Source: an uncultured Bacteroidales bacterium
GTDB taxonomy: Bacteria; Bacteroidota; Bacteroidia; Bacteroidales; UBA3824
Length of the DNA stretch: 56,698 nt
Assembly: GCA_946409405.1 (NCBI GenBank)
Contig: CAMJWL010000002.1
Coordinates: 1 to 56,698 of the forward strand
Direction of reading: 5' to 3'
Shown: positions 1 through 56,698 of the stretch, piece after piece
Position numbering within the stretch: the first letter of the stretch is position 1
Layout of the letters: each line of letters opens with the position of its first letter
Translations under genes and position numbers: made by a program
Notes under the pieces: generated by a model
Told to the model about the DNA's origin: nothing
Seen by the model: only the letters and a program-made list of their open reading frames with translations
The model's database searches: none

Positions 1-2346
1 GAACATTGAACCGCCTAACGCCATCTGCGGTATCATCAAGAGCGGTATCATAATGTAGATGGTGACCGCCGAATTGAACGCCGAAGATATATTGAGACCC
101 ATCATATTGGCAAATACAAACATCGAGAATAGCACAAGCCAGAACGAACCGTACATCTCCCATTCAAATTGCAGTATAGTATTGCCAACAAGCACGTACA
201 GGATGGCCTGTACCGCTGATATGAAAGTCAATATGACGACCTTTGCCACCAAGTAGCTCGACCGCGACAGATTGAGAAACTCTTCTCGCTTGAGTATCTT
301 GCGGTCGCGGAATATTTCCTCCGCCGACACCGTAAGTCCCAAGAACAGAGCCACGATGATACTCATAAAGATATACGGCACAACGTTCTCATTCTCGAAG
401 AAGAGGTAGCGTCCCTTGTTGGGATCCGTGTACCTAATCAGGAACGACAATATGAAGCCCAGCAACGGTGCCTCCAAAAGGTTGAGCACCACATATTGAG
501 TGTTGCTCACTTTGGACTTGACATCCCTCCTGAGGTATATCAGGAACTGATGAAGCCAATTGGGCACATGCAGATTTTTAGGCGGCTCGTTGGTAACGTC
601 GTCTATCTTCTCAGGCGTGACGTTCTTCCTGAAACGTTCCTCCCATACCTGCGGCGTCACCTTGCGCTCGTCCTTGAAATTACCGTATTCGTCCACCTTC
701 TGCGCCTCGATGATGTCGAAGATTACCTCCGGCGTGGAGTTACCACAGACAGGACACTCGCCCTCCTCGCTCTTTACCTGGTTGTCGGCTGTCTTGAAGT
801 AAGAAATACAGTCGATAGGATGCCCGTAATAGACCATATATCCTCCAGTATCGAGGATAATCATCTTGTCGAACATCTTGTAAATCTGCGACGACGGCTG
901 GTGGATAACCACAAAAATAAGTTTGCCTTTGAGGGTCAACTCCCTCAAAAGGTCCATAACATTCTCAGAGTCCCTTGACGACAAACCCGACGTAGGCTCG
1001 TCCACAAACAGGATGGAAGGCTCGCGGATAAGTTCGAGGGCTATATTGAGACGCTTGCGCTGACCGCCCGAAATCAACTTGTTGAGCGAGTTGCCCACTT
1101 TGAGGTCGCGGCGTTCATAGAGGCCGAGGCTCTTCAAGACGGAGTTTACCTTGGCGGTAATCTCGTCGTCATTCATGTCCTTGAAACAGAACTTCGCGCT
1201 GAAATAAAGGTTTTCAAAGACCGTCAACTCCTCTATCAGAAGGTCGTCCTGCGGGATGAGTCCTATGACACCTTCGAGCCTTTCCTTCTGCGTGTGGAGG
1301 TTGATGCCGTTGATAAGCACCTCGCCCTTCGACGGAGTAGTGATGCCCGAAAGCACGTTGAGCAACGTAGTTTTGCCCGCGCCCGACGCACCCATGATGC
1401 CCACAAGCCTGCCCTGGCACTCGGAGAAGCTGATGTTCCTCAGACCAATAGTACCGTTGGGGAACTTGAATTCGAGGTTGTTGCAGTTGAACGACAAGTT
1501 GGTAAAGGTCTTGTCTGCCTGGAACGTGGCTACCACGTCGCTATAATACACAGGCTTACCTTTGGAGAGTTTGAGCGTGGCACCCGGCGCAAACGAGTAA
1601 ATACGGTCGGCGAATATCGCCTGGCCGTTCAAGAACACGTCGTGCGTGCCGGTGTAGCGCATGAAGTAGAGTTCCTGCGTGGTAACTCGCATAATGAAGA
1701 TGTCGGAGTCGAGACCCTCGCATCGGATGGTCTTGGTGTTGACAAACGAATACTCATTGTCGCTGATTACCAAAATGTTTGGCGAATCAAACTTCATAGC
1801 ATCGTTGTTGACCACAAAATTTTCCGAATCCTTCAACACGTCCTGTGCGCCCTCCGTAATCGACGACTTTTCGGGATTGACATTGAATACCTCGCCCACG
1901 GTGTTGATGATGGCCATGCGCTGCTCCGTAAATTTCTTGCTGGTATTCACCAACTCAAACAGACGCACATACACCACTATCTTCTGCTGCTGGTTGATCT
2001 GCTTATTAATCTTCTTGCAGATACCGAGGATTTTGACGGACTCGCGCACCGAAGTAAGTTCCTTGTCCTTCTCCATCTTGGCACGCGCCTCCGGGTTGTT
2101 GGCGAGTTCCTTCTCGAGCTCGAGTTGTTTCTTGCGTTCACGCTCCTGCTTGCGCAGGGCTTTTTCGTCGAGGATAAGACCCACCTGCTTTTTGAAATCG
2201 AGCAACCACTCCTGAGCCGCCTCCACACCAAGTTGCTGTATGAGGAAACTCTCCACATACTGCAATTCCTTGTCCTCGATGCCGCCGTCCTGCTTGGCGG
2301 TGAGGGCAAACAACTGGATTAACGCTCTTAAAATCTCCTCACTCAT
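1..2346 (-). CDS. ABC transporter ATP-binding protein/permease, ABCG-like. Partial: the C-terminal membrane part runs off the window. Carries a ~300-aa N-terminal non-transporter extension.
   Basis: Absent from the ORF track because there is no stop inside the window. Reverse translation from ATG at 2346 reads MSEEILRALIQLFALTAKQDGGIEDKELQYVESF... Walker A is GIMGASGAGKTTLLNVLSG (~1355-1400). Signature plus Walker B is ISGGQRKRLNIALELIREPSILFVDEPTSGL (~990-1080). Hydrophobic ABC-2-type segments follow toward nt 1. Plus-strand ORFs 496-978 and 1294-2322 are antisense shadows. Confidence 0.9.
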   Translation of the reverse strand, partial: MSEEILRALIQLFALTAKQDGGIEDKELQYVESFLIQQLGVEAAQEWLLDFKKQVGLILDEKALRKQERERKKQLELEKELANNPEARAKMEKDKELTSVRESVKILGICKKINKQINQQQKIVVYVRLFELVNTSKKFTEQRMAIINTVGEVFNVNPEKSSITEGAQDVLKDSENFVVNNDAMKFDSPNILVISDNEYSFVNTKTIRCEGLDSDIFIMRVTTQELYFMRYTGTHDVFLNGQAIFADRIYSFAPGATLKLSKGKPVYYSDVVATFQADKTFTNLSFNCNNLEFKFPNGTIGLRNISFSECQGRLVGIMGASGAGKTTLLNVLSGITTPSKGEVLINGINLHTQKERLEGVIGLIPQDDLLIEELTVFENLYFSAKFCFKDMNDDEITAKVNSVLKSLGLYERRDLKVGNSLNKLISGGQRKRLNIALELIREPSILFVDEPTSGLSSRDSENVMDLLRELTLKGKLIFVVIHQPSSQIYKMFDKMIILDTGGYMVYYGHPIDCISYFKTADNQVKSEEGECPVCGNSTPEVIFDIIEAQKVDEYGNFKDERKVTPQVWEERFRKNVTPEKIDDVTNEPPKNLHVPNWLHQFLIYLRRDVKSKVSNTQYVVLNLLEAPLLGFILSFLIRYTDPNKGRYLFFENENVVPYIFMSIIVALFLGLTVSAEEIFRDRKILKREEFLNLSRSSYLVAKVVILTFISAVQAILYVLVGNTILQFEWEMYGSFWLVLFSMFVFANMMGLNISSAFNSAVTIYIMIPLLMIPQMALGGSMF

Positions 2347-2419
2347 GATGCTTGGTTTCTAATACTGGTTTGCTTACTATCAACGATTGATGCTGACTAT
2401 CTTTGTGTTACAAAAAAAA

Positions 2420-2800
2420 CTAAATCGAGTACGGAACCTGCTCAAAAGGCACGTCAACGATGTCGGAATACTCCTCGCCGGCCTCCTCCATGTCCTCGTC
2501 GTCGTCGGGGTAGTGCCACTTAACGAGTACGTCGTGTCCGTCGTTGTGGATGTCCTCGAGTTTGAGCAATACGTCGAGAAGCAACTTAGACGATGCCGTG
2601 TTGAAGTATTCGAGCTTGAAATTGAAGACGGTCTTGTCGAGGGGGTCGTTCTTGTACTCGTCAAGCCATTCGAGAATAGGCTTGTAGAACACAACGACAT
2701 CCTCGGGCAGCGAACGTCCCGAAATCTCGAAGATGTTGTTTTCCTTGTCCAAAGTAACTGTGGGGGTATCGTCTGTACCCTGTATTTTTATAACTGACAT
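2420..2800 (-). CDS. DUF1987 / SiaC-family small regulatory (phospho)protein
   Basis: 126 aa. FEISGRSLPEDVVVFYKPILEWLDEY...FKLEYFNTASSKLLLDVL fits the DUF1987 (SiaC) layout as I remember it, including an FNT-SS-type motif. Lies 12 nt downstream of the SiaB-like gene. Confidence 0.75.
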   Translation of the reverse strand: MSVIKIQGTDDTPTVTLDKENNIFEISGRSLPEDVVVFYKPILEWLDEYKNDPLDKTVFNFKLEYFNTASSKLLLDVLLKLEDIHNDGHDVLVKWHYPDDDEDMEEAGEEYSDIVDVPFEQVPYSI

Positions 2801-2812
2801 AATTATGTAGAT

Positions 2813-3391
2813 TTATTCTTTTATACGTGAAATAGTTGATGTTAAAACGAAGAACGAATTGACACTGTCAATCGTCAGGAAGCTGTATAGCAACTTCTGT
2901 CCGGTCTTACGAGCGATGTCGATAAAACCGAGTCCCGCGCCTCCACGGTCGGAAATGCTTCCTTCCCGCATCTGCTGCTTGTAGAGTTTGTTGAGTCCGT
3001 CCTTGTCTTGCTTATTGACGTTCTCGAGAATCGACCGCAACTTTTCGACGTTGGCGTTCTTGATGATGTTGCCGGTGGTGACGTTGTATTCCGTCGCCGC
3101 CTTCGACACCATAAAAATGCCCCTGCCGTCCTTCGCCGATTCGTTGGCATTACCTTCGGAGTGCTTGCTTATGTTCTGTAGGCATTCCACCATGACGTGG
3201 AACACCTTTTTCTGAACGGAGCTTGGGTCCTCCTCTCGCGCCATATTGGTCTCGGCGAGGGAGGTAAACGCCTTCGTTATCTGGTGCGTTATCTCTCCTT
3301 CGTAAGCCAAATTGATGTTGTTACGCTTCATCTTGACGTAGAAGTCATAAACAAAATCAAGCGACTCTTTATGTTCTTTTGTGTTCGCCAT
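2813..3391 (-). CDS. SiaB-family protein kinase (HATPase-like anti-sigma-kinase fold)
   Basis: 192 aa. C-terminal SISDRGGAGLGFIDIARKTG ATP-lid-like motif. Size and position between a PP2C and a DUF1987 gene match the SiaA-SiaB-SiaC order. Confidence 0.7.
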   Translation of the reverse strand: MANTKEHKESLDFVYDFYVKMKRNNINLAYEGEITHQITKAFTSLAETNMAREEDPSSVQKKVFHVMVECLQNISKHSEGNANESAKDGRGIFMVSKAATEYNVTTGNIIKNANVEKLRSILENVNKQDKDGLNKLYKQQMREGSISDRGGAGLGFIDIARKTGQKLLYSFLTIDSVNSFFVLTSTISRIKE

Positions 3392-3426
3392 AATATTATT
3401 CGTGTTGTATATTATGATACATTCTT

Positions 3427-6075
3427 TTAAAACTCTATACCAATGAGCAAGATGTCGTCCACCTGCTTGTAACTGCCCTTAAACTCCAGGAAGTCCTTCT
3501 CAAACAAATCCCTGTACTGCGGCATCGTGAGTTCCGGATTGTTCTCGATGAGTTCCTTGATGCGCCCAGGACGGTATTTGCGACCGTCTTCGCCGCCTAT
3601 CTGGTCGGGAAGACCGTCTGAGAAGAAGAAACATTTTTCACCGGGCTTGAAGTTGATTTCGTAGTCCTCAAACTTCTTCTCCTCCCTGCCTTTGCGCGGC
3701 GGCTTGCCACCGATGGCCTGCGCCGTGCCTTTGTACTGCAAGAGTTCGCGCTGCGAGTTGAGATAGTACAGAGGCCTGTGTGCGCCCGAAAAGTGAAGTA
3801 TGCCTTTCTCGAAGTTTATTTTACATAAAGCAATATCCATGCCATCCCTTGCCTCCTGTTCCTCGCTGTCTTGTTTTAATGTCTTGCGGACACCAAGATG
3901 GAGTTGGTCGAGCACCTGCCCCGCATGGAGCGCGTCGGCGTGGTCGGCTATGATATTGAGGTTGAAATATCCAATGAACGAGAGCAACGCGCCCGGCACA
4001 CCGTGGCCAGTACAATCGACCGCCGCAATATATACGTTGTCGTCTTTCTCGAAGAACCACGGGAAGTCGCCGCTTACCACGTCCCTCGGCCGGTAAAACA
4101 TGAAGAACTTGGGCAGACGTACCGTAATGGCGTCGAGACTCGGTATAATCGCCGACTGGATTCGCTGCGCGTAGTTGATGGACTCGGTGATAGACTTGTT
4201 CTTTTCCTCGATTTCCATCTCGATGCGCTTGCGCTCGGTGATGTCGTGCGCCACAAAGAGGACCGTTTCGAGTTCCTTCTCCTTGTTGAACTCCGGGATG
4301 GCGTTAAACTGGATGATCATGTCCTCGCCGTCTTCGCCCACATTCGGGAAGGTGGTCTCGGTGTCGAACATGCGCTGGTTTTGAACCACCTGATCCAAAG
4401 CGTCCTTGAAGAAGGCGCGGATTACGTCGTTGAGTTTTACCTCGTCTATCTGCTTGGATACAATCTGGTCTTTTTTGAGTCCCACAATCATCTGTCCCAC
4501 GGGGTTCACATAGAAGAACTTGCCGTCGGGACTCAGGCGCAGGATGGCGTCGAGAGAGTTCTCCGACAATGCCTGCATCTCACCAGACATGCGCTGCGCC
4601 TTCTCTGCAATCTTGCGCACGGTGATGTCGCGGGTGTTGAAGATAATGCCCTGTATTGCCGCATTGCTGAGGAGGTTGCGGCCTGTTGCCTCGAGCCACA
4701 GAGTCTCCGTATCCGACTTCTTGAACTGGTACTCGAATGTAACCGGCGTCTCGGGGTGAGCAAGCAACTGTTTGAACACTTCGTGGAACTTGTGACGGGA
4801 GTTTTCGTCGAACTTCTCGATGGCACTCTTGCCCACAATGTAATCAGGCTCGTAGCCCAAGATGCTCTTGGACGACGGGCTTTCGTATGTAACGAGGGCG
4901 TTTTCGTCGTAGATGGAGATGACCTCAGATGCGTTTTCGAGAAGGGCGTACTGACGTTTCTGACCACGCTCCACCTCGCGAATCTGAGCCTCCAATTTCT
5001 TGTTGGTGTCTTGAAGTTCGAGTTGTGCCTTCTGCATCGCCTCGGCGTTCTTGCGAAGTTCCTCCTCGTTTTTCTGCAACTGCTTGGTCATTTCCTGGGC
5101 GTCGCGGAGGAGTTTCTCTGTCTGGGTGTTCACCTTCAAGTTGAAGATGGTCTGCGCGATAATCTCGCTCACCTCCTTCACAAGGTTGAGGGTCTTGTTT
5201 GGCAGGTCGGGCAGCAAGGACGCAAACTCGATGACACCCTGCAACTTCTCGTCGCTGATGAGGGGCGAGAGCAACAGGGTCTGCGGCTTCTGGTCGCCAA
5301 GGATGCCAGAACTGATGGTTACATAGTCGGCGGGAATTTCCTTGCGGTAAATAATGTCGCGCTCGAAGGCAGCCTGTCCCACAAGCCCGACGCCTATCTG
5401 AAATTCCTGGGTAACGTATTTTTTGCGGTTGTAGGCATACGTGGCGATGTTGACGAGGGTCTTCTTGTCCTCGTCGTATAGGTAGAACGCGCCTTGCACC
5501 GCGTTGATAAATTCTATGATGTTGATGATGGTCTCGTATGCGAGGTCGTTGATGCTATTGCGCTGACGGAGGATGTCGCCCACAATTTCCTTGCCTTTTG
5601 CAATCCACGCTTGCTCCGCCTCACGCTGCGATGTCGCCACAAGGTTGTTTTTCATTATAAGCAACGAACTACCGAGGAGGTCGTTCTGGTCGATTTCGCT
5701 GTTGTCGAAGTAGAGGTCGCCTTCACCAATTCGCTTGGCGATCATGGAGTTTTTGCGGAAGATTTCGTTTTTCTCGTCGAGCATCTTCTCCAGTTCCTCG
5801 TTCTGACGGCGGTTGCGACGCGCAAAATAATTGAAAATAATTCCAATTACAATAGGCGCGAGGTCTATGATATAGAGCAACGGCGAGCGATCGTGGATGT
5901 AAAGGAGTTTGGATAACGAAAACTGGATGTGCTTCATCTGAAACTCCGCAAGTATCGCCACGACAGGGAACAGCATACCGATAGCAATGCCTACCATGGT
6001 GTAAATCAGCACCATGTGGGGATTGCTTGCAATCCTGTCTTCTTTGATTGATATGTCAGTTTCCTGTGTTGCCAT
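3427..6075 (-). CDS. Membrane-anchored GAF-PAS-PAS PP2C (SpoIIE-type) Ser/Thr phosphatase, SiaA-like
   Basis: 882 aa. Two N-terminal TM helices; a GAF module (QGAFYLYDEDKK...GVGLVGQAAFERD...SSGILGDQKPQTLLLSPL); a coiled coil; two PAS-like blocks. C-terminal SGDFPWF..AAVDCTGHGVPGALLS..DGMDIAL..FSDGLPDQ motifs are typical of SpoIIE/PP2C. Confidence 0.85.
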   Translation of the reverse strand: MATQETDISIKEDRIASNPHMVLIYTMVGIAIGMLFPVVAILAEFQMKHIQFSLSKLLYIHDRSPLLYIIDLAPIVIGIIFNYFARRNRRQNEELEKMLDEKNEIFRKNSMIAKRIGEGDLYFDNSEIDQNDLLGSSLLIMKNNLVATSQREAEQAWIAKGKEIVGDILRQRNSINDLAYETIINIIEFINAVQGAFYLYDEDKKTLVNIATYAYNRKKYVTQEFQIGVGLVGQAAFERDIIYRKEIPADYVTISSGILGDQKPQTLLLSPLISDEKLQGVIEFASLLPDLPNKTLNLVKEVSEIIAQTIFNLKVNTQTEKLLRDAQEMTKQLQKNEEELRKNAEAMQKAQLELQDTNKKLEAQIREVERGQKRQYALLENASEVISIYDENALVTYESPSSKSILGYEPDYIVGKSAIEKFDENSRHKFHEVFKQLLAHPETPVTFEYQFKKSDTETLWLEATGRNLLSNAAIQGIIFNTRDITVRKIAEKAQRMSGEMQALSENSLDAILRLSPDGKFFYVNPVGQMIVGLKKDQIVSKQIDEVKLNDVIRAFFKDALDQVVQNQRMFDTETTFPNVGEDGEDMIIQFNAIPEFNKEKELETVLFVAHDITERKRIEMEIEEKNKSITESINYAQRIQSAIIPSLDAITVRLPKFFMFYRPRDVVSGDFPWFFEKDDNVYIAAVDCTGHGVPGALLSFIGYFNLNIIADHADALHAGQVLDQLHLGVRKTLKQDSEEQEARDGMDIALCKINFEKGILHFSGAHRPLYYLNSQRELLQYKGTAQAIGGKPPRKGREEKKFEDYEINFKPGEKCFFFSDGLPDQIGGEDGRKYRPGRIKELIENNPELTMPQYRDLFEKDFLEFKGSYKQVDDILLIGIEF

Positions 6076-6144
6076 TTTAGTCGTTAAAATCGGTTGCTAA
6101 ATTACAGAATTTTACACGGAAAATAAAATTTTCGGCGATTTTTT

Positions 6145-8724
6145 TTATTTGTCCCAACTTTTCAGCCAATTTCTGTACCTCTGGTCCAATGACGAAAGCG
6201 TTCCATCACTCTCCGCAAGGCTGTTAACTTTCTCAATCTCAGTGAGTTTTGATTTAAGATCGCTTTCACTGTGCTGAGCGGTCTTGAGCCTGTCGTGCAA
6301 ATCTTGATTTTGCGCCTTCATTATCTCCACCTGCTTCATCGCCTGCTCCTCTATCTCCTTATGTACGGTGATGTCGAATGCGGTGTAAAGCACTTTGAAC
6401 ACCTTGCCGTCGGTATCCCTTACCGGCGTGTATTGGTTGATAAGCCAAATGTCGTTGCCAGTGAGTTTGGACTTACGTTTTACAGTCATCTGGTGCATAT
6501 TACCTTCGCAAACATTTTGCCACAATGCCTTAAATTCCATGATTTCTTCGTCAGGAATGAAGGTCAAAATGTTTTTGCCCTTGGTCTGCTCGTAGTCGTA
6601 CCCCATGGTCTTGATGTGTTTTGCGTTGGCAAACAGCAAGTTGCCTTCCACGGAATACTCCGCCCGCATCATGGTCTCGTCTATGGCGGTAAGCACCGAG
6701 GTCATCTCGATACGGTTTTTTGCCATGCTTTCCTGCGTGGCTTGCAGCATTTCGGCGCGCTCCTGCTCCACGGCGAGGAGTTGCTTGTTTTTTTCCTCGA
6801 TGTTTTTCTGCTCGGTGATGTCGTTGGCTATGTAGAGGACGCGCACCACATTGCTCTTCTGGTCAAAAATCGGCGTGTACTGCGAGATAAGCCAGATATT
6901 GTCGCCATTTTTGCTCTTCTGGTTGACAATCTTCTGGTACGACTGTCCGGCGCAGATGTTTTGCCATACAATGTCAAAATTGTCCAAGTACTCATCGGAA
7001 AGGATACTCCTGATATTTCTGCCGATAAGCTCGTCTTTGCGGTATCCAAGCGCAGAGAGGTATTTCTGGTTGGCGGATTCAAACTTACCTTCGGGATCCA
7101 ACTCGGCTTTGAGAAGGGTCTCATCGACGGCGGAAAGAATACCCGACATCTCCGCCTCGCGTCGCTGCGATTCGTCGCGGGCGGTGGTCATCTCCGCCAT
7201 CGCCTTGTGGAGTTCCTGCTCGCGGACGGCAAGTTCGTCTGACTTTTTCTGCGATTCCTGGAGGAGTTCGGCGGTACGGGCGTTGTTGCGCAACGAGGAG
7301 AGCGTGGAGGCTATGGAGTCGCCAAGTTTTTCCACAAACTGGATTTCGTGCGGTTTCAAAAGGTTGAGCGACGCCAATTCTATAACGCCAAGTATGGTGT
7401 CTTCCGATTTGAGCGGCACCATCAATAGGCATTTTGGACGCGAGTCTCCAAGACCCGATTCTATCGCCATGTAGTCTGGCGGAACGTCTGTAATATATAA
7501 GGTGTTCTTCTCCAACGCGCACACGCCCACAAGACCGTCGCCGAGGGGGATGCGCTTGGTAAGGAATTTTTTGCGGTCGTATGCAAATGCCGACAGCATT
7601 TCGAGGTAGATGTGGTTTGCGTCGGAATCGTCCAATATAAACAGACCGCCCTGACTCGCATTTATATAATGTACGAGGTTTTTGATTACTTCGTCGGAAA
7701 GGGTGGTGATGTTTTCGTTGAAATGGCGCATGATGTCGCCAAATTTAGCCAGACCCTGCGTAGTCCAGTTGCGCTGCTCGTCTTCGAGACGGCGTTTTTT
7801 CTCTTCGCTCTGCGTGGTTGACAGGCGGTTGCGGAGTTCGATAAGGCTCTTTGCCATGGAACCTTCCACAGCCTCCACGCCTACTTCCGAATCGTATTCG
7901 CCCTGAGCAATCTTGTGCGAAAACTCGGTAAGTCGCTTGAAGTTGGATGCGGTTTCGTTGATGCGGTGATTAAGTAGGCCAAACTCAGTCTTGTCTTCGT
8001 CGAGCCTGTAATCCGGCACGATGCCGCGCATGAGCAATGATATGAAATTGTCTGCCTTGATGAAGCCCGCCTTCATGTAGCGGAACACAAAGAGACCTAT
8101 CATCATTATCAGCAATATCAATGGCACCGACAATGCCGCTACCACAATGCCGTGGTGCTGTATCTCGTCCCTTATCTTCTGGTCGCCAGCAATGAGATTG
8201 TTGCGGTGCGCCATGTACATCTGATTGAGGGTCTTGCGTATCTGTTCAAACGCGCTTATCTCCTTGACACCGAGCAACTCACGCGCCGACTCCACTCGCC
8301 CGTTGATGATAAGGCGCATGATGTCTTTGTTGACGTTCTGGTAGATCACAAACTCGTTTTTGAATTTGTCTAAAATCCTGAGTTCTTCCGCCGACTGCAA
8401 TGTGGCTTCGTAGTCTTTGAGGCGCACTTCGTAGAATTGGTTGAACTTATTGTGGTGCCTCTGGATGGTAACAACGTCGGTCTCGCTCTCGATGATGGCA
8501 TGATTCTGCACCACGAGAGTATAGATGTCTTCGGAAAGGGCGTACAACGGGTATATACTCGTAGCCTGATGCCCGGTGAACGCCTCCACATCGCTCCTTA
8601 TCTTGCCGACCGAGTACAACGAGTATATGCAATAAAATAAGGCATAAGCCGCTACCATCGTAAACAACAGTATCAACTTATTCCGAAAGTCCATTTTGTC
8701 AAATATTTGGTTCACAGTTCCCAT
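6145..8724 (-). CDS. MCP-like sensor: 4-helix-bundle N-domain, TM, HAMP, GAF, 2x PAS. No recognisable output domain.
   Basis: 859 aa. The N-terminal ~190 aa lie between two TM helices and have a 4HB_MCP-like heptad character. A HAMP-like linker follows (TEFGLLNHRINETASNF), then GAF (QGGLFILDDSD...GDGLVGVCALEKN...ESGLGDSRPKCLLMVPL). Two PAS blocks are each preceded by a Glu/Gln-rich coiled coil. No MA, kinase or GGDEF motif seen. Confidence 0.8.
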   Translation of the reverse strand: MGTVNQIFDKMDFRNKLILLFTMVAAYALFYCIYSLYSVGKIRSDVEAFTGHQATSIYPLYALSEDIYTLVVQNHAIIESETDVVTIQRHHNKFNQFYEVRLKDYEATLQSAEELRILDKFKNEFVIYQNVNKDIMRLIINGRVESARELLGVKEISAFEQIRKTLNQMYMAHRNNLIAGDQKIRDEIQHHGIVVAALSVPLILLIMMIGLFVFRYMKAGFIKADNFISLLMRGIVPDYRLDEDKTEFGLLNHRINETASNFKRLTEFSHKIAQGEYDSEVGVEAVEGSMAKSLIELRNRLSTTQSEEKKRRLEDEQRNWTTQGLAKFGDIMRHFNENITTLSDEVIKNLVHYINASQGGLFILDDSDANHIYLEMLSAFAYDRKKFLTKRIPLGDGLVGVCALEKNTLYITDVPPDYMAIESGLGDSRPKCLLMVPLKSEDTILGVIELASLNLLKPHEIQFVEKLGDSIASTLSSLRNNARTAELLQESQKKSDELAVREQELHKAMAEMTTARDESQRREAEMSGILSAVDETLLKAELDPEGKFESANQKYLSALGYRKDELIGRNIRSILSDEYLDNFDIVWQNICAGQSYQKIVNQKSKNGDNIWLISQYTPIFDQKSNVVRVLYIANDITEQKNIEEKNKQLLAVEQERAEMLQATQESMAKNRIEMTSVLTAIDETMMRAEYSVEGNLLFANAKHIKTMGYDYEQTKGKNILTFIPDEEIMEFKALWQNVCEGNMHQMTVKRKSKLTGNDIWLINQYTPVRDTDGKVFKVLYTAFDITVHKEIEEQAMKQVEIMKAQNQDLHDRLKTAQHSESDLKSKLTEIEKVNSLAESDGTLSSLDQRYRNWLKSWDK

Positions 8725-8756
8725 TTACTTGGACGTTATTATCTTTTTCAAAAATC

Positions 8757-8764
8757 CAAATTTA
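8757..8764 (-). promoter_or_regulatory. Candidate Bacteroidetes -7 box (TAAATTTG on minus strand) for the sensor/partner-switch operon
   Basis: Plus-strand CAAATTTA is the reverse complement of TAnnTTTG. Lies 33 nt upstream of ATG 8724. Confidence 0.45.
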
Positions 8765-8923
8765 GTAACAATTTTTGAATATCGCCACATCATTTTTGCG
8801 TTTTTTGTAAAAAAAAATTGCCCGATGCTGATTATCAGCGCGTTACAAAGGCATATTTTTTTTGTGCAATAATGGCTTTTTCGGAAAAAAATCAAAAAAC
8901 GTGCCTAAAATTCGATTTTATGT

Positions 8924-8968
8924 AACAACCCCGCAACATCGGGGGCGTGCGCCTTGATGTGCGGGGGG
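8924..8968. repeat. REP-like hairpin, third copy of the AACAACCCCGCACATC...GATGTGCGGGG element
   Basis: aacaaccccgcaacatc-gggggcgtgcgcctt-gatgtgcgggg. The arms match the hairpins at 26896-26930 and 47687-47726 but the loop is different and larger. Confidence 0.6.
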
Positions 8969-9074
8969 ATAGGAACACTTGCACTGCGCCTGCAATTCGG
9001 GGCCGAATATAATAAAATTCGCATCCACCCAAAAAATCCCCCCTTTTTTATTTTGCAATCCAAAAAAATAATCA

Positions 9075-9082
9075 TACCTTTG
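9075..9082 (+). promoter_or_regulatory. Candidate -7 box TACCTTTG for the CheR/T9SS-cargo operon
   Basis: TAnnTTTG match 23 nt upstream of ATG 9105. Confidence 0.5.
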
Positions 9083-9104
9083 TATTGTTGTTTCAACATT
9101 GAAA

Positions 9105-9950
9105 ATGGAACTTAGCGAACAAGACATACAGAAGGTGCAAGACACCATCAGGAACGTTTCGTCATACGACTTCTCCGACTATTCCTACAACAGTTTTTGC
9201 CGCAGGATAGAGAAGATACTGCTCGATTATGGCGTGTCGCTCGACGTGTTGCTCAGGGACATCCAGGGCAACTACAACTTCATGGAAAAAGTGGTGCGCG
9301 ACATCACCGTAAACACCACAGAACTATTCCGCGACACCGAAGCATGGCTCAAAATACGCACCCTCCTGGAAACCAAATACGCCGACAAAGAATCGCTATA
9401 CATCTGGCACGCCGGATGCTCGTCGGGGCAGGAAGTATATTCAATGATGATAATGCTCTGCGAAATCGGCATGATAGACAAAGCCTCCATATACGCCACC
9501 GACATCAACGAAAACATGCTCCGTACCGCAATGTCGGGGCAATACAAATACCACGAAGTGCAAGACTACATCGGCAACTTCGACAAAGTGTTCAACCCCA
9601 AAGTACATTCGGAGGCAGTGCCATACGTCGATATGCGCAAATACATAGAAGTAAACAAACAGAAAGACTACGTAAAAATGGAGCGCAGCCTCGTGGAAAA
9701 GCCGCTCTTCTTCAAGCACGACCTCGTGTCGGGCGAACCCATCATCGCCCGCAAACTCGACATAATCCTCTGCCGCAACGTCCTCATATATTTCAACCAC
9801 AACCTGCAAAACAAAGTCCTCAAATTTTTCTACGACAACCTCGCCGACGACGGATGCCTCATCATAGGCCGCCACGAAGGCATGATAGGACACGTGGCTT
9901 CCCTCTACGACAAGAAAGGAACAATCTACTACAAGAGGAGTATAATATAG
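9105..9950 (+). CDS. cheR: CheR-family protein-glutamate O-methyltransferase (stand-alone)
   Basis: The track ORF starts at TTG 9099; ATG 9105 (MELSEQD..) is more likely. The N-terminal helical domain (FSDYSYNSFCRRIEKIL) plus AdoMet-MTase motifs (LYIWHAGCSSGQEVYSMMIML, DIILCRNVLIYF) are typical of CheR. Confidence 0.85.
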   Translation: MELSEQDIQKVQDTIRNVSSYDFSDYSYNSFCRRIEKILLDYGVSLDVLLRDIQGNYNFMEKVVRDITVNTTELFRDTEAWLKIRTLLETKYADKESLYIWHAGCSSGQEVYSMMIMLCEIGMIDKASIYATDINENMLRTAMSGQYKYHEVQDYIGNFDKVFNPKVHSEAVPYVDMRKYIEVNKQKDYVKMERSLVEKPLFFKHDLVSGEPIIARKLDIILCRNVLIYFNHNLQNKVLKFFYDNLADDGCLIIGRHEGMIGHVASLYDKKGTIYYKRSII

Positions 9951-10041
9951 CATTGTTGACAAAAAATAGCAAATTAAACACAAATTGTGGCATTTTTATT
10001 GCTAAAAGTTGCAGTAATAAAACCAACAAAGCACGAAAAAA

Positions 10042-10869
10042 ATGAAAACAATCAGACACATACTCGCCACGGCAGCGGCGGCCGCGTCATTGACGGCGGC
10101 GCAAGCCCAGGTGTCCGCCGACTTCACCGTCTCGCCAGACAAGGCTTGCACGGGCGAAGCCATTACTATCACAATCAAAAACTCTTCCGGAGAATACAAG
10201 ATTGCCAACGTAACCGACTTCGGCGACGGCATAGACACATACGGCAAAGACCTAAAACATATCTACGAAAAGCCAGGCACATACACAATCTCAGTAAGGC
10301 TCCTGCTCAAAGACGACACTTGGACGCAGGCCACCACAAAGACCATCACAATAGGCGAAACGCCCGAACTCACCCTCGAAGACAACGCCGACGCCGCGCT
10401 CATCACCGCCACCACGTCCACAGGAGCGTCGCTCGAATGGATGTGCAACGGCAGCAAAATCAGCAACACAGAAAATACACTCTATTACCTCGAAGGAGGC
10501 ACGTACACCGTTACCGCCTCCAACAACGGATGTGCCGCCACACAGACCTTGAAGGTTACGTACCAAAAACAGGCCGCCAACGACGACACTTATATTAAAG
10601 TAGCCAACAACGTAATCACGCCAGGCAACAAGGACGGTGTCAACGACGTACTATTCATCGAGGACGTGGGCAACTACACCTCGCCATGCTCCGTCAAAAT
10701 ATTCGACAAGAGAGGCCGCATGGTATATTCAAACAACAATTACACCAACACCGACGGGTTCCAGGGGCTCGACGACAACGGCAACGAACTTTTTGCCGGC
10801 ACTTATTACTATGTTATCAAAAGCCAGGGCAAAAAAGGCTGCACGGGCTTTGTCGATTTAATCAGATAA
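10042..10869 (+). CDS. Secreted PKD-domain protein with a T9SS type-B (gliding-motility-associated) C-terminal sorting domain
   Basis: Signal peptide MKTIRHILATAAAAASLTAAQAQ. PKD-like FTVSPDKACTGEAITI..FGDG..HIYEKPGTYTISV. C-terminal NNVITPGNKDGVNDVLFIE..VKIFDKRGRMVYS..FAGTYYYVI..GFVDLIR fits the TIGR04131-type CTD. Confidence 0.85.
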   Translation: MKTIRHILATAAAAASLTAAQAQVSADFTVSPDKACTGEAITITIKNSSGEYKIANVTDFGDGIDTYGKDLKHIYEKPGTYTISVRLLLKDDTWTQATTKTITIGETPELTLEDNADAALITATTSTGASLEWMCNGSKISNTENTLYYLEGGTYTVTASNNGCAATQTLKVTYQKQAANDDTYIKVANNVITPGNKDGVNDVLFIEDVGNYTSPCSVKIFDKRGRMVYSNNNYTNTDGFQGLDDNGNELFAGTYYYVIKSQGKKGCTGFVDLIR

Positions 10870-10882
10870 AACACTTACGATC

Positions 10883-12433
10883 ATGACAAGGAAAATAATC
10901 ACAGCCGCCGCGCTCCTGCTCACCGTCCACACCGCCATGGCGCAGGAGTTGACGCCCGGACAGACCTATATGAACCGCTTTGCCGTAGCACCTGCCTTTG
11001 CGGGCTTCAACGGCAACGACGAAGGATTCCTCGGATACCGCGCCACCATGACGGGCATCGACGGCGCGCCTACACTACTCCGCGCCAACGTCAACGGCAA
11101 CCTCAAAGGCACAATGGGCTACGGCGTGGACATCGCAAACGAAAAGGCGGGCAACTTCAACAACACCATAGCCGCCCTCACATACGCATACCACGTCAGA
11201 CTGAGCAACGACATGAACCTCAGTTTTGCCCTCACGCCCACCATAGTAAGGTCGGCATACGACCTCGCCAAAGCCAAGACATACAGCGCACAGGTGGACC
11301 CCGTGTTCCAAAACGAGGCAGGACTCGCCGGCACGGGCTTCGACGCAGGATTCTCGGTAATGTTCAACGTGCAAGGGCTATACGTGAGCATCAACGCGCC
11401 GCGTCTTATATGCCCCGACCTCAAATTCCAGAACGGCATCGTAAACACCGACCGCGTTATCAACGCAAACGTATCGTATGCCATCGAAGCCGACAAATGG
11501 GAGATAGAACCAGGCGCGGCTGTATGCTACGGCATCAAGGGCGGACTCGACTGGCGGGCATTCGCAACCTTCAAATACGACCGCCGTGCATGGCTGCAAT
11601 TGTCATACGCCTCGCAAAAATGGATGGGCATAGGAGCGGGGTTTGCCGCCACCAACAGGATTGTATTGTGCTACCAGTACGAAGTGGGCATGTCTGACAT
11701 CGCCAAAACCTGCAACGGCAACCACGAAGTTACAGTGGGATTTCTGTTGAACAAGGCCAAGAAATTACAGAAGCCCACCATCTTCATCGACGACAAGCCC
11801 GACTCCAAGCCCGACTCCAAAGCCGAAAGCGGACTTGCCAAGAAGTTGCAAGAAGAAATAAAGGCCCGCACCAACGAAATCAAGCGTCTCGAAGGCATTA
11901 TAGAAGACTGCTGCGCCAACAACAACCCGTCGTCGGACGTCAACAGCCCCAAGCCCTCGGAAGACCCCAACCAGATTACCGACCCAAGCGAGCCAAACCA
12001 GCAGATTGCCGACAACAACGAAATAGAGCAGCCCTCCGACGACAGCGAAGTGGCGCAGCCCCGCGACCCGCACAAAGTGGAATGGCTCACCCCCACCGAA
12101 CTCATCAACGTAAGGTTTGCAACGGGAACCGCCACCATGCTCAAAGCGTCCATGTCGGATCTCGACGCCTTCGCGCTCAAGGTAAAACACGCCAAAAACA
12201 ACGACCGCGACATCCTCATCATCGCCTATACCAACGACCCAACGGCATACGGCAAGCAGATGTCTGAACGCCGCGCCATGGCCATCAAAAAATACCTCAT
12301 CTCCAAAGGCGTACCCGCCAACAGGCTCATTGCAACTGGCATGAGGCTACGCAACATAGCCGAAGACCCCGACGGACGCTACGAAGACAATAGGATAATG
12401 GTAGGCCTCGAAGTTAAGCAGAGAGACAAGTAA
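10883..12433 (+). CDS. PorP/SprF-family T9SS outer-membrane protein fused to a C-terminal OmpA-like peptidoglycan-binding domain
   Basis: N-terminal ~290 aa: signal peptide, then MNRFAVAPAFAGF..., with PorP/SprF beta-barrel character. An acidic/Pro-rich linker follows (KPDSKPDSK...SEDPNQITDPSEPNQQ). The C-terminus RFATGTATM..ILIIAYTND...SERRAMAIKKYLISKGVPANRL is OmpA_C-like. Confidence 0.8.
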   Translation: MTRKIITAAALLLTVHTAMAQELTPGQTYMNRFAVAPAFAGFNGNDEGFLGYRATMTGIDGAPTLLRANVNGNLKGTMGYGVDIANEKAGNFNNTIAALTYAYHVRLSNDMNLSFALTPTIVRSAYDLAKAKTYSAQVDPVFQNEAGLAGTGFDAGFSVMFNVQGLYVSINAPRLICPDLKFQNGIVNTDRVINANVSYAIEADKWEIEPGAAVCYGIKGGLDWRAFATFKYDRRAWLQLSYASQKWMGIGAGFAATNRIVLCYQYEVGMSDIAKTCNGNHEVTVGFLLNKAKKLQKPTIFIDDKPDSKPDSKAESGLAKKLQEEIKARTNEIKRLEGIIEDCCANNNPSSDVNSPKPSEDPNQITDPSEPNQQIADNNEIEQPSDDSEVAQPRDPHKVEWLTPTELINVRFATGTATMLKASMSDLDAFALKVKHAKNNDRDILIIAYTNDPTAYGKQMSERRAMAIKKYLISKGVPANRLIATGMRLRNIAEDPDGRYEDNRIMVGLEVKQRDK

Positions 12434-12458
12434 TTAACCCCAAAAAACGACACCCAAA

Positions 12459-12944
12459 ATGACCAGGCAAATACTCAAATACCTGATGGCAGGCATATTG
12501 ACCGCCGCCACCACGGGCATTGCGGCGGCGCAGTCCATCAGCCTCGGACACACCACTCCGGCGGCAAGCACTGCGCACGCGGGCGGGCTGTCTTACACTT
12601 ACTCGATAGGGCGGATAGCAAGGATGGTAACTACAACCATCCCCGCCGACTCTCGCGACGGCAATACCAAGGCGGCGTCAAGCACCAAGGCAATAGCCGC
12701 CACCGCATACCCCAACCCATGCACCACCCTACTCCGCGTCAAGGCCGACGAGCCAATATCCGGCACCAACGCCAAGATACAGATAATAGACAGCAAAGGA
12801 GGCGTGGCTGCCACAATGAAAACATCGTCTGCCAGCGACGACGGCGAAATCTCAATAGACATGTCGCACTTCGCACAAGGCAAATACATAATCAAGATAA
12901 CCAACGCTAACGGCACATACACCGCCACAGCAATCAAATTCTGA
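12459..12944 (+). CDS. Small secreted protein consisting almost only of a T9SS type-A C-terminal sorting domain
   Basis: 161 aa. Signal peptide, a ~60-aa low-complexity segment, then AYPNPCTTLLRVKADEPISG..IQIIDSKGG..FAQGKYIIKITNANGTYTATAIKF (Por_Secre_tail pattern). Confidence 0.75.
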   Translation: MTRQILKYLMAGILTAATTGIAAAQSISLGHTTPAASTAHAGGLSYTYSIGRIARMVTTTIPADSRDGNTKAASSTKAIAATAYPNPCTTLLRVKADEPISGTNAKIQIIDSKGGVAATMKTSSASDDGEISIDMSHFAQGKYIIKITNANGTYTATAIKF

Positions 12945-12950
12945 CATATC

Positions 12951-14906
12951 ATGAAAACGAGAATCATAAATACAATAGGCATCCTTGCCCTGGCGGCCTC
13001 CATACACACCGCCACAGCCCAGACCCTGCCAAATACTTTCAGCTACCAGGCCGTGATAACTGCCGAAGACGGCTCCCCGGTAAGCAACCACGACATCACC
13101 GTGGAAGTATCCATACGCCAAGGCGACAACTGCGAGAGCGGCAACTCCTGTCCCGTACTGTGGCAGGAACTCCATGCGCCCAAAACCAACGAATTTGGAA
13201 GTTTCAGCATCGAGATTGGCGACCCAAACGCCATCAGCACCACGGGCGGCTCGCTTGCCAGTTATTCTAAAATAGACTGGCTCGACACCAAAAAAGGCAA
13301 CTATTACATGCAAGTGCGCGTGGACTTTGGCGAGGCATCGTACCTCAACGGCATGACAGACCTCGGCACCACCAAATTCTCGTCTGTGCCATACGCCATC
13401 GCCGCAGTTACCGCCGAATCTGCCAAAGGTCTCGCCAAGGACGAAAACGGCAAAATAGCCAACAAAATAGGCGAACTTCAAGACGTGGACGTCAATTCGC
13501 CCAAGAAAAACCAAATCCTTGTATTTGACGGCACTTCGTGGAAAAACACAGACCCCGCCGCCGCACAAGGCCTTACAAACATCGCCATATCAAACCCCAA
13601 GACCGGCGACATCCTTGTATATAACGAATCCACCGGCAACTGGGAAAACAAGGCGCAAACCGCCCCGTCCCTCGAAAAACTCAGCGACGTAATTCTCGAA
13701 AATCCCACTGTGAACCACGTGCTTGCATACAACCCAGACGAAAAACGATGGTCAAACAAGGCGTTTACCTTCGACATGATCAAAGAAGTGAGCGCATCCG
13801 GCGCAAAAGTGGGCGACGTGCTTACCTTTACCTCAGAAGGCCTTTGGGAAGCACAGGCGGGCGGCAGCGGCGAGGGCGGCGCGTCTGCTTTGAGCGGTCT
13901 CTCCGACGTAAAAATATCATCCGACGTGGACGAGGGACACGTACTCCGCTACTCAGCCACCGACAAAAAATGGAAAAACTCCGCCCCCGGCGCAGACAAC
14001 GTATGGAGGGTGGACTCCAAGCAAACATTTGCATACGCATCTTACAAAAAAATAGGCATCGGCACCAACACCGACAAGGAAGAAAACTACGCCAAAGCCC
14101 AACTCCACATCAAGGACGGCAACAACAACACCCTGTTTAACGCCCGTGGCATCACCATCGGCGCAAGCGAAATAAGGACACAGGCCACCGGTTCAATAGC
14201 ACTTGGCGGCGGCAACGCCAACGACGTGCAGGGCGCAGCCGTAATTGCTGGCACAGGCTCCACTTCTGGCGAACTTGCCAAAAACAGCATTGTAATGGGC
14301 AGCGGCTCTTCTTGCAGCGGCAACGGCGACATCGTGATAGGCGACGAAAGCAAGGCGCAATTCAACAACTGCGCTATATTCGGCAACAACCTGAGCGCAG
14401 GATACGCCAACCAGTTTATATGCGGCAAGTACAACACTTACACCGACCAAACGGCGGTATTCATTGTAGGCAATGGCACATCGAAGACCGATACCAAAAA
14501 CATCTTCACCATCGCCCCAGACGGCACTGTTACCTGCACTGGCGCGATGAACTCTTCCGACGCCCGCCTCAAAACCAACATCAATCCCCTCGCCTACTCA
14601 TTGCAGAACGTACAGAAACTCCGTGGCGTTACCTTCAATTGGAACAAGGCCACCAGCCCCAACGCCTCCGACAAGACCCAGTACGGATTCATCGCCCAGG
14701 AAGTGGAGAAAGTGTTCCCCGACCTCGTTGGCACCGACAGCAACGGCTACAAGACCGTCAACTACGTAGGCGTAATCCCCGTTTTGACCGAAGCAATCAA
14801 GGCGCAGCAAGACGAAATCCAAGAGTTGAAATCCGAGAACGAACAACTCAAATCGACCCTCGAACAACTCCTCAAACGTGTAGAGATGTTGGAAAAGAAC
14901 AAATAA
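12951..14906 (+). CDS. Tail-fibre-like secreted protein with a C-terminal peptidase-S74 intramolecular-chaperone (auto-cleaving) domain
   Basis: 651 aa with a signal peptide. Five Trp-containing repeats (NQILVFDGTSWKN, GDILVYNESTGNWENK, NHVLAYNPDEKRWSNK, GDVLTFTSEGLWEAQ, GHVLRYSATDKKWKNS). A YadA-head-like stretch (GSIALGGGNANDVQGAAVIAGTG..NSIVMGSGS). C-terminal SDARLKTNI...LRGVTFNWN...YGFIAQEVEKVFPDLV...NYVGVIPVLTEAIK plus a coiled coil match the endosialidase-chaperone domain. Confidence 0.85.
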   Translation: MKTRIINTIGILALAASIHTATAQTLPNTFSYQAVITAEDGSPVSNHDITVEVSIRQGDNCESGNSCPVLWQELHAPKTNEFGSFSIEIGDPNAISTTGGSLASYSKIDWLDTKKGNYYMQVRVDFGEASYLNGMTDLGTTKFSSVPYAIAAVTAESAKGLAKDENGKIANKIGELQDVDVNSPKKNQILVFDGTSWKNTDPAAAQGLTNIAISNPKTGDILVYNESTGNWENKAQTAPSLEKLSDVILENPTVNHVLAYNPDEKRWSNKAFTFDMIKEVSASGAKVGDVLTFTSEGLWEAQAGGSGEGGASALSGLSDVKISSDVDEGHVLRYSATDKKWKNSAPGADNVWRVDSKQTFAYASYKKIGIGTNTDKEENYAKAQLHIKDGNNNTLFNARGITIGASEIRTQATGSIALGGGNANDVQGAAVIAGTGSTSGELAKNSIVMGSGSSCSGNGDIVIGDESKAQFNNCAIFGNNLSAGYANQFICGKYNTYTDQTAVFIVGNGTSKTDTKNIFTIAPDGTVTCTGAMNSSDARLKTNINPLAYSLQNVQKLRGVTFNWNKATSPNASDKTQYGFIAQEVEKVFPDLVGTDSNGYKTVNYVGVIPVLTEAIKAQQDEIQELKSENEQLKSTLEQLLKRVEMLEKNK

Positions 14907-14928
14907 ACCACACCTTATAATAATATAG

Positions 14929-15336
14929 ATGGACAACAACTATACAAACAACAACAATAACAACAACACCAATCTGGTACTCGGCATACTATCCGCAGTA
15001 TTCGGTGCGCTGTCGCTGTTCATATTCTGCATCCCGTGGCTCACGTTGATACTTGCGGCTGCGGGACTTGCATGCGGCATCATTGCGTTGATACGCATCA
15101 AGAAGGAAGGCGGACAGTTGACACTGCCAATCATCGGCACCGCAATATCGGGCGTGGCCTTTATTGTGGCAACGGTAATGGTGGTAACGTTTCATATAAC
15201 CATCAACGAACTCGACAACAGATTCGAAGAAATGGAGGGCTTATACAATATCATACGCGATTCTATCGACCAATGGGATTCCAATTTTGACAACCAAACC
15301 CTCCCCGAACCAGACTCGACGTTTTATATTGAGTGA
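14929..15336 (+). CDS. Small membrane protein (DUF4190-like), poly-Asn N-terminus
   Basis: 135 aa. MDNNYTNNNNNNNTN followed by three hydrophobic helices. Last gene of the plus-strand cluster. Its 3' end overlaps the rsmG 3' end convergently by 13 nt. Confidence 0.6.
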   Translation: MDNNYTNNNNNNNTNLVLGILSAVFGALSLFIFCIPWLTLILAAAGLACGIIALIRIKKEGGQLTLPIIGTAISGVAFIVATVMVVTFHITINELDNRFEEMEGLYNIIRDSIDQWDSNFDNQTLPEPDSTFYIE

Positions 15337-15953
15337 GGAATAAGGAATTCTATGACTTTCTTTGTCTCAAAAAAATCCTCCTCAAAAACATCTGGAATAT
15401 TATAGATTTTGCATTTGTTGGCGAAGGGCGCGATTTCGTCTTCAAAGTCGCCGCCTTTGAGATACACTATCCGCGACGGCTGATTTTTGAGAAGGTTGTC
15501 GCGGGTTTGTTTTACAAAATTTGGGAAGGCGGTAACGGCACGGCTCACTATGGTGTCAAAACGCTCCTTATACATATTAGACTTTATCTGTATGCCACGG
15601 GCGTTTTTGAGTCCAAGACGCGCTATCACATCGTTGACCACCGTTATCTTCTTGCCAATAGAATCGATGAGCGTAAACTGTTTGTCGGGGTACATTATCG
15701 CCAACGGAATCCCCGGAAAACCGCCGCCAGTGCCTACGTCGAGGATGTTGTGCGACCCGTCCAAAAGATTAAACTTGGCAATAGCCAACGAGTGCAGGAT
15801 ATGGCGCACAAAGAGTTCCCCGATGTCTGCCCGCGAAATCACATTGATTTTCTCGTTCCATTCGGGATAGAGAGTTTCGAGCATCGCATATCGCTCCGCC
15901 TGTTCCTCGCTAATTTCAGGAAAATATTTTTTCACCTTCACCATCGGTTTCAT
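15324..15953 (-). CDS. rsmG: 16S rRNA (guanine527-N7)-methyltransferase RsmG (GidB)
   Basis: 209 aa. NVISRADIGELFVRHILHSL, ILDVGTGGGFPGIPLAI and FTLIDSIGKK are typical RsmG motifs. Confidence 0.9.
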   Translation of the reverse strand: MKPMVKVKKYFPEISEEQAERYAMLETLYPEWNEKINVISRADIGELFVRHILHSLAIAKFNLLDGSHNILDVGTGGGFPGIPLAIMYPDKQFTLIDSIGKKITVVNDVIARLGLKNARGIQIKSNMYKERFDTIVSRAVTAFPNFVKQTRDNLLKNQPSRIVYLKGGDFEDEIAPFANKCKIYNIPDVFEEDFFETKKVIEFLIPHSI

Positions 15954-16638
15954 TTATTGTTAGATTGTCGCCTTGTAGAAAATTCTGCTCCCCCTTCTTG
16001 CGGTTCAAGAACATTGCCTCCAAGAGTTCGCGGGAACGGTATATGCGCGCCTTTACAGTGCCCATGGGAAGACCAAGTTCCTCCGCGATTTCCACGTAAG
16101 ATTTATCCTTAAAAAATCGCATTACGATGATTTCGCGGTAATCCTTGTGCAGATGCGCCACAAACTGTTCGAGGTAATCCACCCTTTGAGTGTGAATCAT
16201 GCGTTCCTCCGGGTCGTCGGAATTTTCTACAAGTTCTGGCACACTGGGTATTGTAGCCATGCCATCATCAGTTTCTGCTTCTTCGTCGATAGAAACCAAC
16301 TTCAGCCTCTTGCTACGGATAAAATCTATCACCTTGTTGGAGGCAATCTTAAACAACCACGTACTAAACGCCCGCTCCGGCTTGTAATTAGCAAGATTGC
16401 GGAACGCCTTGCCAAAGGAATCCATCGTGATGTCCTCCGCGTCGTGTACATTCTTCACCATACGGCACACCATGTGAAACATAGGTTCCTGATACCTCTC
16501 CAACAACTGCGCGTAAGCCTGTTGGTTGCCCTCCCTTGCCTCGTTAACAAGACGGAGGTCTTCCTTGGCCTTCTCGGACAACTCAAACCCATGTTCGTTG
16601 ACGTCTATTATATCCTGTGGTTCGTTTTTTACTTCCAT
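15916..16638 (-). CDS. RNA polymerase sigma-70 family (ECF-like) sigma factor
   Basis: 240 aa. Region 2 (AYAQLLERYQEPMFHMVCRMV..AEDITMDSF..FSTWLFKIASNKVIDFIR), an acidic linker, and region 4 (YREIIVMRFFKDKSYVEIAEELGLPMGTVKARIYRSR). The start overlaps the GT2 stop by 10 nt. The stop overlaps the rsmG start by 38 nt. Confidence 0.85.
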   Translation of the reverse strand: MEVKNEPQDIIDVNEHGFELSEKAKEDLRLVNEAREGNQQAYAQLLERYQEPMFHMVCRMVKNVHDAEDITMDSFGKAFRNLANYKPERAFSTWLFKIASNKVIDFIRSKRLKLVSIDEEAETDDGMATIPSVPELVENSDDPEERMIHTQRVDYLEQFVAHLHKDYREIIVMRFFKDKSYVEIAEELGLPMGTVKARIYRSRELLEAMFLNRKKGEQNFLQGDNLTINETDGEGEKIFS

Positions 16639-17777
16639 TTAAGTCGCTCTTTTCTTAGGTTGCCCAATATCATCTGCACGAGGTTGATATAGGGCAGGAT
16701 TATGTCAAACAGCAATGCTAATACTTTGATTCCATTGATTTTGAAGCGGTTGGCGGTCTTGCAGATGGTGTACTGAAACACCAGATACCGCGTCAAAAAC
16801 AGCGTCCCAGTTACCAAATACAACGGCTCAAAAAACGACAACGCCACCGCCGCCAAGTAGAAATAACTTCTCGCTATCGGCTCCGTAGCAAGCAAAAATT
16901 TATGGCTGCCCTTGTAACGTTCCGATGCAGAGAAGTGCCTCTGTTTCTGCGAGTTCCATTGATAGAAAGTCTCCTTGCTCTCGCACATCGTAAACGAATC
17001 GGGATGATACGAAACCGCCACACGACTTTTTTTTGCGTTTTCGTTTACAAACAGATCGTCGTCGCCAGACATCAGGCGCGAGTGCGACACGAAGCCTTTG
17101 CTCTTTACAAACAGCGATTTGCGATAAGCCAGATTGCGCCCTACGCCCATGTAAGGCATGCCCGCCTCCGCGAAGGTGAAATATTGCATGGCGATAAAGC
17201 CCGCGTCGTACCTTATAAGTTTGTTGAGCAAGCCCGGACGCTCCTCGTAGCCGCCATAGCCAAGCACAAAATCCTTGTCTTCGGTAAAATACTGGCTCAT
17301 CATGCGTATCCAATTTTTGGACGCAGGGATACAGTCGGCATCAGTAAGGAGCAGCCACTCGTTTTTGGCCGCCTTGATGCCGATGGTGAGGGCGAGTTTC
17401 TTGCCCTGTCGAAACTGTGGATTGTGCGAAATCTCTGTTACATACAGGTTGGGGTACTTTTGCTTGTACTCGTCGAGGATGAGTTCGGTGTCGTCGGTGC
17501 TTTGGTCGTTTACCACCACCACCTCAAAATCAGGGTAATCTTGATCCAAGACATAGCCGAGACGCTCTTTTAGGTTGTCTGCCTCGTTTTTGGCGCATAT
17601 TATCACCGAAACAGGCACTACCGGATTGTAAGGCACTTGTTTTTTCTTGCGCCCCACCCTCACAAACACTATCAGATAATACAGCATCTCTATAAGCCAT
17701 GCCAATGCCAACGAGCATACAAGCCAAAATTGCCATCCGTTAATGTCTGATAATACTTCTATTAGTTTCTCTATCAT
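16629..17777 (-). CDS. Family-2 glycosyltransferase (membrane-associated)
   Basis: The track ORF 16629-18995 is chimeric. The real start is taken at MIEKLIEV (ATG 17777). VSVIICAKNEADNL..FEVVVVNDQSTDDT..LLLTDADCIP are GT2 motifs. TM helices sit at both ends. Confidence 0.8.
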   Translation of the reverse strand: MIEKLIEVLSDINGWQFWLVCSLALAWLIEMLYYLIVFVRVGRKKKQVPYNPVVPVSVIICAKNEADNLKERLGYVLDQDYPDFEVVVVNDQSTDDTELILDEYKQKYPNLYVTEISHNPQFRQGKKLALTIGIKAAKNEWLLLTDADCIPASKNWIRMMSQYFTEDKDFVLGYGGYEERPGLLNKLIRYDAGFIAMQYFTFAEAGMPYMGVGRNLAYRKSLFVKSKGFVSHSRLMSGDDDLFVNENAKKSRVAVSYHPDSFTMCESKETFYQWNSQKQRHFSASERYKGSHKFLLATEPIARSYFYLAAVALSFFEPLYLVTGTLFLTRYLVFQYTICKTANRFKINGIKVLALLFDIILPYINLVQMILGNLRKERLKWK

Positions 17778-17798
17778 AATAATTTTCACTATCAGACG

Positions 17799-17806
17799 CA
17801 AAATTA
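17799..17806 (-). promoter_or_regulatory. Candidate -7 box (TAATTTTG on minus strand) for the GT2-sigma-rsmG operon
   Basis: Plus-strand CAAAATTA, 22 nt upstream of ATG 17777. Confidence 0.45.
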
Positions 17807-17861
17807 CAATCTTTTTCGTGATTTGAAAAAAAAATTGTTTAGTTATATGAATTTTTTGCTG

Positions 17862-17869
17862 TAACTTTG
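17862..17869 (+). promoter_or_regulatory. Candidate -7 box TAACTTTG immediately upstream of tgt
   Basis: TAnnTTTG match only 5 nt before ATG 17874. This implies either a leaderless or very short-leader mRNA, or a chance match. Confidence 0.3.
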
Positions 17870-17873
17870 CACC

Positions 17874-19004
17874 ATGAAATTCAAGATAACACATACCGAC
17901 ACTCGTACAAACGCCCGCACCGGCGTTATCAGCACGGATCATGGCGACGTGCCGACCCCGATTTTCATGCCCGTAGGCACTGTGGGGTCGGTGAAGGGCG
18001 TTCATCAGCGCGAACTCAGCGACGACATCAATGCCAAAATCATCCTTGGCAACACCTACCACCTGTACCTCCGCCCCGGCATGGACATCATCCGCAAGGC
18101 GGGCGGCTTGCACAAGTTTATAGGCTGGGACAGGGCTATATTGACCGACAGCGGCGGTTTTCAAGTGTTTTCCCTCGCCGAAAACAGGAAAATAACCCCG
18201 CAGGGCGTTACCTTCCGCTCGCACATCGACGGAAGCAAGCACCTCTTCACGCCCGAAAACGTAGTGGACATCGAGCGCACCATCGGCAGCGACATCATGA
18301 TGGCTCTCGACGAATGTACCCCCTACCCTTGCACTTACGAATACGCCACCAAGTCGCTCGACATCACCCACAAATGGCTGGCAAGGGGCGTACAGCATTT
18401 TAAGGAGAGCGAGCCTCTCTACGGCCACTCCCAGGCGTACTTCCCAATCGTGCAGGGCAGCGTCTATAAGGATTTGAGGGAGAAGTCGGCGGAGTTTATC
18501 GCTAATCAAGGCATGGACGGCAACGCCATCGGCGGTCTCTCCGTAGGCGAACCCGTGGAGATGATGTACGAGATGATTGAGGTGGTAAACAACATCCTGC
18601 CCCTCGACAAGCCGCGATACCTGATGGGCGTAGGCACTCCCGCCAACATTATAGAAGGTGTGGCGCGGGGCATAGACATGTTTGACTGCGTGATGCCCAC
18701 CCGCAACGGCAGAAACGGCATGATTTTTACCTCGCAAGGCACTATCAACCTCAAAAACGAGAAGTGGAAGGACGATTTTACCGAACTCGACCCCAATGGT
18801 ACGTCTTTCGTGGATCATTGTTACACAAAGGCTTACGTGCGGCATCTCGTAGTATCGGGCGAAAGGCTCGCGGCGCAAATTGCAAGCATCCACAACCTTG
18901 CCTTCTACCTCGCGCTCGTAGCCGAAATCCGCACCCGCATCGCCGACGGCACTTTTGCCGACTGGAAGGATGAGGCGGCAAAAAGGATGATGCAACGGCT
19001 ATAA
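17874..19004 (+). CDS. tgt: tRNA-guanine(34) transglycosylase (queuine tRNA-ribosyltransferase)
   Basis: 376 aa. ARTGVISTDHGDVPTPIFMPVGT, LTDSGGFQV, MMALDEC and DMFDCVMPTRNGRNG are canonical Tgt motifs. Confidence 0.95.
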   Translation: MKFKITHTDTRTNARTGVISTDHGDVPTPIFMPVGTVGSVKGVHQRELSDDINAKIILGNTYHLYLRPGMDIIRKAGGLHKFIGWDRAILTDSGGFQVFSLAENRKITPQGVTFRSHIDGSKHLFTPENVVDIERTIGSDIMMALDECTPYPCTYEYATKSLDITHKWLARGVQHFKESEPLYGHSQAYFPIVQGSVYKDLREKSAEFIANQGMDGNAIGGLSVGEPVEMMYEMIEVVNNILPLDKPRYLMGVGTPANIIEGVARGIDMFDCVMPTRNGRNGMIFTSQGTINLKNEKWKDDFTELDPNGTSFVDHCYTKAYVRHLVVSGERLAAQIASIHNLAFYLALVAEIRTRIADGTFADWKDEAAKRMMQRL

Positions 19005-19079
19005 AAAGAATATTTTTGGGGGCAAATCAAAAAAAATTTTTTTCACGCAAAAAAATTTCATATCCAAAAAAAAAAATTA

Positions 19080-19087
19080 TATCTTTG
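19080..19087 (+). promoter_or_regulatory. Candidate -7 box TATCTTTG for the Rpn-family gene
   Basis: TAnnTTTG match 33 nt upstream of ATG 19120, preceded by an A/T-rich tract. Confidence 0.45.
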
Positions 19088-19119
19088 CCCTTGATGAACA
19101 ACCCTCAAAAACTCTTGAC

Positions 19120-20112
19120 ATGAACAAAAAGCAAGGAGATATTGTAAACACCAAATACATAAACCCTTACACCGATTTTGGTTTTAAGAAACTATTCGGC
19201 TCGCCACTCAACAAGGATTTGCTGATAGGGTTTCTTAATGCCCTTTTTGAAGAAGCCAAACAAATACCTGGCGACAAGATACTTGATGTCAAGTATCTGA
19301 GCAACGAAATGCTTGGACGCTCCCCATACGACCGCAAGGCGGTTTTTGACGTGCTGTGCGAAACAGAGAAAGGCGTTAAATTTCATTTAGAGATGCAGAA
19401 CGTTTTTCAGGAATTCTTTATCGACAGGACACTTTATTATTCCACATTCTCCATACAAAATATGGCAAGACGGGATTCTACGGAAGAAGGAGGTTGGGAT
19501 TTCCAACTTCAAAAACTTTATTCTGTTAATATCCTCAATTTCACGTTCAAAGAGAAGGAAAAGAAGAACGACGACGGCAACAACTCCAAGGAAATCGTAA
19601 ACGAAATATCCGATGACGACCTGTTGCATTGCGTAATGCTCAAAAACGTCAAAACCAACAAAATCTTTTACGACAAGTTGGTATTCATCTACCTTGAAAT
19701 GCCCAAATTCAAAAAAAGTATTGAGGAGTGCAAATCGTTCTACGAAAAATGGCTTTTTGTACTGCAAAACCTCACGCGCCTTATTGAGCGACCCAAGGAG
19801 TTGCAAGAGCGTGTATTTCAGCGGCTTTTTGAACAGGCAGAAATTGCCCAATACACCCCTGAAGAGTATTCGGCATACGAGGAAAGTCTGATGAATCTGT
19901 GGGACATTGCCAATGGCTACAAGGCTGCGGAGAAAAAAGGCATCGAAAAAGGCGAAAAAATCGGCATCGAAAAAGGTCGCGCCGAGGGCATTGCCGAAGG
20001 CACACATCAAGCCACCCTCGCCATCGCCCGCTCACTCAAAGCGTCAGGGCTTGATGCAGAATTCATCGCCCAAAACACCGGCTTGTCAATCAACGAAATC
20101 AACACCCTCTAA
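19120..20112 (+). CDS. Rpn-family recombination-promoting nuclease / putative transposase (PD-(D/E)XK)
   Basis: 330 aa. YINPYTDFGFKKLFG...DRKAVFDVLCETEKGVKFHLEMQN is the conserved N-terminal nuclease core of the family. The C-terminal repetitive EKKGIEKGEKIGIEKGRAEGIAEG helix is also typical. Confidence 0.8.
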   Translation: MNKKQGDIVNTKYINPYTDFGFKKLFGSPLNKDLLIGFLNALFEEAKQIPGDKILDVKYLSNEMLGRSPYDRKAVFDVLCETEKGVKFHLEMQNVFQEFFIDRTLYYSTFSIQNMARRDSTEEGGWDFQLQKLYSVNILNFTFKEKEKKNDDGNNSKEIVNEISDDDLLHCVMLKNVKTNKIFYDKLVFIYLEMPKFKKSIEECKSFYEKWLFVLQNLTRLIERPKELQERVFQRLFEQAEIAQYTPEEYSAYEESLMNLWDIANGYKAAEKKGIEKGEKIGIEKGRAEGIAEGTHQATLAIARSLKASGLDAEFIAQNTGLSINEINTL

Positions 20113-20128
20113 CCCCATGAAAAACATG

Positions 20129-20141
20129 TATATATATATAT
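20129..20141. repeat. (TA)6 dinucleotide microsatellite
   Basis: tatatatatatat sits between the Rpn-family stop and the start of the giant surface-protein gene. Confidence 0.9.
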
Positions 20142-20228
20142 CACATCCACCGCCACCGCCCCATGCAAGGGAAGCCGTTTTTTTTGTATCACGAAATCAG
20201 TCAATATTCAACCAATAATCATCAACAA

Positions 20229-23200
20229 ATGAAAACAAACACATTATTCACTCTAATTGCCGCATTGCTGATGCTTGCCACAGCAACGGCAACGGCGCAG
20301 AACACCGTACAACTCACCCAGAACGGCGACGAATGGTACGTGAATATGCCCCAGAAAGGTACTTCCACACTAACACTCACCGACGCTACAATCACCACAT
20401 TCAAAGTCTATGACGACGGCGGCAAGAACGGCAATTACAGCAGCGGCTGTAAAGGCACTCTCGTCCTTACCGCACCAGAAGGCTACGACATTCAACTTTC
20501 AGGCAACATTACAACAGAAACATACGACAAATTGACCGTATATGACAACAACGAGGCTTCTGGAAATAAGTTGATAAGCGAATTCTCAAGTAGCAGCAAC
20601 GGCACACTGACTAACATCCCCACTACACTAAGCACTGGTCAGAGCATCACGCTCTATTTCTATTCTGATAATATTTATAATTATAAAGGTCTCGACCTCA
20701 CTATACGCATCTTTGATCCCAACGAGGAGTTTGCTATCACAATACCATCCGCCACTACAGGCGGCTCCATCTCAGCAATAATCGATGAAACAGAAGTAAC
20801 CTCTGCAAATCCAAGCAATGTAGTAACCCTGACCGCCTCACCCGACGACGGGTATATCTCAGCGACCTCACAGTAACTGACGCAGACAACAAAATTATGC
20901 CAATTACTCGAAACATTTGGTCAAATACCGCAACATTCACTATGCCTCTATCTGCCGTCTCCGTAACACCAACATTCACCAACAATCTAACAGCCGATGG
21001 AGGTCTCTACATCAATATGCCAGCCACAGGCACACAGACCGTAACCATACCAGCCCACGTAACGTCATTCAGAGTCTATGACGACGGCGGCAAGGACGGC
21101 AATTACAGCAGCAACTGCGACGGCACTCTCGTCATTACCGCTCCCGATGGGTACAACCTTCAACTTTCAGGCAACATTACAACAGAAGATGATGATGACA
21201 GACTAACTGTATATGACAACAACGAGGCATCTGGAGATAAGTTGATAAGCGAATTATCAAGTAGACACGACAACGTCTTGACTAACATTCCCACTACATT
21301 AAGCACTGGTCAGAGCATCACGCTCTATTATCATTCTAATGGATATGCTAATTATGCCGGGTTCAATCTCACGGTACGCATCTTTGATCCCAACGAGGAG
21401 TTTGCTATCACAATACCTTCCGCCACTACCGGCGGCTCTCTCTCGGCAAAAATTGGCGATACAGAAGTATCATCAGCAAAACCAAACAATGTAGTAACCT
21501 TGACCACCTCACCCAACGACGGATATTTGCTCCGCGACCTCATAGTAACCGATGCCGACAACAACATCGTGCCAATTACTTGGAACATTTGGTCTAATAC
21601 CGCCACATTCATTATGCCAGGTTCTGCCGTCACCGTAAAACAAACATTCACCAACAATAAGACTGCAGACGACGGTCTCTACATAAATATGCCAGCCACA
21701 GGTACACAGACAGCAATCATCCCAGCAGATGTAAAATCATTTAAGGTCTATGACGACGGTGGCAAGGACGGCAATTACAGCAACTACAGCGACGGCATTC
21801 TCGTCCTTACTGCACCCGAAGGCTACGGCATACAACTTTCAGGCAACATTACAACAGAAGGAGGTAGCGACAAACTAACCGTATATGACAACAACGAGGC
21901 TTCTGGAAATAAGTTGATAAACGAATTATCAAGTAGCAGCAACAACGTCCTGACGAACATCCCCACTACACTAAGTACCGGTCAGAGTATCACGCTCTTT
22001 TTCTATTCTGGTAGTTCTACAAATTATGCCGGTCTCGACATCACGGCAAGCATCTTTGATGCCAACGAGGAGTTTGCTATCACAATACCTACAGCCACTA
22101 TCGGCGGCTCTATCTCGGCGAAAGTTGGCGATACAGAAGTATCATCAGCAAAGCCAAACAATGTAGTAACCCTGACCGCCACACCCGACAACGGGTATTT
22201 GCTCAGCGACCTCACAGTAACCGACAATGACAACAACATTGTACCAATTACTTGGGTCATTTGGCCAAAAACCGCCACATTCATTATGCCAGGTTCTGCC
22301 GTCTCTGTAACACCAACATTCACCAACAATCTGACAGCCGACGGCGGTATCTATATCAATATGCCAGCAACAGGCACACAGAAAGCAATCATCCCAGCCG
22401 GTGTGAAATCATTCAAGGTCTATGACGACGGCGGCAAGGACGGAGAATACAGCAAAAAATGCGACGGCACCCTCATCCTTACAGCCCCAGAAGGCTACAC
22501 CATACAACTTTCAGGCAACATTGCAACAGAAAAAGGTTATGACAAACTGACAGTATATGACAATAACGAGGCTTCGGGCTCTAAGTTGATAAGCGAATTA
22601 TCAAGTAGTAGCAGCAGCATCCTGACTAACATTCCCACTGTACTAAGCACCGGTCAGAGTATCACGCTCTTTTTCCATTCTGATGGTTATGGTAATTATG
22701 CCGGTCTCGACCTTACTGTACGCATCTTTGATCCCAACGAGGAGGTCGCTATCACAATACCATCCGTTACTACTGGCGGCTCCATCTCGGCAAAAATTGA
22801 TGAAACAGAAGTATCATCAGCAAAACCATATCATGTAGTAACCTTGGCTGCCACACCCGAAGACGGATATTTGCTCAGCGACCTCACCGTAACCGACACC
22901 GACAACAACATCGTGCCAATTACTTGGAACATTTGGACAAATACCGCCACATTCACCATGCCACTCTCAGTCGTCACCGTAACACCAACCTTCACCAACA
23001 ATAAGACTGCCGATGACGGTCTTTTCATCAACATGCCAGTCTCTGGCACACAGACAGTAACTATACCTACCCACGTAACGTCATTCAAAGTTTATGACGA
23101 CGGCGGCAAGAACGGCAATTACAGCAACAGTTGCGACGGTACACTCATCCTTACAGCCCCCGAAGGATACGGCATACAACTTTCAGGCAACATTACAACA

Positions 23201-26200
23201 GAAGAAGATGATGACAGACTAACTGTATATGACAACAACGAGGCATCTGGAGATAAGTTGATAAGCGAGTTATCAAGTAGCGGCTACAAAGTCCTAACTA
23301 ACATTCCCACTGTACTAAGCACCGGTCTGGGTATCACGCTCTTTTTCCATTCTGATGATTATGGTAATTATGCCGGTCTCGACCTTACTGTACGCATCTT
23401 TGATCCCAACGAGGAATTTGCCATCACAATACCATCCGTCACTACCGGAGGCTCTATCTTGGCAAAAATTGGCGATACAGAAATATCATCAGCAAAACCA
23501 AACAATGTAGTAACCTTAACCGCCACACCCGCCGACGGATATTTGCTCAGCGACCTCATTGTAACCGACGCCGACAACAACGTCGTACCAACAACATGGA
23601 ACATTTGGCCATATACCGCCACATTCACCATGCCAGCCTCTGACGTTACCGTAACACCAACATTTACCAACAATCTTACGGCCGACGGCGGTCTATACAT
23701 CAATATGCCAGCCACAGGTACACAGACAGTAAACATCCCAGACGATGTAATATCATTCAAAATCTATGACGACGGCGGCAAGAACGGCAATTACAGCAAC
23801 AACTGCGACGGCACACTCATCCTTACAGCCCCCGAAGGATACGGAATACAACTTTCGGGCAGCATTACAACACATTATTATTATGACAAACTGACCATAT
23901 ATGACAACAACAAGGCGTCAGGCACTAAATTACTCGATGGAGTAGAATCAAACGAATCGACTGATATTCTACTACAGAGCACCAGTAATAGCATGACGCT
24001 CTATTTCAATTCTAATAACACGTACAATATAGACGGTCTCGACCTAACTGCAACTCTCATCAGCCCCAATATTTTGTATGACATCACGATAAATCAAACC
24101 AATGGCGGCAGCATCTCGGCAAAAGTAGGTGATACGGAAGCCGCATCTGCCAAACACAACGACGTTGTTGCCATAACAGCCTCGCCCGAAACGGACTTCT
24201 TGCTTAGTAGTATCAACGTTGTTAATGCAGATGGTAATGCTGTACCAGTATCATGGAATGGATGGCTCTACCCTGCCACATTTACAATGCCACGAAAAGA
24301 CGTCTCAATCACTCCGACATTCACCAACAATCTTACAGCCGACGGCGGTCTTTTTATCAACATGCCAGCCACTGGCACACAGACAGTAACCATTCCTGAC
24401 AACGTAACATCATTCAAGATATATGACAATGGCGGCAAAGACGGCAAATACAGCAACAATTGCAATGGTACCCTCGTCCTTACAGCCCCAGGAAACTATT
24501 ACATTCAACTTTCGGGCAACATTTCCACATATTCTGGTGATATATTGACCGTGTATGACAACAACGAGGCTTCTGGCGATAAGTTGATCAACGAATTTTC
24601 TTCATGGAATACCATCCAGACCGTACTAAGCACCGGTCAGAGTATCACGCTCTTTTTCTATTCTGATGATTCAAGAAATGCTGACGGTCTCGACCTCACA
24701 GCAACACTCGTTGACCCCAATCAGGAGTTTAATATCAATATAAATACCGCCTCCAACGGCACTATCACGGCAACGATTGACGGTACAGAAGTGTCGTCTG
24801 CAAAAATCAACGACGTCATCACCTTGACCACCGTAACTGATTACGGCTACATCCTCAGCAACATCAGCATTGTGGACGCCAACGGCAACACTATATACTC
24901 CGGCAACTCCACAACATTCAGAATGCCAATATCTGACGTTACTATCACCCCAACATTCGCCGACAATCGTTCTGCCATCACTAAGAATGACGCTACTGGT
25001 GGCTCTATATCAACCAAAATGGGCGAAACAGAAGTAACATCCGCCCTTCAAGATGAAACAATTACCATAACAGCCACTCCTGAAAACGGATACATACTCA
25101 CAGGCATCAGCGTTACAGACAACGACGGCAAAGCAGTGCCTGTCGCATGGGCAGGATGGTATGCCGGCAACTCCGCCAATACCGCTACATTCACCATGCC
25201 ATCCACACCCGTCACTATCACCCCGACATTCTCCAACAATCTGACAGCCGATGGCGGTCTATACATCAACATGCCAGCCACAGGTACATTGACCGCCACA
25301 ATCCCTGCGCCTGTCAAGTCGTTCAAGATATATGATGACGGCGGCAAAGACGGTCTATACAGCGACTATTGTGATGGCACACTCATTATGACTGCCCCCG
25401 AAGGCTACAAATATAAACTATCAAGCGAGGATGTCGTATTATATAAAGGCACACTAACAGTATATGACAACAACGCAGCGAGCGGCAAAATTATAGTGCA
25501 AAAAACATATAACAGCTACTTCGCTAATTTTTCTGACGTGTTAAGTAGCGGTCCGAATATGACAATCAATTTGGCAGACAATAGTTCCAAGGTAGGACAA
25601 TGGAGCGGATACAAAGGTATCGACCTGACCGCAATCTGCCTAAAACCCTTATCACACTCAGACATCACAGTTGCCGAAATCCCCGACCAACCCTTCACCG
25701 GCGAGGGAATCGAACCCGAAGTGATTGTAAAAGACGGCGAAATTACGCTTGAAAAAGGCACTGATTACACGGTTGAATACAGCGACAACACCAGCACAGG
25801 AACATCCGCAAAAATTATAATCACCGGCACCGGCAATTACATTGGATCGGTAGAAAAAACCTTCCAAATCGTACCGAGCGTTGCCACCTACGGTGCAATC
25901 ACCACCACCACAGACGAAAACGGCACCACCGCAGAAATCGACGGCAACTACGACGGCACAGATGCAATGTCGCTTCCCACAGGCGGCATCACAGTAAACT
26001 CTGTTGTACTCAACCGCACCTTTGAAGCGAACAAATATTCCACCATCGTTCTGCCCTTTGAAGCGACATTGCCCAATGCATTAGGCACATTCTACACCTT
26101 CCAGGGCGTTGATTACGACAAAAATGGCGACAGCAAGTGGACTGCCAATGTAACATCCGTAGAAGGCTCTATCCTCTCCGCCAATACGCCCTACATTTTC

Positions 26201-26818
26201 TTGCCAAACAACGAGGTTACACAACTTTCGTGGAACATTACAACACTCTTGACCACGGACAAAGAGCCCACCACCCAAGTAACAGACGACAACGGCGATT
26301 GGACTTTCACCGGCACATACCAAAAGAAAGTCTTTGGCGAAATGCCCGCCGACCAGACATACTACGGTTTTGCCGGTGCTAACAACAACGACATTGCCAT
26401 AGGCGAATTTGTACGCGGTGGCGGCAACGCATTTGTACGTCCCTTCCGTTGCTATCTGGCGTTTGACGATGCCGATGGTCTCTCCAAATCCGCCCTTGTC
26501 CTCCCCGACCGCATCGAAGTGCGCGTAGTAAGCGGCATCCTCGACCCCGACGACCCGCAATCCGATCCTTCCGGCGACATCGAGACCCCCACCTCTGAAA
26601 TCCAACCCGCCGCCACGGCAAACGTCTGGTCGTACTCCAAGACCATCTACATCGCCGCCGCGCCCAATACGCCCTACACGATTGTAGATGTTAACGGCCG
26701 TCCCTTGCGCACCGGCATCACCGCCACCGACCGCGACGAAGTGCGCCTCGGACGTGGCAAGGCAGATGGCATAGTGATAGTGATTGTAGGCGACAAATCG
26801 TTCAAAATCAGATATTAA
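20229..26818 (+). pseudogene. Giant repeat surface protein (~2,190 codons): 8 CUB-like plus ~9 InlB-B-repeat-like modules, a conserved C-terminal module and a T9SS-CTD-like tail. Interrupted by a 1-nt deletion near 20856.
   Basis: Signal peptide MKTNTLFTLIAALLMLATATATAQ at 20229. ORF 20163-20876 ends ..SPDDGYISATSQ*. ORF 20897-26818, in the -1 frame, continues the same repeat (..IMPITRNIWSNTATFTMP). Compare intact units reading ..SPDNGYLLSDLTVTDNDNNIVPITW... CUB-like signature: FKVYDDGGKDGNYSNNCDGTLILTAPEGYGIQLSGNITTE..LTVYDNNEASG..STGQSITLFFHSD..GLDLTV. Confidence 0.8.
20300..25400 (+). repeat. Tandem coding repeats, core period 672 nt (224 aa)
   Basis: The anchor word TATGA(C/T)GACGG occurs at 20409, 21077, 21749, 22421, 23093, 23765, (24422), 25331. 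Spacings are 668, 672, 672, 672, 672, 657, 909 nt. Only the first spacing is not a multiple of 3. Confidence 0.9.
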
Positions 26819-26835
26819 CACATTGTTTCACCGCC

Positions 26836-26880
26836 GTAGAGACGTTGCGCGCAACGTCTCTCTGCGCGCAACGTCTCTAC
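26836..26880. repeat. Palindromic element GTAGAGACGTTGCGCGCAACGTCTCT[CTGCGCGCAACGTCTCT]AC, with its right arm duplicated
   Basis: Starts 18 nt after the stop of giant gene 1. It is the same core as the perfect 28-nt palindrome at 47734-47761, plus a 17-nt imperfect tandem duplication of the right arm. Confidence 0.9.
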
Positions 26881-26895
26881 ATACCCAACAACAAC

Positions 26896-26936
26896 AACCC
26901 CGCACATCATCGGTTTTGATGTGCGGGGTTTTTTAT
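26896..26936 (+). terminator. Rho-independent terminator / REP-like hairpin
   Basis: AACCCCGCACATCA-tcggtt-TTGATGTGCGGGGTT followed by TTTTAT. Confidence 0.75.
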
Positions 26937-26978
26937 AAAAAAATCCTGCGCATGGTGCAGTGATTGAGTTTTTTGTAT

Positions 26979-26986
26979 TATCTTTG
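26979..26986 (+). promoter_or_regulatory. Candidate -7 box TATCTTTG for the lptF/G-like gene
   Basis: TAnnTTTG match 39 nt upstream of ATG 27025. Confidence 0.5.
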
Positions 26987-27024
26987 CAGCCACATTTCAA
27001 TTGTTTCAGCAATTAAACAAAACG

Positions 27025-28104
27025 ATGTTTAAAATATTAGACAGATACATAATAAGAAAATTCCTCGGCACTTTTTTCTACTCGCTGGTGTTGCTCATCT
27101 CGATTGTTATCGTATTCGACATCCAAGAGAAATTCGACGACTTCATCGAGAAAAAAGCACCGCTCAATGCCATCGTGTTCGATTATTACGTGAACTTTGC
27201 GCCTTACTACGCCAATATGTTCATGTTTCTGTTCATATTCATATCGGTGATATTCTTCACGTCCAAACTCGCGGGCAATAGCGAAATCATCGCAATGCTG
27301 AGCGCGGGTATCAGTTTCAAGAGGATTCTTGTGCCGTATTTTGAATCGGCGGCGGTGCTTGCCATCCTGTCGTTTGTGCTGAGCGCATACGTGTTGCCGC
27401 CCGCCACCGACATCAGGCTCCAATTTGAAAACACATATATCAACAAGGCTTACGTAAACACCTCCCGCAACATCCACCGACAAGTAAACGACTCCACGCG
27501 CCTCTATATGCAAAATTACATTGCCTCATCAAACATCGGCAACCGTTTCAGTTGGGAGGTCTATGACGGCAAAATCTTGAAGGAAAAACTCATGAGCGAC
27601 AACATCCGCTGGGATTCCACGCTGGGCAAGTGGCACATCTCCAATTATTACATCCGCTACATCACCCAAAACGGCGACTCGGTGGTAACTGGCAAGGGCA
27701 TGGACACCACATTGGCGATAATCCCCAAGGACTTCAATTCGCGCATCGAGCAAATAGAAACCCTCAGTTCTGAGGAGTTGCACGAGTACATCGAAGAGCA
27801 GGAACGTCGCGGCAACGAAAACATCGCCGCCTTCAAGGTGGAGAGTTACAAGAGGATTGCGTTTCCGTTTGCGTGTTTTATATTGACGTTGATAGGCGTG
27901 TCGCTGTCGAGCAAAAAAGTAAGGGGCGGCATCGGTGTCAACCTCGGCGTGGGATTGGCGTTGAGTTTCAGTTACATACTGTTTATGCAGGTGTTCACGC
28001 AGTTTGCGATAGGCAGTACGATGCCACCGCTACTGGCAGTATGGATACCAAACATTATGTACGCCATAATTGGCATAGTGCTATACTTCAAAGCCCCAAA
28101 ATAA
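27025..28104 (+). CDS. LptF/LptG-family LPS export permease
   Basis: The track ORF starts at TTG 27001; MFKILDRYIIRKFLGTFF (ATG 27025) is the classic LptF/G N-terminus. Six hydrophobic segments with a large periplasmic loop. Confidence 0.85.
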   Translation: MFKILDRYIIRKFLGTFFYSLVLLISIVIVFDIQEKFDDFIEKKAPLNAIVFDYYVNFAPYYANMFMFLFIFISVIFFTSKLAGNSEIIAMLSAGISFKRILVPYFESAAVLAILSFVLSAYVLPPATDIRLQFENTYINKAYVNTSRNIHRQVNDSTRLYMQNYIASSNIGNRFSWEVYDGKILKEKLMSDNIRWDSTLGKWHISNYYIRYITQNGDSVVTGKGMDTTLAIIPKDFNSRIEQIETLSSEELHEYIEEQERRGNENIAAFKVESYKRIAFPFACFILTLIGVSLSSKKVRGGIGVNLGVGLALSFSYILFMQVFTQFAIGSTMPPLLAVWIPNIMYAIIGIVLYFKAPK

Positions 28105-28130
28105 TCTTTTAACGACGGATACGAGTTGCG

Positions 28131-29240
28131 ATGGATTTCAACGACGAAGATATTGTCTATAAAGTGGCTATCAACATGATTCCGGGCGTTGGGTCGGTGG
28201 GCGTGAAGACGCTCGTTGCCTCCTGCGGCTCGGAGCGCACCCTGTTTGAAAACCTCGACGCATTGGAAGCCGACGGCAAAGTGCCGCCCCGCATCGCCCA
28301 ACACATCCGCCACAGCACTCTCCTCGACCAAGCAAAAGCGCAGATAGAGATTTGCAACAAGCACAATATCAACATATTGTATATCCTCGACCGCAAATAT
28401 CCTCGGCGGCTTGCCAAATGCGACGACGCCCCTACCCTACTCTACTGCCTCGGCAACACCAACTTAGACACATCGCACACCCTCGGCATAGTAGGCACAC
28501 GCTCTTGCGACTCCGACGGCAGAAACAACATCTTCGCCCTCATCGAAAAACTCAAAGCCGACAATATCAAAGTAATCGTTATCAGCGGACTGGCGTTGGG
28601 TGCCGACACCTACGCGCATCAGGCTGCATTGCAATACGAACAACCCACCGTTGCTGTCCTCGGACACGGACTCAACATGGTATATCCCTCCGAAAACCGC
28701 CGTCTTGCAGGCAACATCGTACACTCTGGCGGCGCGTTGCTCACGGAGTATTATTTTGGTCAACAGGTCAACAAAAACAATTTTCCTCGGCGAAACCGCA
28801 TCATAGCCGGGCTTTGCGACGCGCTCATCGTGGCGCAAAGCAAGATAAAGGGCGGCGCATTAATCACCGCCAACAAGGCCATACAATACCGCCGCGAGGT
28901 TTACGCCTTCCCCGGTCGCACAAGCGACAAACTATATGCCGGCTGCAACTACCTGATAGCCAACAATCTTGCAACATTGATAGCCAACCCCAACGAGTTT
29001 GAAAAACTGATAGGCTGGAAACAATCTAAAATCCCCATCCAGACAGAACTCAGCCTCATGTCGCTATCGCCCGAAGAAGCGGCGGTATTGGACGTACTCC
29101 ACTCCTACGGTGCCACACATACCGACACCCTTGCCGAACTATCAAAAATTCCATTGGAACAACTTCTGTCGCTGTTGCTCACAATGGAATTTAAGGATTT
29201 GGTGATGTCGCTGCCAGGCAACAGGTACGAGGCGCGGTAA
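28131..29240 (+). CDS. dprA: DNA-processing protein DprA
   Basis: 369 aa. LGIVGTRSCDSDG, ISGLALGADTYAHQAAL, VAVLGHGLNMVYPSEN, FPRRNRIIAGL and GGALITA are DprA/Smf Rossmann-domain motifs. Confidence 0.9.
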   Translation: MDFNDEDIVYKVAINMIPGVGSVGVKTLVASCGSERTLFENLDALEADGKVPPRIAQHIRHSTLLDQAKAQIEICNKHNINILYILDRKYPRRLAKCDDAPTLLYCLGNTNLDTSHTLGIVGTRSCDSDGRNNIFALIEKLKADNIKVIVISGLALGADTYAHQAALQYEQPTVAVLGHGLNMVYPSENRRLAGNIVHSGGALLTEYYFGQQVNKNNFPRRNRIIAGLCDALIVAQSKIKGGALITANKAIQYRREVYAFPGRTSDKLYAGCNYLIANNLATLIANPNEFEKLIGWKQSKIPIQTELSLMSLSPEEAAVLDVLHSYGATHTDTLAELSKIPLEQLLSLLLTMEFKDLVMSLPGNRYEAR

Positions 29241-29281
29241 ATATTTTTTTGGGGGGGCGTTACAATTCTATTTTAACCCCG

Positions 29282-30775
29282 CTATTTAGCCGCCTTCGCG
29301 CCGCCCCAAGTACCTTTTGCGAGGTCAAACCAAACATCGTATGTACCCGCCTTGTATATGTTGCCGCCAAACCAAAGATGGTCGTAGGTGGCGGTCGCCT
29401 TTACAAACGAGTTCCATGTGTCCCAATCTTTCACAGCATATTTGACGCCCTTGCCATCAATAGCCGTAAAATTGAGGTAATCTGTGGTTATTGTAATTGT
29501 GCCGCGCCAAACGCCATCGCCGTCGGGAGTACATTCGGCAAGCAACTCGCCCTCCTTGGTGTAGAGGTAGAGGTTTTCTTCTTTGAGCGCGGCGGCATTT
29601 GGGTCGGTGGCGGGAAGGAGTTCGGAGTAATTTTCGTTGAAGGCGTTCAAAGCCTCCGACGGCTTGCCCGACGAGAGAAATCCGCCCATAGGATATTGAT
29701 TCCAACTGCCATAACATTCAGGCTCCCAATAGAATACACCTTTGCAACGTGACACTTCCTTCTTGGCGCGTACCACGATGTCGTTGATGGCGCGTCGGGA
29801 GTTGTAAGAGGCAATGTTTGCGCAGCCCACCTCGCAGACCATCACGTCCTTGTCGTAAGTGGCGGCCACTTTGTTGAGGTTTGCTATCAGGGCGTCCACA
29901 TAATTCTTGTACCAGTTGGCATCGGTAAGGTCGGGATATATCGAGAGTCCAAAAATATCAAACTCCGCGCCGCCTTTTACGAGTTTGTCAAGCCCCCAAG
30001 AGAACTTGTCCCACAACTGCCCACGGTCGAAGTGGACGATGATTTTGCAGTCGGGGAACACCTCTTTGACAGCCTTGCGGGCGGTGTTATGCACCTTGAT
30101 ATAATAATCGGTGTGATTGTCGAGGGCGCAGTTGAGGTCGGTGGCAGATTTGTCTGACTGCGTTTTTAACATTCCGCCCGTGGTCTCGTTGCCTATCTGC
30201 ACCCAGGCAACATCCACTCCCGCTTCTTTGATGGCGGTGAGTACGTCTTTGGTGTGGTCGTAGGCGGCGGTGGCAATTTCGTCGATGGTGGTGAAATTGT
30301 CCCACGCTTCGGGCTTGCGCTGTTGTCCGGGGTCTGCCCAGTTGTCAGAATAATGAAAATCTATCATTATCTTGTAGCCGAGCGCGGCAGCACGTTTCGA
30401 TTTGGCAACAACGTCCGCCTTGTCGCACCACGGGCCATAGCCGTTCTTGTTGGTAGGCTGCACCCAGACGCGCATCCTCGCGGCGTTGAACCCTATGGAC
30501 TTCAACAGCGCGAAACATTCGGTCTCCTTGCCGCTGTTGTCGTAAAACTTGATGCCCTTGCTCTCCATCTCCGTGAGCCATCCCGCATCGGCACCGTATG
30601 CAAATGGAAGTTCGGTGGTGTTGCCATTGTTTGGTTCGACGGGCTTACTGTCGTTGATGTCTTCCGGCTGCGGCTCCTGGTTCTGCGGCTCGCTCTTGCC
30701 GTCGCTATCGCCGCACGACGGCAGCAATGCCATCAGCAACACAGCCGCCAACATAATGATATTCAATCGTTTCAT
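29282..30775 (-). CDS. GH53 endo-beta-1,4-galactanase lipoprotein with a ~110-aa C-terminal beta-sandwich-like extension
   Basis: Start taken at MKRLNIIMLAAVLLMALLPSCGD (lipobox), not the track start at 30859. IMIDFHYSDNWADPGQQRKPEAW, VQIGNETTGGM and VMVCEVG match GH53 catalytic motifs. The C-terminal tail may be a CBM; unverified. Confidence 0.85.
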   Translation of the reverse strand: MKRLNIIMLAAVLLMALLPSCGDSDGKSEPQNQEPQPEDINDSKPVEPNNGNTTELPFAYGADAGWLTEMESKGIKFYDNSGKETECFALLKSIGFNAARMRVWVQPTNKNGYGPWCDKADVVAKSKRAAALGYKIMIDFHYSDNWADPGQQRKPEAWDNFTTIDEIATAAYDHTKDVLTAIKEAGVDVAWVQIGNETTGGMLKTQSDKSATDLNCALDNHTDYYIKVHNTARKAVKEVFPDCKIIVHFDRGQLWDKFSWGLDKLVKGGAEFDIFGLSIYPDLTDANWYKNYVDALIANLNKVAATYDKDVMVCEVGCANIASYNSRRAINDIVVRAKKEVSRCKGVFYWEPECYGSWNQYPMGGFLSSGKPSEALNAFNENYSELLPATDPNAAALKEENLYLYTKEGELLAECTPDGDGVWRGTITITTDYLNFTAIDGKGVKYAVKDWDTWNSFVKATATYDHLWFGGNIYKAGTYDVWFDLAKGTWGGAKAAK

Positions 30776-30813
30776 ATCTTGTAAGGTGTTAAAAGGTTGG
30801 TAATCTATTACCG

Positions 30814-30821
30814 CAAAAGTA
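30814..30821 (-). promoter_or_regulatory. Candidate -7 box (TACTTTTG on minus strand) for the GH53 gene
   Basis: Plus-strand CAAAAGTA, 39 nt upstream of ATG 30775 and just downstream of the terminator hairpin. Confidence 0.45.
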
Positions 30822-30837
30822 ACACTAATTTCCAACA

Positions 30838-30887
30838 AAAACAAAAAAATCCGCCGCATCTGAAGACCTTTTTTTCGATGCGGCGGA
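30838..30887 (-). terminator. Rho-independent terminator between the SusE/F-like gene and the GH53 gene
   Basis: 11-bp stem TCCGCCGCATC / GATGCGGCGGA (30850-30860 / 30877-30887). On the minus strand it is followed by TTTTTTTGTTTTTGT. Confidence 0.7.
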
Positions 30888-30921
30888 ATGATTAATTATG
30901 AGAGAGAAAATACTTTGATGC

Positions 30922-33123
30922 CTACTTGGCGGTCTTTTCGGCCTTCAATTCGTATGAAACAGTGCCATTGTCGTTGGCAGTTGCAATCAGAGTGAAGGTG
31001 TAAGTGCCAGCCTCCTTTACGGAGAGATTGTCCAAATCCTCGGAAATCAGGTCGCTGCTAACGGTCAAGCCGCCCTTGCCAACCCAGTTGAGGTCGCCGT
31101 CGAAGCCAAACTGTGCGTCGGCTTCCATCTCGATGCCGCTGATAGTGTAGGTATAGATGTTGCCTTCCACAGCGGGCTTTGCCTTGCCTACCACATTCCA
31201 ATCGTTGAAAGTGCCTTTGATGCCCTGCTCAAGATCGGTCAAATCCTTGGCGGAGAGAGTGCCGGTCTTTTCGGCAGCAATCTTGTAGGTGATGCCGCCG
31301 TCGGCAGTGGCGATGGCGGTAACGGTGATTGTGTAGATGCCCGGTTCGTTGGCCTTGATGTTGCCGTCCTTGTAGAGATTGTCGCCCAAAGATTCAAAAG
31401 CGTCGGGTCCAATCCACTCGGCTGCGGGTGCAGTGGCGCGGAAACCAAATTGATCCGTCAATGTAACATTCTCAAATACAGCGGTGTATTCGTCGCCGTT
31501 GGCTGTTACCGTTACGCCCTCTTCGGGAGTCCAACTGTCGTGCCAACCCATATCTGCGCCTACGATGATAATCGAAACGCCGGTCAAATCCTTCTTGTCT
31601 GCTGCGCCGGTCAATTCGGCGGAGAGACTGTAAGAAACGCTGCCATCATCCTCGGCAACAGCCTTGAAGGTGAAGGTGTAGATGCCCGTCTCGGCGATGC
31701 CAAGGTTGCCAGGGCCTTCGATAATCGGGTCACTGATGGCGATGCCGCCCTTGCCAACCCAAGTAGATGCCGGAGATGTGGCACGGAAGCCAAAGCCCGA
31801 ACCCGCCGTAACGGTAACATTCTCAAATACAGCGGTGTATTCGTCGCCATTGGCAGTGAGGAGAACGCCGTCTGTTTCAGGAGTCCAATTGTCGTTCCAT
31901 CCCAAATCGTCGCCCACCATTATCACGTACACGCCGGTGAGGTCTTTCTTGGAAGCAGAGCCGGTCATTACGGCGGTGGCACTGTACGATACGCTGCCGT
32001 CTCCCTCGGCTACGGCTTTGAGCGTGATGGTATATACGCCCGTCTCAGTAACGCAAAGATTGTCAGGACCTTCGATGAGAGGTTCGGTAACTGTGATGCC
32101 GCCCTTGCCAATCCAAGCCGCTGCGGGTTCGGTGGCGCGGAAACCAAGGCCGCTACCAGCCGTCAAGGTCAAATTCTCAAATACTGCGGTGTACTCGTCG
32201 CCGTTGGCAGTTACCACTACGCCTTCTTCGGGCGACCACTCGTCGTGCCAACCCAAATCTGCGCCTACGATGATTACAGATACGCCGTTGAGGTCTTTCT
32301 TATCGGTGGCGATGAGTTCCCAGTCCCAAGTCATGGTGTTGAGGTTGACGCGCATTGTTACAGGGCGTTTGCTGGGGTCGAACCACGACGAATAATCGTC
32401 GCCAATCTCCCTGCCAGCAACAAGTTTGTAGGAGCGGTTACATTCTTCGGAGGCAGTCCAGTCGTCGTCGCAGCCGTAGATAGTGCCTTCGATGGCGTCA
32501 ACGAGATAGAAGTTCCACTCTGGTGTGGTGTATTCGCCTTCGTATATCTGCTTCTCCTCGTTGAAGAGCAATGTGGCATATACCTCGGAGATGTCGCTCT
32601 TGGAAACAGCCAACAGGGATTTCACGGCTTTCAGCGGAACGAACGACAGCGAAACCACGTTGCTCATGTTGCCCAATGCCGTAGATTTTTCGGTGTAGGC
32701 ATGGTTGATTCGGAAATATACCGTGGTGTTTTCACCGGCGGTAGCGTGGAGTTTCTGAGCCATTTCGTTGAGATCCTTGCCGAGGTACGTCTTGGAATTG
32801 GTACCGCTTGCAGCCTTGATGGTCTCGGAGAGTGTGGATGCCTTGGGGAACGTCTGGTCCAACGAATATTCCAGGACGTATGCTCCATTGCCCAAGGCTG
32901 TGGTGGTTTCGCCTTTCAAATCAGACGAGCCGGTAAATGACAACGTAAACACAACGTCGTTGAGATTGTCGTCCCTGAGTTCTACTGATGACGCGCTCGT
33001 CTCCAATACCGTGGCGTCCGGCGCGTTGACGGTGTAGTGTTCGAGGTCGTCGTCGCAGGCTACAAAACCGCCCGCAAGCACCATCGACAACACACCGGCA
33101 TATATGTAATTCGATATTTTCAT
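30922..33123 (-). CDS. SusE/SusF-like surface glycan-binding lipoprotein with four tandem CBM-like modules
   Basis: 733 aa. Lipobox LAGGFVAC. Positioned directly after SusD. The C-terminal 2/3 is four ~110-118-aa repeats (KKDLTGVS.IIVGAD.GWHD.W.PEEGV.VTANGDEYTAVFENVTLT..GFRAT.PA..W.GKGG...EGP.NL...ETG.YT.T.KAVAE.DGSVSYS). Confidence 0.75.
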   Translation of the reverse strand: MKISNYIYAGVLSMVLAGGFVACDDDLEHYTVNAPDATVLETSASSVELRDDNLNDVVFTLSFTGSSDLKGETTTALGNGAYVLEYSLDQTFPKASTLSETIKAASGTNSKTYLGKDLNEMAQKLHATAGENTTVYFRINHAYTEKSTALGNMSNVVSLSFVPLKAVKSLLAVSKSDISEVYATLLFNEEKQIYEGEYTTPEWNFYLVDAIEGTIYGCDDDWTASEECNRSYKLVAGREIGDDYSSWFDPSKRPVTMRVNLNTMTWDWELIATDKKDLNGVSVIIVGADLGWHDEWSPEEGVVVTANGDEYTAVFENLTLTAGSGLGFRATEPAAAWIGKGGITVTEPLIEGPDNLCVTETGVYTITLKAVAEGDGSVSYSATAVMTGSASKKDLTGVYVIMVGDDLGWNDNWTPETDGVLLTANGDEYTAVFENVTVTAGSGFGFRATSPASTWVGKGGIAISDPIIEGPGNLGIAETGIYTFTFKAVAEDDGSVSYSLSAELTGAADKKDLTGVSIIIVGADMGWHDSWTPEEGVTVTANGDEYTAVFENVTLTDQFGFRATAPAAEWIGPDAFESLGDNLYKDGNIKANEPGIYTITVTAIATADGGITYKIAAEKTGTLSAKDLTDLEQGIKGTFNDWNVVGKAKPAVEGNIYTYTISGIEMEADAQFGFDGDLNWVGKGGLTVSSDLISEDLDNLSVKEAGTYTFTLIATANDNGTVSYELKAEKTAK
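30925..32301 (-). repeat. Four tandem ~330-355-nt coding repeats inside the SusE/F-like gene
   Basis: The repeats start at residue 275 (KKDLNGVS, nt 32301). The first three units are closely similar; the fourth is diverged. Confidence 0.8.
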
Positions 33124-33150
33124 TTTTAGTCAATTAAAAAAGTTGTTGTA

Positions 33151-34740
33151 CTAATAATTAGGATCGTAGAGCGCGGAATTTGCGGAGAGTTCCGCTACCG
33201 GCAGGGGGAAGAATTTGAACTTCGCCTCGGCTGAACCGCCGCTATATACGCCGCCTTTCCATTCCCAGGAATATTTGTTGCCGACGTATGCGTCAAACCT
33301 GATGAGGTCTGTCCTGCGGAGCGATTCGAGCAAGAACTCGCGTCCGCGTTCCTCCAAGAGGTTCCAGTATTGGATGCCGTTGGCAGTGGCTTCGAGTTCT
33401 GCCTGTGAGAACGCGCCCACGCCAGCCCTCTGACGCACTTGGTTGACCAACTCCAGCGCGGATTTGGATGCGCCCGTGCCGCCGCGAAGGATTGCCTCGG
33501 CCTCGTTGAGAAGCACTTCCGACAATCTCAATACCGGCAGGTCAACTTGTGAAAGGGTAGATGAGTAGTCGCTTGCAACGCTGCCGTCGTCCTTGGTGTT
33601 GCAGAACTTGTTGAAGACGTAGCCTTCGCCAGCCGCCTGCTGCTCGATGCTCGACTCGTTGGCGATGGGACGGCCTTCCTTGAAGAAGAGGTCGCGCTTG
33701 TCGCCGGATTCAAACCTCTGCGCGGCTTCCTTCCTTGCGCGGAAAAGTTGCCATGCGTTGCCTTCCGCGCCAAGCACATTGGCGAGGTTGGCACTTGCGG
33801 CATCAGAGGCTGTGTTGCCCTCGCCGCTGATAATCATCGTGGTGGAGCCGTAGCCCTTGTTGCCCTTCTCGCCGTCCTTGCCGGTGTAGAACGAGAAGAT
33901 AATCTCGTTGGTGCGCTTGTTGTTGTCGGCGTTGAAGAGTTTGAAGAAGTCGTTTTCGAGAGCGAAACCACCCTCATAGACCATTTCGGAGTATTTGATG
34001 CACTTGTTGTAGTATTCGCTGCCGGAGGTCTCGGTATAGACGGGGGCGTTGAGGCAAACCCTCGACAGCAACGCAGCCGCTACGTACTTGTTGGCGCGGT
34101 ACTGCTCATTTTTGGCGGGCAGTTTTTCCACGAGGTCTTCGAGTTCGGAGATTACGTATTCGCAAATCTTTGCGCGTGTGGCAATCTCCGGCTCGTATGC
34201 GCCGATGGGGTCGTTTTCGGTAACGAATGCACCCACGGGCCAGAAGTCCATGATTTGGGAGTAGGCGAAGGCGCGCATGAAACGAGCCTCGTTTTTCATC
34301 TGTCCCTGTTCGCCGTCGTCTGAGCAGTTGCGGATGAAGTCGTTGGAGAGCGTTACGATGTAGTAGAGCGAGTAGTACGCGCCCGCAATCCACTTAGACT
34401 GTCCCGTAAGACCTTGGAGAAGCGAAATCTCTTTGAGTTCGTCGGACGCCGCCCATGTGAACATGATTTCGTCGGTGCCACATTCCTGCAAGTTGAAGCA
34501 GGAGCGCGAGCAGTAGTAGGGGTCGGAGTCGTTGAGGTCGGCATTGCCGCCGCCTTCCTCCTGTCCACGGATGACGTATGCGGCGTATATCTTGGCAAGA
34601 GCCTGTTTGTAGCCCTCAGTGGTGGAATAGACTTCGTTGGCAGAAGTCTCCGTCACAGGGTACTGGTCCAGTTCGTCGCAAGAAGTCCACAGCATCGAGG
34701 CTGTCAAGACGGCTGCGGCTATATATCCTATTTTTTTCAT
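33151..34740 (-). CDS. SusD/RagB-family nutrient-binding outer-membrane lipoprotein
   Basis: 529 aa. Lipobox MLWTSCDE. TPR-like helical composition. Lies immediately downstream of the SusC-like gene. C-terminal ..FPLPVAELSANSALYDPNY is typical. Confidence 0.9.
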   Translation of the reverse strand: MKKIGYIAAAVLTASMLWTSCDELDQYPVTETSANEVYSTTEGYKQALAKIYAAYVIRGQEEGGGNADLNDSDPYYCSRSCFNLQECGTDEIMFTWAASDELKEISLLQGLTGQSKWIAGAYYSLYYIVTLSNDFIRNCSDDGEQGQMKNEARFMRAFAYSQIMDFWPVGAFVTENDPIGAYEPEIATRAKICEYVISELEDLVEKLPAKNEQYRANKYVAAALLSRVCLNAPVYTETSGSEYYNKCIKYSEMVYEGGFALENDFFKLFNADNNKRTNEIIFSFYTGKDGEKGNKGYGSTTMIISGEGNTASDAASANLANVLGAEGNAWQLFRARKEAAQRFESGDKRDLFFKEGRPIANESSIEQQAAGEGYVFNKFCNTKDDGSVASDYSSTLSQVDLPVLRLSEVLLNEAEAILRGGTGASKSALELVNQVRQRAGVGAFSQAELEATANGIQYWNLLEERGREFLLESLRRTDLIRFDAYVGNKYSWEWKGGVYSGGSAEAKFKFFPLPVAELSANSALYDPNY

Positions 34741-34776
34741 TTTAGTCTGTGTCGTTATAAGGTTTCCAATTGATGA

Positions 34777-37764
34777 TTAGAAGTCAAAACCAAGGCTGAG
34801 GGAGAATGTCCTTGCCCTCGGATAGAAGTTGTTTTCGATGCCGTTCTCGATTTCGGGATCCACGCCAGAGTATTTGGTTACGGTAAATACGTTCTGGATG
34901 CCGAATGTGGCGTTAAGACCAAAGAACTTGGTTATCCTGCCAAAATTGTAAGAAAGGCTGATGTTGTCCATCTTCAGGAACGAGGCGTTCTCCAAGTAGT
35001 AGTCTGTGAACAACTGACGCTCTGCAAACCTCGTGTCCAAGAAAGAGGAACTGAGGTTGTTGATCTGGTATGAACTGTAACTCATACGGTTGAGCGCGCC
35101 GGTGTTCATTGCCGAGCCGTTGAATACGTAGTTGCCCACGTTTGCCCTCAGCGAACTTGTCAAAGTTAACTTCTTGTACCTCAGATTGAAGGAGAAGCCC
35201 ATAATCCAGTCGGGCATTGCGGAATGGCACATGTAGCGGTCGTCGTTGGAGATTTGACCATCATTGTTAACATCGGCGTATGCGCCCTCGATGGGGTTGC
35301 CGTTGGTGTCGTAGAGTTGGTGATAGAGGTAGAACGTGTAGGGAGCGTAGCCCTCGTTGAACACCTGGAACTGGTTGTTGTCGATTGATGTGCCGACGTA
35401 TGTGGGAGCCACGGCAGCCTTGTCGGAGAGACGGAGGTTGGAGATTTCGTTTTTCTGCCATGCAGCATTGAAGTTGAAGTCGAGGCCCCAGTCTTTGGAT
35501 TGGACGGGTGATACGCCGATTTCAAATTCGATACCCTTGGAGTCCACATTGCCTACGTTGGTCATGATGGTAGCGGCGAAGTTGGTACCGGCAGCCACGG
35601 GCACTGTTGCAAGGAGGTCTTCGGTCTTGCGGGTGTAGTAGTCAAACGAGGTGGTAATCTTGTCGTTGAGGAATCCGAAGTCAACACCGATGTTCCAAGA
35701 TTTTGTGGTTTCCCATTTGAGGTTGGAAACGTATGCCGCCGGACGATACATGTAATAGTATTGGTCGCCAAACTTGTATTGTGCGCCCACCTGCGAGAGA
35801 TTGTAGGTGGAGAGGTAGTTGTAATCGCCGATGCCGTCCTGCTGACCTGTGATACCGTAAGAGGCGCGGAGTTTGAAGTTGTTGACAACATCCCTGAGAC
35901 CCTCGAAGAAATTTTCTTCGGAAATTCTGTATGCCAAAGCCACTGACGGGAATGTACCCCAGCGTTCGTCTTTGGAGAACCTCGACGTACCGTCGCGACG
36001 GAGTGTGGCGGTAATCATATATTTGCCAAAGAAGGCGACGTTTGCCCTGCCGTAGTACGACATCAGCACGTGTGCGTAGTTCTTTTCCGGGTTAGATTTG
36101 ATTTGGTCTGCCTCGGTCTTGCCAAGGTAGGAGTATTCCCAGTAAGAGTCCCTCGTGGTGTGCCATTTCTGGTAGTCGTAACCAAGGGTGAAGTCGAAGT
36201 TGATGTTGTCAGTACGTTTGTTGTAGAACAAGTAGCCGGTGAACAGACCGTTTTTCTTGATTTCCGGGCCGTAGTCGTAGTTGCGACCATTGGTGGTGTA
36301 ATCGCGGAAACGGTTGTTGGGATAGCAAACATTGCCCTCGCCATTTGCACCGTCAAAACCGCCTGTTACATGAGCCTTCAAGTCTTTGAGGAAGGGGAAT
36401 GTGTAATCAACGTCGAGGTTGGTGGTGATACGCTTTACGGTGGAAGTGCTTCTGTAATAATCCAATACGCCTGCGGGGTTTGCCGCGCTACTTACGATGT
36501 TGGGCGTTTTGGTGCCGTCGCCATTAACGATGCAAGCCTCGTTCCAGCCGCCCAAGAAGTTGGGGTCGTCGGATTTTACGGCGATTGTGGGGTTGAAGGT
36601 GGCGGCGTTGTAAATAACGTTGTCGGCGTAAGTGTTGTCGTTGAAAGAGCCTTTCACAGAGAGGTTTACTTTCAATGCGTCATGGAAGAAGGTGGGGTTG
36701 AGATTGAGGTTGGCGGTATAACGCTTTACATTGTCGCTCTTGAGGATACCGTCCTGAGCCAGATAACCTACGCTGACACGTGTGGGAAGCACTTTTCCAA
36801 TGGAGCCGGATACGGAAACATTGTTGTCGGTAGCCCAGGCGGGCTGGAAGATTTCGTCGTACCAGTCGGTGTTTTCATTGCCGATGAGCGATTTCTGGGC
36901 ATCGGTGCCGTATTTGTTGTAAACGTCGATGAACTCTTCCCTCGAAAGCATGTCGGGTTTCTTGGTTACAAACGATACGGAGTTGTTGGTGCTGAAATTA
37001 ACCTTCACCTTGTCTTTTGCGCCCTTCTTGGTGTTGATGATGATGACACCGTTGGAAGCGCGGCTACCATAGATTGCGGTGGATGATGCGTCCTTCAAGA
37101 TAGACATCGATTCGATGTCGGAAGGGTTGATGAGGGAGAGGAAGTTGTTGTCGTTGCCCATGATGCCGCCATTTTCGAGCGGCACACCGTCGAGGACGAT
37201 GAGGGGGTTGTTGGAGGCGTTCAAGGATGCGCCGCCACGGATTCTGATGGTGTTGCCCGCAGACGGCGAACCGCCTTTGCTCATGATTTGCACACCAGCA
37301 ACTTTGCCGTTGATGAGTTGTTCGGGGGAGGAAACCACACCGCCGTTGAAGTCTTTTTCGCTGACGGAGGAGATGGAACCGGTCAAGTCGCCTTTGCGCT
37401 TAGTACCGTAACCGATGGCAACCACCTCGCCGAGTTGCGTGTCTTCTGGCTGCATCTGGATGTCGAGTTTGCCCGACGCAGGCACAGGCATAGTTACCGT
37501 GCCGTAGCCGATGAAAGAGAATATCACCGTGCCGTTTTCCTGACCGGCGGGTACGGTGAGTGAGTAGTTGCCGTCGATGTCGGTGATGGTGCCCACGGTA
37601 GTGCCCTGCACCGCGACGGTAACGCCGATGAGCGGCTGACTGCTTTCGTCAATCACCTTGCCCGAAATCGACTTTTGGGCGTAGGCTGCCGACGTAAGCC
37701 CCATGAATGTTACGCATAGCAATAATGCCATGAGGTAACGGAGTTTTAATGTCTTACTGTCCAT
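34777..37764 (-). CDS. SusC/RagA-family TonB-dependent outer-membrane transporter
   Basis: 995 aa. Signal peptide; carboxypeptidase-regulatory-like ISGKVIDESSQPLIGVTVAVQGTTVGTITDIDGNYSL; plug (VVAIGYGTKRKGDLTGSIS..IRIRGGASL..PLIVLDGVP). C-terminal beta-barrel ending ..SLSLGFDF. Confidence 0.95.
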   Translation of the reverse strand: MDSKTLKLRYLMALLLCVTFMGLTSAAYAQKSISGKVIDESSQPLIGVTVAVQGTTVGTITDIDGNYSLTVPAGQENGTVIFSFIGYGTVTMPVPASGKLDIQMQPEDTQLGEVVAIGYGTKRKGDLTGSISSVSEKDFNGGVVSSPEQLINGKVAGVQIMSKGGSPSAGNTIRIRGGASLNASNNPLIVLDGVPLENGGIMGNDNNFLSLINPSDIESMSILKDASSTAIYGSRASNGVIIINTKKGAKDKVKVNFSTNNSVSFVTKKPDMLSREEFIDVYNKYGTDAQKSLIGNENTDWYDEIFQPAWATDNNVSVSGSIGKVLPTRVSVGYLAQDGILKSDNVKRYTANLNLNPTFFHDALKVNLSVKGSFNDNTYADNVIYNAATFNPTIAVKSDDPNFLGGWNEACIVNGDGTKTPNIVSSAANPAGVLDYYRSTSTVKRITTNLDVDYTFPFLKDLKAHVTGGFDGANGEGNVCYPNNRFRDYTTNGRNYDYGPEIKKNGLFTGYLFYNKRTDNINFDFTLGYDYQKWHTTRDSYWEYSYLGKTEADQIKSNPEKNYAHVLMSYYGRANVAFFGKYMITATLRRDGTSRFSKDERWGTFPSVALAYRISEENFFEGLRDVVNNFKLRASYGITGQQDGIGDYNYLSTYNLSQVGAQYKFGDQYYYMYRPAAYVSNLKWETTKSWNIGVDFGFLNDKITTSFDYYTRKTEDLLATVPVAAGTNFAATIMTNVGNVDSKGIEFEIGVSPVQSKDWGLDFNFNAAWQKNEISNLRLSDKAAVAPTYVGTSIDNNQFQVFNEGYAPYTFYLYHQLYDTNGNPIEGAYADVNNDGQISNDDRYMCHSAMPDWIMGFSFNLRYKKLTLTSSLRANVGNYVFNGSAMNTGALNRMSYSSYQINNLSSSFLDTRFAERQLFTDYYLENASFLKMDNISLSYNFGRITKFFGLNATFGIQNVFTVTKYSGVDPEIENGIENNFYPRARTFSLSLGFDF

Positions 37765-37819
37765 TTTATTAATTGTTTTTTAGATAATATTAGTAAATCA
37801 TTGCTTAACTTTTACGCAA

Positions 37820-37827
37820 CAAAATTA
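37820..37827 (-). promoter_or_regulatory. Candidate -7 box (TAATTTTG on minus strand) for the PUL
   Basis: Plus-strand CAAAATTA, 56 nt upstream of the SusC-like ATG 37764. Confidence 0.45.
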
Positions 37828-37883
37828 TGTTTTTATAAAAAGATTTACATAATTTTTGGTGTTATTTCAGTATTAAAAAGTGT

Positions 37884-37904
37884 GCAAACGATTGCGCAAA
37901 CGTT
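37884..37904. promoter_or_regulatory. Candidate operator: direct GCAAACG repeats within a near-palindrome (AACGATTGCGCAAACGTT)
   Basis: GCAAACG occurs at 37884-37890 and 37896-37902. The 18-mer at 37887-37904 is palindromic at 16 of 18 positions. It lies 5-25 nt upstream of the toxin ORF ATG 37909 and ~120 nt upstream of SusC. Confidence 0.35.
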
Positions 37905-37908
37905 GGAA

Positions 37909-38258
37909 ATGAGAAAATTTTCCTTACCTTTGCAAATCACTTTTAGAGACAGATACTTAGAACGATGTTCGCAGGACGACAGATATTGCATAAAAAATCT
38001 TGGTGCGAAAAGAGCCAAATTCTTTATGCAGAGGATTTCTGTGTTAGAATCGGCTGCAACATTGGAAGAGGTCAGGTATATGTCAGGTCATTTCCACGAA
38101 CTTGTAGGCGACCGAAAGGGACAATGGGCTTGCGACCTTGACCAACCGTACAGGTTGATTTTTGAGCCGCACGAAAATCCGATTCAAATGGCAAATACAT
38201 TTGGATAGAAATCAAAGGCGTCGAAATAATTGAAATTACCAATTACCATGGAAAATAA
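37909..38258 (+). pseudogene. higB: HigB-like (RelE/ParE superfamily 'killer') toxin, frameshifted near its 3' end
   Basis: ..ITFRDRYLERCSQDDRYCIKNLGAKRAKFFMQRISVLESAATLEEVRYMSGHFHELVGDRKGQWACDLDQPYRLIFEPHENPIQ then stops (MANTFG*). The expected family C-terminus NGKYIWIEIKGVEIIEITNYHGK* is open in the +2 frame up to TAA 38256-38258. One extra A in the run caaAtgg (~38187) would restore it. The start is uncertain: ATG 37909 or TTG 37930. Confidence 0.6.
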
Positions 38259-38271
38259 GGAGGATACAATT

Positions 38272-38553
38272 ATGGCAAAAACAGGCAAACCAATCAAACT
38301 GGCAGTATATTTTCATCCAGGAGTTTTTTTGACCGAAAAACTCCAAGAAATGGAGATCACCGAAAAACAATTCTCTGAAATATCAGGACTGCCGGAAAAA
38401 ACGATTTCGCTTATCAACAGCGAAAAAATGGATATTGATTCTTCTACCGCCGCAACATTAGAAAAGGCGACGCGCATCCCTGCAACTCTTTGGCTTAAAT
38501 TGCAAGAAAATTACAACATATACCGTTTCAAGAAAATGGCAAAGGCAATATAG
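38272..38553 (+). CDS. higA: HigA-family antitoxin (XRE-type HTH)
   Basis: MAKTGKPIKLAVYFHPGVFLTEKLQEMEITEKQFSEISGLPEKTISLINSEKMDIDSSTAATLEKATRIPATLWLKLQENYNIY fits the HigA pattern (HPGE.L.E...., HTH, W..LQ..Y). An AAGGAGGA lies 8 nt upstream of ATG 38272. Alternative starts are ATG 38248 and TTG 38230. Confidence 0.75.
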   Translation: MAKTGKPIKLAVYFHPGVFLTEKLQEMEITEKQFSEISGLPEKTISLINSEKMDIDSSTAATLEKATRIPATLWLKLQENYNIYRFKKMAKAI

Positions 38554-38563
38554 ATTTGCACTT

Positions 38564-39376
38564 TCATAATTCCACCCTTTCGCTCTTGACCCTTCTCCCC
38601 AAGAACACTTCCGCCGTCTTGTCGAAACCCTCCGGCGTGTCGGTGGTGTAATATATCGTGCGACCACCTTTGGAAAGGCGACTTTCCATTTCGGGATGGC
38701 GGGCGAGATAGTCGGCAAGGCTGCGGGCTACGATTTCGTCCTGTTGTACAAAGGAAACCGACGTGCCATCTGCGGCGCGGTGAAACGAATCTATCAACAG
38801 CGGATAATGCGTGCAGCCGAGTACAACGACATCAATATCAGGCGATTGCGCCATCAGATTGTCAAAATATTTCTTTACAAAATAATCCGTGCCAGGGTTG
38901 GAAATTTCGCCGGCTTCCACGAGGGCGGCAAGCATGGGGCAGGGTTGTTGGAAGACGCTGATGGAAGGGTAAAGTTTTTGGATTTCGAGGATGTAAGACT
39001 GCGAATTTATGGTGCCTTGCGTGCCGAGGATGCCAACGTGGTTGGTACGTGTAAAAGTGTTGATTACCTCGGCGGTAGGGCGGATGATGCCAAGTACACG
39101 GTTGTCTGGATTGATGAGGGGAAGGTCGTGCTGCTGAATAGTGCGCAGAGCCTTTGCCGAAGCGGTGTTGCAGGCCAAAATCACGAGCGGGCAACCCAAA
39201 TCAAAAAGACGGCGCACCGCCTGCAACGTGTAGGCGTACACCGTCTCAAAACTTCTTGAACCGTATGGCGCCCTTGCGTTGTCGCCGAGAAACATGTAGT
39301 CGTACTGCGGCAGCAACTCCTGAAACTTGCGGAGGATAGTCAGCCCCCCGAAACCCGAATCAAAGACACCGAGCAT
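38564..39376 (-). CDS. murI: Glutamate racemase
   Basis: 270 aa. GVFDSGFGGLT, YMFLGDNARAPYG, LVILACNTASA and VVLGCTHYPLL are canonical MurI motifs. Confidence 0.95.
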   Translation of the reverse strand: MLGVFDSGFGGLTILRKFQELLPQYDYMFLGDNARAPYGSRSFETVYAYTLQAVRRLFDLGCPLVILACNTASAKALRTIQQHDLPLINPDNRVLGIIRPTAEVINTFTRTNHVGILGTQGTINSQSYILEIQKLYPSISVFQQPCPMLAALVEAGEISNPGTDYFVKKYFDNLMAQSPDIDVVVLGCTHYPLLIDSFHRAADGTSVSFVQQDEIVARSLADYLARHPEMESRLSKGGRTIYYTTDTPEGFDKTAEVFLGRRVKSERVEL

Positions 39377-39406
39377 TTTTGGTTCGCAAAAAAAAAGATA
39401 AAATGA

Positions 39407-39925
39407 TTACATTCCAAGTTCTTTCTTGACCTCGCTGGTGAGATCCACGCTGATGGCCTCGTTGATGAAGAGGACGTTGGCCTTGTCCATCACATATACG
39501 TAACCGCCGGCGGTAGCCACCTTCTTGATTGCAGCGTCCACTTTGTCCATAATGGGTTTAAAAAGGTCGTTCCTTTTTTGCTGGAGGCTCTGCTGGGCGT
39601 TTTCTTGGAAACGCTGGATGCGCTCCTGCAACTGCATGATTTCCTGCTCCTTGTCGGCGCGGAGGGCGAGCGACCATTTTTCGGGGGCGGCGTCGGCGAG
39701 TTGTACGTTCTCCTGGTATGCCTGCACCTTGTTTTGGTATTCCACGCCCATGGCTTGGAGTTGGTCTTCGAGTTTTTTACTTTCGGTCTCCAAAGCGGTC
39801 TGCGCCGCCTTGGTTTCGGGCATCGCCTGGATGATGTCGTCGGTGGTAATGTGTCCGAACTTCTGCGCGGAAGCCGCCACACTAAGCGTTACCATCGCTA
39901 TTAAAACGAGAATTAACTTTTTCAT
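39407..39925 (-). CDS. OmpH/Skp-family periplasmic chaperone
   Basis: 172 aa. Signal peptide; Gln/Glu/Lys-rich coiled coil; C-terminal VATAGGYVYVMDK pattern. Confidence 0.85.
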   Translation of the reverse strand: MKKLILVLIAMVTLSVAASAQKFGHITTDDIIQAMPETKAAQTALETESKKLEDQLQAMGVEYQNKVQAYQENVQLADAAPEKWSLALRADKEQEIMQLQERIQRFQENAQQSLQQKRNDLFKPIMDKVDAAIKKVATAGGYVYVMDKANVLFINEAISVDLTSEVKKELGM

Positions 39926-39949
39926 TTGTATTATTAATGTAAACGTGAA

Positions 39950-40453
39950 TTACTTGATTATCTTTTTGAGCACTACGTCGCTTTCGTCGTACTTCTCGGA
40001 AGCGTAGATGATGTCGCCGGTTACCTTGTCGAAGATGTAGTCGTAGCCCGCCTCGGTGGCAACGCTTTTGAGAGCGTTATACACATTGTCCTGGATGGGC
40101 TTAATCAACTCCTGACGCTTCTTGGCGAGTTCGCCGTCGTTGCCGAAATACTTCTTCTGCAACTCCTTGGCCTCCTTCTCCTTGGCGATGATTTCGTTTT
40201 CGCGCTTGGTCTTGGTGGCTTCGGGCAGGATGTCTGCCTCCGCCTGGTACTTCTTGTACATCTCGTCGAGTTCCTTAAACTTGCCCTCGACCTCCGTCTG
40301 CCACTGCTTGGAGTAGTTGTCGAGTTTGGTCTGCGCCTGCTGGTAGGCGGGAATCTTGCCAAGGATATATTCGGTGTCCACGTGCGCAAACTTCTGTGCG
40401 AAGGTCGCGCCAAAAATCATCGTCAACGCTAAAGTGAATATCAGTCTTTTCAT
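39950..40453 (-). CDS. OmpH/Skp-family periplasmic chaperone (second copy)
   Basis: Start taken at MKRLIFTLALTMIFGATFAQ (ATG 40453), not the track start at 40480. Coiled coil and ..VATEAGYDYIFDK.. pattern. Confidence 0.85.
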   Translation of the reverse strand: MKRLIFTLALTMIFGATFAQKFAHVDTEYILGKIPAYQQAQTKLDNYSKQWQTEVEGKFKELDEMYKKYQAEADILPEATKTKRENEIIAKEKEAKELQKKYFGNDGELAKKRQELIKPIQDNVYNALKSVATEAGYDYIFDKVTGDIIYASEKYDESDVVLKKIIK

Positions 40454-40549
40454 GTCGTATGTAGTTTTGGTGTTAAACAATCGTTTTTGCTATAATTGTT
40501 GGCGGTTTCCGTGAGGTTGAATGTGCGTTAATATTAATTAACCAATCCA

Positions 40550-43030
40550 CTAAAAATTCTGTCCAAGTGTAAACTGCAACTTGGAGCCGCTCCTCTTGGA
40601 TTCGCCAGGCGGGGTGTCGAAGCCCCAGCCCCAGTCGAGACCCAGCATACCGAGCATCGGCAGGAACACCCTCACGCCCACTCCGGCGGTGCGGTAAACG
40701 TCGAAGGGCTGGAATTGGTGGAGTTCCTTCCAACAGTTGCCGCCCTCCAAGAATCCGATGCCGTAGATGGTGGCAGATTCGCTGAGGATGGCGGGGTAGC
40801 GGAGTTCGAGCGCGTACTTGGCATATACATTGCCGTTGGCGGAGATGGCCTCGGAGTCGTAGCCGCGCAAGCCTATCACGTCCTTGCCGTAGGAGTAATA
40901 ATTCATGCCGTCGCCGCCCATCGTGTAGCCTTGGAAGGGCGAATATCCGAGGTCGCGGGTGTAATATGCGCAGAGACCGTACTCCAATTTGGTGTGGAAC
41001 ACAAGGTCGCCCACCAACTGCGTGAAGTTTTTGGCCTCAAACCCGTACTTGTGGTATTCCACCCACTGCCATTTGTAGTCGGGGTCGATGGTCTTGTAAT
41101 TCTTGTTGTTCATTTGCGAATACGGCGGGGTGAGTTCGGCGGAGATTGAGAACGACGAACCACGGCGCGAATAGATGGGCGCGTCGATGTTGTTGCGCGA
41201 GAACACAATCTTCAATGCCACCTCGTTTGCGCGTCCGTTTGCGCTGAACCCGTCGAAGTAAGCGTAATTCTTCAACTTGTAACGCTTGAAAGACACCTCG
41301 TTGTAGAGTTGGAAGTAATTGTCGGGCCACGAGAGACGGCGACCCAATCCCACTGCCGCGCCCCACACCTGCATACGGTAGTCCATGTTGCTGCTGTAAT
41401 AACTACTGTAATACGAGGACGAGGAGTAATATTTGGCGTAGTTGACATCTGTGTAATAGAAACTTATGGTGAGAGAGTTTCTCTTTCTGCCACCGAGCCA
41501 CGGCTCCATGAACGACACGCTGTACGTCTGGTAATACTTGCCGTTAGACTGGAACGAAAGGCTCAGCCTCTGTCCGTCGCCCTGCGGCAGCGGATGCCAG
41601 GAGGTCTTGTCGAAGAAGTTGTGGGTGGAGAAGTTGTTGAAGGTAACGCCAAGGCGACCCACAAAATATCCGCCGCCCCAGCCAGCCGAGAGTTCAAACA
41701 TGTCGCTGCCTTTCTCCACCAAGGGATACTCGATGTCAACCTCCTTGTTCACGTAATCCGGCACGGGGTTGGGGATGAGTTTTTCGGGTTCAAAATTGCC
41801 GAGTTGCGCCAACTCGCGGACGGAGGCGATGATGTCGCTCTTGCTAAAAAGTTCGCCGGGGAGGGTGTAGAGTTCGCGGCGCGGCACACGGTCGTTGGTG
41901 CGGGTGTTGCCGGTGATGATGATGCGGTCGATGTACGCCTGCGGGCCTTCAAACACCATTATCTCAACGTCCACAGAGTCGTTTACCACAGCCACTTCGC
42001 GGGGTACGGTGCGGAAAAACAAATATCCGTCGTCCATGTATATGTTGCTTACGGCGTCCTTGTCGGTGTTGATGCGCTCGTCGAGGCGGTTTTGGTCGTA
42101 GAGTTCGCCCTTCTTGATGTCGAGGCGGCGTTGGAGCAAGTCGGTGCCGTATTTCTCGTTGCCAATCCAAGTGATGTTGCGGAAATAATACTGGCGGCCT
42201 TCGTACAGGGAGATGTCCACGCCCACCAACTTCTCGTCGATGCGATATACCGAATCGCTGATGATTCTGGCGTCGCGGTAGCCCTGTTTGTTGTATTTCT
42301 TTATAAGTGTCTGCTTGTCTTCCTCAAACTTGGAACGCACAAATTTGGACGGCTTAAACATGCCGTACCAACGTTTTTGCTTGGTGTTTTTCAGACCCTT
42401 GCGCACCTTGGCGTCGGTAAACGCGCTGTCGCCGTGCGGGGTGATGTTGAGGATTTTTACCTTCTTGCCCTTGTCAACATTGATGATGAGGTTTGATACG
42501 TTCTGGAGGTTGGTGTCAGGCACTTCCAGGGTGCGCACCTCCACGTTGTAAAAACCCTTCTCGTAATAATGCTCGGCAATGATGTTGCGCGTCTTCGAGA
42601 GGGCGTGGTCGGTGATTTTGGTGCCGGGGATAAGGTTGATTTTGTTGTCCAAGTCCTCCTTCTCGCCCTTGCGGATGCCCTTGTAGGTTACTTTGTTGAG
42701 TTTTGGGCGTTCTTCGAGTTTGATGTCGAGATACACCTTGCCGTCGGGCGTGGTGGATGTAATGCCGATGCTGACGTCAGAAAACAATCCCTGACGCCAA
42801 AGTTTTTCGATGGAACGGGTGATGGCGTCGCCGGGGATGGCAACTTTCTGTCCTACCTTCAAACCCGAAATCTGTATGATAGCCTGTTTGTTGAGGTACT
42901 TGATGCCCGATACGGTGATTCCCTCGATGATGTAGTCTTTTGGGGAATCGTAATTGATGACAGTTTGAGCACTTGCGCCCGTCCACGCCATCATCAGCAT
43001 CAGTATCAGCATCAGTATTTTGTTTCTCAT
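40550..43030 (-). CDS. bamA: Outer-membrane protein assembly factor BamA
   Basis: 826 aa. Signal peptide, five POTRA-like repeats (..IEGITVSGIKYLNKQAI..), and a C-terminal Omp85 barrel ending ..LQFTLGQNF. Conserved uppS-bamA-ompH context. Confidence 0.95.
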   Translation of the reverse strand: MRNKILMLILMLMMAWTGASAQTVINYDSPKDYIIEGITVSGIKYLNKQAIIQISGLKVGQKVAIPGDAITRSIEKLWRQGLFSDVSIGITSTTPDGKVYLDIKLEERPKLNKVTYKGIRKGEKEDLDNKINLIPGTKITDHALSKTRNIIAEHYYEKGFYNVEVRTLEVPDTNLQNVSNLIINVDKGKKVKILNITPHGDSAFTDAKVRKGLKNTKQKRWYGMFKPSKFVRSKFEEDKQTLIKKYNKQGYRDARIISDSVYRIDEKLVGVDISLYEGRQYYFRNITWIGNEKYGTDLLQRRLDIKKGELYDQNRLDERINTDKDAVSNIYMDDGYLFFRTVPREVAVVNDSVDVEIMVFEGPQAYIDRIIITGNTRTNDRVPRRELYTLPGELFSKSDIIASVRELAQLGNFEPEKLIPNPVPDYVNKEVDIEYPLVEKGSDMFELSAGWGGGYFVGRLGVTFNNFSTHNFFDKTSWHPLPQGDGQRLSLSFQSNGKYYQTYSVSFMEPWLGGRKRNSLTISFYYTDVNYAKYYSSSSYYSSYYSSNMDYRMQVWGAAVGLGRRLSWPDNYFQLYNEVSFKRYKLKNYAYFDGFSANGRANEVALKIVFSRNNIDAPIYSRRGSSFSISAELTPPYSQMNNKNYKTIDPDYKWQWVEYHKYGFEAKNFTQLVGDLVFHTKLEYGLCAYYTRDLGYSPFQGYTMGGDGMNYYSYGKDVIGLRGYDSEAISANGNVYAKYALELRYPAILSESATIYGIGFLEGGNCWKELHQFQPFDVYRTAGVGVRVFLPMLGMLGLDWGWGFDTPPGESKRSGSKLQFTLGQNF

Positions 43031-43097
43031 TTGTTAAAATGTGTGCTCTATGTTTTGTGATAAAATTATGCGGTGCAAAATTAAAAAAAAATTTCGT

Positions 43098-43841
43098 TCA
43101 TTGGTTGATTTGCTGCGAAGTTTTGCCAAATCTTCTTTCGCGGTGCTGATAATCCACTATCGCCTTGTAAAATTGCTCCTCGTCGAAGTCGGGCCAAAGC
43201 ACGTCGGTGAAGTAAAGTTCGGAGTACGAAATCTGCCACAGCAAAAAGTTAGAAATCCTCACCTCGCCGCTCGTCCTTATCAGGAGTTCGGGGTCGGGAA
43301 TCTGGGCTGTGTAAAGGTTTTGGGCAAAATCCTGCTCAGAGAGCGCGTCGATGTCAAAAGGCTCTGCGGCATAACGGCGGAGGAGATTTTTGGCGGCGTT
43401 CACTATCTCGTAACGCGCACCATAACTCAATGCAATTATCACATTGAGACCCGTATTTTGAGCCGATTTGGCACATGCTTCCTCGATGTCCTCGCGCACG
43501 TCGGCGGGGAGCATGGAGTTGTCGCCAATGGTAAGGAGACGCATATTGTACTTGATGAGGTCGGCAAACTGCGACACTATCGACTTGGACAGCAACGCCA
43601 TCAATCCGTTGACCTCGCTATCGGGACGCTGCCAATTTTCGATGGAAAAGGCGTACAGGGTGATGTACTTGACACCGATTTTGTTGGCGGCGTCCACTAT
43701 CTCCCTCGCCCTCAACGCGCCCTGCGAATGGCCTTCGAGCCGGTCTTTGCCCAGCCTCTTCGCCCATCGCCCGTTGCCGTCCATGATTACAGCCACGTGC
43801 TTTGGCAGCCGCGTCTTGTCTATTTGTGTAAGATATGACAT
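43098..43841 (-). CDS. uppS: Isoprenyl transferase (undecaprenyl-diphosphate synthase)
   Basis: 247 aa. HVAVIMDGNGRWA, ITLYAFSIENWQRP and IRTSGEVRISNFLLWQISYSELYF are canonical. Confidence 0.95.
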   Translation of the reverse strand: MSYLTQIDKTRLPKHVAVIMDGNGRWAKRLGKDRLEGHSQGALRAREIVDAANKIGVKYITLYAFSIENWQRPDSEVNGLMALLSKSIVSQFADLIKYNMRLLTIGDNSMLPADVREDIEEACAKSAQNTGLNVIIALSYGARYEIVNAAKNLLRRYAAEPFDIDALSEQDFAQNLYTAQIPDPELLIRTSGEVRISNFLLWQISYSELYFTDVLWPDFDEEQFYKAIVDYQHRERRFGKTSQQINQ

Positions 43842-44117
43842 TTTTAATATAAATTATCCTAAATATTGTGTATCAACGTCCTAAGACATTGAAAAAAACC
43901 ATAAATTAAAAAGACTACCAATAATCAAGGAATTCTTTTTCCAATTTATTAACAATTAAAAACCAAAAAAATCAATCCGAATTTTCAAAAGCAAAATAAA
44001 ATTAAATCCACAAAAAAAATTTCAATCCGCATAAATTCACATTCAAAAAAAATCCCTTAAACTATTTTCATCCTTTTAATTTATGGCAAAGCAATCGCTA
44101 ATGGCGGCAAAATCTCG

Positions 44118-44864
44118 CTAATAGTATGCCGAGCAGTTGTGCGAGCCTGCTCCATTGGGACGGAACGAAAGCACAACGCCGAAGAAGGCGTAGCAATCGT
44201 CGTTGCCAAGGAACGACCTCTGACGCGCCGCACCCTCGCCGTATGAGAGGTTGTACCTGTCGTCGGTGATGCCGTCGAGGACATCAGAAAACAACTTCCT
44301 GTACTTCCACTCTGCCGAGATGGTAACGGTCTCGTTGGGGCAGAACTTGACGCCGACACCAAACGGGATGCAGAACCTCAGGCCTTCGCGTTCAAACGCG
44401 CCAACCACCAATCCGGGGCCAGCCGCCACATACGGAGTGCAGCGTCTTGCATCGTTGCCAGGTTCAAGCGGCAGGAAGTTAATCTCTCCCTGCAACGACA
44501 ACTCGACAATCTGGTTCTTAAACGAGACATTCCTCCACTTTTGATACTCGCTCGTAAAGTCAGAATCCCTGCCTTCGAGTGCGCACCAAATGGCCTGAAA
44601 TGATGCCGCGTACCTGCTATTGATTACGTGCCGGAGATTAAGTCCGAGAGCAGGTTTCGGCCTGTAAAAAGGCCTCGAGGGGTTTATCTCGCCATTATAG
44701 TAACCAATGCCGAGAAAAGCGCCGAACTCGTCATAATTTGAGTTGCCACACTGCTGCGCAGCCGCACGTTCAGGAACATACGCCACCGCAATTGCGATTA
44801 CAAATGCAAAGATACGCGAAATTTTCGTCATACCAGCCACAAAAAAACTTAATTTTCTTTTCAT
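44118..44864 (-). CDS. Outer-membrane beta-barrel protein (DUF6089-like)
   Basis: 248 aa. Signal peptide, alternating-hydrophobic beta-strand pattern, aromatic C-terminus. Sits upstream of uppS, as recalled for DUF6089 genes in Bacteroidota. Family assignment is from memory only. Confidence 0.55.
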   Translation of the reverse strand: MKRKLSFFVAGMTKISRIFAFVIAIAVAYVPERAAAQQCGNSNYDEFGAFLGIGYYNGEINPSRPFYRPKPALGLNLRHVINSRYAASFQAIWCALEGRDSDFTSEYQKWRNVSFKNQIVELSLQGEINFLPLEPGNDARRCTPYVAAGPGLVVGAFEREGLRFCIPFGVGVKFCPNETVTISAEWKYRKLFSDVLDGITDDRYNLSYGEGAARQRSFLGNDDCYAFFGVVLSFRPNGAGSHNCSAYY

Positions 44865-44913
44865 TTTGTCAAAATATATTTAGGGTTTCTTAATAAAACT
44901 AAGAAAGTGCCAA

Positions 44914-45684
44914 TTATATTGTATCGTGAGTCGTTAAATTTGAATCCGCAACGATTTTTTTTGGCACTTTGACAACAAGCCTCACAAAATCAACGTGTAT
45001 CGGGTTGGTAACGTTGGGTTTGTTGAGGCGGATGGGGAAGTAACTGTCCCTCATCACCCACGTAGCGATAGAATCCATCCACATCGCGCCGGATTTGCGG
45101 TCGGGATGCGCCACGTCGCCCTCCACGCGGGTATAGTGAAGGTTTTTGGAGAGGAAAAACTGTTTCTTGCCAAACTTCTCCATCATGGCTTCGTTGATGC
45201 CGGTGTCCTCCTTCCAATTTGGCGGGCCCACCCAGACGGTCTTGATGCCGTGGGTCTGCGGAATAATCTTGTCGAAATACTTGCCCCGCTGCTTGCCGTC
45301 GTAGGCAAACATCTCATTGGCACCGATTACAAAAATGATGTACGTGGGCTTAAACTGGTTGACATAATACTCCAGCGTGTCGCACTGCGCAAAAGTCTGC
45401 GACGTGGCGGCGACGTAAGATACCACAAAGAGGTCGTGTCCGTTGAAGTCGCAGTAATTCTTGGCGCGAAACATCAGCGAATACGCCATCGAATCGCCAA
45501 TCAACAGGATGCGTTGCTTGGCGGTGTCGAGCGGGATATGCTCTCCGTCCCTAAAATTGGTAAACTCGCCGCAATCCGTTACTCCATCCGACGGCGCGGG
45601 CGCGTAATGATGGCGATAATACAAAAAAATTGCAACAAACGCCACCACCGCAATAATCAGCGATATAACTAAAATTTTTTTCAT
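44914..45684 (-). CDS. SGNH/GDSL-like hydrolase, N-terminally membrane-anchored
   Basis: Start taken at MKKILVISLIIAVVAFVAIFLYY (ATG 45684). ILLIGDSMA (GDS block), IIFVIGANE and VWVGPP blocks. Confidence 0.6.
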   Translation of the reverse strand: MKKILVISLIIAVVAFVAIFLYYRHHYAPAPSDGVTDCGEFTNFRDGEHIPLDTAKQRILLIGDSMAYSLMFRAKNYCDFNGHDLFVVSYVAATSQTFAQCDTLEYYVNQFKPTYIIFVIGANEMFAYDGKQRGKYFDKIIPQTHGIKTVWVGPPNWKEDTGINEAMMEKFGKKQFFLSKNLHYTRVEGDVAHPDRKSGAMWMDSIATWVMRDSYFPIRLNKPNVTNPIHVDFVRLVVKVPKKIVADSNLTTHDTI

Positions 45685-45735
45685 CGTTAACTTGACATTA
45701 TGTAAAGGCGTTACAACACACGCCCTACGCGGCTG

Positions 45736-45743
45736 CAAAGTTA
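45736..45743 (-). promoter_or_regulatory. Candidate -7 box (TAACTTTG on minus strand) for the SGNH hydrolase gene
   Basis: Plus-strand CAAAGTTA, 52 nt upstream of ATG 45684. Confidence 0.4.
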
Positions 45744-45780
45744 ATGAATTTTTTTTGCAAGATTGCAGTGTTTTTTTTAT

Positions 45781-45788
45781 TAATTTTG
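45781..45788 (+). promoter_or_regulatory. Candidate -7 box TAATTTTG for the ECF sigma operon
   Basis: TAnnTTTG match 49 nt upstream of TTG 45837. Confidence 0.45.
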
Positions 45789-45836
45789 CAACCAAACTAA
45801 CTCATTATTGGTCTAATTATCAGAAATTAGCAAGAA

Positions 45837-46385
45837 TTGGAAGAAAAAGTGCTAATAGAAAAGTGCCGTGAAGGCAGCCGCGCCGCACAGTGGGAACTCT
45901 ACCAGAAGTATTCCCCCGTGCTGTATGGCATCTGTCTGAGGTATTCCGACAGCCGGGAGACGGCGGAGGACATACTGCAAGACAGTTTCCTCAAAATATT
46001 CTCCTGCATAGGCGACTATGAAGGCGCAGGGTCTTTTGAGGGATGGATGAAACGCATAGCCGTAAACACCGCCATCACCAACTACCACCAGACTTCCAAG
46101 CACAAGCACCATGAGGACGTGGACGACTATGCGCAACTAATCGCAAGCGACGACCCAAACTTCGACTCGCTCGAATTTACGCACGAGGAACTCCTCGGCG
46201 TGGTAAACGCGCTGCCCGACGGATACAGGATGGTGTTCAACATGTTTGCCATAGAGGGTTTCAAGCACCGCGAAATCGCCGACATGCTCGGCATAGACAT
46301 CAACACGAGCAAGACACAGTTTATGCGGGCGCGAAACATCGTGGCTAAAAAACTTAACGAACTAAAACGCATTAAAAGACACTGA
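45837..46385 (+). CDS. ECF-type RNA polymerase sigma-70 family factor
   Basis: 182 aa with a TTG start (no nearby in-frame ATG). Region 2: AQWELYQKYSPVLYGICLRY..AEDILQDSFLKIF..FEGWMKRIAVNTAI. Region 4: LPDGYRMVFNMFAIEGFKHREIADMLGIDINTSKTQFMRAR. Confidence 0.85.
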   Translation: MEEKVLIEKCREGSRAAQWELYQKYSPVLYGICLRYSDSRETAEDILQDSFLKIFSCIGDYEGAGSFEGWMKRIAVNTAITNYHQTSKHKHHEDVDDYAQLIASDDPNFDSLEFTHEELLGVVNALPDGYRMVFNMFAIEGFKHREIADMLGIDINTSKTQFMRARNIVAKKLNELKRIKRH

Positions 46386-46390
46386 CTACC

Positions 46391-47665
46391 ATGACCCCTG
46401 AAGATTTGTACAAAAACAGTTTTGACGGCTACCGCCAAGACCCTCCGCCGGGAGTGTGGAAGGGAGTCAACAGGCGGCTCGCGACCAAGGACTTCTTTAC
46501 GCCCGGACTCGGGCACTTTAATATATTGTACGTTGCGGCAGTGGCAGCGGTGGCAATCGCGGTGCTGTGGCCATGGTCGCCAAACGTGCAGCCGCCCACA
46601 GGCAACTCAGGCGACCCCATCACCATAGCCGACTCGTCCACCGGCGGCAGCGGCGCAGGGCAGACGTCGGGCGCACAGCCCAGTTACAACGAAAACCAAG
46701 AGAGGGATTTCTCTGTGTCTTCGCCCAAAGGAAACGCCCCCCAGCACAATGACGCCTCACCTAAATCAAACTCTAACTCCGACACCTCCTACGGCGACAC
46801 CTCCCCCGACTCTGGCGTTACAGCCACTTCATCAGAACCCGAAATACAGCGCACCATGCAGAGCGCACAGCCGATGCCCGACTTCACAAGCGCGTTCCAC
46901 GCCTCCGAACACCAAGGCTGCGCACCCCTCACGGTATATCTGCACAATCTATCCCAAAACACCGAATACTCGCAATGGAACCTCGGCAACGGCGAGACTT
47001 CCTACGAACAAGACCTCCGTGTTACTTACGACAAGCCCGGCACTTACATAATAGCCCTGCGCTCGGTATGCGGCACTTACGCCAAGACGAGCTACGACAC
47101 AATCCGCGTATCGGCTCACCGTCAGGCAGAGATTGCCGTAGCCATATCGGGCATGACGATAACCGCCGAGGCGCGCAACACCGGCGAGGCGAGCATCGTA
47201 TGGGATTTTGGCGACTTCACCCAACAATCGGGTCGCCGCCGCACCCACACTTACCAGCAGCCCGGCGTATATGACATCATGCTGATAGTAACAGACGATG
47301 TTTGCTCCGACACTATTATCAAGAGCGTTACCATCAAGGAACCCGAATATTCGCTTGCCTTCCCCAACGCCATCGTAGCCTCCCGTTCTGGCGCGACGTC
47401 GGGCAATTACAAGACCGCCTCGCCCGAAAACAAGGCTCTCTTTGGTCCCAAGGGCGACATCGACGATATTTCCGAATACAGCCTCACCATCTACACCCGC
47501 GCCGGCAAACAGGTGTTCCACTCCACCAACCCCACGGAAACATGGAACGGATATTACCTCAACGAACTCCTGCCTCGCGGCGTATATGTCTATAAGTGCA
47601 AGTGCAAATTTGTAAACGGCGAAGAAAGCAATGTAAATGGAAATATTACGTTGCTGTGGGAATAA
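46391..47665 (+). CDS. Anti-sigma-like single-pass membrane protein with 2 PKD domains and a T9SS type-B C-terminal domain
   Basis: 424 aa, starting 5 nt after the sigma stop. A ~45-aa cytoplasmic N-terminus (..DPPPGVWKGVNRRL..) then a TM helix ILYVAAVAAVAIAVLW. A Ser/Pro-rich linker. PKD blocks (CAPLTVYLHN..WNLGNGETS..YDKPGTYIIAL; IVWDFGDFT..HTYQQPGVYDIMLIV). C-terminal AFPNAIV...YSLTIYTRAGKQVFHS..WNGYY..GVYVYKC..GNITLLW is CHU_C/type-B-like. Confidence 0.7.
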   Translation: MTPEDLYKNSFDGYRQDPPPGVWKGVNRRLATKDFFTPGLGHFNILYVAAVAAVAIAVLWPWSPNVQPPTGNSGDPITIADSSTGGSGAGQTSGAQPSYNENQERDFSVSSPKGNAPQHNDASPKSNSNSDTSYGDTSPDSGVTATSSEPEIQRTMQSAQPMPDFTSAFHASEHQGCAPLTVYLHNLSQNTEYSQWNLGNGETSYEQDLRVTYDKPGTYIIALRSVCGTYAKTSYDTIRVSAHRQAEIAVAISGMTITAEARNTGEASIVWDFGDFTQQSGRRRTHTYQQPGVYDIMLIVTDDVCSDTIIKSVTIKEPEYSLAFPNAIVASRSGATSGNYKTASPENKALFGPKGDIDDISEYSLTIYTRAGKQVFHSTNPTETWNGYYLNELLPRGVYVYKCKCKFVNGEESNVNGNITLLWE

Positions 47666-47686
47666 TATTGTAATGCCAATTATATG

Positions 47687-47726
47687 AACAACCCCGTACA
47701 TCATTGGTTTTGATGTACGGGGTTGT
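47687..47726. terminator. Bidirectional terminator / REP-like hairpin shared by convergent genes
   Basis: AACAACCCCGTACATCA-ttggtt-TTGATGTACGGGGTTGTT. Lies 21 nt after the stop of 46391-47665 and 54 nt after the stop of the minus-strand giant gene. Confidence 0.7.
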
Positions 47727-47733
47727 TGTTTAA

Positions 47734-47761
47734 TGTAGAGACGTTGCGCGCAACGTCTCTA
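47734..47761. repeat. Perfect 28-nt palindrome GTAGAGACGTTGCGCGCAACGTCTCTAC
   Basis: Self-complementary over all 28 nt. Lies 19 nt 3' of the stop of giant gene 2. Its counterpart is at 26836-26880. Confidence 0.95.
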
Positions 47762-47780
47762 CGGCGGTGAAACATTGTTG

Positions 47781-50700
47781 TTAATATCTGATTTTGAACG
47801 ATTTGCCGCCAATATTTACAATCACGATGCCATCAGCCTTGCAGCTGAGGTGGATTTCGTCGCGGTCGGTAGCGGTGATACCGGTTTGCAATGGACGACC
47901 GTTAATATCTACTATCGTGTAAGGCGCATTGGGCGCGGCGGCGATGTAGATGGTCTTGTCATACGACCATACTTTTACATTGGCGGTGGGCTGGATTTCA
48001 GAGGTCGGGGTCGTGATGTCGCCGTCCTCGTTTTCTGACGGATTTACGGTCGGGTCGTCGATGACGGAGGCGGTCTCCTTGTCGATGAATACTACCTTGA
48101 TGCGGTCGGGAAGTACAAGGGCAGATTTTGAGAGGTTATCATCAGAGCCGGTGTATTGGAGGTAGGCGCGGGTGGGCTTGATGCTGATGTTGTAGCGGGC
48201 GCGGACAAATTCTCCAGCGGCGTAGGATTCCTTGTCTTTGTTTGTGCCGCCTTTGGCGGCGAAGCCATAGACGTTCTTAGTTACGATTTCGCCGTTGGTG
48301 TTCCATACCTTCTTTTCGTATGTGCCTTGGAATGTCCAATCTGTTTTCTCGACTTTACCTGCTTCGGTTTTTTCGATTGTTACGCCAGCAAATACCACCG
48401 ATATCATATTTTTGTCGGCGATGTAGATGTAAGGGGTGTTGGCGGAGAGGGTAGATGTCGTTTCGGTCATTGTAGCCTCCCACGTTTCGGTATTGATGCC
48501 AGTGAATGTGTAGAATTTGCCGCCATCAAATGCCGATGCATCGAAGTCGAAGGGCAGCATTATCGTGGTGGGGATGCCGTCGGTGATGTTGCGGCGATAC
48601 AAGACATTCGCACCTGTCTGGCTTTCTGTGATGGCAACAGGGGATTCGCTGTCGCCGTCGATGAGAAGGTCGAGATGTACTGCGCCGTTGTTTTCGGTGA
48701 TGTCGCCGTTCCCGCCACCGACATTGGTTGCATTTTCCGTTCCGCCTACTTTGCAGTTGTAATAGAAATTGTTAGCAAGTTTGTTATTATTGTAACCAAA
48801 TATTGCGCCATTCGTAGATGAGTTGATTTCAGCGTTGACAACTAAGTTGTTGCTAAGAGAACCATAGTTTTGACCCGCAATGCCACCACAAGTTATTATT
48901 CCATTGATATATACGTTATCTGCGACAATACAATTGCGAATTGTACCACTATTACGTCCCAAATATCCAACTATTCCACCAACAGCGTCAGCACCAGTAA
49001 TTTTAGTGTCTGTGAGTATTATATTCTCAACTATTGCCGCTTCAATACATCCAAAAAGACCTTGGTAATTATCGTTTGGCTTATATATACGTATGCCGCT
49101 GATTGTTTTGCCGTCGCCGTCGAAGTTGCCATCGAATGTTCCTATTGCGTCGAATGTTCCTATTGCGTCGAATGTTCCTATTGCGGTGAAGTTGCTTCCG
49201 TTTTCTTCAAGGCCAGCGTATGAGTAAGTGATGTCTGCACCGAGTTTGAAGTATTTGCCTTCGTAAGCATTGCCGTTGTTCACATTGGTAGCCAATAGGT
49301 CGAGGCCCGCCGGAGTGGTGATTATGTATGGGTGGTCTGCCGAGCCGTCTGCTTTGTTTGTGACACCCCAAAGGTCGGTGATGTCGCGGGAGATGGTAAC
49401 ATTTTCGCTTGGTACGGTGAAAGTGTAGTCGCCGTCGGCGTTTTGGGCGAGAGAATTGCCTTCTGCGTATGTGTAGCCATTGAATATGATGCCGTCGGAC
49501 GTAGCGATTGGGTCTGTGATTTTGAAGGTTACGGTTGCGCCTTTTGCGGCGTAAATCTGATTGCCGTATGTGATGGCGTTGTTGCTTGTTATTTCGAAGG
49601 AGATACCTTCGTCTGCTGTGATTTGTACGGCTTGTACTGCGCCGTTGTTGGTGGTGATGTCGCCGTTCCCGCCACCGACATTGGTTGCATTATTCACGCC
49701 TTTGACGGTGGTGTTGTAGTAAAAGTTGTTTATTGGGGTAGCATATAAGTTTCTTCCTACTATTGCGCCATTCATAGATGAGTTGATTTCCGCGTTGACA
49801 ACAAGGTTGTTGCTAAGGGAACCATAGTTGTTTATACCCACAATACCACCGCCGTCATAATGTGCATTGATATATACGTTATCTGCGACAATACAATTGC
49901 GAATTGTACCACTATTACGTTTCAAATATCCAACTATTCCACCAACAGCGTCAGGACCAGTAATTTTAGTGTCTGTGAGTATTATATTCTCAACTATTGC
50001 CTCACTAATACATCCAAAAAGACCATGGTAATTAGTGTATTTTTCATATATGCGGATGCCGCTGATGGTTTTGCCGTCGCCGTCGAATGTGCCGTTGAAT
50101 GGATGGTCTTCTGTTCCTATTGCAGTGAAATTGCTTTCGTTTTCGTCAAGGCCATCGTATGAGTAAATGATGTCTGCACCGAGTTTGAAGTATTTGCTAG
50201 CATAATCATTGCCGTTGTTCACATTGGTAGCCAAGAGGTCGAGACCTGCCGGAGTGGTGATTATGTATGGGTGGTCTGCCGAGCCGTCTGCTTTGTTTGT
50301 GACACCCCAAAGGTCGGTGATGTCGCGGGAGATGGTAACATTTTCGCTTGGTACGGTGAAAGTGTAGTTGCCGTCGGCGTTTTGGGCGAGAGATTTGCCT
50401 TCTGCGTATGTGTAGCCATTGAATATGACGCCATCGGGCGTCGTAATCGCGTCGGTGATTGCAAGTGTTACGGTTGTACCTACACCGACGTAAATCTGAT
50501 TTTCGTATGTGAGGGAGTTGTTGCTTGTTATGTTGAAGGTGATTCCTTCGTCTGCTGTGATTTGTACGGCTTGAAGTGCGCCGTTGTTGTCGGTGATGTC
50601 GGCACCGTTCCAGCCGACGTTGGAGGTTGCGCCATTGACGGTGGTGTTGTAGTAGAAGTTGTTTTGGAGTGTTTTCCAGTTCTTACCTGCAATTGCCCCG

Positions 50701-52694
50701 TAGTAGTGGGATGAAGTAGAAATAACGGCATCGATGGCAAGGTTGTTAGTGAGGGTGCCATCATTATAGCCGACAATGCCGCCGTAGCCGGAACAATCTT
50801 TTCCTGATGCAGAAACCGTCGCGCTGCTTGTGCAGTTTGAAATTGAGCCATAATTCCTGCCGACAATGCCGCCGTAGTACCACCACTCATTTCCTGATGA
50901 AGAAACCGTCGCGCTGCTTGTGCAGTTTGAAATTGAGCCATTATTCCTGCCGGCAATGCCGCCGACCATATCAGTAGAACATGTTATTTCGGCATCTTCA
51001 AGGGTTACATTTTGTATCGTGGCATCGCCTTCAACATATCCGAAAAGGCCTTGATAATCCGAACTTGCATTTATCCTAATGCCGCTGATGGTGTAGCCGT
51101 TGTTGTTGCCGCCGTCGAATGTGCCGCTGAATGGATGGTTGCTGCTTGTGCCAATTGCGGTGAAGTTGTTGCCTGTGGTGTTGCCGTAAGTGATGTTGTT
51201 TTCCACACGGAAGTGATAGTTAGTGTATTGGTTTCCTGCATTTACCCGCTGTGCCAAGCGGTCAAGGTCTGTGGTGGTTTTGATGAGGTACGGGCTGCTG
51301 CTTGTGCCGTCGCCTTCCCAATCTATTAGAATGAAATTTTGGGTGGCGGTGGTGTATGCCTCGCAGTTGTCATCGGCGGCAATTGTGGCTTTTACATACC
51401 AAGTGCCTGGTGCGTTGGGCTTTGCAGTGGAGAACCCGCTGTTCGATGATTTGGAGTATTGGTATGTGATAGTGCCGGTGCTGAGGTTGTCGTTGACGGT
51501 TGGGTTTACGTTTTCTCTGCCGTCGATAGTGTTGGCTATGGAAACTGTGGCGTTGTTGTTAGCCGCTTTTTTGATTGTTGCCGTGGCTGTGCCTGAAACG
51601 CCATTGTAATTGGATGTTCCTTCTACTTTGTAGTAGATTGTGTAGGTCTTGGCGTCCTTGCCTTGGGGTACGGTTGCGGAATAGTTGGTGCCGTCGAGGC
51701 TGTATTGTATTGTTCCGAAAGTGGCTGAATATGCATTGATTAGGTTTTGTGCCGAGCCGTTGTAGGTGAGGTTGTGTGCGGCGGTGGTGGTCACTTTGTT
51801 GTTGTTGGCTTTCGCGATACTTACGGTCTGTGATTTGGTTTCGGACTGGTCGCCATAATTATTCGACGCAGCATAGTATTTGACAGTGTAGGTGCCGGCA
51901 TCGGTGGCTGTTGGGATTGTGGAAGAAAAACTGCCATCGTTTACGCTGTACATCATCGTGCCGGTGTTGGTGTTGTTAATGGAGAGCAGTGTTTGTGCCG
52001 AGCCGTTGAATGTCAATCCTGATGCCATCACGGGGTCGTTGGAGGGGCGGTTGGATTTGGTGGCGGTGGTCAGTTGCATATAGATGTGAGGGCCATCAGC
52101 ACCTTGGTTGAAATCGGCGGAATTGTTTTGGTTGCCGTAGAATACGTAGTTGGTGTTGTTGGGGTCTTTTGTGCCTGTCGAAATGAACTTAATGCCAGAC
52201 ACTGCACGCTTGTCGGAGAAATTCTCCTTGGTGTAGTATAGATAAATATACGCACCACCTGAACCTTTGTTGACGTCGCCATGATCGTTACAGAAGTCTG
52301 TGCCACCACCTACTGGACACAAAGTGTACGTTGTTCCGCTGACAGTTACGTCTGAGAGATTTGTTTGCTTGCTACTATACGTCATCAACTTGAAGTCTGT
52401 GATGTAGCCGCCGTTGGTGTTTGCACGGCTGGCTTTTTTGTAGCCAAGGTAGATGTAAGCCCCACCGCTACTTTCATTCAAGTCCTGATTACAGAACGTG
52501 TATCCTTTTTCCTCGTAGGTCTTTTTTGCGGTGTTGGTTTCGTCTTTTGAGCCGCCTACCACAATTACCTCTGTGATGTACTCGGGGTACGAGTCTTGCG
52601 CACGTGCGGTCTGGAACGCCGCCGCGAGCATTGCGACAAGCAGCGTGAGTGCCAATTGCCGCAGGAATGTTGCTGTGTTGAATTTGTTTTTCAT
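47781..52694 (-). CDS. Giant secreted surface protein (1,637 aa): triple 'DxN.G.GG..IYL' N-terminal module, two Ig/MBG-like domains, GLUG-motif beta-helix repeats, a conserved C-terminal module and a T9SS-CTD-like tail
   Basis: Signal peptide ..AAAFQTARAQ. GLUG-type repeats: VGGIAGRNNGSISNCTSSATVS..YGGIVGRNYGSISNC..YGGIVGYNDGTLTNN. Duplicated ~320-aa unit: DHPYIITTPAGLDLLATNVNNGN.Y..KYFKLGADI..FTAIGT..FDGDGKTISGIRIY..LFGCI..AIVENIILTDTKITG.DAVGGIVGYL. The last ~230 aa are homologous to the C-terminus of the 20229-26818 gene (..SKSALVLPDRI..TPTSEIQP..KTIYIAAAPN.PYTIVD.NGRPL.TGITATDRDE..GKSFKIRY). Confidence 0.85.
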   Translation of the reverse strand: MKNKFNTATFLRQLALTLLVAMLAAAFQTARAQDSYPEYITEVIVVGGSKDETNTAKKTYEEKGYTFCNQDLNESSGGAYIYLGYKKASRANTNGGYITDFKLMTYSSKQTNLSDVTVSGTTYTLCPVGGGTDFCNDHGDVNKGSGGAYIYLYYTKENFSDKRAVSGIKFISTGTKDPNNTNYVFYGNQNNSADFNQGADGPHIYMQLTTATKSNRPSNDPVMASGLTFNGSAQTLLSINNTNTGTMMYSVNDGSFSSTIPTATDAGTYTVKYYAASNNYGDQSETKSQTVSIAKANNNKVTTTAAHNLTYNGSAQNLINAYSATFGTIQYSLDGTNYSATVPQGKDAKTYTIYYKVEGTSNYNGVSGTATATIKKAANNNATVSIANTIDGRENVNPTVNDNLSTGTITYQYSKSSNSGFSTAKPNAPGTWYVKATIAADDNCEAYTTATQNFILIDWEGDGTSSSPYLIKTTTDLDRLAQRVNAGNQYTNYHFRVENNITYGNTTGNNFTAIGTSSNHPFSGTFDGGNNNGYTISGIRINASSDYQGLFGYVEGDATIQNVTLEDAEITCSTDMVGGIAGRNNGSISNCTSSATVSSSGNEWWYYGGIVGRNYGSISNCTSSATVSASGKDCSGYGGIVGYNDGTLTNNLAIDAVISTSSHYYGAIAGKNWKTLQNNFYYNTTVNGATSNVGWNGADITDNNGALQAVQITADEGITFNITSNNSLTYENQIYVGVGTTVTLAITDAITTPDGVIFNGYTYAEGKSLAQNADGNYTFTVPSENVTISRDITDLWGVTNKADGSADHPYIITTPAGLDLLATNVNNGNDYASKYFKLGADIIYSYDGLDENESNFTAIGTEDHPFNGTFDGDGKTISGIRIYEKYTNYHGLFGCISEAIVENIILTDTKITGPDAVGGIVGYLKRNSGTIRNCIVADNVYINAHYDGGGIVGINNYGSLSNNLVVNAEINSSMNGAIVGRNLYATPINNFYYNTTVKGVNNATNVGGGNGDITTNNGAVQAVQITADEGISFEITSNNAITYGNQIYAAKGATVTFKITDPIATSDGIIFNGYTYAEGNSLAQNADGDYTFTVPSENVTISRDITDLWGVTNKADGSADHPYIITTPAGLDLLATNVNNGNAYEGKYFKLGADITYSYAGLEENGSNFTAIGTFDAIGTFDAIGTFDGNFDGDGKTISGIRIYKPNDNYQGLFGCIEAAIVENIILTDTKITGADAVGGIVGYLGRNSGTIRNCIVADNVYINGIITCGGIAGQNYGSLSNNLVVNAEINSSTNGAIFGYNNNKLANNFYYNCKVGGTENATNVGGGNGDITENNGAVHLDLLIDGDSESPVAITESQTGANVLYRRNITDGIPTTIMLPFDFDASAFDGGKFYTFTGINTETWEATMTETTSTLSANTPYIYIADKNMISVVFAGVTIEKTEAGKVEKTDWTFQGTYEKKVWNTNGEIVTKNVYGFAAKGGTNKDKESYAAGEFVRARYNISIKPTRAYLQYTGSDDNLSKSALVLPDRIKVVFIDKETASVIDDPTVNPSENEDGDITTPTSEIQPTANVKVWSYDKTIYIAAAPNAPYTIVDINGRPLQTGITATDRDEIHLSCKADGIVIVNIGGKSFKIRY
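48678..50620 (-). repeat. Two tandem ~950-963-nt coding repeats (GLUG/beta-helix unit)
   Basis: The word gatatatacgttatctgcgacaatacaattgcgaattgtaccactattacg occurs at 48906 and 49869 (963 nt apart). tactgcgccgttgtt-type junctions occur at 48678, 49635 and ~50585. Confidence 0.85.
49132..49185 (-). repeat. Perfect 18-nt x3 in-frame tandem repeat (encodes AIGTFD x3)
   Basis: tcgaatgttcctattgcg occurs at 49132-49149, 49150-49167 and 49168-49185. The protein reads FTAIGTFDAIGTFDAIGTFDGNFDGDGK. The paralogous unit has a single FTAIGTEDHPFNGTFDGDGK. Confidence 0.95.
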
Positions 52695-52738
52695 ATTATC
52701 TGTGTTTTTTTGATTGTTTTGATTTCGTGTTTAGACAC

Positions 52739-52784
52739 AAAAAATCCCTTGCGGAAGGAATTTGGGACATTCCTTCTGCAAGGG
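52739..52784 (-). terminator. Terminator-like hairpin plus U-tract, 45-90 nt upstream of the giant gene 2 start codon
   Basis: Plus-strand CCCTTGCGGAAGGAAT-ttgggac-ATTCCTTCTGCAAGGG (52746-52784; 16-bp stem, 1 mismatch). On the minus strand it is followed by TTTTTTGTGTC. It either terminates the thioesterase transcript or acts as an attenuator in the giant-gene leader. Confidence 0.6.
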
Positions 52785-52890
52785 ATAAGTAGTTGATTTA
52801 CAGAGAGTTGTAGTTTTACCCCCCCCGTAAAGTGTAGTTTACTTTATGTAAAGTATAAATAAACATCGTGGTTGGCTTTTGTTTGTGGTA

Positions 52891-52898
52891 CAAAATTA
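52891..52898 (-). promoter_or_regulatory. Candidate -7 box (TAATTTTG on minus strand) upstream of giant gene 2
   Basis: Plus-strand CAAAATTA, 197 nt upstream of ATG 52694 and 29 nt downstream of the thioesterase stop. It is the only TAnnTTTG match I found in this intergenic region. Confidence 0.35.
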
Positions 52899-52926
52899 AA
52901 AAAAATTTAATAAAAGTACAATTTTT

Positions 52927-53658
52927 TTAAAAAAAATTTAGTGACATCTCCGCCCTAAACACCACGCTTCCATCACGCAGCATCTCCACTTGATGCATAT
53001 CGCCATCGCTGCGCCTTACAACGTCCACGGTCTCGCCAAAGAGTACTTCCGAAATGAAATTGACGTCGATTTCCTTGATGGCGAATTCTGATAGATAATT
53101 GAAGTCAAACGTATCAAGTGCCATCTGCAAATAGCGCATACTATAAAGGTGTCGATTGATGTCGATGTCGGAATACAGGATGCAGCGTTGATATTGCGCA
53201 GAAATGTCCATCTTGCTCTGCCTCAGATGCTTAAACTTGGGCAACGCGCCCTCCGTGATGCATACCTCCTCCAACTGCGGCACAAAATCGTTGATGAACA
53301 CCGGGCGGCGGTTTTCCATGTTGATAATGAGCCACTCGCTGCTTGCCTCGGCAATCTTGCCCTCGTCGTCAAAAGCCACAAAATCCCTCTGCGTAGAAAT
53401 CCGCGAATAGCCCGCCACGTGCGTCTCTATCTTAAAACGGCTGTCAATCTTGGGCATACGGCAAATCTTAAACTTCATCCCGGCAATCACCCAAGTAAGC
53501 CCTGAATGTTGGAGATTGTCGATGCCCCAATCAATTTGGTCGGCGTGGAGACCGGCGATGTCGAGCATACAATCGCCAAGAGCCGGCACCGACATCCGCC
53601 CCGAAGCATCCGCCTCATTGTGCCTGACGCGGTATTCATGTGTAAAAATCTTAATCAT
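52927..53658 (-). CDS. Acyl-[acyl-carrier-protein] thioesterase
   Basis: 243 aa. Double hot-dog layout. YRVRHNEADASGRMSVPALGDCMLDIAGLHA.. and ..QRCILYSDIDINRHLYSMRYLQMALD fit the FatA/B-type acyl-ACP thioesterase family. Confidence 0.8.
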   Translation of the reverse strand: MIKIFTHEYRVRHNEADASGRMSVPALGDCMLDIAGLHADQIDWGIDNLQHSGLTWVIAGMKFKICRMPKIDSRFKIETHVAGYSRISTQRDFVAFDDEGKIAEASSEWLIINMENRRPVFINDFVPQLEEVCITEGALPKFKHLRQSKMDISAQYQRCILYSDIDINRHLYSMRYLQMALDTFDFNYLSEFAIKEIDVNFISEVLFGETVDVVRRSDGDMHQVEMLRDGSVVFRAEMSLNFF

Positions 53659-53665
53659 AACACTT

Positions 53666-53792
53666 TAACGGTAATTTTGCCGCCTACGGCGACGATTTTT
53701 TTTTAACGTCAATTACCGTCAATTTTTTCGTCAATTACCGTCAATTTTCCTAAAAGAATTTTCGATAATTGACGTTTTAATTGACGGTAATT
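53666..53792. promoter_or_regulatory. Array of CGTCAAT / ATTGACG motifs: two perfect 20-nt direct repeats plus inverted copies
   Basis: CGTCAATTACCGTCAATTTT occurs at 53707-53726 and 53729-53748 (22-nt period). Inverted AATTGACG is at 53767-53774 and AATTGACGGTAATT at 53779-53792. ACGGTAATT is at 53668-53676. The array lies between the manA stop (53798) and the thioesterase start (53658). Confidence 0.6.
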
Positions 53793-53797
53793 TTTGT

Positions 53798-54760
53798 TTA
53801 CTCCTCCTCAGACGCCGTAGGCGGCTGTTTGATGTACACTTCGAGGAGCGTGGTCTTGCCGTCGGGCAAGAAGCAGAGATTCTTTATGGCAGCGGGTATC
53901 AGCACCGTCTCGCCGCACTTGATTTCCACAGGCTTTTCCGACTCTTCGCACTCTATGCGGCAGCCGCCGGCAGTACACATATATATAATAAAAGAGTCAA
54001 TCTCCGGGAAATCCTTCTCCACAGGCTCGTCAAACTCAAACACATTGGTTGTGAAATACTTGCAGTCAACCACATTGACGGTAGAATTGACCTCCGAAAC
54101 ATAGTCGGTGCGGTAGTTGTTGTAAAATTTGTAGTCGATGGCATCCACGGCGAGGTCGGTATGGAGCGGACGGGTGCGCCCCTCGGAATCGCGGCGGTTG
54201 TAGTCATAAATGCGGTAAGTAACATCCGAAGTCTGCTGAATCTCGGCAATATGATTGCCGCCGCCAATGCCATGCACACGGCCAGCCGGGATGAAAAACA
54301 CATCGCCGCGCTTCACCTTCACCTTGTTGAGGATGTCCAAGAGACGGCCATGATTGAGGGCGTCGAGGTATTCTTCCTTGCTCATCTCACGATTGAAACC
54401 ATTGATGAGCTCCGCGCCATCCTCACAATCAAGCACATACCACATCTCCGTCTTGCCAAACGAATTGTGGCGTTCAGCCGCCAATTCGTCGCCGGGATGC
54501 ACCTGCACAGAAAGACGGTCGCGGGCGTCGATAAACTTGATGAGCAGCGGAAACTCGTTGCCAAACTTCTCATAAACGCTGTCGCCCACAAGGTCGCCCA
54601 TATAAATTTCAAGCAACTCGTCGAGCGTATTGCCTGCCAAAAAGCCATTGGCAACTACCGACACGTCGCCCTCCACACCAGAAATCTGCCAACTCTCGCC
54701 GCCCCAAATCTTAGGCTTGCGAATAGGCTCAAATTTAATCGGATACAAATTATTTTCCAT
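53798..54760 (-). CDS. manA: Class I mannose-6-phosphate isomerase
   Basis: Start taken at MENNLYPIKFEPIRKPKIWGGESW (ATG 54760), not the track start at 54844. LSVQVHPGDE, KTEMWYVL, VFFIPAGRVHGIG and EIQQTSDVTYRIYDYNR are type-I PMI motifs. Confidence 0.85.
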   Translation of the reverse strand: MENNLYPIKFEPIRKPKIWGGESWQISGVEGDVSVVANGFLAGNTLDELLEIYMGDLVGDSVYEKFGNEFPLLIKFIDARDRLSVQVHPGDELAAERHNSFGKTEMWYVLDCEDGAELINGFNREMSKEEYLDALNHGRLLDILNKVKVKRGDVFFIPAGRVHGIGGGNHIAEIQQTSDVTYRIYDYNRRDSEGRTRPLHTDLAVDAIDYKFYNNYRTDYVSEVNSTVNVVDCKYFTTNVFEFDEPVEKDFPEIDSFIIYMCTAGGCRIECEESEKPVEIKCGETVLIPAAIKNLCFLPDGKTTLLEVYIKQPPTASEEE

Positions 54761-54841
54761 ATAATCAATTAATATTTTGTTATTTCGGCTTTCGGTATTA
54801 AATTTGCATTTTGTAAAACACACGCATCCACAAGCCGGACG

Positions 54842-54849
54842 CAAAGATA
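54842..54849 (-). promoter_or_regulatory. Candidate -7 box (TATCTTTG on minus strand) for manA
   Basis: Plus-strand CAAAGATA, 82 nt upstream of ATG 54760. Confidence 0.4.
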
Positions 54850-55046
54850 CTAATAAAATCCGAGCCTACGGCAAGCAAAACTTAATGTTTGCGCGATGTG
54901 ATTGTGCATCAGAAAGTTGCAACCGAAAAAAAAATTATATAAAAAAATTTTCGCAAAAAAATTTGCATATAAAAATAAAAGTATGTAATTTTCTGATTTG
55001 AAAAAATACCATTGTAACGCACGTACAAAAATCAACATACAGGCTT

Positions 55047-56698
55047 ATGAAAAGGCTAAATTTAGGCATAAAGACCAAACTGAACCTCATTCTGCTGTGC
55101 TCCATCATCCCCTTCGCGGTGGTGGGGTTGGCTTTTGGCATTCTGCTTTTCAAAAATAGCGACTACGACAAATACGCCGCCAAGGTGATTGAAATCAAAC
55201 TGTCGTACCTCCACTTGAAAGAGTACGAGCAGTCGTTTCTGCTGTATTATCCGAGCGACAACGTGTTCTTCAAGACCAACGAAAACGAGTATCTGCGCAA
55301 GTTTGAACTCGAAAGCAAGGTGCTTAACAAGGATCTCGACGAACTCCTCAACCTGCCAACGACCACAAACCTCGAACTCGGCGACAAAATCTACATGCTC
55401 AAAGAGAACGCCGACAGTTATGGCGACATCCTGAAACTCACCGCGTCCAAGATTTACCAGCGCGGCTCGTTCCAGACGGGCATCATCGGCGAGATAGAGC
55501 GCAGTTACGCCAACGCCGTGAGCCAGCAGTCGTTGCCCCTCAACGTCCTCACCTCGCTCAAAGAGATGGAGGTGCAGTACATCAACAGGAAGGACATGAC
55601 CTTCTACAACGATTTTATAGAACTCTACACGCAGTACCTCGGCAACGTGCCAGGCTCTCTGGACGACATAGACCTTGCAACGATAGTGCGCTCCGACACC
55701 ACCCGCGCCGATTCGATTGCACACGCGGCTGTCAACCCCCAAAACCTCAAAAACGCCGACAAGATAAAGCCCGTCAACGACATGAAGCGTTACTTCAACG
55801 CATTGGCTAAGATAGACAAGGAAATCGGCTTCAACCGCGAGGAAGGCCTTCTGTTTGACCTGCAAATAGAAAAGTCGAAACTCGAAACCATAGACGAAAT
55901 CATCAAGTACGTGGACGAAAAACGCGAAAACACCGCCCAAAACATGCGCAACCTCTATATCGCCATCGTGATATTGATGCTGCTCGCGATGTTTGTAACG
56001 CACATCAGGATTTCCAAGTTTATAACCAACGCCATCGACAAACTCAGCGGCTACGTTACGCAACTCAGCAAGGGTATCCTGCCCGACAAGGAAATCGAAA
56101 TCCACAACAACGACGAACTGTCGGACATGGCGGCAAACCTCAACACCTTTGCCCGTGGCTTGAAACAGACCACCGAATTTGCAACGGCAATCGGCGCAGG
56201 CAACCTCGACACCGAATTCAAGCCGCTCTCCGAAAGCGACATCCTTGGCAATTCGCTCCTCGAAATGCGCAGCAACCTCTACAAATCGCAACAGGAAGAC
56301 GAAAAACGCCAGCACGAAGACGAACTCCGCAAGTGGGCCAACGAAGGTTTGACGCAGTTTAGTGAAATCCTCCGTCAGAGCACGAGCAACATCAAGGATC
56401 TCTCCAACAACGTCCTCAAAAACCTCATCCACTTCCTCGGTGCCAACCAAGGCGGCTTGTTCCTCTACAACGACACCGACAAGGAGGACATCCACCTCGA
56501 ACTCGTGTCGTCCTACGCCTACAATCAGGAGCGCAAGAAGAAGAAAAAGATTTACCTCGGCGAAGGCCTCATCGGTACGTGCGCCATCGAAAAATCATAC
56601 GTATATCTCACCGACCTGCCCGACGACTACCTGACCATCACATCAGGCCTCGGCGCGTCCAATCCGAGCAGCCTCCTTATAATGCCGCTCAAAGTGGA
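55047..56698 (+). CDS. MCP-like HAMP-GAF sensor, a paralog of 6145-8724 (partial; runs off the window)
   Basis: Absent from the ORF track because there is no stop in the window. Manual translation from ATG 55047: MKRLNLGIKTKLNLILLCSIIPFAVVGLAFGILLF... A second TM helix (LYIAIVILMLLAMFV). HAMP (NNDELSDMAANLNTFARGL). GAF (GANQGGLFLYNDTDKEDIHLELVSSYAYNQERKKKKKIYLGEGLIGTCAIEKSYVYLTDLPDDYLTITSGLGASNPSSLLIMPLKV). Track ORF 55062-56495(-) is its antisense shadow. Confidence 0.85.
   Translation, partial: MKRLNLGIKTKLNLILLCSIIPFAVVGLAFGILLFKNSDYDKYAAKVIEIKLSYLHLKEYEQSFLLYYPSDNVFFKTNENEYLRKFELESKVLNKDLDELLNLPTTTNLELGDKIYMLKENADSYGDILKLTASKIYQRGSFQTGIIGEIERSYANAVSQQSLPLNVLTSLKEMEVQYINRKDMTFYNDFIELYTQYLGNVPGSLDDIDLATIVRSDTTRADSIAHAAVNPQNLKNADKIKPVNDMKRYFNALAKIDKEIGFNREEGLLFDLQIEKSKLETIDEIIKYVDEKRENTAQNMRNLYIAIVILMLLAMFVTHIRISKFITNAIDKLSGYVTQLSKGILPDKEIEIHNNDELSDMAANLNTFARGLKQTTEFATAIGAGNLDTEFKPLSESDILGNSLLEMRSNLYKSQQEDEKRQHEDELRKWANEGLTQFSEILRQSTSNIKDLSNNVLKNLIHFLGANQGGLFLYNDTDKEDIHLELVSSYAYNQERKKKKKIYLGEGLIGTCAIEKSYVYLTDLPDDYLTITSGLGASNPSSLLIMPLKV

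Follow-up and report, generated by a model that had tools for sequence, protein, structure and literature searches.

The window, a stretch of 56,698 nucleotides of DNA from an uncultured Bacteroidales bacterium that was analysed as a whole, begins with five co-directional genes on the minus strand (Table 1). In this order they encode a sensor, a PP2C phosphatase, a SiaB-family kinase, a SiaC/DUF1987 protein and an ABCG-type exporter. When recomputed from the coordinates, the gaps between them were 69, 35, 12 and 73 nt, the same values as given in a preliminary description of this DNA, which had also named the genes as co-directional. No minus-strand terminator-like site was detected in the four intergenic gaps, and the five genes are presumably transcribed together. 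The sequence TAAATTTG upstream of the sensor gene was kept in four of four aligned relatives; the pattern that it fits is the -7 promoter consensus of Bacteroidetes. For the leader of 374 nt Rfam gave no credible match, and the idea that it contains an sRNA or a riboswitch was rejected. A role in anti-phage defence was likewise discarded, since the similarity found by PADLOC was that of a generic ABC-ATPase only.

Table 1. Positions of the genes, domains and sites discussed in the text
Feature	Position	Strand	Remarks
ABCG-type half-transporter, first 782 of ~1111 aa	1..2346	-	runs off window edge
NBD of the exporter	778..1443	-	Walker A GASGAGKT, signature SGGQRKR, Walker B ILFVDE, H-loop VIHQPS, all intact
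FHA-like beta-sandwich, ~residues 186-270	1537..1791	-	8 predicted strands, pLDDT >90
TerB-like all-helical domain, ~residues 1-160	1867..2346	-	AF2 helices at residues 3-161
SiaC-like phospho-switch protein, 126 aa (DUF1987, STAS-related)	2420..2800	-	PF09345, 142 bits
Thr68 codon, predicted phospho-acceptor	2597..2599	-	loop YFNTASSK
SiaB-family GHKL-type Ser/Thr kinase, 192 aa	2813..3391	-	DUF6272; NF038262
SiaA-like phosphatase, 882 aa	3427..6075	-	TM helices, GAF_2, two PAS, PP2C/SpoIIE
Membrane sensor, 859 aa	6145..8724	-	4HB_MCP_1, GAF_2, two PAS (Pfam)
TAAATTTG, putative -7 promoter element	8757..8764	-	32 nt 5' of sensor ATG; fits TAnnTTTG
CheR-type methyltransferase	9099..9950	+	CheR 8.1e-36; divergent from sensor

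Signalling proteins of the cluster

The TM helices of the phosphatase are N-terminal, and its C-terminal PP2C/SpoIIE domain (residues 678-881, E = 4.5e-15, 56.5 bits at a cut-off of 25) contains the metal-binding motifs GD, DCTGHG and SDG. The SiaA model NF038263 matched the C-terminus (1.2e-45) with its positions 398-655, which represent the phosphatase part only, and the score was 156 at an equivalog cut-off of 700. The kinase, with the N-box ECLQN and the ATP-lid GGAGLG, reached 172.5 bits with the NCBIfam model NF038262 (SiaB_fam_kinase, cut-off 85) and 79 bits with the SiaB equivalog model (cut-off 225). Since both proteins stay below the cut-offs of the SiaA/SiaB/SiaC equivalog models, they were regarded as family members and not as orthologues. 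The domain DUF6272 was mentioned nowhere in the literature searched.

Residues 1-119 of the SiaC-like protein could be aligned without gaps to the P. aeruginosa SiaC structures 6KKO and 6K4F. In this alignment LEYFNTASSK pairs with LLYLNTSSIK and T68 falls on T68, which is the mapped phosphosite of P. aeruginosa SiaC (PMC7647112). The loop from Y65 to K72, including N67, T68 and S70, was invariant in all 31 diverse SiaC-like sequences that were compared, and the whole protein is 95-100% identical across many Bacteroidales contigs. Judged from the sequence, the SiaC-like protein would be phosphorylated at the predicted site Thr68.

The preliminary description had proposed a SiaA/B/C-type triad lacking a diguanylate cyclase, and this proved correct: the family models PP2C, SiaB_fam and SiaC were matched, and Pfam scans of all large ORFs revealed no GGDEF domain in the window, in agreement with the earlier statement that no such gene is present. 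The sole GG[DE]EF string (~31.5-32.9 kb) lies in an ORF antisense to a SusE-like gene and without a Pfam match, and was put down to chance. Related DNA, in total 2.47 Mb from 168 loci, had no ORF with this motif. SiaABCD of P. aeruginosa and this cluster share the three kinds of signalling protein and their gene order, and the N67-T68 phospho-loop is conserved. The two systems differ in the output, which is the diguanylate cyclase SiaD in P. aeruginosa and an ABCG-type exporter here, and in the sensor modules, which are GAF/PAS here and of another kind in SiaA.

The sensor is built from a periplasmic 4HB_MCP_1 domain (E = 3.1e-11), a TM helix, a GAF domain (GAF_2, 7e-13), two PAS domains (PAS_9, 1.4e-20) and a C-terminal coiled coil, and contains no recognisable output domain. 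Of the domains that had been assigned to it before, 4HB, GAF and both PAS were recovered, whereas HAMP had no Pfam match at E ≤ 0.01.

The exporter and its N-terminal module

In near-identical relatives the exporter comprises 1111 aa, arranged as an N-terminal regulatory module, an NBD and an ABC-2 TMD. Pfam assigned ABC_tran to residues 302-453 (1.5e-32) and ABC2_membrane from residue 600 on (9.2e-18); the match to TIGR00955 (1.1e-72) remained under the cut-off of that model. Residues 304-771 align to ABCG5 (PDB), covering both NBD and TMD. With an NBD that is N-terminal to the ABC-2 membrane domain and with intact ATPase motifs, the protein was classified as ABCG-type. The best sequence relatives of its NBD-TMD core are ABCG2, ABCG1, ABCG5/G8 and Pdr5, and, as in the ABCG half-transporters, the last TM helix of this exporter is preceded by a large loop. 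Unlike the eukaryotic-type ABCG proteins, it has a TerB/FHA-like head of ~300 residues, a bacterial context and a dedicated lipoprotein and secreted protein.

The first ~300 aa were modelled by AF2 with good scores (pLDDT 89.8, pTM 0.80) as TerB-like helices packed on a small beta-sandwich; this model and its Foldseek matches agree with the TerB-like helical and beta-rich stretches that had been noticed in the sequence. The module was always N-terminal and directly before the NBD, in ABC proteins of ~1000-1100 aa (335 clusters, E ≤ 1e-30). Its TerB-like domain has the invariant N-terminus MSEEIL.AL and a KQDG motif. The exporter of the window reached 20.0 bits with TerB PF05099 (cut-off 24.4) over residues 8-45 only, the homologue at locus L034 29.8 bits over profile positions 3-116 of 118, and PF05099 is among the precomputed annotations of most of 120 exporter homologues.

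For the beta-sandwich, all top 50 Foldseek matches in the PDB were FHA domains, with weak E-values that were all at least 0.013; the FHA fold is one that mediates protein interactions. The best of them (E = 0.013) had a probability of 1.0, a target-normalised TM of 0.50 and an rmsd of 2.8 over ~83 columns. Pfam FHA (PF00498) matched none of 78 aligned beta-domains even at E ≤ 10, a profile of these 78 domains found no FHA chain among the PDB sequences, and their alignment contained no Arg, Ser or His that was invariant or at least 90% conserved. As to the FHA step of the preliminary description, the Foldseek matches suggest a likeness in fold, and the reading of phosphothreonine is not supported: lacking both an FHA sequence match and any invariant Arg, Ser or His, the sandwich is unlikely to form a canonical pocket for phosphothreonine.

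A related arrangement is known from the ABC exporter Rv1747 of Mycobacterium tuberculosis, which has two N-terminal FHA domains and is regulated through them by the kinase PknF and by Rv2623, a binding protein (PMC3138270, PMC5549992). Both proteins are NBD-then-TMD ABC-2 exporters with adjoining Ser/Thr signalling genes and a module before the ATPase that has the FHA fold in Rv1747 and is FHA-like in the model of the window's exporter, and the regulation of Rv1747 by phosphorylation and a small binding protein forms a parallel to the system proposed here (PMC3138270, PMC5549992). In contrast to the canonical FHA domains of Rv1747, the exporter of the window has one degenerate FHA-like domain without the pThr-binding residues, fused to the TerB-like domain. 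Further, the kinase of Rv1747 is Hanks-type, whereas no Pkinase (Hanks-type) match was found in this cluster, which has a GHKL partner-switch kinase and, as a separate protein, a STAS-like phosphoprotein.

Conservation of the cluster in Bacteroidota

The gene-neighbourhood census that had been suggested in the preliminary description showed that the triad is syntenic with this ABC family. PP2C, SiaB and SiaC were encoded directly upstream of the exporter and on the same strand in 79 of 80 species-representative genomes, these being the best-scoring 80 of at least 580 genome relatives of the exporter. The order triad-then-exporter is therefore found in at least 79 Bacteroidota species, and its recurrence in nearly all genomes of the census is far beyond chance. 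From the SiaC stop to the ABC start there were 11-199 nt, with 42 nt as the median. With SiaB-SiaC pairs taken as the starting point, the best 120 matches listed contained this cluster type only. In total the exporter family comprises hundreds of protein clusters from Bacteroidales, Marinilabiliales-like and Cytophagales-like lineages, rumen and gut MAGs included.

In the Cytophagales-like subfamily of exporters the N-terminal module is just 36-38% identical. Both loci examined (L086 and L088) had the order SiaB-SiaC-ABC; no PP2C was adjacent in L086, and in L088 a PP2C was present together with a different (dCache) sensor. The link between triad and exporter has thus survived sensor swapping. 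At one locus, the single MAG contig L068, PP2C and SiaB were found without SiaC, and SiaB was separated from the ABC gene by 30 nt, too short a distance to hold SiaC.

A metagenome census covered the best-scoring 80 of at least 486 relatives. In a sister clade of the exporter the whole N-terminal module is kept, including the invariant start MSEEILKAL, and neither the triad nor CheR nor CheB was detected nearby in 80 metagenomic loci, many of them on contigs with little upstream DNA. Since this clade has the module without the triad, the module does not serve solely for receiving SiaC, and it must have a triad-independent role unless the genomes of the sister clade encode the triad elsewhere.

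Several genes that are absent from the preliminary description accompany the five: CheR (two copies), CheB and GAF genes upstream, and the genes of a lipoprotein and a secreted protein downstream. CheR is a conserved neighbour, which in most relatives lies on the same strand and inside the cluster, and the relatives' clusters normally hold two upstream CheR genes, a REC-less CheB (185 aa in L034) and extra GAF proteins. Of the CheR/CheB pair only CheR lies in the window, whose clade has lost CheB. The attachment of CheR/CheB genes in most relatives is a further difference from SiaABCD. Downstream, the exporter is always accompanied by genes for a conserved lipoprotein of ~300 aa and a secreted protein of ~146 aa. 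The 1978 homologues of the lipoprotein are all annotated as 'hypothetical' and none has a Pfam domain. A PDB search with its AF2 model (pLDDT 79) found nothing similar in structure (best E = 1.3) and gave no clue to a substrate.

Possible control of the exporter by the partner switch

To our knowledge, the diguanylate cyclase SiaD is the only characterised output of any SiaC/DUF1987 switch. As the triad stands directly before the exporter in at least 79 species, the switch described here probably controls export and not c-di-GMP synthesis, and we consider a functional coupling of triad and exporter to be highly probable. The exporter would be another candidate output for this type of switch, one that is widely conserved and differs greatly from SiaD. 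The cluster itself was not found in our literature search (CheR/CheB/PP2C in Bacteroidetes; TerB/ABC/partner-switching).

SiaC of P. aeruginosa binds the helical stalk of SiaD with its N67/T68/S69 loop and with helices alpha2 and alpha3, and once T68 is phosphorylated this binding is lost (PMC8457831). It was proposed that DUF1987 proteins in general modulate adjacently encoded proteins (PMC8457831), and both systems are likely to follow one logic, in which a small STAS-like protein controls an adjacent gene product by its phospho-state. Applied to this cluster, membrane and cytoplasmic sensors (4HB_MCP/GAF/PAS), with the CheR/CheB methylation pair beside them in most relatives, would decide how far the PP2C phosphatase or the SiaB-family kinase prevails, which in turn would fix the phospho-state of Thr68. 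As in Pseudomonas, unphosphorylated SiaC would bind a helical element of the output protein and phosphorylation would block this. In place of a diguanylate cyclase, the output would be the downstream ABCG-type half-transporter with its TerB-like and FHA-like module before the ATPase. Binding of SiaC to this module may change ATPase activity or dimer competence and so switch the export of a putative envelope substrate, in which the exporter probably works with the lipoprotein and the secreted protein.

We regard it as an evenly balanced proposition that the exporter is controlled by the phospho-state of SiaC, with the N-terminal module as the probable site of action; direct binding of SiaC to the module falls slightly short of that. 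If the reading is true, partner switches are able to gate transport post-translationally, and the TerB/FHA-like head of this large ABC family, so far uncharacterised, gains a role. In 76 of 77 pairs the conservation of SiaC exceeded that of the exporter head (medians 73% and 52%), as would suit a hub protein that serves several partners.

Two other readings have to be weighed, each of which appears unlikely. In the first, the SiaB-like kinase holds the N-terminal module, as RsbW holds sigma-B, or phosphorylates it, and unphosphorylated SiaC, as the antagonist, only removes the kinase from it. SiaB is indeed a GHKL kinase of the RsbW/SpoIIAB-like kind, SiaC resembles STAS proteins, L068 retains SiaB next to the ABC gene in the absence of SiaC, and nearly invariant Ser/Thr residues are found in the module, for example in the LTSVKDSV block. 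However, L068 is one MAG contig, SiaC is the component that adjoins the exporter in nearly all genomes of the census and is the most conserved one, and in the sole characterised SiaABC system it is SiaC and not SiaB that binds the output (PMC8457831). It is presumably SiaC rather than SiaB that contacts the exporter.

According to the second reading, genes of the cluster are merely co-expressed: the triad would have its target elsewhere, be it a sigma factor, an enzyme encoded at another locus or, by feedback, the CheR/CheB-sensor proteins, with exporter, lipoprotein and secreted protein as operon passengers. The sister clade speaks for this, as the trio of exporter, lipoprotein and small protein works there as a unit without the triad, and the module retained in it does not have to be a receptor for SiaC; moreover, the sensor lacks an output domain and several other candidate partners are encoded in the cluster. 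Against it, the adjacency held across two exporter subfamilies, varied sensors and variants with and without CheB, and the spacing between SiaC and ABC stays tight. No other conserved candidate output (GGDEF, sigma factor or HTH) was seen in the L034 cluster scanned with Pfam or among the Pfam domains listed for the neighbourhoods of L001-L004 and L088, and the 168 loci were free of the GG[DE]EF motif.

A third reading, along the lines of the preliminary description, in which the FHA-like domain reads phospho-Thr68 and phosphorylated SiaC is the active ligand, draws on the modelled fold of residues ~186-270 and on the precedent of Rv1747, but is very improbable, as is any recognition through a phosphothreonine-reading FHA pocket, given the missing residues and sequence matches, the presence of 8 predicted strands only, the existence of pocket-less FHA-like domains such as EssC among the Foldseek matches, and the fact that output binding by Pseudomonas SiaC is abolished, not created, by phosphorylation.

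The switches RsbU/RsbV/RsbW, SpoIIE/SpoIIAA/SpoIIAB and HsbR/HsbA-HsbD are likewise composed of a PP2C phosphatase, a kinase of the GHKL type and a phosphoprotein that is STAS-like. They act on a DGC or a sigma factor, whereas a sigma factor is not conserved in this cluster, and their antagonist is a canonical STAS protein in place of DUF1987.

With regard to the input, the cluster resembles chemotaxis modules in having CheR in the window, and two CheR and the CheB methylesterase in most relatives. It differs from them in that CheB is receiver-less and that CheA, CheW, CheY and an MCP signalling domain were absent from the scanned clusters. More tentatively than for the exporter as output, we propose that sensors adapted by CheR/CheB, without CheA/CheW/CheY, feed into the Ser/Thr partner switch, and that SiaC gates the ABCG-type exporter via its TerB/pseudo-FHA head; the exporter gated in this way would be an envelope, possibly lipid, exporter. 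If true, this route is one not described before in Bacteroidota, in which chemotaxis-style adaptation is coupled to transport and not to motility or transcription, and it would provide a function for orphan CheR/CheB genes in Bacteroidota where clusters carry no CheA/CheW. The sensor ends in RYRNWLKSWDK, and this C-terminus was considered as a CheR tether. The idea was set aside, as the motif is W-x-x-x-[FW] and not an xWxxF pentapeptide, and is weakened further by its presence in relatives without CheR within 10 kb. The sensor motif Y-x-x-W-L-K-S-[WF] is kept in CheB-less relatives.

Genes of the cassette and the surrounding cluster

The cassette consists of five co-directional genes, and intergenic distances calculated from the gene coordinates gave the same values as in the preliminary description (69, 35, 12 and 73 nt). 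A HAMP domain that had been assigned to the sensor was not detected with Pfam or NCBIfam models. The C-terminal part of the phosphatase matches the SiaA model (NCBIfam, 1.2e-45), and the kinase passes the SiaB-family model (NCBIfam, 172.5 bits against a cut-off of 85). Since the PP2C protein, the kinase and the SiaC-like protein all score below the strict NCBI SiaA/SiaB/SiaC equivalog cut-offs, they are, judged by sequence, family members and not orthologues. Inspection of the translations showed that the PP2C motifs GD, DCTGHG and SDG, the kinase motifs ECLQN and GGAGLG, and the Walker A, Walker B, signature and H-loop of the ABC protein are intact. In nearly identical metagenome-assembled contigs of Bacteroidales, the ABC protein is 1111 aa long. 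Its transporter core is ABCG-like (TIGR00955, 1.1e-72), with Pdr5/Cdr1, ABCG2/G1 and ABCG5 as the best sequence relatives in the PDB, and the ABCG5 alignment spans both NBD and TMD.

Features of the window, with positions and domain content
Feature	Position	Strand	Remarks
ABC protein, first 782 residues	start 2346, past window edge	minus	ABC_tran from residue 302, ABC2_membrane from 600
Charged insertion in TerB-like domain	2049-2178		ABC residues ~57-99
SiaC-like protein, 126 aa	2800..2420	minus	PF09345 SiaC, 142 bits
Kinase, 192 aa	3391..2813	minus	DUF6272
PP2C protein, 882 aa	6075..3427	minus	GAF, two PAS, SpoIIE/PP2C
Sensor, 859 aa	8724..6145	minus	Pfam: 4HB_MCP_1, GAF, two PAS; no output domain
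Sensor C-terminal motif	6145-6180		RYRNWLKSWDK
Candidate promoter TAAATTTG	8764..8757	minus	32 nt upstream of sensor ATG
G+C-rich insertion	~8925-9020		~90 nt, sensor-CheR intergenic
CheR	9099-9950		divergent
Type IX secretion genes	10042-14906		beside CheR
788-aa ORF	16629-19004	minus	GT2 domain at residues 463-687 only
PD-(D/E)XK (Rpn-type) transposase-like gene	19120-20112
Giant surface protein, 1973 aa	20897-26818		Flg_new_2, CUB
Polysaccharide utilisation locus	29282-37764	minus
Giant surface protein, 1637 aa	47781-52694		GLUG motif

The five genes would form one transcript, and no minus-strand terminator-like hairpin was found in the four intergenic gaps. The -7 promoter consensus of Bacteroidetes is TAnnTTTG, which TAAATTTG matches; this candidate promoter is conserved in four relatives. 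The sensor-CheR intergenic region, for which Rfam gave no match, also carries a G+C-rich insertion with ggccccgaattgcaggcgcagtgc and cgcccccgatgttgcgggg that close relatives lack in leaders that can otherwise be aligned, and a nearby block, AGGCACGTTTTTTGATTTTTT, is conserved in all four relatives.

To place the cassette among its relatives, one genome per GTDB species was scanned with the exporter head (residues ~1-300), which yielded at least 580 relatives, and the best 80 were kept; the metagenome census was likewise restricted to the best 80 of several hundred. The 80 species genomes are mostly Bacteroidales, Salinivirgaceae, Marinilabiliaceae, Rikenellaceae-labelled and Draconibacterium-labelled MAGs with 43-94% head identity. 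In 79 of these 80 best-scoring loci, SiaC, SiaB and a PP2C domain lie directly upstream of the exporter on the same strand (six-frame phmmer with the proteins of the window), which bears out the proposed synteny of triad and ABC family; a median of 42 nt (range 11-199) lies between the SiaC stop and the start of the ABC gene.

The cassette is part of a larger cluster. In most loci the upstream order is CheR, GAF-PAS sensor, second CheR, CheB (a 185-aa methylesterase without receiver domain), a 260-aa GAF protein and then PP2C. In the clade of the window (loci L001-L010 and L021), CheB, the second CheR and the small GAF protein have been lost; this clade keeps a single CheR and has a 4HB_MCP sensor instead. 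CheA, CheW and MCP signalling domains were not found in any scanned cluster protein. On the other side, every locus with enough sequence has, 3' of the ABC gene and co-directional with it, genes for a lipoprotein of ~300 aa and a secreted protein of ~146-158 aa. The lipoprotein (L001, a close relative, region 13841-15238, just past the left edge of the window) was modelled as all-alpha with a beta-hairpin (pLDDT 79), and its ~158-aa partner is Cys-rich. The lipoprotein gave no PDB structural match, no Pfam family and no hint of the exporter substrate.

In CheB-less clades, the C-terminus of the sensor is formed by a conserved aromatic motif, Y-x-x-W-L-K-S-[W/F] (loci L006-L009, L012, L015, L017, L021, L023 and L073). 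It superficially resembles the CheR-tethering NWETF pentapeptide of MCPs, with different spacing, and is also present where no CheR lies within 10 kb.

The N-terminal module of the exporter

A word-indexed search with residues 1-300 of the exporter detected 248 homologues, most of which are annotated as TerB plus ABC_tran. The N-terminus MSEEIL.AL and a KQDG motif are invariant. When a head profile was searched against 1.84 billion cluster representatives, 335 clusters were found at E<=1e-30, and in every full-length match the head occupies residues 1 to ~305 of a ~990-1160-aa protein; because of this constant position, it is a dedicated N-terminal module of this ABC family. The TerB match of the window protein (20 bits) lies below the Pfam cut-off of 24.4, and a homologue (locus L034) passes with 29.8 bits over the whole TerB profile. 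Within the TerB-like domain, the clade of the window carries an insertion of ~30 highly charged residues, which contains DEKALRKQERERKKQLELEKELANNPEARAKMEKDKE, is predicted to form a helical hairpin and is missing in most relatives.

An AlphaFold2 model of the head (51 sequences; pLDDT 89.8, pTM 0.80) has helices over residues 3-179 followed by eight strands over 191-260, and all top 50 Foldseek matches in the PDB were FHA domains, including CEP170, MEK1, Rad53, KIF1A and the pseudo-FHA of EssC. These matches reach a probability of 1.0, but are weak by E-value (>=0.013) and align ~83 columns. At the sequence level, a search with an alignment of 78 beta-domain sequences found no FHA chains in the PDB, and none of the 78 gave a Pfam FHA match at a threshold as loose as E<=10. 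Canonical FHA domains build their phosphothreonine pocket from Arg, Ser and His, and these residue types are absent from the invariant and nearly invariant columns of the alignment. Because Foldseek matched FHA domains, yet nothing FHA-like was found in the sequence, we predict an FHA-like fold without the canonical pocket.

A SiaC-type switch and its probable coupling to an exporter

Alignment of the SiaC-like protein with SiaC of P. aeruginosa (PDB 6KKO/6K4F) needs no gaps and puts LEYFNTASSK over LLYLNTSSIK, in which T68 is the mapped phosphosite (PMC7647112). Y65-K72 are invariant across 31 diverse relatives, and SiaC is better conserved than the exporter head (median identity to the window 73% vs 52%; SiaC higher in 76/77 pairs). 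As described before, a GGDEF gene is missing: Pfam scans detected neither a GGDEF domain nor CheB in any large ORF of the 56.7-kb window. The one GG[DE]EF string belongs to an ORF without Pfam match on the strand opposite a SusE-like gene, and in 168 related loci, which together span 2.47 Mb, no ORF contains the motif.

When it is not phosphorylated, SiaC of P. aeruginosa grips SiaD by its helical stalk, using the N67/T68/S69 loop together with helices alpha2 and alpha3; phosphorylation of T68 prevents this, and DUF1987 proteins in general were suggested to regulate adjacent proteins (PMC8457831). The most economical model, transferred from this SiaABCD system, is that sensors would tune PP2C against the kinase, that the T68 state of SiaC would decide its binding to the helical TerB-like/FHA-like head just before the NBD, and that bound SiaC would alter, in either direction, the competence of the half-transporter to hydrolyse ATP or to dimerise. 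Functional coupling of triad and exporter we consider quite likely; direct binding of SiaC to the head is a possibility that falls just short of even chances.

Exceptional loci bear on these readings. As a rival to SiaC binding, SiaB may contact the exporter, following the classical polarity. Locus L068 (6711-10001), a species-representative genome, has a TPR-PP2C and SiaB, and with a gap of only 30 nt between SiaB and the ABC gene, it has no SiaC gene there; this locus could serve as a natural test of which protein touches the exporter. The triad and the exporter might also be merely co-expressed. The SiaB-SiaC-ABC order recurs in a second, Cytophagales/Cyclobacteriaceae-like exporter subfamily (36-38% identical), one locus of which has its PP2C fused to a dCache-HAMP-GAF-PAS sensor, while L086 has no adjacent PP2C. 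As SiaB-SiaC-ABC was kept beside a dCache-type sensor, the triad-exporter link has outlived a sensor replacement. A third subfamily (N-terminus MSEEILKALMELFALIV; Bacteroidales/Bacteroidetes-labelled environmental MAGs), sampled by two look-ups and the metagenome scan, had no SiaC, SiaB, PP2C, CheR or CheB within reach in any of 80 loci, many on contigs that are short upstream of the gene; ABC gene, lipoprotein and small protein are kept in all loci with enough DNA. Since the full head is strongly conserved there (80% mean column identity, 10-sequence alignment), it has a role that does not need an adjacent triad. Either the triad sits elsewhere in these genomes, or the regulatory head came first and the switch was added to it. 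Reading of phosphothreonine by the head, as first proposed, would accord with the FHA-like fold and conflict with the absent pocket residue types, and is highly improbable.

An LPG_synthase_TM-like (MprF flippase-like) membrane protein gene occurs in 45 third-subfamily loci, directly upstream in L087, a member of this subfamily. A DUF6427 gene was found in 48 triad-less loci (among L085, L087 and L089-L168) and in 23 triad-bearing ones, convergent just downstream in L087. These neighbours faintly hint at a lipid as substrate.

A literature search found no description of this cluster, no mention of DUF6272 and scarcely any of DUF1987. Each part is of a known kind (partner switch, ABCG-type exporter, FHA-like and TerB domains, CheR/CheB), and the combination appears to be undescribed. 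The nearest counterparts are SiaABCD and Rv1747. SiaABCD has the same SiaABC-type switch, whereas here an exporter takes the place of SiaD. Rv1747 of M. tuberculosis is an ABC-2 exporter controlled via N-terminal FHA domains, phosphorylation and a binding protein (PMC3138270, PMC5549992), and in the present cluster a partner switch replaces the Hanks kinase of that similar regulated exporter.

Other genes of the window

The type IX secretion run encodes a PKD/CHU_C cargo protein, a PorP/SprF-OmpA fusion, a Por_Secre_tail protein and a 651-aa protein with a Peptidase_S74 chaperone domain; its first three genes adjoin the cluster in the close relatives L001-L004 only. The 788-aa ORF is over-extended at its 5' end, because it overlaps a 376-aa ORF on the plus strand that clearly encodes a queuine tRNA-ribosyltransferase (TGT, 8.5e-154). 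Rpn-type transposase-like genes also occur downstream in L001-L004, with several copies whose positions vary between relatives that are collinear in other respects, and mark a rearrangement-prone spot. The polysaccharide utilisation locus comprises a SusC-like TonB receptor, SusD-like and SusE/F-like proteins and a GH53 endo-galactanase, and presumably targets galactan. Two genes for giant surface proteins lie on either side of it.

Follow-up and report, generated by a model that had tools for sequence, protein, structure and literature searches.

Introduction

Adaptation through CheR/CheB methylation is the textbook mechanism of chemotaxis. Outside the MCPs, we know of only one case in which methylation of this kind has been shown experimentally, namely RsbK/RsbM of Bacillus cereus. 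RsbK is methylated on its post-GAF S-helix by the CheR-like RsbM, which is stated to have no cognate esterase in B. cereus (PMC4574943). The SiaABCD system of Pseudomonas aeruginosa is a threonine-phosphorylation switch (PMC7647112, PMC8457831; PDB entry 6KKO).

The locus described here shares traits with both systems and with the MCP–CheA–CheW pathways. It lies at one end of a 56,698-nucleotide contig from an uncultured Bacteroidales bacterium (GCA_946409405.1, CAMJWL010000002.1), which was analysed in full and is called the window below. The source genome is a rumen MAG, 88% complete and in 300 contigs.

Organization of the locus

The features concerned are the following (evidence in parentheses).

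1–2346, minus strand: ABC exporter (TerB-like N-terminus, ABC_tran, ABC2_membrane), truncated at the contig end (Pfam, neighbourhoods)
2420–2800, minus strand: SiaC-family phosphoprotein, 126 aa (PF09345, 142 bits)
2813–3391, minus strand: SiaB-like protein kinase, DUF6272 (PF19788, 142 bits)
3427–6075, minus strand: SiaA-like membrane PP2C phosphatase, TM-GAF-S-helix-PAS-PAS-SpoIIE (Pfam)
4960–5130, minus strand: post-GAF signalling helix of the phosphatase, aa 316–372, consensus N.RTEKLL.EAQ.MT.EL.ENEEELRQNAEEMRATQEEL (family alignment)
6145–8724, minus strand: receptor (Sens), 859 aa, with a 4HB_MCP-like periplasmic domain, 2 TM, a HAMP-like linker, GAF, S-helix, PAS and PAS (Pfam; orthologues)
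7135–7284, minus strand: post-GAF signalling helix of the receptor, aa 481–530, NARTAELLQESQKKSDELAVREQELHKAMAEMTTARDESQRREAEM..., proposed methyl-accepting segment (conserved motif)
8725–9104, between the divergent genes: putative divergent promoter region (TAnnTTTG boxes at 8757–8764, minus, and 9075–9082, plus)
9105–9950, plus strand: CheR1a, CheR-type SAM-dependent protein-glutamate methyltransferase (PF01739, 123.7 bits; motifs; tree)
10042–14906, plus strand: T9SS cargo cluster (PKD-CHU_C, PorP/SprF-OmpA, Por_Secre_tail and Peptidase_S74 proteins) (Pfam)
55047–56696, plus strand: a third member of this receptor family (TM-HAMP-GAF...), truncated at the contig end

The minus-strand operon thus comprises the sensor, the PP2C, the SiaB-like kinase, SiaC and the ABC exporter, with CheR placed head-to-head. 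A first-pass annotation had already described a complete CheR divergent from a sensor operon, and the open reading frame (ATG at 9105, alternative TTG start at 9099) indeed matches PF01739 far above the cut-off (123.7 versus 27 bits). CheR_N scores 21.2 bits against a cut-off of 27, and 28.5 bits in the orthologue of locus L049. The FRD, IWHAGCSSGQEVYS, ATDIN and CRNVLIYF segments align to the Bacillus subtilis and Salmonella CheR structures (PDB entries 5FTW and 1AF7). The FR of the N-terminal linker, the AGCSxGxE loop, the acidic residue after β2 and CRNVxIYF are all kept, both in this alignment and in the CheR1 consensus, and by these motifs the enzyme is predicted to be catalytically intact. 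The intergenic region measures 374 nt to the sensor start at 8724, as first described, or 380 nt from the ATG of CheR. It holds one Bacteroidetes-type TAnnTTTG box per gene, 33 nt ahead of the sensor ATG and 23 nt ahead of that of CheR; given the known Bacteroides −7 consensus, these are candidate promoters.

Pfam agrees that the 859-aa sensor carries an MCP-type periplasmic domain (4HB_MCP_1, 43.6 bits) followed by GAF and two PAS domains where a signalling hairpin would stand in an MCP. It contains no output domain and no MCPsignal (PF00015), the latter also being absent from the PP2C protein, and neither HK nor REC domains were found in the window sensors. The HAMP domain that had been described in this protein is not recovered there (Pfam, E ≤ 0.01); it is recovered in two relatives, the L049 orthologue (30.5 bits) and the 55047 paralogue (25.1 bits). 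Orthologues of the sensor adjoin CheR1 in 20 loci. The PP2C protein combines N-terminal TM segments with a SpoIIE domain (56.5 bits) and is highly conserved over 27 loci. The distinctive GAF module reported in three window proteins (6145–8724, 3427–6075 and 55047 onwards) is present in all three and in 14 proteins genome-wide; we would take it to characterize a receptor family rather than to signal, as first suggested, a shared ligand or partner.

The continuation of the operon at 2813–3391, 2420–2800 and 1–2346 had been missed in the first reading. The DUF6272 protein matches P. aeruginosa SiaB (6KKO_A; phmmer E = 2.6e-11, residues 21–185), and the alignment of the SiaC-family protein with 6KKO_C (E = 1.1e-15) preserves the conserved NT(A/S)S motif with its Thr. 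The ABC exporter is always the last gene of the module, and it comes right after SiaC in the window, as in each of the 28 loci from which it was recovered; SiaD, the diguanylate cyclase output, is not found at this place in any of them.

Comparison with described systems

As in the RsbK–RsbM–RsbY/RsbV/RsbW/sigma-B pathway, a CheR-like gene adjoins a non-MCP membrane sensor of periplasmic-TM-HAMP-GAF-S-helix type. The helix proposed as the substrate corresponds to the methylated post-GAF S-helix of RsbK, and a PP2C acting on a partner switch would likewise end the pathway. Unlike RsbK, the window sensor has no histidine kinase or receiver, about a dozen output-less receptors carry the module, and GAF-S-helix-PAS is fused straight to the PP2C. 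The system also includes a receiver-less CheB, so that methylation would here be reversible, and a degenerate second CheR. Finally, the switch is of the SiaB/SiaC and not the RsbW/RsbV type, and its neighbour is an ABC exporter instead of a sigma factor.

The locus has in common with SiaABCD the membrane PP2C, the SiaB-like kinase, the SiaC with its conserved Thr and the gene order. It differs in having an ABC exporter after SiaC and no SiaD, in the GAF-S-helix-PAS-PAS part of the phosphatase, and in the attached CheR/CheB and receptor family. The MCP–CheA–CheW pathways share with it the many dispersed Cache/4HB-HAMP membrane receptors, the CheR and CheB homologues and, possibly, the convergence of receptors on one transducer. 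This transducer would be a Ser/Thr phosphatase here; the system has no MCPsignal, no requirement for CheA/CheW and no canonical methylation consensus.

The CheR1 clade and its conserved operon

CheR1 forms a monophyletic Bacteroidales clade (support 100/97) that excludes canonical CheR, from which the window CheR is far removed. The window CheR sits in CheR1a, a subclade of second copies whose other members stand alone among housekeeping genes. Nine of the ten CheR1a members with a known genome are in MCP-bearing genomes (two further come from unassigned assemblies), and an MCP-directed role for CheR1a is therefore allowed by the phyletic pattern; one genome with a CheR1a copy, G069, is free of MCPs.

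The linkage of this CheR clade with HAMP-GAF sensors is strongly conserved, in line with the first-pass annotation. The divergent block (ABC exporter, SiaC, DUF6272, PP2C and sensor on one side, CheR on the other) is kept down to 49% CheR identity, with different outer flanks. About 30 of the 63 CheR1 neighbourhoods, belonging to many families, have the order CheR1–(Sens)–CheR2–CheB–2TM-GAF–PP2C–DUF6272–SiaC–ABC, which is the ancestral operon; 17 further neighbourhoods show CheR1–CheR2–CheB(–GAF), several being cut by contig ends. Dozens of genera have the CheR1-headed operon. Its core always contains the 2TM-GAF protein, and only sometimes the full receptor.

Across 301 genomes (113 with CheR1, 188 without), DUF6272 is present in 112 of the former versus 23 of the latter (Fisher p = 6e-58, ignoring phylogeny). 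MCPs are lacking in 27 of the CheR1 genomes, and 26 of these also lack CheW and CheA, a profile that supports the first-pass interpretation. Full-text literature searches found no paper describing the system.

Chemotaxis genes elsewhere in the genome

The 56.7-kb contig carries no other che gene, as first reported for cheA, cheW, cheY and cheB within 56 kb. The lack of Che and MCP proteins does not extend to the organism: there are 17 MCPs, two CheA and several CheW in the genome, and a canonical che operon (cheA-W-R-D-B-Y) includes a separate CheR (contig C31; 190 bits to PF01739). FlhA was not found in the genome. Nor is the window CheR an orphan, given the canonical operon and a second locus on contig C90, CheR1b–CheR2–CheB–GAF, which carries the missing half of the ancestral operon, including the receiver-less CheB. 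MCPs and a Che cluster are thus present elsewhere in the genome, which formally goes against the first-pass reading; these genes do not explain the clade of the window CheR. A second cheA-cheW cluster lies on contig C19, with no CheR or CheB seen nearby. Moreover, a GAF-PAS receptor is located within the canonical che operon, and the GAF receptor and che systems are thereby connected.

A candidate methyl-accepting helix

The GAF-S-helix family is present in 28 of 28 CheR1 genomes tested, in 4–17 copies; of 44 CheR1-negative genomes, 43 lack its close form. In CheR1-negative genomes, a distant form of the module is built into hybrid kinases (dCache-HAMP-GAF-HisKA-HATPase-REC), and in two of the three neighbourhoods examined (L093–L095) CheR and CheB come immediately after the kinase. 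The motif of the receptor post-GAF helix is common to the PP2C family and to these CheR/CheB-linked kinases (QEEE[LM]RQN[AM]EE[LM] versus QQEELRQANEEL), and by sequence the helix is homologous to that of the RsbK-like Bacteroidales hybrid kinases (QQEELRQANEEL). In the phosphatase, the helix shows acidic pairs at heptad spacing, with E/Q exchange in several columns.

Two Glu/Gln-rich helices had been put forward as substrates. The inter-PAS helix is not conserved. The helix right after GAF is homologous to the S-helix of RsbK that RsbM methylates in B. cereus (PMC4574943). The MCP methylation consensus [ASTG]2-x2-[EQ]2-x2-[ASTG]2 was found in neither of the two window sensors and in one of 13 GAF receptors, versus 10 of the 17 MCPs of the genome. 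Acidic heptad helices preceding PAS domains are common. For these two reasons, the prediction of the post-GAF site is weak.

Proposed role of CheR and alternatives

We propose, with a probability of about 0.6, that the window CheR methylates glutamates of the post-GAF helix in the receptor/phosphatase family and is not a chemotaxis enzyme, on the grounds of gene linkage and of the RsbK/RsbM precedent. The system would have four kinds of parts: MCP-like Cache/4HB-TM-HAMP-GAF-S-helix-PAS receptors (14 copies), the PP2C, the SiaB-like kinase with SiaC, and the ABC exporter. The receptors may sense periplasmic or cytoplasmic signals and modulate the PP2C through the paralogous GAF/S-helix/PAS modules. 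By homology with P. aeruginosa SiaABC, the PP2C would remove the phosphate from SiaC~P and DUF6272 would restore it. The invariant adjacency of the exporter suggests that free SiaC acts on it. CheR1 would methylate the receptors, the phosphatase or both on glutamates of their acidic post-GAF helix, and the CheB encoded on C90 would take the methyl groups off, giving a reversible set-point or adaptation, again as suggested by linkage and RsbK/RsbM.

The same CheR might instead act on a non-receptor target, the sensor operon being merely co-regulated. SiaC, the SiaB-like kinase, 2TM-GAF and the exporter's TerB-like N-terminus would be candidates, as would some cytoplasmic factor belonging to the T9SS cluster. 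The constancy of 2TM-GAF in an operon that only sometimes has a full receptor speaks for this, as does the lack of a canonical methylation motif in the sensors. So does the T9SS cluster itself, which lies downstream of CheR on the same strand here, with CHU_C/PorP genes in the same position in L027, L029, L033, L034 and L048, and which may be co-transcribed with CheR; the 91-nt gap between them holds no TAnnTTTG box. The membership of this cluster in the system is uncertain: no such cluster follows CheR in L035 or in any B-type operon, and the cargo is secreted, whereas CheR is cytoplasmic. Moreover, the receptors and the PP2C share the S-helix, and the HAMP-GAF S-helix is the sole experimentally known non-MCP substrate of a CheR-type enzyme (PMC4574943). 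We regard a non-receptor target as unlikely.

We consider it rather improbable that the window CheR is an additional chemotaxis methyltransferase serving some of the 17 MCPs, for instance in the C19 CheA–CheW pathway, its position beside the sensor operon being incidental or reflecting cross-talk. The two CheA and several CheW, the C19 cluster without CheR/CheB, the nine MCP-bearing CheR1a genomes and the GAF-PAS receptor within the che operon would all fit. Taken as a whole, however, the CheR1 clade is still found in 26 genomes that lack MCP, CheW and CheA, and G069 holds CheR1a without MCP; the che operon has its own, phylogenetically distant CheR, and the head-to-head pairing with the sensor operon survives at 46–50% identity. 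A decaying or non-catalytic paralogue without enzymatic role is highly improbable. The partner family CheR2 does have a degenerate SAM-binding motif, the window CheR evolves faster (61% identity in L025/L026, versus 73–90% for the sensor, PP2C and DUF6272) and RNA contigs cover the operon at low depth; yet every SAM and catalytic motif is intact and conserved over 63 CheR1 sequences, and in all relatives the gene has kept a full-length open reading frame.

If the window CheR does methylate the post-GAF helix, a non-kinase pathway would join those with methylation-based sensory adaptation, and the many 'orphan' CheR/CheB genes of non-motile Bacteroidota would gain a function. CheR/CheB would here be coupled to an exporter and to a partner switch that is built on a Ser/Thr phosphatase, with a complete writer/eraser pair and a whole receptor family. 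More tentatively, and with less than even odds, Bacteroidales may possess a second, chemotaxis-independent chemosensory pathway. Its 4–17 receptors per genome would converge on a PP2C and not on CheA, with 2TM-GAF and the pseudo-CheR as possible adaptors, CheR/CheB adaptation at the S-helix and an ABC exporter controlled by SiaB/SiaC; CheR1 would have been duplicated in the window lineage along with the expansion of the receptor family. About one third of the sampled Bacteroidales genomes have the system, many of them lacking chemotaxis genes altogether, and it occurs in abundant rumen and gut lineages. Contigs from a sheep rumen metatranscriptome cover the operon with 100% identity, at low depth.

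The CheR gene and the divergent sensor operon

The window takes in one entire contig. Its CheR gene faces a minus-strand operon that encodes a receptor, a phosphatase, a predicted partner switch and an exporter.

Genes of the CheR region
9099/9105-9950, plus strand: CheR, 281-283 amino acids; PF01739 at 123.7 bits
Minus-strand operon: receptor, 859 amino acids; 4HB_MCP_1, two TM segments, GAF, two PAS, no output domain
Minus-strand operon: membrane PP2C, 882 amino acids; TM-GAF-PAS-PAS-SpoIIE
Minus-strand operon: DUF6272 protein, 192 amino acids; matches Pseudomonas aeruginosa SiaB (6KKO_A, E = 2.6e-11)
Minus-strand operon: SiaC-family protein, 126 amino acids; matches 6KKO_C (E = 1.1e-15), conserved Thr motif present
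Minus-strand operon: ABC exporter; gene interrupted by the contig end

Profile matches bear out the coordinates and domain calls that the first-pass annotation gave for CheR and the sensor operon, except that HAMP has no significant match in the 859-residue receptor; the SiaABC-like partner switch had been overlooked. The N-terminal helical domain of CheR scores 21 bits, under threshold. Its motifs FRD, IWHAGCSSGQEVYS, ATDIN and CRNVLIYF align to the catalytic and SAM-binding parts of CheR proteins of known structure and are kept in 63 relatives, and the gene evolves faster than its neighbours. The gap to the operon measures 374 nt if CheR starts at the TTG (9099) and 380 nt if it starts at the ATG (9105), and one properly positioned TAnnTTTG box lies in it ahead of each divergent gene. 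Sheep rumen metatranscriptome contigs match the operon at 100% identity. Their depth is lower over CheR, contig depth being a poor measure; we read them as presence only, expression levels and operon boundaries from such contigs being unreliable.

Chemotaxis genes elsewhere in the genome

The assembly, a rumen MAG of 3.56 Mb split over 300 contigs (completeness 88%, contamination 1.1%), contradicts the earlier premise that this organism has no Che or MCP genes. It encodes 17 MCPsignal proteins, two CheA, three stand-alone CheW, one REC-CheB and four CheR genes, and contig C31 carries a canonical cheA-cheW-cheR-x-cheD-cheB-cheY operon. The chemosensory genes are spread over C31, C19, C292 and further contigs, outside the window. 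These MCPs are not a binning artefact, since two congeneric genomes, each 98% complete, carry 13-15; across the order, 113 of the 301 sampled genomes have MCPs. FlhA, sought as an indicator of a flagellum, was not found in the genome, so the organism seems to be non-flagellated, as had been supposed. Chemosensory systems with MCPs occur here in apparently non-flagellated, T9SS-bearing bacteria.

The CheR1 clade and its neighbourhoods

The homologues of the window CheR form a large Bacteroidota family of about 280 residues. A maximum-likelihood tree unites 63 of them in one clade, CheR1 (support 100/97), and gives a second family, CheR2, a clade of its own; the canonical CheR of C31 falls outside CheR1, at the end of a long branch. 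As judged from these sequences, the window CheR is not part of the canonical che system, though a role on MCPs may remain for this paralogue.

We scored 60 CheR1 neighbourhoods across the order with the window proteins and the proteins of one full operon. Close relatives (L021-L026, 61-86% identity) are uninformative about linkage; they retain the entire neighbourhood, and more distant loci were therefore needed. The divergent layout of the window is seen again, amid differing outer flanks, in loci whose CheR identity is as low as 46-50%. The most frequent layout, annotated in locus L049, is a tight co-directional operon: CheR1, an optional HAMP-GAF-PAS-PAS receptor, CheR2, a CheB without receiver, a 2TM-GAF protein, PP2C, DUF6272, SiaC and an ABC exporter. 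Several closed genomes, G106, G153 and G260 among them, have this nine-gene operon. CheR1 lies within 10 kb of PP2C/DUF6272/SiaC in about 30 loci, belongs to a CheR1-CheR2-CheB(-GAF) group in 17 further loci (several interrupted by contig ends), and stands alone in 15. Contig C90 of the same genome supplies the other half of the kit: a further CheR1 copy with 44% identity, together with CheR2, CheB and a membrane protein that has a GAF domain. The linkage noticed in the window is real and beyond chance.

CheR2 is probably a pseudo-enzyme or adaptor, because the glycine-rich SAM loop (AGCSxGxE) and the acidic SAM-ribose residue are lost in the C90 copy of this genome (locus L092, 6907-7737, minus strand) and in 38 CheR2 sequences. 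It also lacks a 9-residue segment of the beta-subdomain and retains the FRD motif. The receiver-less CheB retains the GGSAG nucleophile elbow, the His and the PDE motif.

CheR1 occurs in 113 of the 301 genomes; DUF6272 is found in 112 of these 113, compared with 23 of the 188 without CheR1 (raw genome counts, shared ancestry included), and in none of 14 control genomes. Twenty-seven CheR1 genomes, mostly 95-99% complete, have no MCP, and 26 of them have no CheW domain and therefore no CheA. In these organisms the enzymes of the CheR1 system cannot act on chemoreceptors. DUF6272 (SiaB-like) genes are strongly expanded, with at least 13 matches in this genome and likewise in its genus, which suggests that these bacteria signal to a large extent through partner switches of the SiaB/SiaC type.

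The receptor family and the post-GAF helix

An HMM of the GAF domain and the helix that follows it matches 14 proteins of the genome. Three are encoded in the window and one is the C90 GAF protein, which leaves ten more. These ten combine dCache, Cache_3-Cache_2 or different periplasmic domains with a TM segment, HAMP and GAF, then the helix and between one and three PAS, and carry no enzymatic output domain. All 28 CheR1 genomes tested, MCP-less ones included, encode 4-17 family members. Those that, as here, have a second CheR1 reach 13-17 copies and the others 4-13, a difference (Mann-Whitney p = 1e-5) that phylogeny confounds. The close form is absent from 43 of 44 CheR1-negative genomes; those with a match have a distant version only (22-32% identity), mostly in open frames of 1000-1500 residues. 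The three distant versions that we fetched are dCache-HAMP-GAF-HisKA-HATPase-REC hybrid kinases.

Two of these three, from genomes without the CheR1 clade, lie in L094 (G080:C295, 5682-11055) and L093 (G193:C4, 4530-10443) and are RsbK-like kinases (dCache-HAMP-GAF-S-helix-HisKA-HATPase-REC x3). In both loci, the two in which the downstream genes match, CheR and a receiver-less CheB directly follow the kinase. These loci resemble RsbK/RsbM and differ from it by the added eraser enzyme. In Bacillus cereus, the S-helix of RsbK is methylated by the neighbouring CheR-like RsbM, and a PP2C with a partner switch forms the end of that pathway (PMC4574943).

The sequence directly C-terminal to the GAF domain is N.RTEKLL.EAQ.MT.EL.ENEEELRQNAEEMRATQEEL in the PP2C family and N.RT.ELL.ESQKQA.E[LM]A.QEEEMRQNMEEL.ATQEE in the receptor family. 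At the equivalent position the CheR/CheB-linked hybrid kinases have ...KTQQQAEELQVQQEELRQANEELEEQ..., which the RsbK S-helix matches in architecture and position (PMC4574943). Of the two candidate substrates initially proposed, ELLQESQKKSDELAVREQELHKAMAEM is exactly this post-GAF helix, homologous to the RsbK S-helix; the other, the helix between PAS1 and PAS2, was dropped, being unconserved in 20 receptors. The canonical MCP methylation consensus occurs in neither of the two window sensors and in one of 13 GAF receptors tested, compared with 10 of the 17 MCPs of the genome. We therefore set aside a resemblance of the helix to MCP sites, and the homology argument rests on the RsbK S-helices. 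Several helix columns mix E and Q, which neutral exchange would explain equally well, the helix being exposed; any exact methylation sites would be a guess, with E502, E504, E511 and E518 of the sensor and E337-E339, E345 and E353 of the PP2C as candidates.

The substrate of the CheR

We consider that the CheR probably acts on non-MCP GAF sensors, specifically on their post-GAF helix (probability about 0.6). This core of the first-pass interpretation stands by homology to RsbK; its premise of a genome without Che or MCP genes falls with the 17 MCPs and the che operon. The window CheR paralogue itself may instead act on MCPs. It belongs to a subclade of second copies (support 95/95) whose other members are found singly, surrounded by housekeeping genes. 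Where the genome of a subclade member is known, it carries MCPs in every case except one; the MCP-less CheR1 genomes, with their GAF receptors, speak for the clade as a whole. A role in type IX secretion was also considered, as a T9SS cargo cluster (CHU_C, PorP/SprF, Por_Secre_tail, Peptidase_S74) is co-directional with the window CheR. Several families conserve this cluster downstream of CheR, with five loci showing it there and locus L035 lacking it; the link is limited to few lineages, and the 91-nt gap between CheR and the cluster has no TAnnTTTG box.

With the non-MCP GAF sensors as substrate, the system would, at the level of sequence, join two known designs, namely methylated S-helix sensors of the RsbK/RsbM type and the SiaABC partner switch, to which CheB, the pseudo-CheR, the receptor family and the ABC exporter are added. 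Our literature searches found no paper describing this Bacteroidales system.

Other features

A TM-GAF-S-helix-PAS x3 receptor of the window-sensor family lies inside the canonical che operon (C31:10646-12931, plus strand), where cheB and a cheY-like gene immediately precede it; further upstream, 878-1468 holds a DUF6272-like gene. The arrangement suggests that signals cross between chemotaxis and the phosphatase switch.

Further features of the window
10042-14906, plus strand: T9SS cargo cluster; PKD-CHU_C (type B CTD), PorP/SprF-OmpA, small Por_Secre_tail, 651-residue protein with C-terminal Peptidase_S74 intramolecular-chaperone domain
19120-20112, plus strand: PD-(D/E)XK nuclease-family transposase-like gene; PDDEXK_2, 195 bits
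20897-26818, plus strand: giant protein, 1973 amino acids; Flg_new_2 (InlB B-repeat-like) and CUB domains
29282-37764, minus strand: polysaccharide utilisation locus; GH53 (galactanase), SusE/F-like, SusD, SusC
45837-47665: ECF sigma gene, then PKD-CHU_C protein
47781-52694, minus strand: giant protein, 1637 amino acids; GLUG motif

A homologue of the transposase-like gene at 19120-20112 lies near the module in another fetched locus, L027.

Follow-up and report, generated by a model that had tools for sequence, protein, structure and literature searches.

A conserved four-gene cassette of the Bacteroidales, with a predicted sigma-54-type promoter, that most likely builds a cell-surface fibre

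Contig CAMJWL010000002.1 of a rumen Bacteroidales bacterium, analysed here as a window of 56,698 nucleotides, carries six neighbouring plus-strand genes, and the locus raises the question of which of them belong together and what they would build. [quoted passage not shown] A first-pass annotation had listed these genes, gaps, and domains, all of which were reproduced by the open reading frame calls and domain matches, and the divergent sensor/partner-switch operon that it described is present in our domain annotation. It had also placed CheR at the head of one operon for a surface appendage, and on this point our reading differs.

Extent of the conserved unit

The second to fifth genes recur in identical order in 15 of the 20 loci retrieved from further members of the order, between unrelated flanking genes, and are therefore not a chance juxtaposition. 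The conserved unit thus consists of four genes (10042-14906) and not six. It is found in nine GTDB families of the order, and CheR adjoins it in only two of these. The synteny expected by the first-pass annotation consequently holds, well past close relatives, for the four genes, but CheR and the poly-Asn gene are not generally kept. From sequence comparison, these four genes are a self-contained, widely conserved cassette, and the cluster has the look of the surface-appendage module that had been proposed.

The poly-Asn protein has two hydrophobic segments and no family match. Its gene is conserved in the closest relatives only, being found in loci L001, L002, and L004 and absent from L005, L007, L009, L010, and L012. 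On this distribution it is a lineage-specific add-on outside the conserved cassette, possibly co-transcribed with it.

Promoter of the cassette and the CheR neighbourhood

Within the 91-nt gap, a sigma-54-type -24/-12 element, TGGCATTTTTATTGCT, is located on the plus strand at 9988..10003, 38 nt upstream of the ATG of the PKD gene. In an alignment of the upstream regions of 13 loci from four families, five of these loci lacking CheR, this box is the sole invariant block. In families f1, f53, f70, and f76, the 5' end of the TGGCAY-N5-TTG(C/T) box precedes the type-B CTD gene by 47-84 nt, and in f23 by 149-154 nt; L017-L020 and L022, all without CheR, still carry it. Matches scoring at least 10 of 11 number only 44 in 1.86 Mb, two strict matches occur in the window against 0.16 expected, and the box at 9988-10003 is one of seven genome-wide that are located 24-42 nt upstream of a start codon. 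The genome encodes one RpoN and three enhancer-binding activators (bEBPs; PF00158). The sprB/sprF operon of Flavobacterium psychrophilum, the gliding-adhesin operon remFG-sprCDBF, is driven by a sigma-54 promoter that mutagenesis has confirmed (PMC9723704), and there too a canonical -24/-12 element precedes a type-B CTD surface protein and a PorP-like partner; in the present case, however, the promoter is a predicted one, the bacterium belongs to a different order, the cargo is a protein other than SprB, and no second promoter was detected. The cassette is probably transcribed from this predicted sigma-54-dependent promoter, with a start site predicted near 10014.

The available RNA evidence consists of assembled metatranscriptome contigs of low depth, which are informative on presence and not on absence. 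These contigs cover the cassette, bridge the PKD-PorP junction in two runs, and have left ends at 10029 and 10055, on the 3' side of the predicted start site. Transcription across the gene junctions, as foreseen in the first-pass annotation, is thus seen between the PKD and PorP genes, but no contig bridges 9867-10028, and none crosses the gap between CheR and the PKD gene.

CheR (PF01739, 123.7 bits) has a predicted promoter of its own, the Bacteroidetes-type -7 box (TAnnTTTG) TACCTTTG at 9075..9082 on the plus strand, 17-23 nt upstream of the CheR start and the only TAnnTTTG on that strand within 8700-15400. On the other side lies the divergent signalling operon (1..8724, minus strand), which encodes a 4HB_MCP-GAF-PAS sensor (6145-8724), a PAS/GAF/SpoIIE PP2C phosphatase (3427-6075), DUF6272 (2813-3391), SiaC (2420-2800), and a TerB-headed ABC transporter (1-2346). 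The operon resembles SiaABCD of Pseudomonas aeruginosa in its PP2C (SpoIIE) and SiaC, with DUF6272 in the place of the SiaB kinase, but it has no diguanylate cyclase, and an ABC exporter comes after the switch. The genome contains four CheR genes, and the closest paralogue of this one is accompanied by a second CheR, CheB, and a GAF sensor. One locus (L013) encodes CheR-CheR-CheB-GAF-SpoIIE-DUF6272-SiaC-ABC on a single strand without the cassette, and another (L011) has CheR and no cassette. CheR is thus a neighbour of the cassette and not a member; it belongs with the divergent PP2C/DUF6272/SiaC sensor system, its likely functional partner.

A rival view is that all six genes form one operon, in which the divergent sensor system feeds CheR-dependent methylation and this in turn has direct control over the display of the appendage. 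The genes share one strand, the gap between CheR and the PKD gene is only 91 nt, and no terminator is predicted within it, so that read-through from the CheR promoter could occur; moreover, f1 and f23 both have CheR followed by the cassette, with the sensor operon pointing the other way, although identity is low. Nevertheless, the sigma-54 box stays with the cassette where CheR is missing (f53, f70, f76, f16, f27, and f9), CheR has its own promoter box, its homologues accompany partner-switch genes where there is no cassette, the gap is unbridged by RNA contigs, and the CheR depth is below that of the cassette in three of the four bovine metatranscriptome runs. Although CheR has the SAM-binding domain of the chemotaxis methyltransferases of CheR/CheB systems, the sensor next to it has no MCP signalling domain, no neighbouring protein has an MCP-type methylation motif, and no CheA, CheW, or CheB gene occurs in the window. 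We therefore regard a six-gene operon as quite unlikely.

A weaker form of this idea deserves more credit, namely that the cassette is transcribed separately and is yet the target of the CheR/4HB-sensor/PP2C-DUF6272-SiaC system, for example through a switch acting on a sigma-54 activator, so that the conserved juxtaposition is functional. A sigma-54 promoter requires an activator, which must receive a signal, and the CheR juxtaposition is kept in f1 and f23 even though the fibre N-domains are only ~40% identical. In addition, the cassette in family f17 (L031) is flanked by two homologous sensors, with no CheR between sensors and cassette. On the contrary, most cassette families lack this signalling neighbour, none of the bEBP genes is a neighbour, the ABC exporter is the more regular companion of the switch (L010, L012, L013, L014, and L016), and adjacency to a partner-switch gene is not a rare event because the genome has 16 DUF6272, 17 SiaC, and 52 SpoIIE-type genes. 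Such regulation is conceivable, but we lean against it.

The PKD protein and its PorP/SprF-OmpA partner

The PKD protein (275 aa) consists of a signal peptide, a PKD domain (aa 31-103; PF18911/PF00801), a second beta domain, and a type-B CTD (aa 189-275) that matches CHU_C (PF13585) with 66.9 bits and falls slightly below the cut-off of TIGR04131 (32.8 against 35 bits). The following gene encodes an outer-membrane barrel (aa 27-287; PF11751, 141.8 bits; TIGR03519, 143.1 bits) and an OmpA_C-like peptidoglycan-binding domain (aa 411-487; PF00691, 47.3 bits), which are joined by a linker of ~110 aa with a coiled coil and an acidic/Pro-rich part. This fusion is retained in every Bacteroidales cassette locus.

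A type-B CTD gene directly 5' of a porP/sprF-family gene is, as had been pointed out for this locus, an established arrangement, known from SprB/SprF of Flavobacterium johnsoniae and PorP-PorE-PG1035 of Porphyromonas gingivalis (PMC9143113, PMC12618676). PorP-like proteins anchor type-B CTD proteins, and PorP is tied to the peptidoglycan by PorE (PMC9143113); the company of an OmpA_C-like domain and a PorP-like barrel is as proposed for non-mobile type-B cargo (PMC9143113, PMC12618676). Like the hosts of these systems, the present genome encodes a T9SS core, SprA and PorU included. There are three differences: barrel and OmpA domain are one polypeptide instead of PorP plus the separate lipoprotein PorE; the type-B cargo, at 275 aa and with PKD only, is tiny; and the operon has two further genes that the described systems lack, for the stub with its type-A CTD and for the fibre without a CTD. 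We suppose that the PKD protein would be exported by the T9SS via its CTD and retained on its cognate barrel, and that the fused OmpA domain would tie this complex to the peptidoglycan, as a single-chain version of PorP plus PorE.

The fibre and the stub

The fibre protein consists of a Sec signal (1-24), a MAT_N-like beta domain (25-160), five hairpin repeats (176-345), a beta-helix (385-530), and an S74 intramolecular chaperone (536-651) that starts with S536-D-x-x-x-K541, and it has no T9SS CTD. Residues 536-593 match Peptidase_S74 (PF13884, 68.7 bits), S536, D537, and K541 are nearly invariant across the family, and Foldseek matched the AF2 model to the MyRF ICA, 3gw6, 3gud, and 7dc3, the fold of intramolecular chaperone domains. 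Identity is 66-67% in the conserved N-domain and S74 domain and 28-42% in the variable shaft. All 49 of the 49 family members match NF053851 (Bdello_MAT_N), with a best E of 5e-11, although the scores are under the NCBIfam family cut-off (27.5 against 60 bits); by this profile comparison, the N-domain is homologous to MAT_N.

The S74 subgroup of the Bdellovibrio bacteriovorus MAT proteins, for example Bd3182 (Caulton et al. 2024, PMC10769870), has the same plan: a signal peptide, directly after it a conserved beta-rich N-domain of ~130 aa, a variable shaft with a beta-helix, and a C-terminal S74 chaperone with SDxxxK, the ends being conserved and the middle a mosaic. In contrast to Bdellovibrio, the host is a non-predatory rumen Bacteroidales with a T9SS, and the gene lies inside a T9SS cassette that provides a stub as dedicated partner, whereas no surface element that binds the N-domain is known for MAT fibres. 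Phage tail fibres and tailspikes with an intramolecular chaperone (K1F endosialidase, 3gw6; the T5 fibre) resemble the C-terminal part of the protein, with its beta-helix and self-cleaving chaperone (by PF13884, PHROG tail-fibre families, and Foldseek), and residues 340-650 match phage tail-fibre PHROGs and T4-like distal fibre genes with 25-28% identity. It is nevertheless extremely improbable that the gene is a prophage or tailocin remnant that arrived in a T9SS locus by chance: it is cellular and encodes a Sec signal, the cassette and its flanks contain no other phage gene, the synteny with T9SS genes is kept over nine families, and the N-domain, unrelated to phage baseplate adaptors and without a phage match, stands at the front of 21,083 cluster representatives from public protein data.

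How such a fibre could be exported may be explained by the stub. It has a signal peptide, a conserved N-module of ~45 aa (aa 25-66) that includes GGLSYTYSIG, a linker, and a type-A CTD (aa 84-155; Por_Secre_tail PF18962, 46.6 bits; TIGR04183, 36 bits); in an alignment of 35 stubs, the second half of the motif, LTQGFQQP, is degenerate in this genus, a point against the adaptor role proposed below. Throughout the phylum, the N-module occurs beside fibres with this kind of N-domain, and the CTD to which it is fused may be of type A or of type B. In 14 of 20 phylum-level loci, a stub gene and a fibre gene of this family are immediate neighbours in the same orientation (the stub upstream in 13, downstream in L038), and in four more the N-module heads an adjacent type-B CTD protein. 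A profile of the N-module matched exactly one open reading frame in the 3.56-Mb genome, and this adjoins the only fibre of the genome. Since the N-module follows fibres phylum-wide and the host has a single adjacent copy of each, these observations suggest a CTD-bearing adaptor that exports or anchors the CTD-less fibre. The fibre would enter the periplasm by Sec and trimerise with the aid of the S74 chaperone, which would then cut itself off at Ser536. Because the fibre lacks a CTD, we propose that it depends on the adjacent stub, whose N-module would bind the conserved MAT-like N-domain and whose type-A CTD would provide the T9SS signal and, once processed by PorU, the surface anchor.

The alternative is that the fibre does not depend on the T9SS: its N-domain would anchor as in Bdellovibrio, or it would serve in the periplasm or in vesicles, and the stub and the PKD/PorP-OmpA pair would be merely co-regulated cargo. 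Bdellovibrio has no T9SS, and yet its MAT fibres, whose N-domain is homologous, arrive at the cell surface (PMC10769870), so another route of anchoring may exist. AlphaFold2 left the N-module unstructured in a natural read-through fusion of stub and fibre N-domain (pLDDT 25-35, pTM 0.40; a monomeric prediction with seven paired rows) and hence gave no support for docking, and 6 of the 40 fetched loci have no detectable stub or type-B partner near the fibre (L021, L027, L033, L042, L048, and truncated cases). Nonetheless, N-module and fibre are one-to-one in this genome, and the N-module tracks the fibre across classes with either CTD type, which co-regulation alone hardly explains. We consider a T9SS-independent fibre unlikely.

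In the literature searched, we found no description of a cassette of such composition, in agreement with the first-pass annotation, nor of the export or anchoring of a CTD-less fibre by a stub. The cassette most likely builds a cell-surface fibre. Taken as a whole, the best explanation of the locus, in which we place somewhat more belief than doubt, is a cassette with its own sigma-54 promoter that would build a T9SS-linked surface fibre, with the stub as the CTD adaptor of the fibre and CheR outside the unit.

Gene content and conservation of the cassette

ORF calls and profile searches bore out the gene content proposed in the first-pass annotation, namely six plus-strand open reading frames, separated by gaps of 91, 13, 25, 6, and 22 nt, and the domains assigned to them. 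The first gene encodes CheR (9099/9105–9950; PF01739, 123.7 bits) and is followed by the genes for a PKD protein of 275 aa with a CHU_C type-B C-terminal sorting domain (CTD) at its end (10042–10869), a PorP_SprF barrel fused to an OmpA domain (10883–12433), a 161-aa protein, here called the stub, with a type-A CTD at residues 84–155 (12459–12944), a 651-aa fibre with a Peptidase_S74 domain at residues 536–593 (12951–14906; PF13884, 68.7 bits), and a poly-Asn protein of 135 aa that has two hydrophobic segments and matches no family (14929–15336). The divergent operon on the minus strand (1–8724) likewise encodes, as claimed, a 4HB_MCP-GAF-PAS sensor, a PAS/GAF/SpoIIE phosphatase, DUF6272, SiaC, and a TerB-headed ABC transporter. 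The 3.56-Mb metagenome-assembled genome (MAG) of this rumen Bacteroidales host consists of 300 contigs and is 88% complete. An Rfam search of 8500–15600, at E values up to 0.1, returned no match.

When the fibre was searched against 301 genomes of the order, and the 20 loci matching its N-terminal domain were annotated with HMMs of the cassette proteins, the four genes from the PKD protein to the fibre were found complete and in the same order in 15 of the 20 loci, spanning nine GTDB families. The proposed synteny therefore holds for these four genes, from which CheR is mostly missing: CheR and the sensor operon lie beside the cassette in two families only, that of the window (f1) and f23; in family f17 two sensors are nearby, with an LRR protein and an arginine-deiminase-like gene in the place of CheR. 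Four close relatives, all of them MAGs from the rumen of yak, sheep, or deer, are collinear across the whole region, with identities of 85–98% for the regulatory and housekeeping neighbours, 64–71% for the PKD protein, 47–55% for the stub, and 53–62% for the fibre. Loci with 40–42% fibre identity (L005/L006 and L009) still have the four cassette genes together with CheR and the sensor operon; their downstream genes are entirely different and include no poly-Asn gene. At 33% (locus L007), only the four cassette genes are retained, in another neighbourhood with neither CheR nor sensor. It should be mentioned that an 800-aa PD40 and OmpA protein, PorE-like, is encoded convergently at L007 (10821–13223, minus strand), directly after the fibre gene.

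The type-B CTD gene and the porP/sprF-like gene that follows it 13 nt downstream, recognized as a pair from the outset, stay together in all cassette loci. Residues 189–271 of the PKD protein match PF13585 at 66.9 bits (cut-off 27), so the type-B sorting domain is present, and TIGR04131 falls slightly below its cut-off (32.8 bits against 35). The downstream barrel matches PF11751 at 141.8 bits and TIGR03519 at 143.1 bits (cut-off 90.55), and the OmpA_C-like domain fused to it occupies residues 411–487 (PF00691, 47.3 bits). The genome encodes four PorP-family genes. The PorE model NF052230 (cut-off 600) gives this protein only a weak match of 24.5 bits, confined to the OmpA part, and the protein is therefore not a PorE orthologue. 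Type-B CTD proteins remain bound to their own PorP-like protein, PorE links PorP to peptidoglycan, and it has been proposed that complexes resembling PorP-PorE fix non-mobile type-B cargo to the wall (PMC9143113). In those systems PorP and PorE are separate proteins, whereas here PorP and an OmpA domain are fused in one, and by analogy the PKD protein is probably a fixed, wall-anchored surface element.

Predicted promoters and the place of CheR

The view that CheR heads a six-gene operon does not hold, because CheR has its own promoter box, the cassette occurs in most families without CheR, and CheR occurs elsewhere without the cassette. The sequence TACCTTTG at 9075–9082, upstream of CheR, is a perfect Bacteroidetes −7 box and the only one on the plus strand in 8700–15400, and a pattern search found no such box in the 91-nt gap between CheR and the PKD gene. 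At 9988–10003 lies TGGCATTTTTATTGCT, a predicted −24 GG/−12 GC element with one mismatch to the sigma-54 consensus TGGCAC-N5-TTGCW. A generic sigma-70 promoter and terminator scan did not rise above shuffled sequences and is unsuited to the Bacteroidetes, and was replaced by pattern searches for TAnnTTTG and sigma-54 boxes.

The sigma-54 box stands 47–84 nt upstream of the type-B CTD gene in families f1, f53, f70, and f76, and 149–154 nt upstream in f23; it is present in five loci without CheR, and no other block is invariant when the upstream regions of 13 loci are aligned. Matches of this quality number 44 in 1.86 Mb of fetched sequence, many of them the cassette promoters themselves. The window contains two strict matches against 0.16 expected, and only seven strict matches in the genome lie in non-coding DNA 24–42 nt upstream of a start codon. 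RpoN is encoded on contig C57 (PF04552), and three strong PF00158 activators on C64, C139, and C51. We therefore predict, from sequence, a separate sigma-54-dependent promoter for the cassette. There is a direct precedent for such a promoter driving a type-B CTD/PorP-like pair: the remFG-sprCDBF operon of Flavobacterium psychrophilum, which encodes the type-B CTD adhesin SprB and the PorP-like SprF, has a sigma-54 promoter validated by mutagenesis (PMC9723704). Distant stub-fibre pairs, from other orders and classes, lack the box upstream, so that the predicted promoter is specific to the four-gene cassette of the Bacteroidales.

Assembled Logan contigs from five rumen metatranscriptome runs, which carry neither raw reads nor strand information, demonstrate in vivo transcription of the cassette; in the bovine runs the depth varies from gene to gene, as RNA would be expected to. 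The junction between the PKD and PorP genes is spanned by contigs in two runs, and no contig of the five runs covers 9867–10028. Contigs start at 10029 and 10055, a short distance past the predicted start near 10014. These starts and the uncovered stretch fit a start site in the gap, with the proviso that contigs show presence and not absence, and cannot disprove read-through from CheR to PKD or from PorP to the stub.

Several further features deserve mention. The other six strict boxes 24–42 nt upstream of start codons (C3:8784, C6:6716, C16:9690, C21:17358, C42:3589, and C53:3973), with signal peptides heading three of the downstream proteins, make up a small predicted RpoN regulon of envelope flavour. 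The sigma-54 activator on C64 (12980–13480, minus strand) lies within 3–7 kb of two PorP/SprF-family genes (5457–6311 and 9755–10657) and is a candidate regulator of T9SS-linked sigma-54 promoters. The second strict match in the window (TGGCAYN5TTGCW; 3829–3844, minus strand) is located within the ORF of the SpoIIE phosphatase, on the coding strand, and may be due to chance or may be an internal promoter for DUF6272 and SiaC; the RNA depth of these two genes (up to 70) is much above that of the upstream genes in bovine runs. In the divergent intergenic region between sensor and CheR there is a GC-rich hairpin, ccccgcaacatcgggggcgtgcgccttgatgtgcgggg (8924–8968).

As for CheR itself, the all-alpha N domain PF03705 scores 21.2 bits, below its cut-off of 27, and the equivalog model NF007902, which has a cut-off of 435, gives 85.5 bits. 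Domain annotation of the window revealed no MCPsignal, CheA, CheW, or CheB gene, and 17 MCPs and two CheB are located on other contigs. The sensor adjoining CheR lacks an MCP signalling domain, and the MCP methylation consensus had no match in the sensor, PP2C, DUF6272, SiaC, or ABC proteins. Among CheR homologues sampled at 49–57% identity, two have the full arrangement; one (locus L011) stands beside TerB, GidB, sigma, and GT2 genes, with both cassette and switch absent; and another (locus L013, on a 358-kb metagenome contig) belongs to a one-strand series CheR-CheR-CheB-GAF-SpoIIE-DUF6272-SiaC-ABC with no cassette. Just upstream of that series, on the opposite strand, are three tandem PF26696 (PTL_trimer) genes (2230–7129), another case of trimeric fibre-like genes beside CheR/partner-switch signalling.

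The genome has four CheR genes, and the closest paralogue, on C90, is grouped with another CheR, a CheB, and a GAF sensor, which mirrors L013. HMMs detect 16 DUF6272, 17 SiaC, and 52 SpoIIE-domain ORFs in the genome (at least 13 DUF6272 by family search), so that, with 17 MCP-signal genes as well, adjacency to one such switch is not a rare event. The PP2C partner-switch parts, with their window copies at 2420–6075, are massively expanded in this 3.56-Mb MAG; DUF6272 was found in 138 of the 301 genomes of the order, and the Che-like genes (on C31, C90, and others) form a sizeable repertoire for the order. The operon model is corrected accordingly, and CheR is better studied with the partner-switch/ABC-exporter system than with the fibre.

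The fibre and its small partner

The N-terminal part of the fibre matches NF053851, the model for the N-terminal domain of the chimeric MAT fibres of Bdellovibrio, at 27.5 bits (cut-off 60; E 2.2e-6; model positions 5–148 of 162), and the same model matches all 49 full-length members of the fibre family, with a best E value of 5e-11 and scores below the curated cut-off. By sequence comparison, the fibre N-domain is homologous to the MAT N-domain and lies outside the curated subfamily. A profile of this N-domain retrieved 21,083 cluster representatives from 1.84 billion proteins, always directly after the signal peptide, in proteins of 100–3100 aa. At the other end of the fibre, S536-D537-A-R-L-K541 forms the SDxxxK self-cleavage motif, at least 90% conserved in the family. 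The N-domain and the S74 domain are 66–67% identical across the family, and the shaft between them 28–42%, with indels; the same mosaic of conserved ends and a variable middle has been described for the Bdellovibrio MAT fibres (PMC10769870).

The AlphaFold2 model of the fibre monomer (mean pLDDT 75.8) comprises a beta-rich N-domain at residues 30–142, five hairpin repeats at 176–345, a beta-helix at 385–530 (pLDDT above 90), and a C-terminal helical chaperone domain. A Foldseek search of this model against the PDB gave meaningful matches for the S74/ICA part only, namely the MyRF ICA domain and the endosialidase intramolecular chaperone (7dc3, 3gw6), and generic beta-sandwich noise for the N-domain, in agreement with the statement that the MAT N-domain has no PDB homologue (PMC10769870). 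By analogy, the fibre is a putative trimer displayed on the cell surface. A prophage origin was considered and rejected, since the likeness to phage proteins is restricted to residues 340–650 and no phage relatives of the other cassette genes were found.

The fibre has a Sec signal and no T9SS CTD. The stub, on the other hand, has the features of type-A cargo (PF18962, 46.6 bits; TIGR04183, 36 bits with a cut-off of 23; a signal peptide ending AAA|Q), and the genome encodes the T9SS core proteins SprA (SprA_N on C189, 88 bits) and the PorU sortase (C3, 1062 bits; cut-off 420), so that type-A CTD processing is available for it. A search at the level of the phylum found the fibre N-domain in 82 of 401 genomes, and 20 loci from other orders and classes were fetched for comparison. 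In 14 of these, a small protein of 150–210 aa is encoded directly beside the fibre in the same orientation (13 upstream and one downstream, at L038), and consists of a signal peptide, a conserved N-module, and a type-A CTD. The module carries the motif ...S-x-G-G...S-Y-T-I-G-Q...L-T-Q-G-F-Q-Q-P. In another four of the 20, genes for a type-B CTD protein and a PorP-like protein come after the fibre, and it is the type-B protein that starts with the same N-module. An HMM of the module matched exactly one ORF in the 3.56-Mb genome, the stub at 12459–12944, beside the genome's only fibre. At two loci (L034 and L045) one stub precedes two tandem fibres, which fits a partner that recognizes the N-domain they share. 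Stub and fibre pairs were gathered from about 35 loci in all, and Flavobacterium johnsoniae UW101 also carries such loci.

Stub and fibre share a reading frame, with a single stop between their ORFs, in 12 loci (12942–12950 in the window; L001–L005, L009, L012, L014–L016, L030, and L032). Programmed read-through was rejected because the ORFs overlap out of frame at other loci and because a CTD placed N-terminal to a fibre makes no sense; the shared frame is thus probably not a sign of programmed read-through. It should also be mentioned that one contig of metatranscriptome run X8 loops back by 225 within the stub gene, from 12686 to 12462, and that 12687–12941, the type-A CTD part, is covered by no RNA contig of any run. 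Misassembly of paralogous CTD sequence is the probable cause.

A candidate adaptor for type IX secretion

Three known elements come together in the cassette, namely a MAT-like S74 fibre, an anchor of the type-B CTD/PorP/PorE-like kind, and an sprB/sprF-like sigma-54 promoter. We know of no described T9SS cargo without its own C-terminal sorting domain. In the literature searched, we found no description of the arrangement, the PorP-OmpA fusion, the stub partner, or the CTD-less fibre, in agreement with the earlier impression that no system of such composition had been described. There is a substantial chance that the cassette hides a new mode of T9SS cargo handling.

In the mechanism that we propose, the stub N-module would bind the fibre N-domain, giving the fibre a secretion signal, an anchor, or both. 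We tentatively speculate further, as one possibility that we hold with less than even confidence, that the stub N-module of about 45 aa is a portable adaptor that recognizes the MAT-like N-domain and, carried on a type-A or type-B CTD, supplies the T9SS signal in trans, so that folded, CTD-less trimeric fibres are carried through the T9SS and left tethered at the surface. The tether would be to A-LPS via the stub, or to a PorP-like barrel. Docking was modelled with AlphaFold2 on the natural in-frame read-through fusion of the stub and the fibre N-domain, with TGA read as Gly and an alignment of 7 paired and 66 unpaired rows. The stub N-module was disordered in this monomer (pLDDT 25–35, pTM 0.40), the pairing was shallow, and the motif is degenerate in the genus, so that the model neither supports nor excludes docking.

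If the adaptor reading is true, type IX secretion would include a split-signal, or piggyback, mode, and there would be a pointer to the sort of partner by which the N-domain of a large fibre family is anchored. Since the conserved cassette sets a large, phage-like, CTD-less fibre next to a minimal partner with a CTD, it allows a direct test of a secretion or anchoring signal that acts in trans. The cassette also ties the MAT fibre family of Bdellovibrio to a very large set of Bacteroidota proteins, and offers a candidate class of partner for anchoring the MAT-fibre N-domain. In rumen and gut Bacteroidales, given a shaft only 28–42% identical against 85–98% for the housekeeping neighbours in relatives, the cassette is likely to be a fast-diversifying adhesin locus with a predicted sigma-54 control point.
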